Shown here piece by piece: positions 1-64,000 of a DNA stretch of 64,000 nucleotides (within the stretch, counting starts at the first letter, position 1; the number at the start of each line of letters is the position of its first letter). A program made the position numbers and the translations under genes. The notes beneath the pieces were generated by a model, which saw only the letters and a list, made by a program, of their open reading frames with translations, had not been told where the DNA came from and did no database searches. Source of the DNA: Yuukianura sp. NJ FZ-2021 (taxonomy: Eukaryota); assembly GCA_046563655.1 (NCBI GenBank), contig CM102285.1, positions 806,001-870,000 on the forward strand, in the 5' to 3' direction.

Positions 1-802
1 TGACTACTAACATTTTAAGAATGAATGTTAACTGTTAATTAAGTTAAGTAGTTAATTAAGGTATAGTTAATTTGCATGTTTAGTCAAACTTAAAACTTAT
101 GTTTTAAAAAACTTGGAAAAATGAATCATGAATGATGGAATTCAGCAATTTGGTGCTAAAAATGACAATTCGTTTTACAAGTAGCGAAATTCTGGGATGA
201 AGTTTTTCAAAAAAAATATTTTTGCGGAAATTGAAATTTAGTAGTCAATAAGAAAAAAAAATTCTATTTTGTTGTTTCAGCACAGGAAATATTTTATTTT
301 AAATCAGAAGATGTGATATATGGAGATATATTAAAATCATTAACCTAACCTTCTTGTTCAAAATTTTCCAAGTTCAAAATTCTGGGTGTTCAAAATTTTG
401 AAAATCCTCATACATTAGGATGGTCAAAGTTCAAAGTTGTTTGGAACTTGACAGACTTTAACACTTTGCAAAAATTCAGTTTTTGTGGTGCACTTGAACT
501 CGCGAGTGACCTCTAATTCTGCAACTCCCTTAAATTGCAAATATGGCTTGCATTTTTACAAACTATTTAGTGTGACATGCTTAACCTTAATGTTTTGGAA
601 TTTATGATTTTGAAGATAAGCAGCTTATTCCACTCTGGCTATAGAATTTGAACTGAAAAGTTCAGTTGACAAGAGACCTATGAGCCTATGACCCCTTGCA
701 GAACAATCGACTAAGGTTTACATTCAACGGTCATCAGTTTTTGAAAACCAATGGTTTTGTAGAAGCATGTTGACCGTTAAGACACTTTTGGATGTGAGAT
801 AT

Positions 803-1066
803 TAGGGAGTTTGCGTTATAAATAATTTATAGAATTTATAGAAAGTATAGAATCTATGACGTCACTTTTCAAACTTTTGGGTTTTACAAAATTTATAAAC
901 ACGGAACATAAATTCCATAAATGAGAAAAGTTTGGAAAGTGACCTCACGTATTTGAAATAAACCAATCACGGGAGCCGTAACAAAGCGGGTTCCTGGGGG
1001 CGGGGCTTACTAAATTCTATAATTTCTATAAATTCTATAAATGATTTGCAACGCAAAAACTCCCTA
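803..1066. mobile_element. MITE with terminal inverted repeats
   Basis: TA-GGGAGTTTGCGTT...AACGCAAAAACTCCC-TA termini; inverted subterminal TTTATAGAA/TTCTATAAA repeats; no ORF. Confidence 0.7.
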
Positions 1067-1135
1067 TTCTGGTCCAATTTCTTAGGCATAGATTAACGTA
1101 ACTTTTGTTCCAGAATTGGACACCTTAGTTTCTTG

Positions 1136-1612
1136 TTATGGAAAATGCACGTAAACGTTACCGTGGTTCGAAATTGCAAATTGAAGTTCCCCTCCGACGT
1201 AATCGTAATCTCCCGTTTCTTCATTTCTTTGATAAAATTCGCCGGACAAATTGAATAAAACGTCGGTAATACGTTTCAGAGTACTAGGAGATCCCACGAA
1301 TGTTAAGTTTCCGTTGAACAACGGCTCATGATCTAAAACATCAACAAAACAACATAGAAAACAATTAGTTTAATACACATAAATACGTACAAATTCGCAC
1401 ATCATTTTTATGCGGGATGTAAATTTACAAACATACGACTCCGTAGTGATGGTTTTTTCCTTACATGAATCTTCTTCGATCAAACGGAAATCAGTCCCGT
1501 CACCGGATTTTGTGTCTTCCAAAACAATCTCAAGGTTCTCCTGCTCATGGACTTTGTCATTGCCATCCAGGTTTGATACCAGAGAATCAACAGAAAAGAA
1601 ATGCTTCCCCAT
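1136..1612 (-). CDS. Small unknown beta-rich protein, copy 1 (~114 aa; exons 1612-1465, 1332-1136)
   Basis: Phase-1 GTAAG/TTTTAG intron joins the two ORFs in frame; paralogs at 6.9, 13.8 and 18.2 kb with a similar exon structure and G(N)LxF...FxxxGxFYxRNxxTGxxxYVxGxLxF motif. Confidence 0.75.
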
Positions 1613-2839
1613 TTCTATAAATAATTTCAGTTCACTTTAGTAGAGTTAGTACAGTTAATTGTTGTAACTTGAAGGTGTCTGCACGACTGGACGGTCGAAG
1701 TTCAAATGATCGAAAATTGACTTGTGACGTGGATGGATGCGTTGACTTGGGAGAATAAAAGATTTCTGATTGGTCCAAAAAATTTACCCTTGAACTTAAC
1801 GAACTTTAGCTGCTGGAAAAAAACTGAAATTTATTTAGTAAACCGTGTGGATGTCACTGACGTGACTTTTTAGGAATGTCTGATTTGCCGTAAAATGAAA
1901 AACTTTTTCAGAGAACTGCTACAATCTTCGTAAACAACTCATTCATAGATGCAAGTGACTTTTGGAAATTTTATCAAAAAATGCTAATTCCCTATTTCAC
2001 TCACATCTCAACGACAGTTATGAATCTTCCAATGTTCCAATTTTATTACCGTTCCAATTTTGTATGAGTTTCGCTTTCGATGTTAATTCGGATGCAATAA
2101 ATTGCATTTAGCAGATTCCTAGGTTATGGCACTTGCTCTAATCCTACAAAATACAAAGATTTTAAGCTAAGGAGCAAAGCATTCCCAGAAAAACAAAAGA
2201 TTTAAATTTGTGCATCCCTGTTGTTCAAAATTTAGTTTCTTTTTAAATAGTTTTACCTCAAAAGCTGAATAAGCCTAAATTCTCAAAAGTTTATTTACGT
2301 TGCTTTCTAAATATGAACAAAGGTGAAGGTCTTGGTCCAAGCTTTTTGTAACTTCAATAGTATTTTCAACCAGAGTAAAGTAAATTTTGAAACAAAGTAA
2401 GTTTTTAAAGGGATTTGCAAAGTACACCACTTTCAGAGAAAAAGAAACTTTTGAACTTTGGCTTCTGTTTTAAAAAGAAACGAAATTTTTTAAACACTCT
2501 CTACTGCGCATGTGCGGAGCTTTTCTGATTATCGAGCAGAGCACTTTTTTTTATAGATCCTTTTTCCGTAAATTGGATGCCGAAAATTGTACATGCTTTA
2601 TTTTTACTGTTAATTAAAATCTACGACAATGTTTAATCAACTTACAAAAATAAAACCAATATACATTAGGTTGTACACGTTTGCACTTAAGTTATAAAGT
2701 GAGGAATTGGAGAAATTGGATTTTGGTGGTATAAAAAAAGTTATTCCGCGCAAGCATAAAACGTTTTTTCCCACAATTTGATTTTCAAAAACTTTTGAAA
2801 AAAAAAGTTGTTTTCCAACATTTTTTTTTGCACATAAAC

Positions 2840-4307
2840 ATGTTTAATTCTAAAATTCGAAAAGCAATTGGATTAACAATGTGGTCCACTTGCTATTTCA
2901 AATTTTGTCCATATCGCTGGGATCGTAAGAACTACCGGTTCAAAAAAGCCAATAAGCGTCACCTGCTCCTTCACAATACCGTTTTGTTTTTCGAAATTTT
3001 AGTAACAATTTTTACTTTTTGTCGATTTTTTCAAATGATTGGAAATTCCGAACCCCGCCCGTTTATCATGGCATCCATTTATGTCATTGCAAGGACAATG
3101 GAAATGCTCTGTTACTTGCAGTATCATGTCAGGAGAGATGAAATCATGATATTTGCAACTTGTGTCTTTGCTTACATCAATGAAGCAAAATGAAGTAAGT
3201 TCTAAAATTTTGAAATTGAAAAATTTCGTTTTCAAAAACTTACATTTCAAAACTTACAGAAGAAAACTCACAGAAACTGTCTTTGAAGCGCGAAAATTTT
3301 GTGTGGGATTTTACCGCCTTCACGGTTTCCATCAGTTCTGTCCTCGTGTACATCAATCCACCAATGCATGGTGAGCAGTTCCAGGTCATTTGCGCGAAAA
3401 CACTAAACGCGAATACAATACATGCGAAAAAATAAGCCCGAATTCGTTGGCAACATATATCCTACCTGACAACATAACCTAACCTAACCTAACCTAACCT
3501 ATTGCAACTAAACGAAGCCCCTTTTAAAAACACTAACATACATCCCATTAAAGTTCAGTTGCACTGTTGCCAGTTTAATTCTGCTTATTTTCGCGATAAT
3601 GACCGGCTACGGTTTGTGCAAATAATTAATGTATTTAATTATAATTAAATGTATTATATTATTTAAATGTTAGCGCTTTTGCTTGTGAACACTCCTTGTG
3701 TTCCACACTTCCTGAGTTGAATTATTTTGGACTGCAAACATCACATGGACCACTCACAGCCTTTGCTTCACAAAATTCCGCTGATCATTCTTGAAAATTT
3801 CTTGGTCATGAGCATGCTCCAAACAATTACGTTCAACTGGACTTTGATTTTCATTGGTTCAGCATGGGTCAAAGACATTTTGAAAGATGTGAAGTAAGTT
3901 TTTCAAAAAAAAAAGTAAGTTCAAAATCATATTTTCAAATTTCATCTTTGCACAGGGCAGGCCACAAGCGTTGGCACTGAACGTCCGTGACCTGAATCGC
4001 GCTAAATTTCGAAAAGCTCAGACAATCGTTCGTCATATGAACGAAGCATTTCGAATTTACTTGGCTACTTCACCATCACTGATCTTAGCTGTCCTGGTGT
4101 TGCTGATTTTTTCAACCATAAGATTTTCTGAAGTGGATGTAACCTCATACCTAATGTATCCAGCATGTACTGCTCGTTGTTTCTTTGAATCTTACAGCTT
4201 GCTAGCATGGGCAGGGCATGTCAACACGGTACACTTTTGAAAGTACAATCATCCTCACGACTTTGCATAACTGCTCAGAATCTATTTTCAACGTACGTAT
4301 TGTCTAA
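2840..4307 (+). pseudogene. Gustatory-receptor-like 7TM gene family A, pseudogene
   Basis: Close paralog of 20489-22060 but with TGA at 3191-3193, TGA at 3718-3720 and a >100 nt deletion in the last exon near 4229. Confidence 0.8.
3377..3610. mobile_element. MITE in GR intron 2, containing (CCTAA)n
   Basis: Imperfect TIRs CCAGGTCATT..GCGAAAA / TTTTCGCG..AATGACCGGCTAC; same insertion at 21037-21240; absent from paralogous introns at 16217 and 25175. Confidence 0.6.
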
Positions 4308-4515
4308 AGTAACCAAGTTTGACTAAAAAAACGAATCAGTAATTATGAAAAATATAGCAACAAATTATAGTTAATGCGGAGATACAGACGCACAAAGCGA
4401 CAAGGATGACCTTCGGATAACCTTCGCAAGCGTATCCAGACAGTCGCTCTAGAAAATTGTAATAAAATTTCATCACGTGGCAAGCGATGATTAAAAAAAA
4501 GTCAAACTACTTTGT

Positions 4516-4793
4516 TCAAAAAGTTGCAACTGTAACTGTACAGAGCATCGGCACCAGCTCAGTTACATTTAACATTATCGAGACGTCGACAGCTATGGCC
4601 AGTAGTACAATGCTAATCAGCCCCAGAGCGTAATTCACGCCGCGACGTGCTTTACACACTCGCCCTCTTCGCGCGTAAATTTCTGCTGCTTTTGGGTCCA
4701 CTGTGAATGGAGACATTCCAAAGCGGGTTGCGATTCCCATTAAATTTGCCATCTTGAAATTATAGGTCGACTGTAAAGTTGCTGTGGCGCCAT
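4516..4793 (-). pseudogene. GR-like family B, truncated 5' fragment
   Basis: MAPQQLYSRP...MGIATRFG matches exon 1 of 10760-12705, but is frameshifted and breaks off after ~80 codons. Confidence 0.75.
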
Positions 4794-5111
4794 GTTAGGT
4801 TAACCTAACTAACATGTTAGGTTAACCTAACCATGTTAGCATAACATAACTAACCTGTGTAGAGCAACCTACAGAACGCTAAAGATGCACCTACCTTGAA
4901 AAAGCTTCTAGAAAAAGATGATTTTTTTATAAATAACGAAACTGTTCATTTCCTGAGTAAAATTTCAAAAAACCTTTCCTATGCCTCTTTTCCTAATACT
5001 CTATTCAACTTTTGGCACTCATTACAAAACAGGAAGTCAATTTAAAAAAAAACTAATTTAGATAACCTTGACCTTGCGCCTTCCAAAAAAAGTAAGTCGG
5101 CAATAGTAATA

Positions 5112-5306
5112 ACCAGACATGCCAAAAATATTTACCAAACACCAGCGAAATATTTAAATAACTATAATATTTACTCAAAAAGCTCGAAATATTTTCGACC
5201 TAAACACTAAGGGCACGGGTAAACAAATAAATATTTAGTAACAAGATCCGAAATTTATTTTTTAACATTACAGGCATGGGAAGTAAATATTTGTGGCATG
5301 TCTGGT
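5112..5306. mobile_element. MITE
   Basis: TIRs ACCAGACATGCCA.AAATATTTA / TAAATATTTGTGGCATGTCTGGT; absent from the paralogous site near 17070. Confidence 0.65.
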
Positions 5307-6003
5307 AGTAGCAATAGTAGTAGGAATAGAAAGTAAGTTCGGCTAAGTATCAAAAGCTACTTTATGATTTGGTGTAGTCTGTCTGTCTGAATGTCCATCC
5401 ATGAAATAGCTTTTTACTGCATAATTTTGACTTTGATATATAATTTTCGCATACATTAATGAGTAGAGTTTATTGAACCTGAACTTCGCAATGGTAAGTT
5501 GGGCTAAATTAGTCCATCGTGAAGTGCGTTCATCTAGTTTTTCTTGCTCCACTTCTTCCATGAAGTCCTGTACTTGGTTTTCTTTTCTAAACAATTTGAT
5601 TTCGAGTTTAATCATTTTAGAATGCAAAGTATGGCAAATTAAATAGTGTCACTGCGTTATCGTTAGAAGAAAGAATTTGTAAAATGAATAAGAAAGTTTT
5701 AGTTTCATAAGAAAAACCGTGCATATGTTAGTGCGAATGTATAAAAAAGAAATAAAGTTTACCAATTTTAAGTTGATGACATGCAAGATCGGTCGCCGAC
5801 AAGCTAAAGTCCTCTCAAAACTGTCTCCTGTAACTTGTAATTATAATAAAATTTGCTAAGCATCTGAAATACGGAAATCCTGTGTTTGTACGTTCACCAG
5901 TAAACTGTACGCAATTACAAAAATAAAGCCACGCTATCAATACTAAACCTTCTCATGCCAAATTTCCCCCTAACAGTGTGAAAAGCGTAATTAAAGTATT
6001 ATA

Positions 6004-6714
6004 CAGGGTGTGACACGTAAAAGTAAACGCTGGATTTTTTTTTTGCATGTTTGCTGGAATTAAGGGGCGAAAACTGTAGCAAATGTTACTAAAACTAAAA
6101 AAGTAACACTTTGCAAAATTCTGAAATAAAAAGTTTTATCGTATATTTGGTACGATTTCTACCAAGGCAACTAAACAAAAAGACACACGGGCTTTCTAAG
6201 GTAGTCTCACGAGCCGTTTTTTAATTGTTTTTTGCGAAAGTATATAGTGGGGTGGTATCCAAGGCGATAAATTCGTGCTAAAGTTGGTTGAGGTAACGAT
6301 ATGTGTTACTTGTAACCAGTGTTCAATATTTGGCACAAAATTAACTAATTTGCAATTGAGTTGTAATGAATTCTTAGCAACAACTATAAGGGTTAAACTT
6401 TTTCTTCCATTTTCCAATCCAAAAAACCGATATAAACTTCATGTTTGATGAGTGGTTACACTGGTTGGTTACAGTGGATGAATTTACTTTGTACTCCAAC
6501 CGAAGGAAACCGTTTGCACAGAAACGTTAAAAGCAAACAATCCACCCCACTATATACTTTCGCAAAAAAACTGAAAAAAACCGTGAGACTACCTTAGAAA
6601 GGCGTTGTGTCTTTATGTTTAGTTGCCTTGATTTCTACCACATTGTTTACAGTTTTAGGTCAAGTTGCCCGTAACAACAAATTTTAGGCCTTTACTTTTA
6701 CATGCCACACTCTG
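6004..6714. mobile_element. Tc1/mariner-type MITE (TA-flanked) carrying a nested element
   Basis: TA|CAGGGTGTGACACGTAAAAGTAAA...TTTACTTTTACATGCCACACTCTG|TA; uninterrupted paralog at 17774-18011. Confidence 0.75.
6163..6630. mobile_element. hAT-like non-autonomous element, 8-bp TSD ATTTCTAC
   Basis: TIRs CAAGGCAACTAAAC...GTTTAGTTGCCTTG; TSD at 6155-6162 and 6631-6638; empty site in the paralog near 17928. Confidence 0.8.
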
Positions 6715-6858
6715 TATGTGTCGGTCACTAACCATAGTTGGAAACTGTCGCACTCTAATCCAGTAATCCACAGTGTTCAGGAATCCTGGAACCACTAAAA
6801 ATAAATAGGAAGTTCTAAGCTTTTTTTTTCAAAAGATTGATGTAATTCTACAAATTAA

Positions 6859-7553
6859 TTACGTAAAAATTATATAAAAAAAATTATAAGTATGATTATA
6901 AAGTATGTAAAAATTACCCCAGTCTATGAGAGTGAATTGTAGTTTACCAGAGACATAATCGTAATTTCCTGTCTCGATGTTTCGATGGTAAAACTCTCCG
7001 TTCAATTCGAAAACAGTGTTTGTGATATGCGTCATAGTACAAGCGGAGTTCAAAAACGTGAGATTTCCATACATCAATGGATTTCGGTCTATAACAACCA
7101 CAATAGAAATAACAGCAAATAAGTACATTTAATGCAAGGTTGGTAAACAACATTTCCTACGCCAGGTTGTTCAATAACTCGAAGTTTTTAATTTTTTTCA
7201 AGTAATTTGCATGACTAGCTTCGCCGTGCCCCTCTATGGTAATGATATGGAATTGGCGCCAAAAGTTGTTTTCACTAAAAATTTCTATAACTTGGACTTA
7301 TTTAACAACCTGTTGTAGAAAACACAGTTGGTTGTCAAGGAACCTTGCGTGACTCGATATACTGTTTATGAAAAGATTTTAAATTTACAACCTTACAATT
7401 TTTAACTGGATTAGCATATTGTTCATGTAGAATCCGAAAGGTGATCCCATCATTTCTATCTCCATCCAATTGAAATGTGAGATGTGGCTCGTGTGTGGTG
7501 AAGACGTTATTAACGTTTGATTTGAAAGAAACCATTGAAGTCATGTACTTCAT
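6859..7553 (-). CDS. Small unknown beta-rich protein, copy 2 (exons ~7553-7397, 7088-6859)
   Basis: Paralog of copy 4; the donor used by the other copies is lost, but an in-phase GTAAG donor exists at 7396; intron holds a degenerate MITE. Confidence 0.55.
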
Positions 7554-8061
7554 CACTTGGCTTGTATAATCAATTCGATTTCAAAGTGTACAGTAAATGG
7601 TTTTGAATGAATTGTGTCTAAACTTTAGATATCTTAATTGTTCTAAACCACCAGAATGTAAAGATTTTTAGCTTCGGAGCAAAGCATTCCAAGAACAACA
7701 AAAGATTTTCTAATTTTGTTCGACCCTTTCGCTTAAAATTTATTTTTTAAAAATAGTTTTACCCCAAAAGCTGCATGAGCTTCAATTCTCGAAAGTTGAT
7801 TTACGTTGCTTTCTAAATAAGTTTAAAGTTGGAGGCGTCAAGAATGTTCAACCAAAGTAAATTCTGAAACAAAAGGAATTTTTAAAGAAATTTGCAAATT
7901 AGATCGATTTCAGAGAAAAAAAAATGTTTGAATTTTTTGAAGAATTTTTAGACTCAGTAAATTCTGAAACAAAGGAAGTTTTTCCAAGGATTTGCAAAAA
8001 AAAGTGTTTGTTTTTCATTTTCTCAAAACAACCACAAGCGACACTTACCATTGAACTGTCT

Positions 8062-9641
8062 AAAGGAGATGGCCCAAAGTCCATAAGAAAGTTGTCCCGC
8101 TGGTATTCGATTGAAATTTTTACAAGTTGTTAGGGTCAATACTGGGGTCACGTGCAAATTTTCAGATCCCTAGAAACGATAGGTCACGGGTGACCGCAAT
8201 CTTCTTTGACAACGAAAATTTGTTGTTTTGTTGGTTTTTCGTTAACAGGTTGGGTACTACCTCGCTTGTTGACAAAAATAAACGAAAAAAAAAATTATAG
8301 TTTAATTTTTAATGTTTGACCCTTTGTTGATTGCAATTCAAAGGCGTTGCTAATGGCAATTTTGATAATCGAACACAAATGCACGGAACCAACCACACCG
8401 CTTTCTATTCTCATAATACCACAATTTTTCTTCGTAGAAAAAGGTTAAAAGTGATTTGTCTTCCGCATCTGAATTAATCCGAAATTTTTAACCTAAAGTT
8501 CCTATTCACGTCTTATCGTTTTGCGCATTGTGTGCAAAATTCCAAAATGTCAGGGAAGCATTCCAGGCAACCTCAAAGATACCCGCTTTGGAGTTGTTCC
8601 AGATTTATAGTATTTTTTGCAATATGACCTTAACTCCACAACCACTGCTGGAGGTCAGAACATCCAAATCCAAAGAAATGTTATTTAAATGTTAGGATGA
8701 TCTCCGATCTCATAGAGTAGCTGTGGGGTCACAGACAGACTATGACTGTCACTCGTAGTTTACTGGACAAAAACTACCCCTTGGACATTCAACTTCGACA
8801 TGAATTCGTTTCCTGGCTGTTGAATCATTTACTTGAAAATTATATACAAAAATTATGAATAAAGTTACACGGCAACAAAAACTCCGACCGTTGTCTCGTG
8901 AAACTGATTTTGGCGTTTGAAAATTAAATAAACAAAGGGTCAAACATTAAAAATTAAACTATAGTACCAATTTTGGTACCAATCCAAAAAATTGATACCA
9001 ATTCGTACGCAAAATTAAAAAAAAATGTCTCCATTGCTATGACTACGATGTCCTCAAATGATAACGGAAATTTTTTGGTAGAATCGAAAAACACAAGGTA
9101 GTACCCAAACTGTTAACGAAAAACAAACAAAACAACAACTTTTCGTTGTCAAGGAACCTTGGGTGACCGGGGGTCAAAGGTCATCATGTCATCCTATGAC
9201 GACCCCATGCAAGTAGCATATGGTTGGAACGGAACGGACTTGACCTCCTGATTCAGAAAATGTACATATCTTCCTATCTACGACGTACGAGAACAAAGTT
9301 ATTGCGACTTTAATTATAAACCCCATGTCTCAATGGACCTCCATTTTCCAACTGCGACATGTAATATGCAATAACTTACGATTAGTTCTCTGACGTCAAA
9401 GACAGTCACATATATACATTTTCTGAATCAGGAGGACAAGACCTTTCCAACGATATGCTACTTGCACGGGGTCGTGATTGGATGACATCGCGACCTTTGA
9501 CCCCCAGTCGCTCGTGACCTATCGTTTCCAGGGGCCTGAAAATTTGCATATATGACCCCGCTATTAACACAAACAACTGGTAAAAATTTCATTCGAATGT
9601 CACCGGGACAACTTTCTTATGCACTTTGGGCCATCTCCTTT
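8062..9641. mobile_element. Foldback-type element with long TIRs, interrupted by a nested hAT-like element
   Basis: AAAGGAGATGGCCCAAAGT...ACTTTGGGCCATCTCCTTT; inverted similarity continues for well over 200 bp once 8197-9161 is removed. Confidence 0.75.
8197..9161. mobile_element. hAT-like non-autonomous element, 8-bp TSD GGTGACCG
   Basis: TIR family CAAGGTTCCTTGACAAC (left end degenerate); TSD at 8189-8196 and 9162-9169; relatives near 7135-7348, 18399-18626, 44230-44477 and 49801-50036. Confidence 0.75.
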
Positions 9642-10060
9642 CGGAAAAATTCTGAACTAAATACAGTTTGAACTGAATAAATTTTTAATAGGGACCTATC
9701 CTAACCTTCAAAAAAGGATTAATTTTTTTTTCAGAGGAAACTAGTACTCATAAAACAGTTGAATCCAGCTTGTCACTTATTGGATTGTAGCAATTTTCGG
9801 AAAATTGCAAATGTTTTTTTTTGCCTTTTGATTAACATTCATGAGATTGTTTAATTAACTCCCAAAAAATGAACAAAAAATAAACCTTATGTTGTACACC
9901 TTTTTACTTAATTTGCATATAGCGGAATCGGAGAAATTGGATTTTTGTGGCCTAAAAGAAATTATGCCGTCGATGCATTAAAAGCTTCTGCACAAAATTT
10001 GATTTTTAGAGAACTTTTATACAAAAAAGTTATCTCCTAACTGGTTTTTTGAAGAAAGTC

Positions 10061-10128
10061 ATGTTTAATTCCAAAATTCGAAAAGCAATTGGACTCACAA
10101 TGTGGGCCACTTGCTACTTCAAATTTTG
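10061..10128 (+). pseudogene. GR-like family A, start-codon fragment
   Basis: ATGTTTAATTCCAAAATTCGAAAAGCAATTGGA... for ~22 codons, then similarity ends abruptly; upstream region matches 15300-15490. Confidence 0.65.
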
Positions 10129-10759
10129 TTACGGTGTTTTCCTTTACCAGTTGTCTCTTTTCGCTCAAGGTGTGTTGACAACAAAAAACTTTTTCTTTAA
10201 CTGGTTAGGCAATAAGTCGATCCTTTAAGAAATCAAGAAAACAATAACAAAGCTTAAATCCAATTTAGAACCAATTCTGTATACCAGTTAAAAAAACAGT
10301 TTCGCTTTTTTTCACAGATTTTTGGAACTTTTTTAACCGTTTTGATTTTCTGGACCTTGTTTAAATTCAAATTTCAAATTCATAACAACAAAGACTGAAC
10401 CTGGATGAATTCGTCTTCGAAATTTTTTCTCAAAAAATGTAGAAGTCGAGAAGTCGAAACGTGTTAAAGTAAAAAAAAAAGTATTTCTTTGTTTATCAAC
10501 TTTGCTGTCTCCAGTTATATTTGTTTTAGAACGCTGCCGTTGTACTCAAAAAGTAAACTCATAGCGACAAAAGTTCAAAACTAGTCAAAATTTACCTACG
10601 ACATTGCGAAAATATTTGCATTTTCTAGTAAAAGTTTACATTTGTGTTAGAATTTACATCAACTACACCGTCCACTCCATAGTGTACGGCTACTACAATA
10701 TGTTCCTTTATAGTCAGCCAATTGTCTCGTTTTCTGTATATGTTATCAACACAGTTATA

Positions 10760-12705
10760 CTAGAACAGTTCTGCAACATCTCCCGATTCATTGGCCAGGA
10801 GCAACGAAATGACTGTAGATATGACAATTTCCCAGGAAGAAAGAACATATCTCTCGTCAACGAAAAATTCACCTCCAACATTGACTTTGAGCGGCTGTAG
10901 ACCCCGTAGAAAACTTCTGTTCCATCGCAGCTCTTCCTTTGCCTTGTCAGGATCGATTTGTTGGACGCGGGTTCGATTCCTGCCCTCCCCATTAACATTT
11001 CCCTTCCATGCTACAAGCATGTTAAGACTGTCAGAATAAATTTGTCCGCAACGAAATACGAGAAATGAGAAAACAAGTCCGGTATAGAAGAGACCCATGG
11101 TGTAAAGGAGCTTTTGGTACAACGGAGCATCCGTTCCTATGGCAATGTACATTAAGATCACCATGACAACGATACCGGAATTGACGACGACACGCAGAAA
11201 CGGAGCAATGAAGGGCATAATAATTTTATACATTAGCATGAGAAACTTGTAGGTATAAAGTCCAACATGTAGTTCCATAGTGCGCAGGCGTCCTTCTCTG
11301 AAAAAAAAAACAATTAAAACGTATTACACGCAATGTCTCACAACGCACAAATGCTACTCGGAAATATTGATTTCAACGCGTTTTGTGGATTGTACGAACG
11401 AACGCGCTTACTTTCAAAATAGATTACACATTCAAAATTTTGTAATCAATTACAGGGATGGATTTCGATTAACTCAGTTCTGTAATCGAAATCGAGTTTT
11501 AATCTGTAATTGTAAACTAGGTGTATTCTGTTTTAAAACTTTTTTTCCAAAAAGACTTAAAACTCGAGTTATTGCTTAACCTGTTAAAGAAAAAGTATTT
11601 CTTTGTATATCCATCTTACTTAGTTACAATGGTGTATTGGTGCATTCGGGGTTTAAAGTGTGTAATCGTTTAATCGGAAACTTGTAGAAGTGTGACTACA
11701 ATTACGATTACCAGAACCAAATTTTTGTAATCGGTTGCAACCCTCGATAGATTCAACGCTAGGACAAAAGTGATTTGTTTATCTTACTCGAGCAGTTTTA
11801 GTATTTCGGCTACGTAGAACGCATACGTTAGAGCCAATGTGCAGAGTACTGTTCCAAGTGACCCCATGAGCATGGCAAAATAGGTCAACAGCAAGCCAAC
11901 GGCGAGAGTGAAAATATTGCTAGCTTTGGTATCAAGTTCGAATACGTTTTGAATTGGAGAATGTTTGACCGTCAGTAGAGTTGAGTCCCAGAACGTAACG
12001 TAGAGCGCAAAGTATCCAGCAGGAACCAGCATGTCAAGTGCAACGTACAAAAGGGTCAAGAATTCCACCAATTTCCTCCGCCGTTGCTTTACCAGCACTC
12101 GAAATTCTGGCGACATATGTCGTTTCTGCCGTTCTGCAATTAGAAAAATGTCGTACAGTGCAGAAAAAATATAGAACCGAGTGGGACCCGAACCCACTTC
12201 TCTTGACTCTGGGAAAAGCTCTAACCATTATCCTGAGAAACCGTACAGCTAAAGCTCGAAACCATTTAAAAATTTGCAAAAACTGAAACTTAAATAAAAA
12301 ATTTGTGACAAATTTCGCACCTTGTAGCTGATCCATCATGCTGAGCAAGCCGTTCCACATCAAAGCAGTGGGCGACCTCTGGCTGTTAATGTACACGTCC
12401 GAGGATACGTGTACAACAGCAAACAATAGATTGAGCACGATGGAGCTGATGTAGATCATCGGCACCAGCTCATTTCCATTTAACATTAGCGAGACGTCCA
12501 GAGCTATCGCCAGTAGTACAATGCTAATCAGCCCCAGAACGTAATTCACGCCGCGACGTGCTGCATACATACGCCCTTTTCGCGCGTAAATTTCTGCCGC
12601 TTTGGGGTCCACCGCGAATGGAGATGTTCCAAAGCGGGTTGCGATTCCCATTAAACGACGCCAAACTGAAATTATTGGCCTACTGTAAAGTTGTTGTGGC
12701 GCCAT
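10760..12705 (-). CDS. Gustatory-receptor-like 7TM chemoreceptor family B, intact (~447 aa; exons 12705-12321, 12208-11788, 11297-10760)
   Basis: Phase-consistent GT-AG introns; multiple hydrophobic helices; GR-like C-terminus PLKVNVGGEFFVDERYVLSSWEIVISTVISLLL. Confidence 0.75.
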
Positions 12706-13829
12706 GTTAGGATAATAGCATAACCTCGCCTTTGCAGAGCAACCTGCAGAATGCTAAAGATGCACCTACCTTGAAAAAGCTTCTCGAAAAGGATGAATTG
12801 TTATAAATAACGAAACTGTTCATTTCCTGAGTATCGAGCAAACCTTTGCTACGCCTCTTTTCCTAATACTCTATATAATTTTTGGCACTCATAACAAAAC
12901 AGGAAGTCAATTTTGAAAAAAAATAATTTAGTTCAACTTGACCTTGTGCCCTCCACAAAAGTAAGTCAGGATTCGTGCTGGCTAAGTAGCAAAAGCTACT
13001 TTATGGCTTAGAGTAGTCAGGCTGTAAGACCGTACGTTAATGAAATGGCTTTTTGGTACTCATCGTTAGTTCTGAGTTGGAAATATAATTTTTCCATCCA
13101 TTTATTGCACCTTAATAAGTCAGTGGAGGTACGTTGGACTAAACTATGCCGTGAAGTTCTTTGACTTCGTCTTCGTCGAGTCCTTCTTCAGCTCCCTCTT
13201 CGTTGAACTCAAAGACTTGAGCTTGCCGACCATACTCATCGTCCTAAACAATTTGATTGTAACGTTAAATCATTTTACAATACAGCCCCTGGCATATTAA
13301 ATTGTGTTACATACTTGTGGTTAAAAGAAAGCGTTTGCAGAATTAGATTCAGAATTAGAACGTTTTAGTTTCATAAGCAATTTAACCGTGCATATGTTAG
13401 TGCGAATGTATAAAAAATAAATAAAAGTTACCAAATTTAAGTTGCTTAGCTTATGGCTGGGATCAGGCATGCAAGATCCGGTGCGAAATCCTACAAACCC
13501 CTATACACTGTTTCCTGTATCTTATCATAATAAAAATTTTGCTAAGAATTTGCGAAGCGGAAATAGCATATTTGTGCGTACCCTAGTAAAGTCCATGCAA
13601 TTAACAACCAAAGCGCTACGCTAACGCTATCAAAACTAAAGCTTCTCTTGCCAAATTTGGCCCTATTAGTTGAAAAGTGTAATTAATTAAAGTAATGAAG
13701 ATCACTCACGAGTGTCGGGAACTTTTTGCGTGCAACTAAAGCAGTCACAGTGTCCATGAATTCTGCCAAACCTGCAAATAAATACACAGTTGAAAGCTCT
13801 CTCCCAAAACATTGTTTGAATTCCACAAA

Positions 13830-14261
13830 TTAATCGAGCTTACAGTCGCTTCTAATAGCGAACGTCAAGTTCCCGGTGACATACTCGTCGTGTCCAGTGT
13901 CCCCGTTGCGGCGATAGAAATCACCACTAACTTGAAACACAATGTCGGTCTTGCGAATGACACTACACGGCGATTGGATAAACTTTAGATTGCCGAAATA
14001 CAGCAATCGCTTTCGGCCTAAAACGAATACAATAAAAACAAAATGGCAAATAAGTACTTTTATTGAAATTCCAATTATTCCAAAGGATTCGAACATCATT
14101 TCAGTGGTACTTCCCTTACCCGAGATTTTGCGCACAAAACGGAAGTCCGTGCCATCACTCCCAGCTCCTTTCAAAACAAGCTTTAACGGTGGCTGATGTT
14201 GGGTTACAAAATTGTTAATCGTAGATTCCAATGAGTCAAGTGGAAAACTGTGTTTTGCCAT
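13830..14261 (-). CDS. Small unknown beta-rich protein, copy 3 (exons 14261-14120, 14017-13830)
   Basis: Same phase-1 intron (GTAAGG...TTTTAG, 102 nt, which happens to be stop-free) and same motifs as copy 1. Confidence 0.75.
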   Translation of the reverse strand: MAKHSFPLDSLESTINNFVTQHQPPLKLVLKGAGSDGTDFRFVRKISGKGSTTEMMFESFGIIGISIKVLICHFVFIVFVLGRKRLLYFGNLKFIQSPCSVIRKTDIVFQVSGDFYRRNGDTGHDEYVTGNLTFAIRSDCKLD

Positions 14262-15489
14262 GGTCGCCGATCACAATTTGCTGCACAGTTGAAATTGCTA
14301 ATAGTAGACTGTACTGATGATGGATCTGAATAATCGGACGACTGAACTACAAATGATCGGAAAATCACGCGTGTCGTGGAAGGACGCGTTGACTTGGGAT
14401 GATGAGACTTCTGATTGGTTCAAAAATTTCAACCTTGAACTCTAACTGTTTGGCCAAAAAAAAATCCAATTAACTTAGCAAACCTTGTAAAAGTTACAAG
14501 GTTTGGTATTAAGAATTTCCGATTTGTGGAGAAATGCAAAGTCTCCAGAGAACTGCAATCCCTGATCGAAGCAAGAAGAAGCTAGCGAAGCCCTGGAAAG
14601 CAATTCATTCATGGATTGCAAGTAACTCTAGTCAATTTTATCAATTCTAATCCGCTGTTTTACTCAAGTCTCAACCACAGTTGAAGTTTCCAATCTTATT
14701 GCAAAAACAGTTTTATGAGTTGGGATGTTAATTGGAATTCAGTAAATTACGGTTAGTACACGCCTAACTAAAGTTAATCAATTTGCACAAAAATAAATGT
14801 GAAGTCTAACTATGTCTTCATCTTGCTTCAAACCATTTCTTCTAATTCTTTCCAAGGAGGATTCCAGGGTAGCCCAAACGCATGCCAATTCTAGAGCATG
14901 ATATTTTCAATCTGGACATCATAATTTACAGACTAACTTGATTCACAAAATTTACTTTTATAAATACTTTTAGTTTTTTTTTTATATTGTAGCTTAGGAA
15001 AACAAAATATTCCTAAAAAAAAACAAAAGATTTTTTCAATTTGTTCAACCCTTTCGCTCAAGATTTAGTTTTGTTTTTTAAATTGTTTTTACCACAAAAG
15101 TTGTTTAAGCTGCACTTCCCGAAAGTCTATTTACGTCGCATTCTAAATGTGAAAAAAAAACAAGTTGGCCCAATCACTTTGTAAAGAATTTTTAGACACA
15201 GTAAATTGTGAAACAAAGGCAATTCTTCCAAGGATTAGCAAAAAAAAAAAGTTTTTGTTTTTCATTTTCTCAACGTTTCAACCGCAATACATTTTAAAAA
15301 ATAAACCTTATGTTGTACACGTTTTTACTTATTTTAGTTTACGTTTTTATTTTTATATGCAAATGCATATAGCGGAATCGGAGAAGTTGGATCATGGTGG
15401 TGAAATTATGCCGTCGATGCATAAAAAGCTTTTGCACAAAATTTGATTTTTAGAGATTTCTCCTAACTGTTTTTTTTTTGAAGAAAGTC

Positions 15490-16985
15490 ATGTTTAATTC
15501 CAAAATTCGAAAAGCAATTGGACTAACAATGTGGGCCACTTGCTATTTCAAATTTTGTCCATATCGTTGGGACCGCAAAAATTACCGGTTCAAGAAAGCC
15601 AACAAACGTCACTTGCTGCTCACAGTACCGTTTTGTTTTTAGAAATTTTAGTAACACTTTTTACTTTTTGTCGATTTTTGCAAATTATTGGAAACCCCGT
15701 ACCCCGCCCGTTTATCATGGCATTTATTTATGTCATTGCAAGGACAATGGAAATGCTCTGCTACTTACAGTTTTATGTCAGGAGAGATGAAATCATGATA
15801 TTTGCAAATTTTATGTTTGCTTACATCGATGAACCAAGGGATAGTACATCCTAAAATTTCGTAATTTTGAAAAAAAGAAACTTTCAATTTGAAAAACTTG
15901 AATTTAAAAACTCACAGAAAATTTGGCTACACAGAAGGAGTCGTTGAAGAAAGAAAATTTTGTGGGGATTTTATGGCCATTACGGTTGCGATCAGCTCTG
16001 TTCTCGTGTTCGTCAATTCACCTTGCTTCATCGAAGTTCCAAAATTTTGAAATTTCAAAAAAAGTTTTGATTTTCAAAAACTTATATTTAAAAACTTACA
16101 GAAATGTTGGTACGTCAAAAGTCGTCGTTGAAGCGCGAAAATTTTGTTTGGGATTTTACCGCTGTTACGGTGTCGATCAGTTCTCTTCTCGTGTACGTCA
16201 ACCCACCTTTGCATGGTGAGTTTGTACAAATAGGTTATATATTTAATTATAATGAAACATATTATATTATTGAAATTTCAGCTCTTTTGCTTGTGAACAC
16301 GCCTTGTGTTCCTCACTTCTTAAGTTCAATTGTTTTGGACTGCAAGCAGCACATGGACCACGCACAGCCGTTCATTCACCAAATTCCGCTACCGCTAATC
16401 GTTCTTAAAAATGTTTTGGTCATGAGCATATCCTCCAAACAATTACGTTCAATTGGACTTTGATTTTCATTGGTTTTGCATGGCTCAAAGATATTATGAA
16501 AGATGTCAAGTAATTTTTGGAAAAACTCAAAACTTTCAAAATCAAAAAAATTCACTGTCAAATTTCATCTTTGTAGGACAGGCTCCCAAGCATTAGCAAT
16601 GCATGTCCGTGACCAAAGTCGCGCCAAATTTCGAAAAGCTCATGCAATTGTTCGTCATGTGAACGAAGCATTTCGAATTTACTTGGCTACTTCACCATCG
16701 CTGATCTTGGCTGTTCTGGTTTTGCTGATTTTTTCAACCATCAGATTTTCTGAAGTGGATGTCACCTCATACCTAATGTATCCAGCATGTACTGCTCGTT
16801 GTTTCTTTGAATCATACAGTTTGTTAGCATGGGCAGGTCATGTCAACACGGCCAGTGCAAATGTACTTACAAGTTGGAAACAGGCGACAAAGAGTACCGT
16901 AACATCGTATGTGTACAACAAAAAACTTCGAAAATCTTGTCTGAAGTTGACTATTTTGGCTAAAATGATTTATGTACACCTTTCA
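15490..16985 (+). pseudogene. GR-like family A, chimeric pseudogene
   Basis: 1-nt deletion near 15620; exon 2 present twice (15918-16025 and 16102-16216); indels in exon 3; truncated last exon. Confidence 0.8.
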
Positions 16986-17773
16986 TTTCCACGAAGTCAA
17001 TTTTGAAAAAAAAAACTAATTTAGATAAACTTTACCTTGTGTCTTCCCAAAACGTTGTCAGGAATAGTAGTAAGAAGTCAGTAGTAGAAATAGAAAATAA
17101 GTCCGGCTAAGTATCAAAAGCTACTTTACAGATTGGCGTAGTCTGTCTGTCTGACCCTCCGTCCACCATATCGCTTTTTTACTGCATAATTTTGAGTTTG
17201 AAATATAATTTGAAATATGAGTCGAGTTTATTGAACGTGAACTTCACAATAGTAAGTTGGGCTAAATTAGTCCCTCGTGAAGTGTGCTTTAACTTCATTG
17301 GTCATCTAGTTTTTGTTGCTCCACTTCTTCCTTGAAGTCTTGGACTTGATTGTCTTTGGATCATCGATCATCCTAAACAATTTGATTGTGAACTTACATC
17401 ATTTTTGAATGCAAAATATGGCAAATTAAATAGTGTCACTGCATTATCGTTAGAAGGAAGAGTTAGCAAAATTAAATTTAGAATAAGAAAATTTTAGTTT
17501 CATAAGAAACACCGCGCATATGTTAGTGCGAATGTTTAAAAAAAATAATGTTTACCAATTTTAAGTTGATGACATGCAAAATCGGAGGCGGACAAGCTAA
17601 AGTCCTCTCAAAACTGTTTCCTGTAACTTGTAATTATAATAAAATTTGCTAAAAGTATCGGAGAACCGGAAATGCTGTATTTGTACGTACACTAGTAAAC
17701 TGTATGCAATTACAATATTTGAGCTACACGCTAGAAATACTAAACCTTCTCATGCCTAATTTCTCATTTTATA

Positions 17774-18011
17774 CAGGGTGTGGCACGTAAAAGTAAACGG
17801 TGGATTTTTTTTTTTTTGGTTTTTTGATTGAATTATGGAGAGAAAACTGTAGCAAATGTTATGAAAACTAAAAAAGTTGCTTTGCAAAATTCTGAAATAA
17901 AAAGTTTTATACTATATATTTGGTACGATTTCTACTACGTTGTTTACAGTTTAAGGTCACGTTGCCCATAGGAACAAATTTTAGGCCTTTACTTTTACAT
18001 GCCACACCCTG
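17774..18011. mobile_element. Tc1/mariner-type MITE
   Basis: TA|CAGGGTGTGGCACGTAAAAGTAAA...TTTACTTTTACATGCCACACCCTG|TA. Confidence 0.8.
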
Positions 18012-18153
18012 TATGTTGTCGGTTACTAACCAGAGGCGGAAACTTTTGCACTTCAATCCAGAAGTTCACAATGTTCATGAATCCTGGAACTACTAAAAAA
18101 TAAATAGGAAGTTCTAAACGTTTTTTTCCAAAAGATTGCTGTAATTGTAGAAA

Positions 18154-18863
18154 TTAATGGAGGCAAATGTAAAAGTTACCCCAGTCTATGAGAGTAAATT
18201 GTAGTTTACCAGGGACATAATCGTAAGTTCCTGTCTCACTGTTTCGATGGTAAAACTGTCCGTTCAGTTGGAAAACAGCGTTTGTGATATGCGTCATAGT
18301 ACAAGAGGAGTCCAAAAACGTGAGATTTCCATGCATTAATCGATTTTTGTCTAAAACAACCACAATAAAAATAACATTGCAAATAAATACATTTAATGCA
18401 AGGTTGGTAAAAAACATTTTCTACACCAGGTTGTTCAATAACTCGAAGTTTTATATTTTTCACAAGTAATTTCAAGACTTGCTTTGCCGTGCCCCTCCAT
18501 GGTAATGATTTGCATGTAATGTAAATGGAATTGACGCCAAAAGTTGTTTTCACTGAAAAGTTCTAAAACTTGGAGTTATTGAACAACCTGTTGTAGAAAA
18601 CAGAATTTGGTTGCCAAGGAACCTTGCATTTAGTGTACATAAATGCATAACTATTCGCATGCACTTTTTATGAAGCGATTTTAAAGCAACCTTACAATGT
18701 TTTAAGTGGATTATTTTCCCTTACCCGGTTTTTTACGTACAATCCGAAAGGCGATCCCACCATTAAGTACCTTTAATTCAAGTTTGAGGTTTGGGTAGTG
18801 TGTTGTGAAAACGTTATTAACGTTTGATTTGAAAGAAACCACTGAAGTCGAATACTTCATCAT
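18154..18863 (-). CDS. Small unknown beta-rich protein, copy 4 (exons 18863-18725, 18350-18154)
   Basis: Phase-1 GTAAGG/TTTTAG intron gives a continuous ORF MMKYSTSVVSF...GNFYICLH. Confidence 0.75.
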
Positions 18864-20488
18864 TTGGCTTATATTCAGGGTTACCAGAGCAACCATTTAT
18901 ACAAATGGCGTAAGAGGTTATGTCATAACTCCGATTTTCAAAAAAAAAACAAGAAAAAACAACTTTTGTACGAATTTTGTTGTCTCAGCAAAAATATTGT
19001 TTTTTTTTCTTTCGCTTTTGCTATAGGAATCTGTAGTTGTAATTTCAAATTGCTAACGCAACGGAAGCGCGTAAGGGTAACGCAAGAAGTGAGGTTCAAA
19101 AAATTTACAATAAAAAAAAGGAGTTTTGACATAACCTTATAAGAAGAAATAAACAAAATTTCGAGTTAAACAAGCTTGGCTTGTATATGATCAATTTGAG
19201 TTAAAAGTATACAGTAAATGCTTTTAGATGAATTGTGTCTAAACGATCAGAAGGTCGAACGACAAATGATGGCAGAATGACGTGTAACGTGGTCGGCCCC
19301 ATTGACTTGGGAGGACGAGATTTCTAATTGGTTCAAAATAATAAACCTTGGATTTACTGAACTCTAGCTGCTTAACAAAAAAACGAATGATATTTATAGA
19401 ACAAACCTTGTGGATGTCACTGACCTGCCGTTTTAGAAATTTCTCATTTGCCGTAAAATGAAAAATTTTCACAGAATTGCAACTGATACAACATGGGTAC
19501 GAAATTCATTCATTTCATAGATGCAATTAACTCTGGCAAATTTTATGAAACATTTCTAATTGAATAGCTTACCACACAGCTATGAAGCTTCCAATTTTTA
19601 AAAAAAAACCATTTTATGAGTTTGGATGTTAATTGGAATACTTAGCAGATTACTAATTCAGAGTTCAACAATTTTCAGACTTTATCTGCCCCTTCAATCT
19701 GGACAAAATGTCATAATTTGCAAGTTAACTTCACTCACAAACGAATTTCATTCGTCAAAATTCGAAGTTTTTAGTTTTGTGCTTGGAATTCACCTTCGTC
19801 CTATGGTAATTCTTCTAATCCAGCAGAATACAAAGATTTTTAGCTTCGGAGTTAAGCATTCCTTGAAAAACAAAAGATTTTCTAATTTTGTTCGACCCTT
19901 TTGCTCAAAAAAAAATTTTTTTTTTAAATTGTTTTACCTCAAAAACTGCATTCAATTGTCGAGAGTTTATTTACGTTGCTTTCTAAATATGAAAAAAGGT
20001 GAAGGCGTCAAGTATGTTCAACCAAAGTAAATTCTGAAACAAAAGAAATTTTTAAAGGGATTTGCAAATTAAATCGATTTCAGAAAAATAAAAGTGTTAG
20101 AATGTTAGTTTATCTTTTAATCACTCTTTACTGCGCATGAGCAGAGCTCTTCTGATTATCGAGCAGAGCACTTTTTTATTGATTAGTAACTTTTTCTCGT
20201 TAATTTCTTTTATATCTGAAATTGGGTGCCAAAAATTGTACAAGTTTTTTTACTTTTAATTAAAATCTACGACATTGTTTAATCAACTCACTAAAAAAAG
20301 AAAACCAATATACATTAGGTTTTACACGTTTGCACTTAAGTTATAAAGTTGGGAATTGAAGAAATTGGATTTTGGTGGTATAAAAGAAATTATTCTGCCC
20401 AAGCATAAAAAGTTTTTCCACAAAATTTGATTTTCAAGAACTTTTCAAAAAAAAAGTTTGTCTTCCAACTTTTTGTTTGCAGACAAAC

Positions 20489-22060
20489 ATGTTTAATTCT
20501 AAAATTCGAAAAGCAATTGGACTAACAATGTGGTCCACTTGCTACTTCAAATTTTGTCCATATCGCTGGGATCGTAAAAATTACCGGTTCAAAAAAGCCA
20601 ATAAGCGTCACCTTATCCTGCACAATACCGTTTTGTTTTTTGAAATTTTAGTAACAATTTTTACTTTTTGTCGATTTTTTCAAATGATTGGAAATTCCGA
20701 ACCCCGTCCGTTTATTATGGCATTCATTTATGTCATTGCAAGAACAATGGAAATGCTCTGCTACTTGCAGTTTTATGTCAGGAGAGATGAAATCATGATA
20801 TTTGCAAATTGTATCTTTGCTTACATCGATGAAGCAAAAAAAAGTAAGTTCCAGAATTTTGAAATTTAAAAAAAAACTTACTTTTCAAAAACTTATATTT
20901 CAAAACTTGTAGAAATGTTGGTAAGTCAAAAGTCGTCGTTGAAGCGTGAAAATTTTGTGTGGGATTTTACCGCCGTTACGGTTTCAATCAGTTCTCTTCT
21001 CGTATACATCAATCCACCCATGCATGGTGAGTTTGTGTAGTTCCAGGTCATTCCCGCGAAAACAATAAGCGCGAATACAATACACGCGAAAAAAATAAGC
21101 CCGAATTCGTTGGCAACATATTAACATTGTAACTTAACCAACCCTTTTAAAAACACTAACATAGACCCATTAGAGTTCGGTTCCACTGTTGCCAACTTGC
21201 CAACTCAATTCTGCTTATTTTCGCGCTAATGACTTGCTACGGATTGTGCAAATAATTTTTATATTTAATTATAATTAAATGTATTATATTATTTAAATTT
21301 AGCACTTTTGCTTGTGAACACTCCTTGTGTTCCGCACTTCCTGAGTTCAATTATTTTGGACTGCAAACATCATATGGACCACTCACAGCCTTTGCTTCAT
21401 AAAATTCCGCTAATCATTCTTGAAAATTTTTTGGTCATGAGTATGCTTCAAACCATTACGTTCAACTGGACATTGATTTTCATTGGTTCAGCATGGGTCA
21501 AGGACATTTTGAAAGATGTGAAGTAAGTTTTCAAAAAAAAAACTGTTCAAAATCAAATTTTCGAAATTTCATGTTTGTACAGGGCAGGCTCTCAAGACTT
21601 AGCACTGAACGTCCGGGACCAAAGTCGCGCCAAATTCCGAAAAGCTCAGACAATTGTTCGTCATATGAACGAAGCATTTCGAATTTACTTGGCTACTTCA
21701 CCATCGCTGATTTTGGCTGTTCTGGTTTTGCTGATTTTTTCAACTATAAGATTTTCTGAAGTGGATGTAACATCATACCTAATGTATCCAGCATGTACTG
21801 CTCGTTGTGTCTTTGAATCATACAGTTTGTTAGCATGGGCAGGTCATGTCAACACGGCCAGTGCAAATGTACTTACAAGTTGGAAACGGTCGGCAAGTAG
21901 TACAGAAAAATCCTATCCGTACAACAAACGATTTGAAAAATCATGCCGAAAATTGACCATTTCAGCAGGATCGATGTACACTTTTGAAAGTTCCATCATC
22001 CTCAATACACTTCATAACTGTTCAGAGTCCACTTTCAACTTGCTTGTAGTCTACAAGTAG
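20489..22060 (+). CDS. Gustatory-receptor-like 7TM chemoreceptor family A, intact (388 aa; exons 20489-20843, 20913-21026, 21303-21522, 21583-22060)
   Basis: Four exons splice in frame; hydrophobic helices; GR-like C-terminus KLTISAGSMYTFESSIILNTLHNCSESTFNLLVVYK. Confidence 0.8.
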
Positions 22061-22791
22061 ATGAATTTGAATAAAAAACGATAGTAATTAGCTATAAAAA
22101 TATAGCAACATATTATAGTGATGACTAGAGTACAATAGATTATAGAATTTATAGCATTATAGATTCAGACAGACAGACCGACAGAGCGACAAGGTCATAC
22201 AAATAGTCTTCTCGAGTCCACTTTCAACTTGTAGTATGCAAGTAACCAAGTTTGACTAGGTTTGTAATTGTAATGTCAGTAATTATAAAAATGTAGATAG
22301 TAAGAAATTATAGTCACAAAAGAAAAAATCCGGACAGACAGACGGACGTAAAAACAAAGTCGTACAAGTAAACTTCGTCAGCATTTCGGAGACAATTTTT
22401 CAAGAAACAAGTAATAAAAATTTCTCTTTTACGTTGAGTAGATTTGCCGTTTTTTCTTTTCAAATTTACTACTTTAAATAAAATGTCACATTATAAATGT
22501 AGAATGCCAACACGGACGGCCATAAAAGTGAACTTACAACAACAAATTTAAAAATTCAGTCAAAATTTACCAACAAAGCTTCAAAAATATTTACATTATC
22601 TAGTAAAACTGTACATTCTTTGCTGTATGCTGCATAAGTTGCTGTTTATTATTTAATTTTCAATTTGAAATATAATTTCTGCATATATTTATGAACCGGC
22701 AAAAAGACAATCCATAATATAATAACAAAAATTTTGACTTTATTTGTTTTTTCTTTTTTTAAATTTTAACCATAAACGACTTCTACCAGTA

Positions 22792-24187
22792 GAGGAGACT
22801 GGGGGCAGTTGTAACAGATTTCGTATTTACGAATTTTAAAATTACTTCCGCATTATAATTTAACCTTTAGTTTTCGGTAATAATGAGTTCAGGGTGTTTT
22901 CTGGTAGATCCAAAAGTACGGAAAATTTTTAATGACAATTTAATATTTTTTAACCGATTTTTCAAAAACACTACCCTTGTTACAATTGACCCCAGGCCCG
23001 GGGTCAATTGTAACACGACTGGGGTCAAATGTAACAGCTCCCTAAACCCACAGCAATTCGTCATAATAACTATAAGATGACCATTATAAATACGTCTAAG
23101 TATGTTTATGGTAAGCACATTACAAAAACTTAAGTTAATCGTTAAATAGTTAAGTTTTTCTCGCATTCTTGAACCTGCAGACGGGTGTGGAGTTCACCTG
23201 GCCAGTTTTAGTTTTAGTTTTTAATCTCCTGCAAGTTTCACTCCTTTTATCGTAACGATCTTGACTATCGTGCGCGATAGTGACTCCTGTTTCGTCCATA
23301 TTGTAAATTGCGTGTGGTTCGAACTTGAATTTGTTCATAAGTCCTTCTAATTGTGCAAAAAAGTTGTTCACATTTGGCTTATTGAAGCTGACAGCTCTAG
23401 CAATGCTCGTTGTAACCTTCCAGTTGATAGGCCAGCATCCTAACTTCAGCTTGTGTCAACCCAATGAATATGTCAGCAGCCGTCTTCAGGTAAGTTTCCA
23501 AATGATCCTCTTGACTTCCCGTGAAAACACGATTTGAGTGGCCGTAGCCATTTCCCGTTTGAGATTCAGCATTTGAATCCTTCAGTTTTTTCATAAATCG
23601 GGCAAACGTAACATGGCAAATTGAATATTCACAGGATACACTTCGAATACTTCTGCCTTCCGATACTTTCTGACTCGCCTCCATTAATGTAGACACCTCA
23701 ACTTGTCCTCTGTTCGTTTTCCGAATACGTTTTCTGGGCATGTCTAAGAACCAAATCATGATCAAAGTTGTTACATATGACCCCATGAAATATGTTACAA
23801 TTGACCCCAGTATGGAATTTTTCGAAAAAAAATCTGCCAAAAAAATACAATGGCCTAAAGTTTAAAAGTAAATTGCTTACCTTACTTCTCGATGTGTTCA
23901 CGAAATTGTCAACTGTTGAAATCTTCACGAAAAGCGGAAGTTGGCAAAATATTTGACTTTACATGGAAACAAAATAATTTTACTTTCCACCTTTTTTCGG
24001 TTGTGTTTTGGGAAAAAAATTTTAGTACGAAGAAGTTAGTTAAATTCTAAATTATTTGAATTGCCGCGACAGCTGATCAGCTGTGACTAACTAATTATTG
24101 GTACAATAGATTTTTCATTCAATTAGAAGTAAGTAAGAATGGCACTGTTACAATTGACCCCGTGTTACAACTGCCCCCAACCTCCTC
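22792..24187 (-). mobile_element. pogo/Tigger-family DNA transposon, internally deleted
   Basis: TA-flanked TIRs GAGGAGACTGGGGGCAGTTGTAACA / TGTTACAACTGCCCCCAACCTCCTC; from ATG 23741 a psq-type HTH, a CENP-B-type HTH (VFTGSQEDHLETYLK) and IYNMDETG (first DDE aspartate); frameshifted and truncated. Confidence 0.9.
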
Positions 24188-24619
24188 TAAATGTCGTATC
24201 TTCCTGAATTTCAGACAAACTTTGAACTCAATAAGTTTTTATAAGTAAAAAAGTAATATTTCAAAAAAACTAGTTAAAGTTTTGATTATCAGGAATTAAA
24301 ACTTTTTTTTTGTTCGGCAAAAAGTACAACTCGTAGCATGGTTGAGTCGGTTTTGTCATGATTGGATTCTAAACCTTTGCAGAAAATTACAATTGTTGTT
24401 TTGGACTCTTGATTAACAATGAAGACATTGTTTAATTAACTCCCCAAAAAAATTGACAAAAATTTACATTTAGTAGTACATGTTTGTATTTAGTATGTAC
24501 ATTCAGAAATTGGAATTTTGTGGTATAAAAGAAACTAAGACATCAAAACACGGAAATCTTCCCCACAAAATTTGGTTTTTAAAAACTTTTGCAAAAAAAG
24601 TTGTTTGCTTTTTAAAAAA

Positions 24620-26020
24620 ATGTTTAATTCTAAAATTCGAAAAGCAGTTGGACTCACAATGTGGTCCACTTCTTACTTCAAATTTTGTCCGTATTACTGG
24701 GATCAAAAAAATTACCGGTTCAGAAAAGCCAACAAGCGTCACCTACGGCTTCACAATTGCATTTTGTTTTTCGAAATTTTAGTAGCACTTTTTACTTGTG
24801 GTCGATTTTTGCAAATGCTAATAGTTGGAAAATCCGAACCACGCCCGTTTATCATGGCAATGATTTTTGTCATTGCAAGAGTCCTGGAAATGGTTTGCTA
24901 CGTTCAATTTTATGTCAAAAGAGATGAAATCATGTTATTTGCAAATTCTGTCTTTGCTTACATGGATGAAGCGAGAGACAGTAAGTTACAAAATTTTGAA
25001 ATTTTGAAAAAAGAAAAAAAAAACTTTCGTTTTCAGAAACTTGGATTTAAAAACTTACAGAAAAGTTGGCTAATCAGAAGGAGTCGTCAAAGAAAGAAAA
25101 TTTTGTGTGGGATTTTACCGCCATTACGGTCGCGATCAGCTCTGTTCTCGTGTTCGTCAATCCACCTTTTCATGGTGAGTTTGTGCAAATAATTGATATA
25201 ATTATATAAATTATTATAATTATAATTAAATATATTATTCAAATTTTAGCTCTTTTGCTTGTGGAAACTCCTTGTGTTCCGCACTTCATTAGTTCAATTA
25301 TTTTGGAGTGTAAACATGACATGGACCACTCACAGCCTTTGATACACAAAATTCCGCTAATCATTTTTGATAATTTTTTGGTCATGAGCATGCTCCAAAC
25401 AATTACTTTAAACTGGACTTTGATTTTCATTGGTTCTGCATGGGTCAAGGACATTCTGAAGGATGCCAAGTGAGTTTTCAAGAAACAGTTAAAACAATTT
25501 CAAAAACCAAAAAATTTATTTTCAAATTTCATGTTTGTACAGGGCAGGCGCAAAAGACTTGACACTGAACATCCCTGACCAAAGTTACGCCAAATTTCGA
25601 AAAGCTCAGACAATCGTTCGGCATATGAACGAAGCATTTCGAATTTACTTGGCCAGTTCACCATCGCTGCTCCTCGCTGTTCTGGTTTTGTTAATTTTTT
25701 CAACCATCAGATTTTCTGAAGTGGATGTAACCTCATACCTAATGTATCCAGCATGTAGTGCTCGTTGTTTCTTTGAATCTTACAGTTTGCTAGCATGGGC
25801 AGGTCATGTCAACACGGCTAGTGGAGAAGTACTCACAAGTTGGAAACAGTCGACAAGGAGTACCGTAACATCGTATGTGTACAACAAAAGATTTGGAATA
25901 TCTTGCCGGAAACTGACCATTGCGGCGGGATTTATGTACACTTTTGAAGGTACGATCATCCTCACGAGTTTACATAACTGTTCAGAATCTACTTTCAACT
26001 TACTTGTAGTCTACAAGTAA
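24620..26020 (+). CDS. Gustatory-receptor-like 7TM chemoreceptor family A, intact (390 aa; exons 24620-24980, 25061-25174, 25250-25469, 25543-26020)
   Basis: Same exon structure and phases as 20489-22060; no stops. Confidence 0.8.
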
Positions 26021-26888
26021 ATGAGTTTGACTACCTAAATTGTAACTATAAAAAATATAGTAACATATTATAGTAATACATATAGTAGTAAAATATTATA
26101 GTACTATAGATTACGCACAGACAAGCGGACAGAGCGGCAACGTTGTACGAATAGTTTTCAACATTACATAGATAGCTCTGGAAAAAAATACAATTTCATG
26201 GCTTGACAAGCGCAAATTTAAAAGAGATGCTTTAAAAGTAATTCTATCACCTTAAAAACTTACAACTGAACCCTCATTTGTTTATAGTTTTTCAGTTATT
26301 GTTGGAATTTATATATTAAATAAAATTTTATGTTATGAATGTACAATTTTGATGCGTAGTAGTTTTTGACGTGAATTCAAATTCCCATAAGCAAAATGTT
26401 TGCTTATGAGATAAGGCCCGAAACAAAATGATCCCAGCTTCATAACATGACTCGGGGTCGCTGATAATTATAATAGGCTAAGTTACTTTAATTTTCGACA
26501 GTTGGACTTTTCAAAACAAAGTTTGTGCTTAGCAACAGGTGAAATAAAGACTTTAACTAATGTTAATCTAAAAACGCCCTCCGTGTATTTACTCACATTT
26601 GCAAACGTTAGAACATTTTTCAGCAACAGAGTCAGAAATTATCAGTGTGCATTAACGATAAGTAGATAAGGAAAATGACACTAATTTGAATTTTATTCGA
26701 TTTTGTTGTTAATTTGAATGACCTTTTATCTCTCCAAAATGGTTTGTACCAAAGTCGAATTTTCTACGAACTAAAATTTAAACAAAGCTATTAAGGGGAA
26801 TATTTTCGCTTATTAGTGGTCATTTGGGAAGTGACAGACGTGAAGTTAAAAATTTATAAATTAGCTACACAATTTTTGAATATACAGA

Positions 26889-29424
26889 ATGAGTGGATTG
26901 AGTGAAACGGACAGCTCCGAAGTATATTACACAGTACGATTACAAAATTCAACTAAGTTGGACATACTCTTAAAAAACGAAGGAGCCGAATGCCTTCGGG
27001 AAAAGTTTAAAGAGTTATTTGAAGTTATTACGGGACTGGCATGGGCCAATGCGGCTGAAGATGGAAATTCTTTCATTGAAAAATACGGTGATGAATTGGG
27101 GCTAGACAAGCCTGATCGACACATTCAGCACAACGTAATACTTTCTGGAAATTTGGAGGAATGGGACATGTCTCTTTTAGTTGACGTTCTAATTTTCCTT
27201 GAATTAAAAGCAGAGAAACCTACAGATGTCGTTAACATACTGGATTTAAAATTCTTAAAAAACGAACGAAATGCGGTCGCCCACATTGGAAGTGTAGATA
27301 TTCCAAATGATAAATTCCGTCAAAAATGGAACCGTATTATTTCAATTCTAAGAAAATTGGGAGTACCCGCTGAAAAATTGGACGAGAAAAATGTTCTTCG
27401 TGTTGTGGAACAGAGCAGTAATGTTGAGATCACAAACAGGAAAAGGTGTGTCATTTTTTGAAATAATTAAATTGCTTCTAAAAACGTCAAACATAATACT
27501 TCCAGCATTTACATTCCCAAAAAGATGGGCACAAAATACATTGAAAAATTTAGCAAGCTTTTATTAATTGGAATTGGTTGGACTATTTTATTTCAGTTCG
27601 GCAGAGGACGAGCACAAGACGTCTTCAGTAAACTTAGAGGCTTTAGGAAATTCACTTTTTAAACTAGGCAAGTTTGACGACGCCATTGCCAAGTACACCG
27701 AGGAAATTGATTTGCCATGTCCACGTTCCCGACAAGATCTAGCTAAACTTTATTTGAATCGTTCCGCCAGTTACTCACGCCTAAAGAATTTCGAAGCCGC
27801 TAAAGTGGACGCCAAATTATCAGTGACGCTTCATCCAACTGGAAAAGGTTTTCTTATCTTGGCGAGAGCTTTTGAAGGGCTATCCAAATTTAGTAAAGCC
27901 CTTACAAGCTATAAAAAGGCGCTGAGCTGTGAACCTGAAAATGAGCTTATTACCACAGTCTATGAACGGGCTAAAGGCGTTATTTTGCAACAACTTTCTG
28001 ACAAACACAAACAAAATCCATCAAGTCAGGAAGCCAAAGATAAACACCCAGCGTCAGGATCTACCGGATCTGCTCAGGATCTAACGGAAGAACCAGGCGC
28101 TCGACCAGGGCGCCACTTAATGTCTGGAAGAGCGGCCAACGAATTGTTTGACATGGCTTTAAAAAATGTGGACGCCGGACTAAAGGCTGATGCGGCTGAA
28201 ACAGTGAGTAAACTAGAAGAAATTGCTGCGGAGGAGCTCATTTTTACATGGAATGGCCATCGCTTCCTGAATTTCAAAAAAACAACAGCCGAACAGCACC
28301 TTGGATGTCTCTACACTGCCGGAGTCGGAGTTATGAAAGATATTACCAAGGGTGTGAAGTATTTTGCAGCGGCTATTGCCCATGGAATGCCAGAATCCTG
28401 TCACTATTTGGGAGTTATGTACAAAAAAGGAGATGCAGTGCAAGTAGACGTGGGTATGGCCATTGACATTTTGAAACTAGGAGCATACTACGGTAGCGTG
28501 GAATGCATGGAGGATTTAGCTCATCACTATGCTAGCGAGTGCGATTACGAAAATGCATGGAATTGGTTCAATTTTGCTGTTGCCGAGGAAAGTGAAATCA
28601 TAGACGAGAGACACGCCTTTGAAACCGTTCTTGGAACGAAAACTGTTCCTGCGTTCAACCATACAGGCTTTAAAGAAAAAGTGAAAAAGGAAGTGTTGTC
28701 AGGGAGACTTAGACGACTCATCTGTTCTCAAGATGTCTTGGAATTGCATTCTGAAGAGTCTTGGCTGCCTACGGTACCTAATGGATGTGACTCCCGGCTG
28801 CGGAAATGTTTAATTCTACAACATCGGCTAGCAGTGTCTCACGCATACCAAAGAATTGAATCTGGCGAAACCCGAGCCCTTGATGCTACAAATCTAACGC
28901 AAATAGGGCCTTGCTCTAAAGAAACTAAGCTTAGGCTTAAACCTCTTTTTCTTGACGAAATGACGGCAACTCAGGATCACACATACGACGGATACGTACT
29001 TAGAGTAACGATTATAGAAGATGCAATTACTGCATGCTGCAGCGGAGATACTGAGGAGGAACTTATTTGCGTTCCTCTCGTAATTGAAGATGAGAAAGGA
29101 AATGCCCATAGGGCAACGATTTTAAATGTTGTACTTGATAGCGAAATGCTTCAAAACTTTTTAGGATTTGGTTGTTTCATTAGCATTTGTAATCCGAGTC
29201 TTTGTACCTCAATGGCAGATGGCCTACCTATGATTGTAGTACCAGATAAACAACTATTGTTCCATTCTAAGCTACGGGAAATGTCAAGGTGTCGTTTATG
29301 CGGAAAAATACCCGCCAGCGTGAAATGTCGCAAGTGCAAACGTTGTTGGTACTGCTCAAAACAATGCTTGAAAGCTGACAGTAAGTACTTAAGGCATGCT
29401 CTGGTTTGCATTCCAAAGCTTTAG
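26889..29424 (+). CDS. HEPN (DZIP3-like)-TPR-SEL1-MYND zinc finger protein (794 aa; exons 26889-27445, 27597-29424)
   Basis: Phase-2 intron joins the two ORFs; WDMSLL...LKNERNAVAH (Rx4H HEPN motif); TPRs (LGNSLFKLGKFDDAIAKYT, LYLNRSASY); SEL1 repeats (LGCLYTAGVGVMKD, LGVMYKKGDAVQVD); C-terminal CxxC..CxxC..YCSxxC..HxxxC MYND. Confidence 0.85.
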
Positions 29425-29741
29425 AATATCGTTGCCCAGAGTTTGTATATGAATATGATATAAATAAATTACCATTTGATTAGTGTAGCTTCTCAGTGTT
29501 TTTTTTTCGAATTTACTAGTTTAAATAAAATTTCATTTTATGAATATACAGTGGATGGTGTACGCACACGTCAGACTGACAAATATTTCTGGAATGGATA
29601 ACAAACTGGTGTAACCTACACCGTGTAAGGCACGCTATTCAATGACAAAGTTAGAATCATAATTTTCAAAGTTTTGCTGCCATCAGAAGGTCAAAGGTCA
29701 ACTGAGGTGATTCCAAGCCAAACAAGGTGAGATTTTTTTTT

Positions 29742-32700
29742 TTACAAATCCACAGACTTCACACGTTCAATCAATTCAACCGTGGTTTTGCTAACTTGCT
29801 TCCCCCTCTTATGTAGCTCTTGAATCTCTTTGAAATGGTTCAACAACTCTTCGAATTGTATCGCTTTGACGTAATCGCGATCTTCTTGTTTTGCTTGTCC
29901 ATGTAACCTAACATTCGAAAAAAAAATCAGTACTAAAATTCTTGATTAAACCACAATTAAATGATCCACAATCGGTGCTTACTTGCTGCCTGGTGGCAAG
30001 TGAAAGCTCGGGACACAGTTCAGACGACGTTGGAGGACATGGAACCCCTCACTTTGTGGCAGAAGCATCAAAAGCCCGTAGAGAGCTTGGACCAATTCCG
30101 TATTGTGCTGCTCATCCAAGAGATCTAACCGCAGATCTGTCAAGAATAAGAATTTGAATAAAAAAAAATTGCTTAACAAACGAAAGTGTTGCTAAGAAAA
30201 TTTTACGTTGCTAAGAGAAAAAAAAAACCTTTTCTACTTCTCTTACAAAAAAATTTTTTTTTTCCGCAATTTTTGACGTATCGAGCATCGATTGGTTAAA
30301 ATGTCGAAAAAAATGTTACTTACATGTGAAAATGGGAGATTCAATTAGTTGAACTAGTTTATCGATCTCCACTAAAAATTCGACCGTGACTTCCAACTGT
30401 CCGCTGAAAAAACATTTTTTCAAAATTATGGAACTGAACGTATCTGTTTTATGTCCAAAGTTAATTAAAAGGTTTTGTATAATTTTGGATTCTCCTTACA
30501 ATGTTCGTATGAGGTCACATGCATGTGCATAGCTTTGGGTCAAGAGACAGAGAGCGACTGTGGCAACCGGATCATGCGCCCAAGTTTTGTACAAGCAGCA
30601 AAACAACGAACAGCTTTCCTAATTTAAAAAATGACAGAAAAATTCTCGAATTTATAAAAACTCTCGATTTTTTGGACAAATTATCAAACTTATAAAAAAA
30701 ATAGTTTTCTTTTTTTGAAGAATACTTTGAATTTATGGCTCTGTACCTGGGTCCTTAGTTCCTTCAATTGTGTTCTAAGTTCAAATAATTCACATGATGT
30801 GAGTAGAATTGTACTCAGTGTCTCCACCATGACGTTGGCAAACTTAAAATTACTCTCCGTCAGAAGTATCTCCGAGATACTGCGATAAATCGCTTCAGCA
30901 CTTAGCAGAACACAGAGTTGTCTAAAAAAAAAAAGAAAAGAAAAAAAATTTCCAGTTAGGAACTTCAAAAATTTCATGATTTTTCACAGTTTTTCAGAAT
31001 TACCGAATTATGAACGAACCCCGATCCTCCAGAAGCGCTCTATCAGTCTCAAATAGCCCCAGTAAACTGATGATGAACTTTTTAAAATAAGTGCTTGGAA
31101 TTAGGTTGTCTTTCAAGGCTTCATTGGAATCTAAAAAATTCAAAAAAAAAAATAATAATACAGTTTTCCAAGTTGTCGAAATTTCGAAAGTTTTCAATTT
31201 CTAAAATGTCTTTCAAAAATTTTTGATAAACCTCTTTTGAGTTTTGAAGAAAACGAGACTATTTCAGCGATAACTTCTAGAGTGAGGAGGACCACTTCAT
31301 CCGATGGATCCGAAAGTGTTTTGAGCAAAACTGGAAACGTTTCATCAACGTGCAAAAACATTTGGGCGGGCATTTTTAAATGGAGGTGGTAGATCCACCT
31401 AAGAACAGCAGTTTTCGTTGGGACAGCAGTATTCTGGAGGTTCCTCGTCAGCACTTCAATGACTGAGACTAAGTCAATGATTGGTTGATCCACGGTGGGC
31501 GATAAGTCAAGTAAAAGTGCGTCACTCTTCTGGATGTCGCTTGTTTTCACGTCGTTCTTATGACTCATGTTGGTGACTAACTTCATCAGGTTGAAATTCA
31601 CCGCTTTGCTTGTCTCCCGAATGTCTACACATTATACAAATCTAATTAAACTGCTTGATTTTGATTAATGGATATCTGATGTGATTAATTGCAGTTAAAC
31701 TTACTCTTTCGTGCTTCTTCGTCGTAGGAAAGACAAGGCAGCACGGCGGCCAAAATCCCTGCGGCGTAATGCTGAAGCAGTTCCGCCCCAGCAAGACTTA
31801 CGAATTCCTTTATCCATGTAATGGATGTAAGCTAAAAGAGAAATTGAACATTAAAAATTCATTTCAACTAAAAAGTAATCTTTTAAATTAATTGCAATTA
31901 ATTACTCACCTGAATAAGTTCATCTTTGCTCTGTGAGTAGAGAATGAGGATATTGATTGTAGAAGGATAATCAACAATATGTGGATTTTTGATCACTTCA
32001 CGTAAAAATTCGCCTAGAACTTTCTCACACCTGTCAAAAAAATTGATTAGTAATCGACAAGTCAACAATCAGCAATGTTACAAACGACATTTTAGCAGTA
32101 CATTCTTACATCTTCTTAATTTCGTTGTTCTGATCTTCCAGAATTGTAAACAGGCCATCGAGTAAGTCCGGCAGGAAAGTGACCATGTTGATTCCAGGCA
32201 CAGCATGTAAAATGCTTATCCAGGAAATAATGAATTGTCGAGCAAATGGATTCTTTGTGTAGAGGCGCTCCCGTAACAGAGGTACGAAGGCTACAAGGTC
32301 AAATGTAACACTTTCCGTCACAATGTCCTAAAAATCATACTCAATGCCTGAATGCCTGAAATTAGAAATCTTAAGGTAGCCTAGCTTACATCTGGATTAA
32401 TTCAATTAACTTGAAGTTTAGCTCATAAATCTGTGATATTTAGAGGAAGCGACTAACCTTCAACAGTCTATCCAAGAGTTCTGTTCCACTTTTGACGTTT
32501 TGGTCGGGATCAGCTGCCAGTTTACTGAGAGCATGAAAGATGTCATGGAAATGGATCAGCACGTCACCACGAGCAACTTTCGTAACGTTGTACAGTCCTT
32601 CACAAGCGTAGTAGCGAACACGAGCATCACTGTCACTAAAACATGACAGAATGGGCAGTACCAGCTCTGGAATGTAGCTACCAGTGTCCTGTCAAAACAC

Positions 32701-33095
32701 AAACAGTTGATTCAGACCTTAAAAGCGTCGATAATTTTACGTTTTTAATGCCCAACCTTGCCAAGTGCCATAGCTGCAGCCGCAAGTCCTATGATTCCTC
32801 CTTTTCTCCAATTGGTCATCTGTGACATGGTAAAATCTTGTCCAAGTACCCTCAGTAACTTCCGAATCTGTTCGACATTTTTCATCGTTGCGAAGTCCTT
32901 GGCCATCCTAAATTAAGCCAAGTACACATCCAGTTAGATTCTTTATTAGAAAGCACTTTAAGTACTATAATTAACGCCCCTTGTCACTCACTTTTCAATT
33001 TCCAATGCAGCTTGTCTCCTCTTGTCATAATTCTTGTCAGTAAGAGATTTGACACAAGCGAGACTCAAGGGACTGTAATCCTTTTCACCGCTCAT
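29742..33095 (-). CDS. VAC14: Protein VAC14 homolog (PIKfyve/Fab1 complex scaffold), about 13 exons
   Basis: [88 protein letters not shown] introns. Confidence 0.95.
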
Positions 33096-33189
33096 TCTTA
33101 ACGAACCTGTCAATTAATTAACTGGAAAGTAAGTAAAAACCAATGTTTCTGGACACCGACTGTTTATCCATATGATTCCTGGAAAAAAC

Positions 33190-33815
33190 GGTTGAGGTAA
33201 GCTTTAACGAGCGCCATTGTAGCCGCACAGTGTAGCCGCTGGCGGCCATCTTGGGCGGCTACAATGGGTGGCTACGCTTGAGCGGCAACATTTGTAGCCG
33301 CCAGTGAGAAAATTCGTATTATCGCCACCCTATTGTAGCCGCACATGCTAAATAATGCTGGCAACAATGTTTGAAAATTACCTTACTAGATGCACTCGAA
33401 CTAACGCACGTAACTAAAACCGACAATTTAATCACTATTGTCTAGTATCCTAACCTAACACCGCGCCTTCGGCGCGGGAAAATAAAAGTGAATTCACGAA
33501 ATTAAACAGTATAAAAGGTCCGCCAGTTTCCTGTTTTATACTGTTTCATTCGGTGAATTTATTTACTTTTATTTTCCCGCGCCGAAGGCGCGGTGTTAGG
33601 TTAGGTTACTTGATTAAAGGGGCCTAATTATAAAACAGTGTTGCCGGCATTATTTAGCATGTGCGGCTACAATAGAGTGGCAACAAGGGAAATTTTCTCA
33701 CTGGCGGCTACAAATGTTGCCGCTCAAGCGTAGCCACCCATTGTAGCCGCCCAAGATGGCCGCCAGCGGCTACACTGTGCGGCTACAATGGCGCTCGTTA
33801 AAGCTTACCTCAACC
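33190..33815. mobile_element. Near-perfect palindromic MITE, GG termini, 8-bp TSD GAAAAAAC (Merlin- or Mutator-like)
   Basis: GGTTGAGGTAAGCTTTAACG...CGTTAAAGCTTACCTCAACC; outer ~120 bp perfectly inverted; TSD at 33182-33189 and 33816-33823. Confidence 0.85.
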
Positions 33816-34589
33816 GAAAAAACAAAACAGAAAACAGATGAGGGGCAAAAAAATTTCACCGCCGTAGCTGTACTCACTAATCCTCGGAATTATCGGAAAC
33901 TTCTCTTTTACTTCACATTTATCAGGTTAACTTACGGATAAATTAAGTCCTTTGTAACCAATTCACTTTAATGTTAATGTAACCCTATTTCGTAACCAGA
34001 TTTGGTAAGCACCATTGGTAAGCAAGTTACCAATGGTGGTTGTCATTTGTAAGTTACCGATAGCAATCATCGCTTGACTACATCAATAGCATTGTTGGAG
34101 GCTACAGAACAAGTTACATAAAAGAAAATCAATACACTTTTTACGAATTATTAATTAGTAGTATCGCAAAATAATTCTAACAAACAATTAAGAATTTAGA
34201 AAATGTTAGGGAAACTTTTCAAAAATCCATATTCCCGAAATACTTATGATTTCAATTACTAGGTACCAACCAGTATAAAAATTTGTACAGTCATTTTGCT
34301 TGACACGATCCCATCGGACGATATCATGGAATTGGGTCAAGGTTTTCATTGCGTGGTTACAATTTTCCTCATTACTTTCTATTTGCCACCAAATAATTAA
34401 TAATACAATATCATCATTTCAATTCATACTTAAGTACTCAATATAACATTACAATATTATACAAAACAAGGTTCTCATGTTAAATGTGTATGAACCTAAC
34501 TACACCACGTAACTCTTTCCGTGTTCCCTGTAATAAGAGTTAGTCTTTACTGGCGAATGTTACTTTTCTACTTTTCGGAAGATCTGAAG

Positions 34590-37279
34590 ATGATGTTAGA
34601 ATTTGTATTTCTCGCCAATTTGATAGCCTTTGCCTTGAGCATTGAAACTGTCGCTATCGACTACAACAAATACCTTGCTCCGTACGAGGCCAATTGTCAC
34701 TCAGTTATTTTTGTAGTCACATTTGACTACGTTGACCTCACTCCCTTCACTTCTCCAGTGGAACTAAGAACATTAGGCTACATTGGTCCACGAACATTAA
34801 TTTCTGACGCATGTCCACTAACAAATTCCACTCAGGATCCGATTAGTCAGCGGATTGGGTATTTCTGGCAAACGTTGACAAAACGTTCTTGTCTTGCGCT
34901 ATTTGTCAACTACCAATCACAAATGGCTGACCACGACTGGGACATGTTAATGTACCAATTACACTACTTCTGGAGTGTATTCTACTTAAACTCGCATCCA
35001 TTTAACGGCACTCGCAGAAACGGTGTGAATGACAAAATCGCCACGGATCCGTATTCAAGATATTTTATTACCTTTGGAAGGTTTGCATACTTGAACGTAG
35101 TCGGAAGTTCACAGATTTCTGGTAAATTTGAACAAACATTCTATGCATATGCATATATGAGAAGGTATTGCACTTGGTCTTGCTCAGAAATACTTGTCAT
35201 CTGCGCATCCGTCTTTACGCAAGTTTTTTTCCATGACGTTCATACACCAAATCAATTCAAAAGTGTATCATGCATTTTTCTATTGCCGCCTGGCATTGGT
35301 CTAACGGCCAAACAATTGCAACAAGCTCTGGTCGTTACTAACAAACCCATTGGAACATTTTCACTGCAAGAATTGGCGCGAATTTCACTCGTCAATAGAA
35401 ATAAATGCGCAAATTTCAACTTCCGGATTCTAACAGTACAAAAGCTTCACGCCAAAAACATTTTCCGTCTAAGTGAAACCAAGCATGAAATGGACATGAT
35501 TGGCGACATAGGTGAGGCTGGGACAGACTTAGACAAAAATTTGGAGCTGCACAATCTCATGCTCGGAAAATTGTTGTTTGGCGGCATTCCAAACATAACG
35601 GTCCACTTACTTTACGTTGTTCATCATAATTTGGCCTTTCAAAAGTTCTACTTGGACTTTAAATACTTCACTACCTACTTCAGAATCCAAGGGAATGCGC
35701 ATCAGCCGTACGGGTCAACTGAACATTACGTTGCCACGGAAACAGTCGCATACACGTTCTTAGCATGTCATCACTCAGTGCATGGCATGTCCTTTGATTC
35801 ATACGTTAAGCCTCTTGACCCCGAAGTTTGGATTGCTCTGACCTTGACCTTGACCTTGGTCATTCTACTCTCATTTTACTTTTTACTCAAAAGAGACAAC
35901 CAACTACCGTTCTTCATCTACGCTTACATTATGGAACAAGGTCCAAGTCTACGCGCAGCCACTCAGGATCTGCGCATGTTCAAACTCCTCATCATGTCAC
36001 TGTCACTCATCACAATCATTCTGGGCAATGGCTACAGGAGTGTCGTCACAACGGAACTTTTGGCGCCAAAACTCAGTTCGCGCCTGGAGACATTTGAGGA
36101 TATCAAAGGTTCAAGGGACAAAAGATATAAAATGTATTTCCGCCCCACGGACCACAACACCCAATTGACCGTCTGTCTAGACGCTTCTAGTTACTTAAAC
36201 TGTTTTATGAATCAACTCAGTGCTAGCCCACACCAACCTTACATTAGAATCATGCGGTATGACTACTACTTGAGAACACGACTTGAAAACAGCAGAGAAA
36301 GAGGCGGTAACTTGACAGATCAATTGTCAAAACTATTCAGTTGGACAAGCATACTAGAAATATTGGAGGATCCCGAGGGATTCCGATGGACCAAAGAGCA
36401 ATGTCAAGCTAGGGTTTACTTTAGCACAGGTAACCAACTAACATATGTGATGAACATAAACTATCGATTTATTTATATAATATATGTACATACTATAGTA
36501 TTTGTGTATATATAGCACATATATGCGCTATAATAATCACACTTGCCAAAAATATTTAGTTCCAATGCCTGTAATGTTAACAAAATCAATATTTCGCGTC
36601 TATTTGTTACTAAATATTTATTTATTTACCCATGCGCTTGATGGTAAGTACGTAAATATTGCTGGCTTTTTCATTAAATATTGTATATATTTAAACATTT
36701 CGCTGGTTTTTAGTAAATGTTTTTGGCAAGTCTGATAATAATATGCCTATATTAACTTAAAATGTATTGGCTAAAAATTTAGAGGAAGACGTGAACAAGC
36801 ATATCCTCATGTTTCGAGCTCAACAAAAACAAAGTGGGGAGAAATCTGACCTTGAATTTTACCTGGGAAAAGAAAAGAAATTTCAAAACGACAGAGGAAT
36901 CTATGTTGAAAATTTGCACTACCTCGGTGAATATGGGTTCAGGAGAATTGGCGGAACATTACAGTCTGGAATTATGGAATATTTGAATTCTCGATTTGAG
37001 CGGGAAAAGGAGCGTCTTTTTGCCGCCAGATTAAATATAACTCGTCAATCAGCCAAAAAGCCAACAAAACTTGGCGTCAACATAAACATCCAAACGCTGT
37101 TCATTTCAAATTTGACTATGCTCACAGCTGCTTGTTTTCTATTTTTGTTCGAAATGCGATCAAAAGTAGCCACTACCTTTAAAAATTTGTTTCAAAGTTT
37201 AAAAACAAAAACAAAGCAAAATTTAAAACATGTAAAAATGCTTTTCATAAGACCGGGTAAAAAAATTTCACCGCCGTAG
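34590..37279 (+). CDS. Divergent ionotropic-receptor-like protein, type A copy 1 (778 aa; exons 34590-36429, 36783-37279)
   Basis: Signal peptide; PLDPEVW-M1; IMEQG; ILGNGYRSVVTTEL (M3-like); LQSGI and a terminal TM (IQTLF...LFLFE) as in divergent IRs. Confidence 0.75.
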
Positions 37280-37560
37280 CTCAATTCACTAATCCTCTGA
37301 ATTATCGGAAATTTCTTTGTAAGTTACCAATAGTAACCACCGCTTGACTACACCTTATATCACTGTTGGTAGTTCAAAAGAAAATCAATCGACTCTTATG
37401 AATTTTTAATTAGTTGTATCATCATGTCAAAGTGGAAAATTGTGTAAACCTTCAACTTTTTTTTTAATTACCATCAAATGTGTTAAATGCTTTTTGCGTA
37501 ATTGTCGTATAACAATGAATAAAATTTCAACGCCACAGTTTTTGTTTTAATTGAAGCAAA

Positions 37561-39435
37561 ATGCGTTGCGATTTGGTTATCGTTTGTTGGTTCATTTTGC
37601 AAAAATTTTCCATCCCACAATTAACTAATATCCGAAAGTTCGAATTTTCCAAGCAGAGGACTTGTGAAACGTGGGTGGGTGTTGGACATAGGATTATCGA
37701 AAACCCGGATTTTCAAGCTCTTGAAAAAAACTTCGAAGTACTGCATACTCTTGTATTTTTTAGTTTAAACTTTTCAGAGTTCGGCGGGAATTTTCAATTT
37801 CAAAACTTCGAGTTTACTGACGACGACATCAACAGATCAATTTACTCTGGACCTCTTAAACTATCTGCCCAATGTCAATATGTTTTCATTGAAGACAGTG
37901 AGGTCAGTGACCTTGACCTCGTCACGAGAGCGGTCATTTCAAAAAAGTTGGTTCGACAACATCGTGACATTTTCTTCTATTTCGTGTCCAATACTCCAAA
38001 GTTTCCTTGGATAGAAGATAATGTTCGATTCAAGTTTTACGTTACGCAGAACGAAATTCACGACGCATTCGCAACTCTGAGTGGTCGTCGAATTCGGTTT
38101 GTCACAGTCAACGGCGTTCCGTGGATTCGGCATATCCATGGTAATAGAGCAACCGGATCGCAGTTTAACCTCATAGCCGATGCATCGGCACGCTTCAACT
38201 TTACATTTGAATTAGCGTATGCCCGAAATGGCGGTTTGGCAGGAGCCAAAAAAGATGGAAAATGGATCGGCGCAGTTGGAGACGTTTTTTACGGTTATGC
38301 AGACGTTACACTTGGAGCTGGAATCACTTCTGTCAGAAACACAGTAGTTCAAGGCGGGAAATCTCTTGCTGTCGTTTCGCGCGTGTTTTTCGTCAAATCC
38401 GCCCAAATGGAGCGTAACAGTTGGAAGTCAATTTTCTCTGCATTTCAAGGTTCAGTATGGGCAGGAATTCTAGTAACATTTTTCGTATTGACCGCCATGC
38501 TTATTTCGATTCTGCGCTTTTTCGCGCTAAAAGCGCGTGTAGTGATTGTTACCGACTCGGCACGAGATTTGAAATTCTGTTTTCCCGCTGAAGTGCTCAT
38601 GTCTGTCTATGCCATTGTTTTTGAACAAGTTTCGTCTACAGTGTCCTGGGTTAACAGAAAATTCAGTTTTTTGATTCTCTTATGGATGGGATTTTGTTTA
38701 ATTCTTCGCGCTGGGTACAAATCTCGACTTGTTTATTTTTTAACTTTTAGCGCTCCAGGTCATGTGCCTCTGACTCACCTAGAACTCCTTCAAAGCAACT
38801 ACGACATATACTTTAGGTATTACGGAGGCGTCGCTTATCGGTATGCACTGACCTCTGGTGACCCTGTCCAGAAAGCGCTTGCGCAAAAGTCGCTTCTGAT
38901 CAACTCCTCTCAGGAGTGCATTCTCCAAGCGCTGATCAGCGATAATGCTGCTTGTTTAGACTGGGAGCCACATGGAACTTATTCAATCTATTCCAATGCC
39001 ACTGCGCATTCTTCTGCGCAAAGTCGAATAATCAAGTCACTAGATGGGGCAATGAGCAACGTTTTTGTTCCTTGGTGTTACCGGAAGTACTCCCCATTAG
39101 CAGATCTGTTTGATCCCCATATTGAGTGGTCGATAAGCGCAGGAATTTTTGACCAATGGGTACGCGAGGATTCCGGAGAACTAAAGAGACAAGGTGTAAG
39201 ATGGCTTCAATCAATGGAGTCTGCGCCGCTCAACACAAAAATTCTTGAAATTTTGAAACCAATTTCGACTGAATTACCGAAGTTGAATTTAGGTAGTTTT
39301 GTAGGAGTGTTTGTCATTGCTTGTGGATGTTTAGTGTTAAGTTTTTTGGCGTTACTAGTCGAATTTTTACGCCAAAAATTTATTAACTTAGAAATAATAC
39401 TAGTACACAATTGTGTGAAAGATGTTGTATTTTAG
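37561..39435 (+). CDS. Ionotropic-receptor-like protein, type B, intronless (624 aa)
   Basis: S1-like GKWIGAVGDVFYGYADV; AFQGSVW-M1; VFEQ; LRAGYKSRLVYFLT; SAGIFDQW; final TM. Confidence 0.85.
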   Translation: MRCDLVIVCWFILQKFSIPQLTNIRKFEFSKQRTCETWVGVGHRIIENPDFQALEKNFEVLHTLVFFSLNFSEFGGNFQFQNFEFTDDDINRSIYSGPLKLSAQCQYVFIEDSEVSDLDLVTRAVISKKLVRQHRDIFFYFVSNTPKFPWIEDNVRFKFYVTQNEIHDAFATLSGRRIRFVTVNGVPWIRHIHGNRATGSQFNLIADASARFNFTFELAYARNGGLAGAKKDGKWIGAVGDVFYGYADVTLGAGITSVRNTVVQGGKSLAVVSRVFFVKSAQMERNSWKSIFSAFQGSVWAGILVTFFVLTAMLISILRFFALKARVVIVTDSARDLKFCFPAEVLMSVYAIVFEQVSSTVSWVNRKFSFLILLWMGFCLILRAGYKSRLVYFLTFSAPGHVPLTHLELLQSNYDIYFRYYGGVAYRYALTSGDPVQKALAQKSLLINSSQECILQALISDNAACLDWEPHGTYSIYSNATAHSSAQSRIIKSLDGAMSNVFVPWCYRKYSPLADLFDPHIEWSISAGIFDQWVREDSGELKRQGVRWLQSMESAPLNTKILEILKPISTELPKLNLGSFVGVFVIACGCLVLSFLALLVEFLRQKFINLEIILVHNCVKDVVF

Positions 39436-39585
39436 TTTCAATAATAAAATTAATATAATATAATATTTTTTCTCTCTTTAAAATGGTAAACCTTTGCAAT
39501 TTAGAGTGGGATAAATTTAGAATTAAGCTTGTCATTGACATTAAAATAATCTTTTGGAGTATACACACAAAGCAGGTAAAAATAT

Positions 39586-41115
39586 TCAAAACGTAAATGT
39601 TGATAATACACGATTGTTTGTATACTCAGAACGGAATGTCTTATGATGATTTGTGTATACATCGGTAGAGATACATCTTCCGCCTTGGAAATGATATATT
39701 TCAGTTGGGATAGGGTCACAGTTCACGGAAAATGCGTAGTATATGAAATATACAAACCTTGGCCTGGTCTGGGCGTGGTGACTGTTTTTAATCAGCAACT
39801 TAAAGTATTTGTACATTTTGCCCCAGGGGAGCCTGTTCCTTTGGTGCTCTTGACAGCTGAAAACATATGTATCTCTCTCATCGTTGAACATATGCTTACA
39901 AAAGTTATAAAAAAAGTTAAAGCACAGTGTTTCATCACAAACTTTAATTAAGATTACGCCGTTTGGGATATAATGTCCGTTGGAAATTTTTGGATTTGTA
40001 CATATTGAGTTGTCTGTTAAGTCGTATATATCCACGAAAGCCGAAAAATACTTGTGCTCATAGCTCTCAATAAGCGTTTCAATTTGCCCGGTAAGCTCTT
40101 CTTCTTCAATGCTACGTGAAATCAGCGACCTAAAATTCTCTCTGAATTGGTCCTCTGCATGAATAATTGCTTGAACAGTTGCTGGCTTAAGACCATGGTC
40201 GTTATTCATAGTCTCGTTCAGATATTCATGCAGCAAATCCTTCGAAACATGTATATACTCAAAGAGTTGGACTGCACGCTTGAGTAAAGCTGTAGGCAAC
40301 TTCGGAATTTTATAGGTTTTGATTTCCGCACCATAATGACTTTTAAGAAACATTAAAGGGACAAGGACATACACAATTGGTTTTTCTAGTTCCGCTGTAC
40401 TTTCTAGGCACTGGAATTGTACATGTGCTTTGATAGTACGGCAAGCTCCGCTATAATTCTGTGGAACCCCGATTGCCGAGCTGAGATCACTATAAAAACT
40501 TAGTGATACCTTACGAGAGATTTCAGGGTCACACGGTTTCAGCCCAGACCATTTGTAGCGTCCCGCTTCCGCATCAAGATGGAGCAAGAAATACTTCAAA
40601 TTTTGCTCCATGACAGTTGTAGGTTGCTCTTCTTCATTTCGGCATTTAGCAGTTACGAAATGATTTGCTCCCCATTTTACTTCTGCTACGAAATGAGTTG
40701 CCTCACATTCTTCAAGAGCCTTAAATAGAATGGCTTTGCAAAAATCTTCATTGTCGAGGTTGACTTTTTCATGCTTAGTGATGACTTGGGAGATCATAGA
40801 ACAAGTGATGTCCAGCGCGTAAGACTCTGGATTTTGCAAATATTTTCCTGATCCTTCCAGCTCAACTGTTCCGCTAAGAATATGCATGCTTAAGTTATCA
40901 TTTACTCCCAATTGGTATAAACGGTCTGAAATTTTGCTTGACCGGACTATATCATCAGATGCTGTTCGCTCGTAGGAAACAGTACGTACTCCATTGAGTA
41001 AATGATTTTCCGTAAAAATTATTTTGTCTTTGAAGGTATGCTGGCGACAGTCGTATAAATCTCCCAATTTAGCAACCGCTCCAAGTGCAGGGCGTGTAAG
41101 TATTTCCGATTCCAT
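39586..41115 (-). CDS. Stonustoxin/neoverrucotoxin-like (MACPF/CDC-type) protein, copy 1 (~509 aa)
   Basis: RPALGAVAKLGDLYDCR, VELEGSGKYL and ATHFVAEVKWGA match stonustoxin N-terminal motifs; no signal peptide; likely 5'UTR intron ~41125-41201. Confidence 0.8.
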   Translation of the reverse strand: MESEILTRPALGAVAKLGDLYDCRQHTFKDKIIFTENHLLNGVRTVSYERTASDDIVRSSKISDRLYQLGVNDNLSMHILSGTVELEGSGKYLQNPESYALDITCSMISQVITKHEKVNLDNEDFCKAILFKALEECEATHFVAEVKWGANHFVTAKCRNEEEQPTTVMEQNLKYFLLHLDAEAGRYKWSGLKPCDPEISRKVSLSFYSDLSSAIGVPQNYSGACRTIKAHVQFQCLESTAELEKPIVYVLVPLMFLKSHYGAEIKTYKIPKLPTALLKRAVQLFEYIHVSKDLLHEYLNETMNNDHGLKPATVQAIIHAEDQFRENFRSLISRSIEEEELTGQIETLIESYEHKYFSAFVDIYDLTDNSICTNPKISNGHYIPNGVILIKVCDETLCFNFFYNFCKHMFNDERDTYVFSCQEHQRNRLPWGKMYKYFKLLIKNSHHAQTRPRFVYFIYYAFSVNCDPIPTEIYHFQGGRCISTDVYTNHHKTFRSEYTNNRVLSTFTF

Positions 41116-43400
41116 TTTCAGTAATGCTAGAAAAAGAAACACTCTGTACTGTATATGTTAGTCAAATGATGCAAATTATTGATTCTAAAATATTGCCTTA
41201 CCTTTAGTAACCGTCGTTCCTGAAATCAAAATTGTTGTGTGCTGTGTGGTTGTTTCTGCTTCTATTTTTGATAGATTGGAGTTGTTTTGTTAGTTTCAGA
41301 GGAAGAGGACGAATGAATTGCAAAGTGCATACTCTATATAACACAATTGTATCAGGCCATACTCGACCATCCAATAGCCGACAACGCAAAAGGCGACATT
41401 ACAATCGGCCACAATTTTGAAAGCCTAGTATTCTAAAGGCGACCATCAATAACAGACAACGGCTAACGCTGACGAAATTAAATACGGGCTATACTATAAT
41501 CAGGATAGGATATTTTACCGTGTATTATGTAAGGTCCGTAAACAAAAACAAAACTTTTTGTTCTCCAATAACTCTGGTTTTCCACTATTTTGACAAAATT
41601 TGCAAACATGAAGCCGGTTGAGTTACGCGTCCATCTCTATTGGCAATTTTTCACTTTTTACCACCTTTCTTTTTATTTCTATGCAACTTACAATGTTCAT
41701 CGTTGGAGAACAAAAGTGGAAAAAATTGAACAAAATTGGTTCTACTTTGGTCCTACAAGTTGTTTGAAACAAGATTTTTGCAAATCCAGATTTATTGGGT
41801 AATCTGTTGTTGGGATTATAGTTCGCTTGAAACGAAACCTAAGGTTAGGTTAATTTGAATTACGACGTAGGTATTTGATTTGGTAAAAGCATAACTAGTT
41901 TTTAATTTTGTTGGGTTTAGGGTTGTCGGCTTTTGGATTCTCCACTATGTCCTGTAACCCACTATGACTTTACTTGATTACATCATAAGCACTAAACTTG
42001 AATGTATCAAAACACCAGAAACTCATCCTGAGTCATAGAACTTTTGTAGCAGTGACTAATGCAGAAGTTCTGTTGGGCATGACGCTACTATGCAATAAGC
42101 CACTTTCTTCGTCTTCATCCTCCAAAGGCACGTAGTCGATGGGATTGCAGTAAATAAAAAGTAGTTGAAACACTTTGTATTGCTTTAAAGTAATGAAGAA
42201 GAGTATTTTATGTTTCCATTTTCTTCTTATTTTTTAAATATTTTATTATGCTGTTCGTTGCTATTTCACTTGGGAAATCCTATTCTCGTTGTAAAACATA
42301 CAATTCCAGCGCTCATTTTCAAAATCTGCAATGTGTTGCTGCCGAGGTCCCATTGCATGTGGAAAATGAAAATTCTGTCTGATTCTCCTAATAAAATAGA
42401 TTAATTCTTCTTCTTTTTTTTTGGCGAAAAGGAAAGCCTTGGAACAGATGAAAGTGGAACTTTATTAAATTAAAGTAGATACCCCTGAAGTTGCTTTTTT
42501 TCTTAGCGGAAAGCCGTATAACGTAACTTTTTTGACACCAAAACTCCCATTTAAAGTAAAGATTTATTAAAAATTTGTGCAGAATCATGCTGTTTGACAT
42601 GATACCCTGGAATTGGGTCAAACAGCTACATTGCTACATTTAGGAACTGTGAACATTCATTTATTTTTCACTTTTGCAATTTTTTTAACCAAACTTAAAT
42701 TAAATATGCCGCACCCGACCCCGCGCCCCTTTTTTGCACGCGGGCGCACCCCTCTGCTACTCCAAACTTGTGAACAGCTTATTTGATACAGATAATAAAT
42801 GTGGAGGCAGTCTAACGGTATTTCGGTCGATTTTTGACATTTCAAAAATCGATCGGTTTTAACGTAGTTGCTTTACTTTACATAGAACCGAATTTTAAAA
42901 GGGTTGCTCTCGTATCACGTGTCTCTACGTTTAGACGTATCATTTCAACCTTCCAGTCATAAGTTAACTTTGCAGTTAAACGTGCGAGAGAAAGCTGACG
43001 TCAGCAAACGCACGTTCTACGTTCAAACCTATGATTTCAATTCCTGTAATAGCTGAAGATTTATTCCGAAAATTTATTAACTAGAAAAACAAAACACAAA
43101 ATTGGCTGAAAGATGTTTTTTTTATTTCGATAATAAAATTAACATAATATAGTAAATTTTTTCTCGCTTTGCCTCTGCAACATTACAACTCATTCTTAAA
43201 CATGGTTTGGACAGGACTTATTTTCCACTTGTACATAATGATATACAATGTTGTTGACGTAATGGTATAAACAGCAAACAGAAGTTAGCCTAGTATTTTC
43301 AAAATTGTGGGTGGAGTTACGATATTGCGTTGCACACTTTTGCGTGAACAACACTGTATCTACACATAAACACACTGATGTATATTGGTTTAAAATGTAG

Positions 43401-43849
43401 AGGAAAACGTGAAGAACCATATCCTCATGTTTCGTGCTTGAGAACAAAATGGCGGTAATTCTGATCTTGAATTTTACGTGGAAAAAGAAAAGAAATTTCA
43501 AATCGACAGGGGAATGTACGTTGAAAATTTGCACTACCTCGGTGAATACGGGTTCGGAAGAGTTGGCGGATATTTGCAGTCTGGAATTTTGGAATATTTG
43601 AATTCTCGATTTGAGCGGGAAGAAGGGCGCCTTTTTGCCGCCAGGTTAAATCAAAGACGTCAATCAACAAAACAACCAACAAAACTTGGACTCAATATAA
43701 ACATCCAGACGTTTTTCTTCTCGACTTTGCTCACAGCAGCTTGTTTTCTCTTTTTGTTCGAAATTCGTTCAAAAGTAGCCACTATTTTTCCTAATTTGTT
43801 TCAACGCTTTACCTTTGGAAAAAATTTGATTACAAATATACAACATTAA
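43401..43849 (+). pseudogene. Orphan exon 2 of a type A IR
   Basis: EKEKKFQIDRGMYVENLHYLGEYG...; frameshifted 5' part; no exon 1 upstream. Confidence 0.75.
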
Positions 43850-44799
43850 AACATTGAAATTTGCCAATACACAGTTCAACATGTGATTACCACCACATTT
43901 AAAATCAGGAGAACCAATAAAAGATCGAATTGAAACCCTGGAATCTAATTTCAATTCTTTCTACTCACCTCAAAGTTATCCTACTTTCCAAAAGCAATGT
44001 CAAAAGTAACATATTTTCAGGAAAATTTACAATTACGACCTAACAATTCACAAACTGAGCTTATTCCTAATCCCAATCTTCTTTCTAGTAAAAGCAAAAC
44101 CTGGTAAAGTTTTCACTTCAGTTTCATACTTCAAATGAAGGTGGGTAACCAAACAAACAAATTGTTTCTTATAAGTTTTTTTTTTTTGGTTTTCACATTA
44201 TTTACTAACTCAAACATTTGTAAACATACACCTGCCCAAATTGTTTATTCTACACCAGGTTATTCAGTAACTCGATGTTTTTAATTTTCTCAAATAATTT
44301 GCAAAACATGCGTCGCCGTGCCTTTCTATGGTAATGATTTGTATGTAATTGAATAAGAATTGGGGGAAAATTGAAGGAAAAATTGTTTGGAGGAAGATTT
44401 TTGCAAACCCCGAGTTACTGAATAACCTGGTGTAGCAAATGCAACTTGTTGTATTTCGGTTGTCAAGGCACCTTGCTTCAAATTTAAGGAAAATCAATAA
44501 TACAAAGTTTTATCGCTACTTACGTATACTACAATATATTTCATCTGTTAAGAATGGGTATGTTATATCAGTTAAACCAAAAATACAAAAATAAAATATA
44601 CATTGTATTTGCATCAAAGCATTACATAATTTATATAAAAGTAAATAAAAGCATTAAAATTCATACTACTTGTTGTAGGAATTCAAAATTTGTTGAAATT
44701 CAACCAATTACTAGAGCAGGTACAAGGTCAGTCCAAAGGTTAGACGGAATGAATATGATTGGCAATGCTAGTAGTATAAGTGGGAAATAAAAGTTTTAC

Positions 44800-45165
44800 A
44801 TTACGCAGAGAAAAATTCACGACGCAAGTGCAACTCTGAATGGTCGTCGAATTCGGTTTGTCACAGTGAATGGCGTTCGGTGGATTCGTCATATCCAGAA
44901 CATCAGAGCAACTGGATCGCAGTTTAATCTCATAATCGATGCATCGGCTCCGTTCAAGTTTTCATCTGAACTGGGCTATGTAGTGAATGGCGGTTTGGCA
45001 GTAGCCAAAACGGAAGGAAGATGGATCGGCGCAGTTTGAGACGTTTTAATCGTTCACGCAGGCGTTTCACTGGGAGCTGGAATCATTTCTGTTAGAAACA
45101 CAGTTGCTCAAGTCGAGAAATCTCTCGCTCTCGTTTTCTCACGCTTTTTACGTCAAATCCGCTGA
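44800..45165 (+). pseudogene. Type B IR fragment (S1 region)
   Basis: Aligns with 38040-38405; in-frame TGA near 45038. Confidence 0.75.
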
Positions 45166-45983
45166 AATTACACAAAAACAGTAAGCCATATACGTTTCCC
45201 GGTTACTGTATTAAGATGCAGCAAGAACATATCAAATTCCGCTTATCAGAAAACCTTTTCATGTAAAATAGAAATAATATAAGAATAAAATAATAATAAA
45301 GTATGAAATTCTACCAGTAAGTTTAGTAAGAGCCTTCAAGCTTGTTCGCTTGGCCTAAATTTTGTAAGGTTAAAAAGCAAATTTAAAATTAGGAATCTGA
45401 TTTCAATTCTTTCTTCTGACATCAATGCTAGTCTATTTTCCTAAACGATGTCAAGCATAATATTTTCAGCAAAATTTATAATTATTACTAGAGCTGCCAA
45501 ACATATACAATTAAATATAAGATATTTTAATATTGAAAAAACATATTTCGGGAAAAAAGAAAATTGCAATTATTTACGAAAATTCTAATTATTTGACAAC
45601 ATTTGAAAATATATCAAGTGGTTAACGTGATGTTTAGTTAATAACGTGAAAAAGTGAGTTAATAACGGAATTCAAGCTCAGACCTTTTTTAACGCAAATT
45701 TACCTGTTCCCCCACAAATACTGCCACATTTAGTAACTATTTAGGTTGAGGAAGTATTTCCGGGTTTTGATAGTAAATATTTAATAAATATTCCATTGGT
45801 TTTTAGCACATATTTTTGAAAGCTCCAATTATGGCCTAAAAATTAGCAGTGACTTTATTTCAAATCGCAATCTTCCTTCTATTAAAAGCAAATGCCCATC
45901 AAATTGTCAGTTCAGTTTCATTCTTCACGTTTACGAAGAATCAAGAGGTTACTAATCAAACTATTTCTAAAAAAAATAGCAAA

Positions 45984-47542
45984 ATGGTCATTTCCAACAT
46001 TCCTGTTTTCCTGATCCTGATCTTGAATTTACTAAATCTAGGCTTGGGAGATGTGGTGACTTAGTAAGTACAATTATTAATTCTATACTTATTAAGGTAC
46101 CGAGGGGATGCTATGGCTGCATTCTGCCTGTCCGTCTGTCTGTCATTTAACTGATATATGGACAGAGTTCGGTCGAAGTAAACTTGGCTCCCCCGCCTGT
46201 CCCCACCCGTTCAAATTTTCGCGGTACTTCAATTGTCCCCACCCATTGTCCCCACCTGGTGGGGACAAATGTCCCCACTTGGTGGGGACAAATGTGTACC
46301 CACCAGCCGTACACCGAGTCCCCCTAGCGGCTGAAGTGGAACTTGCGAATTCGAGCTGGCAACGTTGTAGCATTGCTCCATTGTACCCACCCAGGGCAGA
46401 TGTAATCAACAAAGCGAAACTCAATAAGTCAAACCTACAGACGTAATCAGTATTTCGTGCTTAACCAAACCTAACGCCGCGCCTTCGGCGCGGGAAAATA
46501 TAACAGGATTTGCCAAATCAAAAAGGAAATAACGTTGCCAGCTTGAATTCAGAGGTTACTGGATTGCCGCTAGGTGGACGTACTGCTTCTGGTTGTGGTG
46601 GGGACAAATGTATCCATCCGGTGGGGACACTGGGTGGGTACAATGGAGGCAGCGCGAAAATTTGAACGGGTGGGGACAGGCGGGGGAGCCAAGTTTACTT
46701 CAACCCAGAGTTCACATCTATTTTCACAAACATACGTTATATCTGCTATACTATATACTACTATGTTTTGTACATATAGAATCTAGTATATTTCTTTATC
46801 AAACCTAGTATATAATTAGTTTTAATTAATTTAAGTATGTAGTCCACATTTTTTGCTAAAGTTTTAATGTGTGACATGTATTTTTAGTGACGTGGAGTGC
46901 GGAGCACCCTGTGAGAAAAAATGTAAAGACAAAGGATTTGAGTTTGAAAAGTGTGGAAAAGGAGCAAAGTACAGTAGTAGCCCGAATGACCATAGATCCA
47001 TAGGAAGAGTACCCAACTACTGCACTTGTACTACTCCGCCATGCAAAAATGGAATGGAACGTTGTAAAAATGTCTTGAAATTGGAATGTGGTGGATGGGA
47101 AGCTTCAGTTTATTGTAATCCCAAATCAAATCAGTGTGAATGTACGTGCGACCCTGTCAAATGCAACAAGTATTGTGCTGACATGGGCAAAGAGTTTGGA
47201 GGGAAATGTGTAGACGATGTTTCCTACGGATTGAATTGTTTGTGTAACGAGCCGCCTGGAGGTCAGGGTGACTGTAATACGCTAAAGAAGCAATTAGAAG
47301 CACTCGTCTACTGTAAGCGAAATTATGAAGAGTACAAACACTGCCTTGATTATGGAGAGTTGGTTTGTGTTCCTCAACCAAAAGGAGTTAAGGGCAAACG
47401 AAATCCATGCAAATGTAATTGCTTCGCAATCGAATGTATGGAATATTGCAAGTCAAGCAATAAAATTGGAAAATGTAAGCCATTGGCTACAGAAAGAGCA
47501 AAAATGAAAAAATGGCAGGGAGAAACTTGTGAATGTACCTAA
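45984..47542 (+). CDS. Secreted 30-Cys protein with five tandem defensin-like modules, copy 1 (244 aa; exons 45984-46063, 46888-47542)
   Basis: Signal-peptide exon, phase-2 GTAAGT/TTTTAG intron, five 6-Cys blocks each ending CxC, Lys-rich. Confidence 0.8.
46171..46705. mobile_element. MITE, GG termini, 8-bp TSD CAGAGTTC
   Basis: GGTCGAAGTAAACTTGGCTCCCCCG / CGGGGGAGCCAAGTTTACTTCAACC; TSD at 46163-46170 and 46706-46713; intronic. Confidence 0.85.
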
Positions 47543-48006
47543 CTTCTTTGTTGTTAACGGAACATGTTTCATGTTAAAAATCAGCAGTAGTTTAGTAGAG
47601 ATTCAACAAAATTTACTTTATCTTATAAACCCTACCTAAAAATTGGCTTGAAACACTATCTATACAAAATTAAATCAATCTAACCTAAGCTAACCTAAAC
47701 CCGACATGTTACGATTTCCGGATTACGTCATATGAATGTTAAATCTCACTAACATTGTGTTGCAAAAAATAAAAATAAATTGGATCTTGGATTTCATCTT
47801 GGTTTGTAAGTAATTTTTGCGTCTAAGGTTTTGGAAAAGTTGCTCTTCATTTGGACTTTTTTATTTGTCGAACCGCAGGGTAGCAGAATTTCATAAATGT
47901 AAAATAATTCACTAAAAATTAATTTTAATCAAATCAAAAATTGAATGCAGTTTCTTCAAGGAAAAACTATCCACTTTTGTCTATCCACTTTTGTCGGCGA
48001 GTCAGG

Positions 48007-48458
48007 CTGCTTGTTTAGACTGGGAGCCACATGGAACGTATTCAATCTATTCCAATGCCACTGCGCATTCTTCTGCGCAGAGTCGAATAATCAAGTCATT
48101 GGTGCAATGAGCAACGTCTTTGTTCCTTGGTGCTATCGTAAATATTCTCCATTAACAGACTTGTTGATTCCCATGTTGAGTGGTTGATGAGTGCGGAAAT
48201 TTACGCGAGGATTCGGGGGAACTAAAAAGACAAGATGTACGATGGCTTCATTCAAAGCAGTCTGCGCCGCTAAATACAAAAATTCTGGAAATTTTGAAAC
48301 CAAGTTTGACGGCATTACCGAAGTTGAATTTACGTAGTTTTGCAGTAGTGTTTTTCATTGGGAACGGAGGTTTAGTGTTGAGTTTTAAGTTTTTACAAAA
48401 AAACTTTTTGATAGCTAGTTTACAACACAATTGTCTGAAATTTGATGTTTTATTTTAG
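48007..48458 (+). pseudogene. Type B IR 3' fragment
   Basis: Aligns with 38947-39435 with several indels. Confidence 0.75.
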
Positions 48459-48902
48459 TTTCCATAATGAAATTAATATAATACAAAAAGCTTAAACAAT
48501 TCATAATACCGTACAAAAACGAAGGAAATATCGGATTTGGATGAGTTTAAAATAAATAATTAATTTTAGCAAGGAAAGAAATTCGTTTTCGTATTATTTT
48601 GTAATTTTAAATTTGAAATTTGTTGAATTTCGCGCTAAATTCTTAATTTCTTCCATCCACTAAAAGTTCCGTCCATTTTGGGTGAATTTCTTCCACTGGA
48701 TATCCCGTGGAAGTGGCAATTAAGCCACTGTACGTTTAAGCATCCACCAACACTGAGCATAGTGCATTACCATTTTCTACTTTTTCTTTGAAATTTGATC
48801 TCACTTTGTCACCGCTTTTAGAAAATCTAAGTAATGAGGGAACTGAAAATGCATTTATCGGCTACATTCGCAGGAGTCTGTGCCGCTCTTTAAAAAATTC
48901 CT

Positions 48903-49358
48903 TGAAATTTTGAAACTAACGAGGGAACATTCGCAATCGGATGTCAACTCTTTGAATTTGAAAAATACAGTCATATTCTGTATGCCAAAATAAAATTTTC
49001 TGCAGTAGTTTCGGTTGCCAACGGCAAAAAAAGTACTCCTACTTGGAATCAAACCCTCAGCCCCACTCCAGAAAAAAGAGAACAAGTATATTTACGTCGA
49101 ATTATTCAACAGAAAACGTCCAGATTGTATAATATAATATCCTAAACACGTTTTCTGTTGAAAAATTCAAAGTAAAAAAATAAATATTTTCTCATTCCTC
49201 TGGAGTGGGGCCACGGGTTTGAGCCCATATTGGGGTAATTTTTTCTTGGCGTTGGAAACCGAAAAATTTTCCTTTGACATACAAAATATGACTGTACTTT
49301 TCAAATTCAAACCCTTGGCGGCCGGTTGGGAATGTCCCCTCGTTAGTTAGAATCTTCA
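48903..49358. mobile_element. MITE with long imperfect TIRs
   Basis: AACTAACGAGGGAACATTC...GAATGTCCCCTCGTTAGTT; inverted CCCCACTCCAGA/TCTGGAGTGGGG. Confidence 0.65.
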
Positions 49359-49670
49359 TGGTTGCTGATTTGGCCTAAATTTTGTAAGGTTAAATTGGAT
49401 TTAAAATTAGGAATCTAATTTCAATTCTTTCTTAATGACATCAAAGTTACTCTATTTTCCTAAATCATGTCAAGTATAGTATATTTTGAGCAAAATTTAC
49501 AATTTATCATAAACTATGAATTCACCAAGTGACCTAAACCCAATTCTTAATCCCAATGTTCCTTCTATTAAAAGTAAATGATCGTAAAATTATCACCTCA
49601 GTTTCGTTCTATACGTTTAAGGAAACTCAATGAGCTTTTAACCACACTATTTCTAAAAAGAATTATCAAA

Positions 49671-51296
49671 ATGGGTATTTCCAACATCTTTGTTTTGCTC
49701 TTTCTGAGTTTGATTTCGCCAAAGCGCAACTTGGCAGATGTGGTGACTTAGTAAGTAAAATTAATTGATTCTACTTATTTTATTATTGTACCGAAGGAAT
49801 CAAGGTTCCTTGACAACAAAAAATTTTGTTTAACTTTTCGGGAAGAGGTTACGTACTACCTCACTTGTTGGCAAAAAATTAAAAAAAAAAACAAAAATTG
49901 GTACCAATCCGAAAGCAGTATTGGTACAATTTTTTTTTTAATTTTTTCTTTTGGCAACAAGTGAGGGAGGTACCTCTTCCTTCCTTGACAACGAAAGGTT
50001 AATTTTGTTTAACTTTTCGTTGTCAAGAAACCTTTGAATGTATTTTATGGTTTCATCCTGCCTGTATGTCTGTCTGTCTGTCTGGCTGAGTGTGTGTCTG
50101 TTTGTCTGTCTGTCTGACTATGTGTCTGTCTGTCTGTCTGACTGGGTGTCTGTCTGTCTGACTGTGTGTCTGTCTGTCTGTCTGTGTGTCTGTCTGACTG
50201 GGTGTCTGTCTGTCTGACTGTCGGACTGTGTGTCTGCCTGTCTGTTTGTCTGATTGGGTGTCTGTCTGTCTGACTGCGTGTTTGTCTGTCTGTGTGTCTG
50301 TCTGACTGTGTGTTTGTCTGTCTGTGTGTCTGTCTGACTGTGTGTCTGTCTGTCTGTCTCTCTGTCAGTCAGTGAGTCATTTAATTAATATAGGCAGAAG
50401 TCGGATCTGTTTTCACAGATAATTTGCTAATTTGCTGATAGCGCATGTTAAGCAAATCGCGCGTTTTGTTGAACCTCTTTCATGTTTGAAAGGTCTAGAG
50501 TCACAAACAAACATTACAACTGCTATTTAGCAGTGTACTATTTCCTATTCATATTTACTACATAATTTTAATTCGCCTAAGTATTTAGTCCAGATTTTGT
50601 TGCTCAAGTTTAAATAAGTATCTTTTTAGTGATGTGGCTTGCGGAGAATCCTGTGAAAAGAAATGTACAGACAAAGGATATACATTTTCGAAGTGTGCAA
50701 CTGGAGCAAGGTACAGTGATGACAGGCATGACCAAAGTTACGGAGGAACACTGCCCAATTACTGCACTTGTACTACTCCGCCATGCACAAATGGCAAGGA
50801 ACGGTGTAAAAATGGTAAGTTGAAGTTTGAATGTAAGGAATGGAAAGGCTCACTTTATTGCAATCCCAAAACAAATCAATGTGAGTGTACGTGCGATCCT
50901 GTCAAATGCGACCAATACTGTCTGGACAACGGCTACAAGTTCGGAGCAAAATGTAAAGACGATGTTTCCTTTGGATTGAGTTGTAAGTGTAACAAACCGC
51001 CTGGAACTGGAGGTCCAAAAGAGTGTGACACGATGACGAACGTAATAAAGGCACTGTCCAAATGTACTGACAGATATGCAGAGTACACAGATTGCTTTGA
51101 ATACGGAGACTTGGTTTGTGCTCCTCAACCAAAGGAAATTAAAAAATATCGAAATCCGTGCAAATGTAATTGCAACGCAGACAAATGTACGACATTTTGC
51201 AAGTCAAAGAAAAAAATGGCGGGAAAATGTAAGCCATTGGATACGACCAAAGCAAAAAAGTACAATTGGCAGGGAGAAACTTGCAAATGTACCTAA
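49671..51296 (+). CDS. Secreted 30-Cys protein with five tandem defensin-like modules, copy 2 (248 aa; exons 49671-49750, 50630-51296)
   Basis: Same exon phase and cysteine skeleton as copy 1. Confidence 0.8.
49801..50036. mobile_element. hAT-like MITE (CAAGGTTCCTTGACAAC family)
   Basis: TIRs CAAGGTTCCTTGACAAC / GTTGTCAAGAAACCTTTG; absent from the paralogous intron. Confidence 0.65.
50060..50370. repeat. Compound (TGTC)n microsatellite
   Basis: ~300 bp of TGTC/TGAC/TGTG units. Confidence 0.95.
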
Positions 51297-52297
51297 CTTT
51301 CTTTTTGCTAACGAACCATGATTCATGTCAAAACTCTACTGTAGCTGTGTAACTATCCAAATTTGATTGGTCCAATAACCTTACCTAAGAATCTGTATGA
51401 GAAAGTACCTGCAGAATTAAATCAAACTAACATAATAATTAACCTGAACCTAGCAGAAATATAAAACCGAAAATGGGAAGGATAGTCTTCGAGAAGACGT
51501 TTGCGGTTGTTTTGCTTGGAATGAGCAACAACATTCAAACTCTGTTTGCATCAACTTTCACTCTGCTAGCAGTCGCCATTTCTTTTTGTTCAAAATTCGC
51601 TCATAGTCTCAACATTTATAAAATTGCTTTATTGGATTCGTAATTTAGAAATGAACGGAAATATGAGAAAATCATTTCGAAAAATATTCGATTTGAAACT
51701 GGAGAGTAAGTACTCTACAATTTTTTGTACTACTGAGAGTATGAATCCGTAATGACATTATTTTAAGTAGGTATCTTAATCTCTTTCCAAAAAAATTGAA
51801 AATTTAAAAAACAAAATTTAAAAAGTAAGTATTTAATAATTTGTGCAAGGCTTATTACAAATTGTAACTCTTATTTCTCTCAGCGTAAAGCCGTAAACCA
51901 AAATTTTTGGAAGAGTCTGAAAAAAAAAACTTACTGAATTCATCAATAAAATTACTATTAAAAATTTGATAAAGAACGATGTTGTTTGACACACACGACA
52001 GCCTGGAATTGTGCTAAGACGGCTCCATTGCATGTTGAAATCGTTTGGACTTATGTGCCGTACCCAATAACTAATTCAAAATAAACTAGGAGTTTACATC
52101 ACAATAAATGTATTTTATCAATATTATTACCTTGACAAATTATAAAACAAAAAGTTTCTTGTTAAATTTATAACGCTTTGAACACATCTATCTTTCACAA
52201 CTCATTGCGTGTTCTATTCAAGACTTATTCGTCAGTGGTGAACGATTCTTTTACTTTACGTTACTCCCATTACTTCGGAAATTTTTAAATTTCAAAA

Positions 52298-54918
52298 ATG
52301 ATGTCACAATTTGGATTTTTCGCAAATTTGTTAGCGTTTACGTGTAGCCTTGAAACTGTCACTATCGACTACAACAAATACCTTGCTCCATACGAGGCCA
52401 CTTGTCACTCAGTTGTTTTTGTAGTCACATTTGACTATGTTGACCTCGTTCCGTTCACTTCTCCTGTTGAACTACGGACATTAGGCTACATTGGCCCACG
52501 AACTTTAGTTTCTGACGCATGTCCATTCACAAATTCAACAACTCGGGATCTGATTAATCAGCGGATTGGGTATCTCTGGCAAACGTTGACAAAACGTTCT
52601 TGTCTTGCAATGTTTGTCAACTACCAATCTGGATTGGTGGACCACTATTGGACCATTCTAATGTACCAACTACATTACTTCTGGAGTGTATTCCACTTAC
52701 ACTCACATCCATTTGATCGCACTAGACAAAGTGAGACGATGGAAAAAATGGTCGCGGATCCATACTCAAGATATTTCATCACCTTTGGAAGATCTGCGTA
52801 TTTGAACGTAGTCGGAAGTTCTCGGATTTCTGGTAAATTTCAAGAAAGTTTCTATGCATATGCGTATGTAAAGAGGTATTGCATTTGGTCCTGCCAAGAA
52901 ATACGTCTCGTCTGCGCACCGGTCTTTGCGCATGTTTTTTTCCATGACGTCGATACACCAAATCAACTCAAAAGTGTATCATGTATTCTTCTAATACCGC
53001 CTGCCACTACTCTATCGCCTGGCCAACGGCAACAAGCCCTCGTTGTTACAAATACACCCATTGCAGCACTTTCACTTCAAGAATTGGCGCGAATTTCACT
53101 CGTCAAAAGAAATAAGTGCGGAAATTTCAAGTTCCAAATTCTAAGTGTCCAACCACTTCAATCCCAAAATAATTTTCTTCTGAGTGAAACCAAGCATGAA
53201 GTAGACATGATTGGCAACATAGCGGAAACTGGAACAGACATAGACAAAAATTTGGAGCTGCACAATCTCATGCTTGGAAAATTAATGTTTGGCGCCATTC
53301 CAAATACAACGGTCCACGTACTTCGCGTTGCTCATGGTAACTCATACTTTCAAAAGGTCTACTTGGATTTTAAATCCTTCACTACCTACTTCAGAATCCA
53401 AGGTAATTCGCATCAACCGTATGGCTCAACTGAACATTACGTTGCCACGGAAACAGTCGCATACACGTTCTTAGCATGTCATCACTCAGTGCATGGCATG
53501 TCCTTTGATTCATACGTTAAGCCTCTTGACCCCGAAGTTTGGATTGCTCTGACCTTGACCTTGACCTTGGTCATTCTACTCTCATTTTACTTTTTACTCA
53601 AAAGAGACAACCAACTACCGTTCTTCATCTACGCTTACATTATGGAACAAGGTCCAAGTCTACGCGCAGCCACTCAGGATCTGCGCATGTTCAAACTCCT
53701 CATCATGTCACTGTCGATCATCACGATCATTCTGGGCAATGGCTACCGGAGTGTCGTCACAACGGAACTTTTGGCGCCAAAACTCGCCTCTCGCTTGGAA
53801 ACTTTTGAAGATATTAAAGGCTTAGGAGACAAAAGACATAAAATGTATTACCGCCCCACAGATCATAGCACCCTATTCACTGTCTGTTTGGACGAATCTA
53901 GTTCCTTAAGCTGTCTTGTTAATCAACTTGTGGTTAATCCACACCAACCTCACCAAAGAATCATACGGTATGACGCATATTTGAGAAGACGACTTGAAAA
54001 CAGCACGGAAAGTGGTGGTAACTTCTCAGAAAAATTGTCAAAACTATTCCAATGGGGTAGCTTACTACGAATAATGGATGATCCCGTGGCATTCCAATGG
54101 ACCGACGAAGAATGTGAAGCTAACGTTTACTTTAGCACAGGTAACAAACTATAACATGTTATGTACATATTTATAACCACCAACATATATTTTATACACA
54201 TGAATTCCATACCGATACGTACACATAGCATACATTGTTGATATATGATATGTATCGTATCATAACACAATGTATGCTATTTGTTTGGTATCGGTATGGA
54301 ATTCATGCGTATAATAATATGTAATTTTTTATTGTGTACTAATACACAATTGAGTACTATCAGACGATACACTATGTTAGTACGACGTTGTATATACGTA
54401 GTGTTGAAATAATTAACATAATTAATGCATTGGTTTAAAATATAGCGGAAGACGTGAATAAGCAAATCCTTGTGTTTCGAGATCAACAAAAGCAGAGTGG
54501 CAAAAATCCTGACCTTGATTTTTACTTGGGAAAAGAAAAGAAATTTGAAAACGACAGAGGAATTTATATTGAAAATTTGGCCTACCTCGGTGAATACGGG
54601 TTCAGAAGAGTTGGCGGAACTTTGCAGTCTGGAATTTTGGAATATTTGAATTCTCGATTTGAGCGGGAAAAGGAGCGCCTTTTTGCCGCCAGGTTAAATC
54701 AAACACGCCAATCAACAAAAAAACCAACAAAACTTGGACTCAACATAAACATCCAGACGTTGTTCTTCTCAAATTTGACTTTACTCACAGCTGCTTCTTT
54801 TCTATATTTATTGGAACTTGGATCAAAAGTAGCCACTACTTTTCAAAATTTGTTGCAAAGTTTAAAATCAAATTTAAGAAAGAAATTTTGCTACAAGTTT
54901 AAAAATAGAAAGCATTGA
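52298..54918 (+). CDS. Divergent ionotropic-receptor-like protein, type A copy 2 (771 aa; exons 52298-54140, 54446-54918)
   Basis: Paralog of 34590-37279 with the same phase-1 intron. Confidence 0.75.
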
Positions 54919-55049
54919 AGTTTGGCAATTCTACAATGCATCTATATTGTCTCTACCTGCCATAATTCTTGTCGGTTAGTGACTTGACACATTATCATTA
55001 GTAATTAATTAACATTAGTAACCATCGCTTGACTATGCGCTACACCCTT

Positions 55050-55355
55050 AGCGATTCCATGTAATAAGATGGAAAAAAGCAAGTAATAAGGTCGCAGAGA
55101 TAATTAGTCGCAGGTAATTAATAAGGTCGTAAAGTAAAAAGAGCGCAAGTGAAATGGTCATAATGTAAGAAGATCGCTGTTGCGATCATTTTACTTCCGA
55201 TCAATTCACTTTTCGACCTTTTTATATTGCGATCTTTTCACATTGTGACCATTTCACTTGCGATCTTTTTACTTTGCGACCTTATTACTTGCGACCGTAT
55301 TACCTGCGATCTTATTACTTGCGACCAAAATATTTCGACCTTATTACCTGCTACG
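55050..55355. mobile_element. MITE-like insertion with inverted arrays of ~20-bp repeats
   Basis: AAGGTCGCAA units on the left, TTGCGACC units on the right; absent from paralogous spacers at 34075 and 37345. Confidence 0.6.
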
Positions 55356-55513
55356 CCCTTAGCATTGCTGTAGGTTACAGCACAAGCAAAAGAAAATCAA
55401 TATACTTCTTATGAATTTTTAATTAGTTGCATCATCATGCCCAAGTGGAAAATTGTGTAAGCCTTCAACTCTGTTTAATTACAGTAAAATGAGTAAATTA
55501 TGTTCTGTGTAAT

Positions 55514-57355
55514 TTTTTGAATTTGAATTTGAATTTTATTTTACCAAATGGTGCCCTGTTGACAGGTCATTATACCATGGCTTATTTAAATATGACAGCT
55601 TTGAGCTTTAAGGTTACACAAGGAATTAAAAAAAAAATAACGAAGTAAGGTGAATTAAGTGTGTTTAAAAAAAGAATTAAGAATTAAAAGTTTTAAGATT
55701 GAAATCGAAGTAAGCTGGAGTTTGAAATATTTAGTCGTAACTTAAAGTTTAAGAGTTTAAAACAATCATGAAGAGTCATAGTCACTGAAATATTGATCCG
55801 AATCTTCATGAGGTTCTGTAGAAGTCGATTGAAGTTGCACATTTAAAAAGAATGTTGTCAGTTTACCCTTACTGCTGGGTTTCGGTTTTGTAACTAGCAG
55901 TTTATGCTCTTCAGATAGCGAATTTAAGATTTTTGACACTGCTGTGATGAAAGATTTAGGATGATATGTACGGTTATGAACAATGTACGTTCCTTTTCTT
56001 GTTGAGGTAGTATTTTCTGAATAAGCCCCGATTTCATTTGGCATTGAACTGAAATACGGGATATTGTGTTCAATAATTGAAGAGTAGATGAAAAGGTGAT
56101 CCACGGTGCTCAAGTAGTGAGGTAAAAGCCAATTTAATCGTTGGACCGACGAATTCACACAATCACGTTTTTTCAATCCGAAAATGTAACGGATACACCG
56201 TCGAAATGTTTTGTTCACATAGTTGAATTTGTAGTGCTTTGCTTTTGACCAAAGTACTATTAGGTAGCGTATTACTGGATATATGTATGCGCTGATCATT
56301 AGTTTTCTGTTCTGGAACGACAATAAGTGTTGAATTGGATGAAGAGACCATAGTATTTTGTTACACTTTTTAACAACGCTGGTTATGTGCTCAGTCCATG
56401 AAAGAGTGTTGTCCAGTATCAAGCCAAGCGTTTTAAAAGAATCGACGTTCTCAATTTCGGTGTCACCTACTTTGACTTGAAATCGACCAATACTTTTTAT
56501 TTGGCTTGCTTTCCCAATAAGAAGCACTTTTGTTTTCTCTAAACTCAGACCCATGTGGTTGTGATGAGTCCAGGAGGTTATGGAGGAAATTGTTTCTTCA
56601 GTTCTTCTGATTAATTGACGAAACTGGTCTGGCGGGCTTCCCATGACGATGTTGTTGTCATCCGCGAAAAGCACTGGTACTCCGTCTTTAATTGCAAGTG
56701 GGAGATCGTTTATCATAATGGAGAACAGGAACGGACCCAGTACTGAGCCTTGAGGAACTGATAAAATGGTTTCTCTGGATTGTGACGTCTCACCATTTAC
56801 CCGTACACTTTGAGATCTATCGTTCAAATATGATTCAAACCACGAAGATGAAACGTTGTACCATCGCAGTTTTTCACAAAGAATGCCCTTGTTTACAGTG
56901 TCGAAAGCTTTCTTTAAATCCATTGAAATAACCATACACAAATCACCGCGATTTAGATGGCTATAAATTAGTTCGGTGAGGGCTATTTGTGCCATTGTGG
57001 TAGAATGATGATCACGAAAACCAAATTGTGCACTACTGAGTAAACTGTGGCGATTGAAGAATAATTTTAGCTGATTGAGGGCGAACTTTTCACATAATTT
57101 CGCAATTACTGGTTGTAGAGAAATTGGGCGAGTTTCGTTTGGATGTGATGGTTTGGGTACTTTAGGTAGCGGTATTACCGATGAATGTTTGAGACATTTA
57201 GGGAAAGTTCCACTTCTCAGCGTTTTGTTGATAAGGTAGATGATCTGTTTTTCAATATTAGGTGATCCAAGGCAGTGTGCTAATATCCAGTTTGACATTC
57301 CAAAATTATCTTTGCTTTTGCTATTCTTGTTTTTTAGATTCTTCCAAGTTTGCTT
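55514..57355 (-). mobile_element. 5'-truncated non-LTR retrotransposon (CR1/L2-like LINE); RT ORF 57355-55766
   Basis: RPISL, QFGFR, DLKKAFDTV, VPQGSVLGP and FADD motifs; AATAAA followed by an (ATTCAA)n tail; no endonuclease domain. Confidence 0.92.
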
Positions 57356-57407
57356 TGTACAATGAAAATTTCAGTTTCAGCACAGTTAGTTGTTCAATTG
57401 AAGCAAA

Positions 57408-59227
57408 ATGCGTTCCTTTTTGACAATCATTTCTTGTTTCGTTTTTCAAAACTTTTCCTTTACACAACTAACTAAAATTCGAAATTTCGAGTTTTTCAAA
57501 ACGAGTACTTGTGAAACGTGGGTGGGCGTTGGAAGTAGGATTTTCGAAAACTCGGAATTTCAAACTCTTGAAAAAAGTTTCAATGTACTGCACAGTTTTG
57601 TATTTTTTAGTTTAAACTTGACAGAATTTGGTGGGGAATTTTAAATTTCAAAACGTAGAATTCACTGACGATGACGTCTACCACTCAATATACTCCGGAC
57701 CCCACAGACATTCTGCCCAATGTCAACTTGTTTTCATTGAAGAAGCTGAGATGAATGACCTTGACCTCGTGACCCGAGCGGCAATTTCAAAAAAGTTGGT
57801 TCGACAACATCGTGACAGCTTTTTCTATTCGGTGTTCATTACTCCAAAGTTTCCTTGGATAGAAGACAATGTTCGGTTCAAATTTTACGTTACGCAGAGC
57901 GAAATTCGCGACGCAAGTGCAACTTTGAGCGGTCGCAGGATTCGGTTTGTAGCAGTCAGCGGTGGATTCGTCATATCCAGGATAATAAAGCAATCGGGTC
58001 GCAGTTTAACCTCATTGCCGATGCATCGGCACGCTTCAACTTTACATTCGAATTAGCGTATGCCCAAAATGGCGGTTTGGCGGGAGTCAGAAGAGATGGA
58101 AAATGGATCGGCGCAATTGGAGACGTTTTTTACGGCCATGCAGACGTTACACTAGGAGCTGGAATCACTTCTGTCAGAAACACGGTCGTTCAAGGCGGGA
58201 AATCTCTCGCTGTCGTTTCGCGCGTCTTTTTCGTATAATCCGCTCAAATGGCGCGTAACAGTTGGAGGTCAATTTTTTCTGCATTTCATGTTTCAGTATG
58301 GGCGGGAATTCTAGTAATATTTTTTATATTGACTGCCGTGCTTCTTTGGATCCTCCACGTTTTCGCCGTAAAAGCGCGTCTCGTAATTACAACCGACTCC
58401 GCACGAAATTTAAAATTCTGTTTTCCCGCCGAAGTGCTCATGTCAGTTTTTCCCATTGTTTTTGAACAAGTTTCGGAGAGTTGACCTGGGTCAACCAAAA
58501 ATTCAGTTTTTTGATTCTCTTATGGATGGGGGTTTGTTTAATTCTTCGCGCCGGATACAAATCTGGACTGGTTTATTTTTTAACTTTTAGCGGTCCAGGT
58601 CACGTGCCTCTCACTCACTTGGAACTACTTGAAAGCAACTACGATATATACTTTAGATATTACGGGGGCGTGGCTTATCGCTATGCACTGACCTCTGGTG
58701 ACCCCGTTCAGAAAGCGCTTGCTCAAAAGTCGCTTCTGATCAACTCCTCTCAGGAGTGCATTCTCCAAGGGTTGATCAGTGATAATGCTGCATGTCTCGA
58801 TTGGGAGCCACATGGAACTTATTCTATCTATTCCAATGCCACTGCGCATTCTTCTGCGCAGAGTCGAATAATCAAGTCACTAGATGGGGCAATGAGCAAT
58901 GTTTTTGTTCCTTGGTGTTACCGAAAGTACTCCCCAGTAACAGACCTGTTTGATCCCCATTTTGAGTGGTTGATTAGCGCAGGAATTTTTGGCCAATGGG
59001 TACGCGAGGATTCCGGAGAACTAAAAAGACAAGGTGTACGGTGGCTTCACTCAAAGGAGTCTGCGCCGCTCAATACAAAAATTATGGAAATTTTGAAACC
59101 AAGTGCGATTGAATTGCCCAAGTTGAATTCAGGCGGTTTTATTGGAGTATTTTTCATTGCGAGTGTATGCTTAGTGTTAAGTTTTGTGACGTTAGTGGCG
59201 GAATTTTTACGCCAAAAATTTTGTTAG
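57408..59227 (+). pseudogene. Type B IR pseudogene
   Basis: Full-length paralog of 37561-39435 with frameshifts (~57637, ~57960, ~58478) and TAA at 58236-58238. Confidence 0.85.
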
Positions 59228-59750
59228 TGAGAAATATACAACACAATTGACTGCACTTACTTCACGTAGCTCATTGAATGTCCAAACTATTCGGATTTTA
59301 AGTACTTATTGCCTATTACTGCTAATTCAATAGAATATATACATTTGCAGGCCAATTAACGAAGGAGTATATACTATGTAGAATGTAGGTACCTTTTAAA
59401 CGTTAGGAAAACCTGACTTTAAATTGGAAAACTTTAAATTCGGGCAAATTTCTTACACCAACAGAAATAATTGCGGAAGTCGAGGTTGGTAATCAAGCAG
59501 ATTGTTTTTGCTAAATATAATATTTAATAATAATGTAAATCTAATAAGATATATAAGATGTTGTTATAGAAAATACAGTATGGTTGTCAACGAACCTAAT
59601 CTAAAGAAAACGAAGTCTCAAATTCCAAATTCTTTAAACATTAATCTATGTAGGTACTATATCTATGTTTCCGGTTCAATCAAATTAAAATAAATTTGCA
59701 TTAAACTGATTTTGTGGAGCATGAACACAAAGAAAGTAACTTAAGAATAT

Positions 59751-61256
59751 TCAGAAGGCAAAAGTTGATAATACTCGATTTTTTGGATAACCAGAAAAAA
59801 ATATCTTATGCTTATTTGCGTATACATCCTTGGAGATACATCTCCCGCCTCGGAAATGATAGATTTCAGGTGGGAGTAACTTATGCCAAGTGCTTCCGGT
59901 GTACGCGTATACGAAATATACAAATCTTGGCCGGTTGTCGGCTAGTTGATTATTTTTAATCAGCAGCGTGAAATACTTGTACCTTTTGCGCCAGGAGCGC
60001 CTGAGCTTGCTGCAGACCTCGTCGCAGTTGAAAACATATGTGTCTCTCTCATCGTTGAATGTAAGCTTACAGAATTCATAAACAAATTCCAGCCAGCGTA
60101 AATTATATTTAACTTTAATTAAAATTACGCCGTTCGGAATATACGGTTTCCTACGAATTATTGGGTTTGCACCTATTGAGGCGTCTGTTAGGTCGTAAGT
60201 GTCCATGAGAGGCAAGAAGTACCGGCTTTCATAGTCTCCAATAAGAGCTTCAGTTTCGGCAATAAGCTCTTCCTCTTCAATTGTTCGTGAAATGAGGGAC
60301 TTAAATTTACTTCTGAATTTCTCTTCTGAATGAAATATTGCATGACGAGTTTCTGGGTGAAGAAAATTGTGAATGATATATTCATCTACCAATTCCTTGG
60401 AAATGTGCATATACTCAAACAGTTGGACTACACGCTTGACCAAAGTTGTACTCAACGTCGGGATTGCATAGGTTTTGATTCCTATCCTGTATTGACTTTT
60501 GAGAAACGTCAACGGAACAAGGACATAAATAATTGGTTTTTCAATTTCCGTTGTACTCCCCATGTACAGGAATCCTGCATGAGCTCTGAGAGCACGCGAA
60601 GCCCCGCTATAATTCTGGGGAAGTCCTTTTGTCGTGATGAGGTCGCTCTCGAAACTCACTTTTACCTTTCCGGAGATTTTATGCTCGCTCGATTTGTACG
60701 TTCCTAGTTCTGAATATAGATGAAACAAGTAGCTTTCCAAATTTTGTTCGATGACACTTGTAGGTTTCTCTTCCTCATTTCGGCAAGAAGCTGTTATTAA
60801 TAGATATGCTCCCCATTTTACTTCCGCCACGAAATGAGTTGCCTCATTTTTTTCAAGTGCCTTAAAGAGAATGGCTGCGGGAAAAGCTTCATCGTAAACG
60901 TTGACTTTTTCAACCTTGGTGATGAGTTTGGACATCATGGTACAGCTGATGTCCAGCGCATAAGACTGTGGGTGTTGCAAATATCTACCTGATCCTTCCA
61001 GCTGAACCGTTCCCCCAAGAACATGCAGGCTGAGGTCATCATTTACGCACATATGCTGTAACCGTTCCGAAATCTTCCTTGATTGGAATAGGTCTCTATA
61101 TTGTGTTCGCTCGTATGTAACAGTACGTAGTCCACCTAGTAAATGATCTTCAATAAAAATTGTTCTGCCTTTGAAGGTATGGACACGACAGTCGTATAAG
61201 TCTCCCAACTTAGCAACCGCTCCAAGTGCAGGGCGTGTGAATGTTTCCAACTCCAT
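59751..61256 (-). CDS. Stonustoxin/neoverrucotoxin-like protein, copy 2 (501 aa)
   Basis: Intact ORF; same motifs as copy 1. Confidence 0.8.
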   Translation of the reverse strand: MELETFTRPALGAVAKLGDLYDCRVHTFKGRTIFIEDHLLGGLRTVTYERTQYRDLFQSRKISERLQHMCVNDDLSLHVLGGTVQLEGSGRYLQHPQSYALDISCTMMSKLITKVEKVNVYDEAFPAAILFKALEKNEATHFVAEVKWGAYLLITASCRNEEEKPTSVIEQNLESYLFHLYSELGTYKSSEHKISGKVKVSFESDLITTKGLPQNYSGASRALRAHAGFLYMGSTTEIEKPIIYVLVPLTFLKSQYRIGIKTYAIPTLSTTLVKRVVQLFEYMHISKELVDEYIIHNFLHPETRHAIFHSEEKFRSKFKSLISRTIEEEELIAETEALIGDYESRYFLPLMDTYDLTDASIGANPIIRRKPYIPNGVILIKVKYNLRWLEFVYEFCKLTFNDERDTYVFNCDEVCSKLRRSWRKRYKYFTLLIKNNQLADNRPRFVYFVYAYTGSTWHKLLPPEIYHFRGGRCISKDVYANKHKIFFSGYPKNRVLSTFAF

Positions 61257-61589
61257 CTTCAGTAATGTTTACAAAAAACGTATTGTGTATTGTATACGTC
61301 ACTCAAATTATAAATTATTCATTCTCATTCATTCAAATTAAATGTCTTCCGTCTTACCTTTAGTATTACTTCTGTTATGAAATCAGAATTGTTTAGTGCG
61401 GTGTAGTTTCCTTCTGTTTGGTCAATTTAGAGTGACTAGGCTAGGCAAAAAGGAAAAGGGCAAACTGATTGCAAAATACATACACACTATAACTATAAGA
61501 TTACTTCATAGGGATTGGGCGTGAATGAATAAAAAAACACTCAACTTCATGAGTCACTCATACGGAAATTTTGTTCGGCAGGATGTGAC

Positions 61590-61880
61590 ACTTCTACTAC
61601 AGAACTCTGATCTTTAATTTTACATGGGAAAACAAAAAAAAACAAGTTGATTAAACGAGTTGGCGGAACTTTGAAGTCTGGAATTTTTGAATTTTTGAAT
61701 TCTGGATTTGAGCGAGAAAACGACCATGTTTTGGCAACAATGGTGAACCAAACATGCTATTCGTCAAAACCAAAAAAAAAAACTTGGAATCAACATAAAT
61801 ATTCAAACTCTGCTCATCTCAAACTTACTTGCAGTCGCTCTTTCCTTTTTTTTCTTTGAAGTTCGACACAAAAGTTGCAA
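61590..61880 (+). pseudogene. Degenerate type A IR exon-2 fragment
   Basis: RVGGTLKSGIFEFLNS.FERE followed by frameshifts. Confidence 0.6.
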
Positions 61881-62206
61881 AAGCCCTTAAGAATTCTATC
61901 CTTTGTTGTCGCTCTGTTTCAGTTTTTGGGTTTGCCACGCTTCTAAGAAAAATAGAATCCAAAAAATCTAAAAAGTCGCAAAGAGTCATCTTGATCGACT
62001 CGAAGATTTGAAATTCCTCTTGAAAGATAAGTTAGGTTTTATTTTAGAAGTTTTATTTTAGTTTCAATAATAAAATTAATATAATATAATATTTTTTTCT
62101 GTAAAATGGTAAACCTTCATAATTTGGAGTGGGACAAATTTAAAATTAAACTTGTCATTGACATTAAAATAATCTTTTGGAGTATACACACAAAGCAGGT
62201 AAAAAT

Positions 62207-62494
62207 ATTCAAAAACGTAAATGTTGAAAATACACGATTGTTTGTATAGTCAGAACGGAATGTCTTATGATGATTTGTGTATACATCGGTAGAGATACAT
62301 CTCCCGCCTTGGAAATGATAGATTTCAGTTGGGATAGCGACACAGTTCATAGAATATTCGTAGTGTATGAAATATACAAACCTTGGCCTTGTGTGGGCGT
62401 GGTGACCGTTTTTAATTAGCAACTTGAAGTATTTGTACATTTTGCTCCAGCGGAGCCTGTTCCTTTGGTGCTCTTGACAGCTGAAAACATATGT
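62207..62494 (-). pseudogene. Stonustoxin-like 3' fragment, copy 3, cut by a transposon
   Basis: Near-identical to 39586-39872; similarity stops at TA|CCGTAAAACGGGG; one extra A at the stop codon. Confidence 0.8.
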
Positions 62495-62495
62495 A

Positions 62496-64000
62496 CCGTA
62501 AAACGGGGTAATAAGGGACGCTTTTTGGTTATAGACTTCAATTTTGATCGGAAGAATATTTTTTCTTAAAAAAATTTTTGAGCAGATTTATGTCCATCAG
62601 TATGACCTATTTTTCAGTAGCAGGCCATTTTCGATTACACAAAAAAAGTAATCGATTACAGATTACTTGATTACATCTGAAATTCTGTAATCGATTACTG
62701 TCTTCGAATACGATTACTTAAGGCTGTAATCGTATTCGAAAATTAGTAATCTGTAATCTGTAATCGTAATCTAACAGTTAATTCGATTACATTTTTCGAT
62801 TACAACCAAACTCAAAAGTTGAACAAATTTTCCTTATTTCCTAAGCCAAAAGTTGAATTTTGTTAATTTTGTACTCTTACACTATTTTATTGAGCTTTTG
62901 GATCTGATATTGTCGGCACAAACTTGTCTGTCTGGCTCTCTTATTATGATAGGCCGGATAAGAAAGATCCAAAAAACGCTGTTTTAAGATCTTAAAAATT
63001 TCTTAAAAATGGTCCAAAAAAGCTCTAAAAAAGTTCTCATAAAAGTCAAAATAAGCCCTATTTAACCACTTTTGGTAAATGAAGTAAGCTCAAAAAGAGT
63101 ACTTAAATCAGCCGTCATTTAGTAAGTTTAGGTAAGGATTAACGACCGTCATTGTAGCCGTATAGTGTAGTCACTTCAGCCGTATTTTGTGGCTACAATG
63201 GACGGCCACACTTCAGTGGCAAGTTTTGGGTGCTAAATAATAAGCTAAACACACATATATTAAAGGAAAACTTTGATTTTTGTTGCGAAAATGGGGGTTT
63301 TCATTGAATTTAGCAAGAAAAAGTTCCCAAAAAGTTCCAAAAAATTTTTATAGCAAAAAAAGAATTTATAAGATTTTAAAGTTTTTAAAAGTTTTTAAAG
63401 ACGGGAAAGTTCTAAAAAAGATCTATCTTTCTTATCCGGCCTCTGCTTATTACATGGAATGTACCAAGGAATGGACATGAGGGGTTTTTCATGGAGCAAT
63501 ATCCAGGGTTGGGCTTATTTTGGAAAAAATGCCAGTAATCGAAATATTTTGATGAAGAGTTCGATTACGATTACCATTACTCAGTCGAAAATTTTGTAAT
63601 CGATTACACTGTCGATTACGATTACAGTACCCCTTTCGATTACAGATTACAGATTAGTAATCTGTAATCGTATTCTGTGTAATCGTGTAATCGAACCCCC
63701 TGTAATCGAAAATGGCCTGTTCAGTAGTATGACGCGTAACTTCCGGTTAACTATACCAAAGTTATTATTTTTAAACCAGTGTGTCCCTTATTACCCCAAG
63801 GTGGGGTTATAAGGGACACCACCTTTTCTTGGATTGATGTTCCGTTTTAGCAGTTCTATGGGGTTAAAAGGGACACCGAATAAATTTTTAAAAAATTATA
63901 GATTGTTTTAACAATAAGTTTAGTTAAAAAAATCAATGGATTTCGTCACAAAACGGTAAAGTTTACCTTAAATTCTGAAATTCGCCTCTGAGTTAGAAAA
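62496..64000. mobile_element. pogo-type MITE (runs off the window) containing nested hAT-like elements at 62621-63719 and 62948-63445
   Basis: TA|CCGTAAAACGGGGTAATAAGGGAC terminus; CAGGCCATTTTCGATTACA TIRs with TSD TTCAGTAG; inner AGGCCGGATAAGAAAG TIRs with TSD CTTATTAT/CTTATTAC. Confidence 0.75.

Follow-up and report, generated by a model that had tools for sequence, protein, structure and literature searches.

A tandem gene pair in a springtail-like animal encodes proteins of five six-cysteine modules, three of them CS-alpha-beta-like

We analyzed a 64-kb stretch of DNA from a springtail-like animal (the window). A tandem gene pair lies at 45984-47542 and 49671-51296, where the original prediction had placed it, and each gene consists of two exons on the forward strand (Table 1). 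The intron is in phase 2 in both genes, and the codon spanning the splice is TAT in both. An inverted-repeat element of ~540 bp lies inside the gene 1 intron, whose last ~90 nt, together with the TTTTTAG acceptor, are kept in gene 2. Similarity between the paralogs sets in ~20 nt before the TATA motif and fades just downstream of ATTAAA; both of these and the initiator motif are kept, as are the GTAAGT donor, the acceptor and the leader exon. The TATA-like and TCAGTT motifs are the same in both genes, as is the distance between them, and TCAGT is the arthropod initiator. The open frames found comprise 224 and 235 codons; from composition, a frame of 224 codons is expected ~0.015 times per window.

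Table 1. Positions of the gene features in the window
Feature	Position	Strand	Description
Gene 1 candidate core promoter	45880..45917	+	TATA-like TATTAAAAG at 45880; initiator-like TCAGTT at 45912
Gene 1 exon 1, coding part	45984..46063	+	Start codon at 45984; 26 codons plus TA; hydrophobic signal-peptide-like leader
Gene 1 intron, predicted, phase 2	46064..46887	+	GTAAGT donor at 46064; AG acceptor at 46886-46887
Gene 1 exon 2 CDS	46888..47542	+	217 aa, 30 Cys, then TAA stop
Gene 1 module 1 (type A)	46898..47029	+	CxxxCxxxC..C..CxC; spacing 3,3,9,22,1
Gene 1 module 2 (type B)	47042..47143	+	Spacing 6,7,8,6,1; without CxxxC
Gene 1 module 3 (type A)	47147..47245	+	Canonical CS-alpha-beta framework 4,3,10,9,1
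Gene 1 module 4 (type B)	47273..47416	+	Spacing 12,9,7,13,1
Gene 1 module 5 (type A)	47420..47536	+	Spacing 4,3,8,17,1; GKC motif
Gene 1 candidate polyadenylation signal ATTAAA	47669..47674	+	127 nt past stop; kept in gene 2
Gene 2 candidate core promoter	49566..49603	+	TATTAAAAG at 49566; TCAGTT at 49598
Gene 2 exon 1, coding part	49671..49750	+	Signal-peptide-like leader; from sequence and paralog alignment
Gene 2 intron, predicted, phase 2	49751..50629	+	GTAAGT donor at 49751; hairpin repeat and (CTGT)n microsatellite inside
Gene 2 exon 2 CDS	50630..51296	+	221 aa, 30 Cys
Gene 2 modules 1-5	50640-50771, 50784-50888, 50892-50990, 51024-51167, 51171-51290	+	Cys framework
Gene 2 candidate polyadenylation signal ATTAAA	51416..51421	+	Counterpart of gene 1 signal

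As had been predicted, the 30 cysteines of each protein fall into five blocks of six, every block ending in CxC. The spacings agree in both proteins; within the modules, gene 2 departs from the values of Table 1 only at the second interval of module 2 (8) and the third of module 5 (9). CxxxC occurs only in blocks 1, 3 and 5, and the predicted framework is present in all six of these modules. At the level of sequence, the layout is therefore A-B-A-B-A, with modules 1, 3 and 5 of type A and modules 2 and 4 of type B. The beta-hairpin loop of the A modules (C4-C5) holds 9-22 residues. A GKC motif, predicted for modules 3 and 5, is found in both of them in gene 1; in gene 2 only module 5 has it, and module 3 has GAKC. 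Minimal linkers had also been predicted. This holds for the B-to-A junctions, where one residue separates the cysteines (CECTC and CKCNC in both genes), and not for the A-to-B linkers, which have 4 and 9-11 residues (9 in gene 1, 11 in gene 2, for the longer) with PP inside. BLASTP aligns the B-A units to each other (E 5e-4 to 8e-4, 30-34% identity), and a B-A pair was probably duplicated once within the gene.

The two proteins share 60% identity (E 1e-92). All 30 cysteines are kept, versus 103 of the 187 non-cysteine positions (55%; P ~2e-8 at the non-cysteine rate), confirming the expected pattern of fixed cysteines and variable loops. Both proteins are Lys-rich, again as predicted (13.8% and 15.8%), with net charges of +8 and +13 and pI values of 8.4 and 8.7. 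These are no more than moderate charges, and module 3 by itself is neutral or slightly acidic. The N-terminal exon is hydrophobic and signal-peptide-like, so that the proteins look secreted, in keeping with the prediction. Substitution rates compared between the paralogs give an overall dN/dS of 0.66 (Fisher p 0.046) at a dS of 0.39. The ratio is lowest in module 2 (0.30), followed by 0.37 in module 3 (both jointly, Fisher p 0.002), and by this measure purifying selection acts on these two modules. Modules 1, 4 and 5 have fairly high ratios; that of module 5, 2.0, is non-significant (p 0.36).

Which known proteins do the A modules resemble? A profile of these modules found 10 PDB sequences at E <= 10, each either nasonin-1M or a short K-channel toxin, among them one designer toxin; the best E values were 0.042, 0.062 and 0.26, the last being nasonin-1M. 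Module 1 alone (phmmer) matched four PDB sequences at E 0.5-0.7, every one a designer toxin or a K-channel toxin of the alpha-KTx type, and both matches of module 3 alone were plant defensins (E 0.17-0.45). In Pfam, module 3 matched SLR1-BP (E 0.0016), Toxin_3 (E 0.037) and Gamma-thionin (E 1.8), which are defensin-type or scorpion-toxin-type families, all below the cut-off. Module 5 of gene 2 gave a sub-threshold match to SLR1-BP (E 0.14), and a weak hEGF match (E 0.13) was also among the sub-threshold rows. By conventional standards none of these matches is significant: Pfam scores peak at 19.2 bits (cut-off 22.7), no PDB profile match has an E value below 0.042 and the structural Z scores reported below do not exceed 3.5. 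At this level of evidence, the matches of the A modules to CS-alpha-beta proteins are weak but one-sided, and it is mostly the cysteine framework itself that produces them.

In an AF2 model of modules 2-3 (mean pLDDT 73.4), module 3 comes out as a helix with two strands (pLDDT ~78-85), with the CxxxC on the helix and the CxC on the last strand. The model of gene 1 module 1, of low confidence, has a helix at 6-14 and strands at 18-23 and 44-48. Modules 4 and 5 gave no confident model (pLDDT < 50). The AlphaFold check proposed with the original prediction thus returned a CS-alpha-beta-like fold for module 3 and nothing usable for modules 4 and 5. A fold search with the full-length model gave only meaningless matches, and Foldseek found nothing at E <= 0.001. 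VIA re-alignment of the Foldseek matches aligned 420 chains, 52 of them with Z >= 2; the best 50 of these 52 were all defensins, scorpion toxins, brazzein or similar, headed by BmBKTx1 (Z 3.5, 1.0 Å, 31/31 residues). An unbiased VIA search of 48,161 chains left 23 with Z >= 2, and 17 of these, including the top 13, were CS-alpha-beta proteins. Predicted module 3 superposes on three of them at 0.9-1.2 Å: termicin (0.9 Å over 30 residues), nasonin-1M (1.0 Å over 30 of 33 residues, 37% identity, Z 2.4) and BmBKTx1 (1.2 Å over 31). An EGF or TIL fold, which would have spoken against the prediction, did not emerge, the Foldseek EGF rows having an rmsd of 10-13 Å. The assignment of modules 1, 3 and 5 as CS-alpha-beta-like is thus supported by cysteine framework, weak sequence matches and, for module 3, predicted fold.

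Modules 2 and 4 had been predicted to be defensin modules as well. They lack CxxxC, and their C2-C3 spacing of 7-9 is not even constant (7-8 in module 2, 9 in module 4). An hhalign comparison of the A and B profiles matched only shared linker residues, and the B profile found no PDB sequence at E <= 10 and no Pfam family. Module 2 alone had a sole, non-significant match among PDB sequences, pleiotrophin (E 2.9), and module 4 had no meaningful match there. The two B modules align with each other at the PP linker, a G-x-L-V/Y-C-x-P segment and N-x-C-x-C. We therefore describe the proteins as A-B-A-B-A and not as five defensins; the name penta-defensin fits modules 1, 3 and 5 and fails for modules 2 and 4. 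In a stricter version of the original idea, the B modules would also be CS-alpha-beta, their helix longer by one to two turns between C2 and C3, with one fold and one origin for all five modules. The B modules do retain six cysteines and the CxC end. In two AF2 runs module 2 is predicted as a helix and hairpin with C2 on the helix, C3 just beyond its end and the CxC on the last strand, and by a rough geometric estimate cysteines eight apart on a helix could reach the CxC pair. However, besides the missing CxxxC and profile likeness, the pLDDT of module 2 is only 58-76, and wherever the model of modules 2-3 matched a known small fold in the fold searches, the aligned part was module 3 and never module 2. 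We consider a single fold throughout possible, though on the doubtful side.

The sequence family appears to be new: no homologue was found in 1.84 billion representative proteins. The concept of an uncleaved protein of several defensin domains is already in print, so that the predicted "undescribed multidomain family" stands as a sequence family and not as a concept. According to Tian et al. (2010; PMC2853521), nasonin-2 and nasonin-6 of the parasitoid wasp Nasonia vitripennis are uncleaved proteins of 4-5 tandem defensin domains, and such repeats had already been described for fungal defensin-like peptides, which have several CS-alpha-beta domains per chain, as here. As described there, nasonin-2/-6 resemble our pair in having a signal peptide followed by tandem six-cysteine domains without protease processing signals; nasonins share the short n-loop of the A modules, and their genes are also tandem duplicates. 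Unlike the present genes, with five modules in one exon and a sole intron of phase 2, nasonin-6 has an exon for each domain and phase-1 introns (Fig. 11 legend of that paper), and the alternation of two module types and the two single-residue junctions set our pair apart. The comparison with nasonin-2/-6 is one of description, with no significant sequence homology; nasonin-1 (PDB 2kp0) is the single-domain prototype.

Short-chain scorpion K-channel toxins, namely the alpha-KTx 3 family (agitoxin 2, kaliotoxin, BmKTX) and BmBKTx1, tamapin, cobatoxin and MarkTX-7, have the CS-alpha-beta framework in common with the A modules; the helix-loop stretch C-x-K-x-C-K-D-x-G-x-x-F-x-K-C found in modules 1 and 3 can be aligned to toxin C-x-K-P-C-K-D-A-G-M-R-F-G-K-C. 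These toxins are single peptides of 29-38 residues with a tight hairpin, whereas here the C4-C5 loops are long and there are five modules per chain; all the toxin matches have E > 0.04. Multi-domain fungal defensin-like peptides were reportedly treated by Zhu in 2008. Plant defensins, weakly matched by module 3, differ in having eight cysteines and a third strand. The bi-domain plant defensin MtDef5 is described as a potent antifungal acting at sub-micromolar concentrations, with two 50-residue domains and a 7-residue linker (PMC5700942). Like our pair it has several CS-alpha-beta domains in an uncleaved cationic secreted chain, but its two domains are alike, against five of two kinds here, and there is no sequence homology. 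Among springtails, the defensins of Sminthurus viridis have a six-cysteine motif similar to the A modules (C-x5-6-C-x3-C-x9-10-C-x7-C-x-C) in single-domain precursors of 63-72 residues, unlike the five-module chain here; defensins were present in one of five springtail species surveyed, and the text of that paper has no multi-domain form and none of the words "tandem", "repeat" or "multi-domain" (PMC10051947).

The same architecture might serve another role than defense, as an ion-channel ligand, a protease inhibitor, a signaling ligand or a cross-linked component of matrix, cuticle or egg coat. The A modules match K-channel toxins best, not antibacterial defensins; a gamma-core-like G-x-C-x(3-9)-C occurs only in gene 1 module 3, and the hairpin loops are long. 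Module 2 resembles, at its non-significant E value, a Lys-rich heparin-binding protein (pleiotrophin). Tian et al. also liken nasonins to cobatoxin and suggest that repeated domains may serve diverse functions, protease inhibition among them (PMC2853521). On the other hand, a cationic, Lys-rich, secreted and fast-evolving tandem pair (see the dN/dS overall and, non-significantly, in module 5) is the usual signature of immune effectors, and our analyses gave nothing in favor of any alternative role. Springtails are not known as venomous animals, nor is a venom apparatus known from them. Within the 64-kb window, nothing links the genes to immunity. We regard a role outside defense as unlikely.

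That the chain is a polyprotein precursor cut into five six-cysteine peptides is very improbable. Multi-peptide AMP precursors exist in other groups, and the PP-containing A-to-B linkers could be cut in principle. However, a search of all linkers of both proteins found no dibasic site (KR, RR); dibasic pairs are present only inside modules, and not all are conserved. Two of the four junctions have one residue between cysteines and thus no room for a processing site, which agrees with the prediction of an uncleaved protein. It is just as hard to believe that the genes are non-functional, whether as duplicates that are decaying or not expressed or through an error in the gene model. The searched collections do lack the protein, and dN/dS is fairly high in three modules, but both frames are intact despite the synonymous divergence, every cysteine is kept, purifying selection acts on modules 2 and 3, and promoter motifs, splice sites and polyA signal are conserved.

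We thus favor, at somewhat better than even confidence, a secreted, cationic, uncleaved A-B-A-B-A protein in which A is CS-alpha-beta, B is a different unit and the whole is a host-defense effector. The two tandemly duplicated genes, probably functional, would each yield a secreted cationic chain of ~24 kDa that remains intact and may be held by up to 15 disulfides. The A modules would be cis-defensin domains (CS-alpha-beta, scorpion-toxin-like) whose n-loop is short, with nasonin-1, termicin and short scorpion K-channel toxins as their nearest counterparts in both sequence and shape. The B modules would be a different six-cysteine unit with a predicted longer helix and a beta-hairpin, every one fused to the next A module via one residue (CxCxC). 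An immune protein that remains uncleaved is the probable product, and multi-domain defensins suggest by analogy that its several defensin modules may bind microbial envelopes simultaneously.

The two cysteine-rich genes lie in tandem on the forward strand and share a two-exon structure, with a single phase 2 intron after the leader and TAT as the junction codon. Translation and a parse of the cysteines bore out the layout of the original prediction: both genes encode five six-cysteine blocks, each ending in CxC. The lysine-rich products encoded by exon 2 are 217 (gene 1) and 221 (gene 2) residues long, carry 30 cysteines each (13.6–13.8% of the protein), and differ in cysteine spacing only by one- or two-residue indels in the loops. 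Their net charges are +8 and +13, and the linkers contain no dibasic sites in either protein. From the base composition of the window, ~0.015 open frames of such length would be expected; two were observed.

Coordinates of the cysteine-rich gene pair and of neighbouring features in the window
Feature	Position	Strand	Description
Gene 1 exon 1	45984–46063	+	Start at 45984; 26 mostly hydrophobic residues plus two bases
Gene 1 intron	donor GTAAGT at 46064, end TTTTTAG at 46887	+	Phase 2
Gene 1 exon 2	46888–47542	+	Remainder of the protein
Gene 2 exon 1	49671–49750	+	Same layout as gene 1
Gene 2 exon 2	50630–51296	+	Same layout as gene 1
Insertion in gene 1 intron	46160–46700		~540 bp inverted-repeat element with repeated GGTGGGGACAAATG-like motifs
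Insertions in gene 2 intron	49790–50360		~240-bp hairpin and ~300-bp (CTGT)n-type microsatellite
Fragment between the two genes	~47990–48330	+	Repeats the C-terminal part of the ionotropic-receptor-like ORF 37555–39435; interrupted by stops
MACPF_SNTX ORFs	39586–41157 and 59751–61268	−	Paralogous, single-exon; Pfam E 6e-14 and 2e-10, plus DUF7656
Duplicated three-gene block	34500–43850 and 52289–62600		620–670 aa ORF without Pfam match, ionotropic-receptor-like ORF (Lig_chan E 1e-6), MACPF_SNTX gene
Second copy of ionotropic-receptor-like ORF	57622–59227		In pieces
Reverse-transcriptase ORF	55766–57370	−	RVT_1, E 3e-29
Arrays of paralogous ORFs	2735–26020		Hydrophobic segments; examples 2735–3193, 20384–20869, 24539–25192; and 16500–17006, 21527–22060, 25493–26020
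HEPN ORF and following ORF	26880–29424	+	DZIP3-type HEPN domain (E 3e-7), then 618-aa ORF with TPR, Sel1 and C-terminal MYND zinc finger

Identity between the two proteins is 60% (E 1e-92). As predicted, all cysteines are conserved while the loops vary: 30/30 cysteines are kept between the paralogs versus 103/187 of the other aligned residues (P ~2e-8 at the non-cysteine rate). Overall dN/dS between gene 1 and gene 2 is 0.66 (Nei–Gojobori; Fisher p 0.046). By module, the lowest ratios are those of module 2 (0.30), which makes it the most tightly constrained section of the protein, and module 3 (0.37; p 0.002 for the two together), while modules 1 and 4 have 0.73 and 0.83; the value of 2.0 for module 5 is not significant (p 0.36) and, like the others, comes from two sequences only. 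At the nucleotide level, paralog similarity starts ~20 nt upstream of a TATTAAAAG motif common to both genes, which is followed ~34 nt downstream by TCAGTT, spans the leader exon and splice sites, and reaches ~190 nt beyond the stop codon, a conserved 3' stretch in which both genes have ATTAAA. Two working transcription units would be expected to show such conservation; the genes are probably spliced and expressed, and their products are probably secreted. A tblastn search of the window for further copies recovered gene 1 and gene 2 only.

The five blocks of each protein are of two kinds. Blocks 1, 3 and 5 (A modules) share the framework C-x3-4-C-x3-C-x8-10-C-x9-22-C-x-C, and the arrangement C1..C2-x3-C3..C4..C5-x-C6 is present in 6/6 A modules of the two genes, with spacings of 3,3,9,22,1 in module 1, 4,3,10,9,1 in module 3, and 4,3,8-9,17,1 in module 5. 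Blocks 2 and 4 (B modules) lack CxxxC, the gap between the second and third cysteines being 7 or 8 residues in module 2 and 9 in module 4; they are alike around a PP-containing linker, a G-x-L-V/Y-C-x-P segment, and N-x-C-x-C. The prediction of minimal linkers holds for the B-to-A junctions, where one residue separates the cysteines (CECTC and CKCNC in both genes), but not for the A-to-B linkers, which are 4 and 9–11 residues long. The two B-A units (a B module and the A module that follows it) are 30–34% identical (BLASTP E 5e-4 to 8e-4, the matches being centred at the junction), which suggests a single internal duplication of the B-A unit. When the cysteines were fixed in place, the modules otherwise had little in common (z ≤ 1.9), and a profile-profile comparison of A with B matched only the linker residues common to both alignments. 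An A-B-A-B-A layout is thus supported, in which three defensin-type modules are separated by two modules of another, unrecognised kind.

Sequence searches with the A modules gave matches of one kind at low scores. Whole proteins matched no Pfam family at E ≤ 10, and a phmmer search with the whole protein against PDB sequences returned myosin and antibody noise only. Module 3 alone matched SLR1-BP (E 0.0016, 19.2 bits, below the cut-off of 22.7), Toxin_3 (E 0.037, 14.7 bits, below 21.5), hEGF (E 0.13, 13.2 bits, below 29.3), and Gamma-thionin (E 1.8); gene 2 module 5 matched SLR1-BP (E 0.14). The curated Pfam threshold of the clan (Defensin_2, Toxin_3, Gamma-thionin, SLR1-BP) was reached by no whole protein or single module. 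Against PDB sequences, the profile built from all six A modules retrieved ten entries at E ≤ 10 (best E 0.042, 0.062, and 0.26); each was nasonin-1M or a short K-channel toxin of the scorpion type, one of these a designer toxin. Nasonin-1 is the single-domain prototype of the nasonins. When single modules served as queries, module 1 matched four K-channel-type toxins of this same kind and module 3 two plant defensins, with no other match for either; gene 2 module 5 retrieved noise only.

Structure prediction gave a similar picture. The single-sequence AlphaFold (AF2) model of the whole protein had a pLDDT of 49.7, and its fold matches (Foldseek, VIA) were helical noise from low-confidence regions; modules 4 and 5 took no confident shape in it. 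A model of modules 2–3, built on an alignment of the four B-A units, had a mean pLDDT of 73.4. Here module 3 (pLDDT ~78–85) was modelled as a CxxxC-bearing helix followed by two strands, the last with CxC, in line with the fold originally proposed for it; module 1 had the same helix/strand pattern in a low-confidence model. Foldseek found no match to the modules 2–3 model at E ≤ 0.001. Judged from entry titles, defensins, scorpion toxins and brazzein accounted for 29/47 listed rows, with 1.2–2.8 Å for alignments of 30–38 columns and up to ~8 Å for several longer scorpion-toxin/brazzein rows. VIA re-alignment aligned 420 chains, 52 of them with Z ≥ 2; all 50 listed of these 52 were of the defensin/scorpion-toxin kind, the best match being BmBKTx1 (Z 3.5, 1.0 Å, 31/31 residues). 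An unbiased VIA search of 48,161 chains yielded 23 with Z ≥ 2, and CS-alpha-beta proteins made up the top 13 and 17/23 (rmsd 0.9–2.9 Å; Z ≤ 3.5), including termicin (0.9 Å over 30 residues), nasonin-1M (1.0 Å over 30), and navitoxin. Such low Z values are usual for 30-residue domains and alone are not convincing. Taken together, the A-module results are none of them statistically strong singly and all point in one direction: on sequence and model evidence, the A modules are very probably CS-alpha-beta domains.

Two other families were considered. An EGF-like or TIL fold is all-beta and helix-free, an outcome that the original prediction had named as contrary to its reading; it did not arise, a helix being predicted in modules 1–3, and the Notch/EGF rows of Foldseek had TM of 0.18–0.21 at rmsd of 10–13 Å. 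Metallothioneins are intracellular, have a far higher cysteine share in CxC/CxxC clusters, and lack regular secondary structure; the signal-like leader and a cysteine share of just 13.6–13.8% argue against them, and Metallothi_Euk2 matched with E 0.96 (10.3 bits, cut-off 27).

The B modules resembled no recognised family. The B profile had no matches among PDB sequences at E ≤ 10, no Pfam family matched, and neither the whole protein nor module 4 had a usable match in the ESM Atlas. Module 2 alone retrieved pleiotrophin from PDB sequences at a non-significant E of 2.9, with C-G-x-W..V-x-C-x-P..C as the common stretch, which we treat as a lead only; module 4 alone retrieved antibody-framework and RPS4 noise. 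The "penta-defensin" label is therefore only partly right: modules 1, 3 and 5 are defensin-type, but modules 2 and 4 lack CxxxC and match nothing in these searches. In both AlphaFold runs module 2 formed a longer helix and a two-stranded hairpin (pLDDT 58–76), and among the fold-search rows for the modules 2–3 model that matched known small folds, none aligned to module 2 alone. We consider it conceivable, if rather unlikely, that the B module represents a six-cysteine helix-hairpin fold not described before, joined through CxCxC to a defensin module in a rigid 12-cysteine B-A super-module, and that the A-(B-A)-(B-A) chain is a lineage-restricted class of multivalent immune effectors.

We searched for relatives of the pair at several levels. 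A word-indexed homologue search with the gene 1 protein gave 30 candidates, none at E ≤ 0.01, and one with the A-module profile gave three, none at E ≤ 1. Run exhaustively against 1.84 billion representatives, phmmer had a sole match (E 2e-4), a cysteine-poor repeat protein that we judged spurious. Of 27 pattern matches in metagenome contigs, none was confirmed. The literature searched described no multi-domain defensin in springtails, and the part of a five-species springtail survey available to us reports single-domain defensins in 1/5 species and no multi-domain form (PMC10051947).

The closest published analogue is found in the nasonins of Nasonia vitripennis. In the accessible part of Tian et al. 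2010 (PMC2853521), nasonin-2 and -6 are described as having a nasonin-like defensin domain repeated 4–5 times "without protease processing signals", and repeated domains are also mentioned in fungal defensin-like peptides. An uncleaved multi-domain case from plants is the bi-domain defensin MtDef5, as described in the consulted part of PMC5700942. Because nasonin-2/-6 and MtDef5 are already described there, the multi-domain CS-alpha-beta protein as an idea is published and not new. The claim of an undescribed multidomain family thus stands only insofar as the searched collections contain no sequence homologue. Set beside nasonin-2/-6, with a signal peptide and 4–5 tandem defensin-like domains, the gene pair has a signal-like leader, five six-cysteine modules and no dibasic sites in the linkers, but only three of its modules are defensin-like. 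Nasonin-1M itself matches the A profile at E 0.26 and is 37% identical over 30 structurally aligned residues. The pair also differs in gene structure: nasonin-6 has one domain per exon with phase-1 introns between them, according to the Fig. 11 legend (PMC2853521), whereas all five modules here share one exon behind the single phase 2 intron. Two alternating module types and two single-residue junctions further set it apart from nasonin-2/-6 as these appear in the published description.

The pair lies between the two copies of a segmental duplication, in what looks like an animal-type genome, with introns and with ionotropic-receptor-like and reverse-transcriptase genes. The two MACPF_SNTX ORFs, with a stonustoxin-type perforin-like domain, stand on either side of the pair, ~5 kb upstream and ~8 kb downstream; the presence of candidate pore formers beside defensin-like genes could mark a defence neighbourhood or be a coincidence. 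Both ORFs belong to copies of a segmentally duplicated three-gene block, and the reverse-transcriptase ORF is just upstream of the broken receptor copy. The receptor fragment between the cysteine-rich genes has the look of a pseudogene remnant from the duplications. Elsewhere in the window, the three array ORFs compared with Pfam (12034–12753, 24539–25192, 25493–26020) had no match, and the arrays may consist of exons from a chemoreceptor-like family specific to the lineage; the HEPN ORF and the 618-aa ORF that follows it may be one gene.

What might these proteins do? We propose that they would be secreted, that the chain would stay intact, and that the intact chain may act as a multivalent host-defence effector. 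We infer all three steps from linkers without dibasic sites, net charges of +8 and +13, tandem gene duplication with quickly evolving loops, and the precedent of nasonin-1 and MtDef5. The proteins may instead be channel ligands, a role to which the best sequence matches, channel toxins, would point, or they may be inhibitors or matrix proteins.

Defensins of several domains that stay uncleaved are rare, and the consulted portions of the literature show functional work on the bi-domain plant defensin MtDef5 and none on the nasonins. The impact of the pair is limited by the published concept and by its being known here from sequence and models; its interest rests mainly on the unrecognised B module and the absence of relatives. 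It adds a multi-domain case without detectable sequence relatives, in an animal group whose recognisable antimicrobial peptides are reportedly few, and between its defensin modules stands a cysteine module of unrecognised kind, on which purifying selection is stronger than anywhere else in the protein. The B module may be a new small disulfide-rich scaffold. If the B-A super-module reading were true, the chain could stand in for the classical single-domain defensins that the survey did not find in 4/5 springtail species (PMC10051947). If the proteins are active, the pair would offer a natural test of whether chained defensin folds yield avidity or new specificity.
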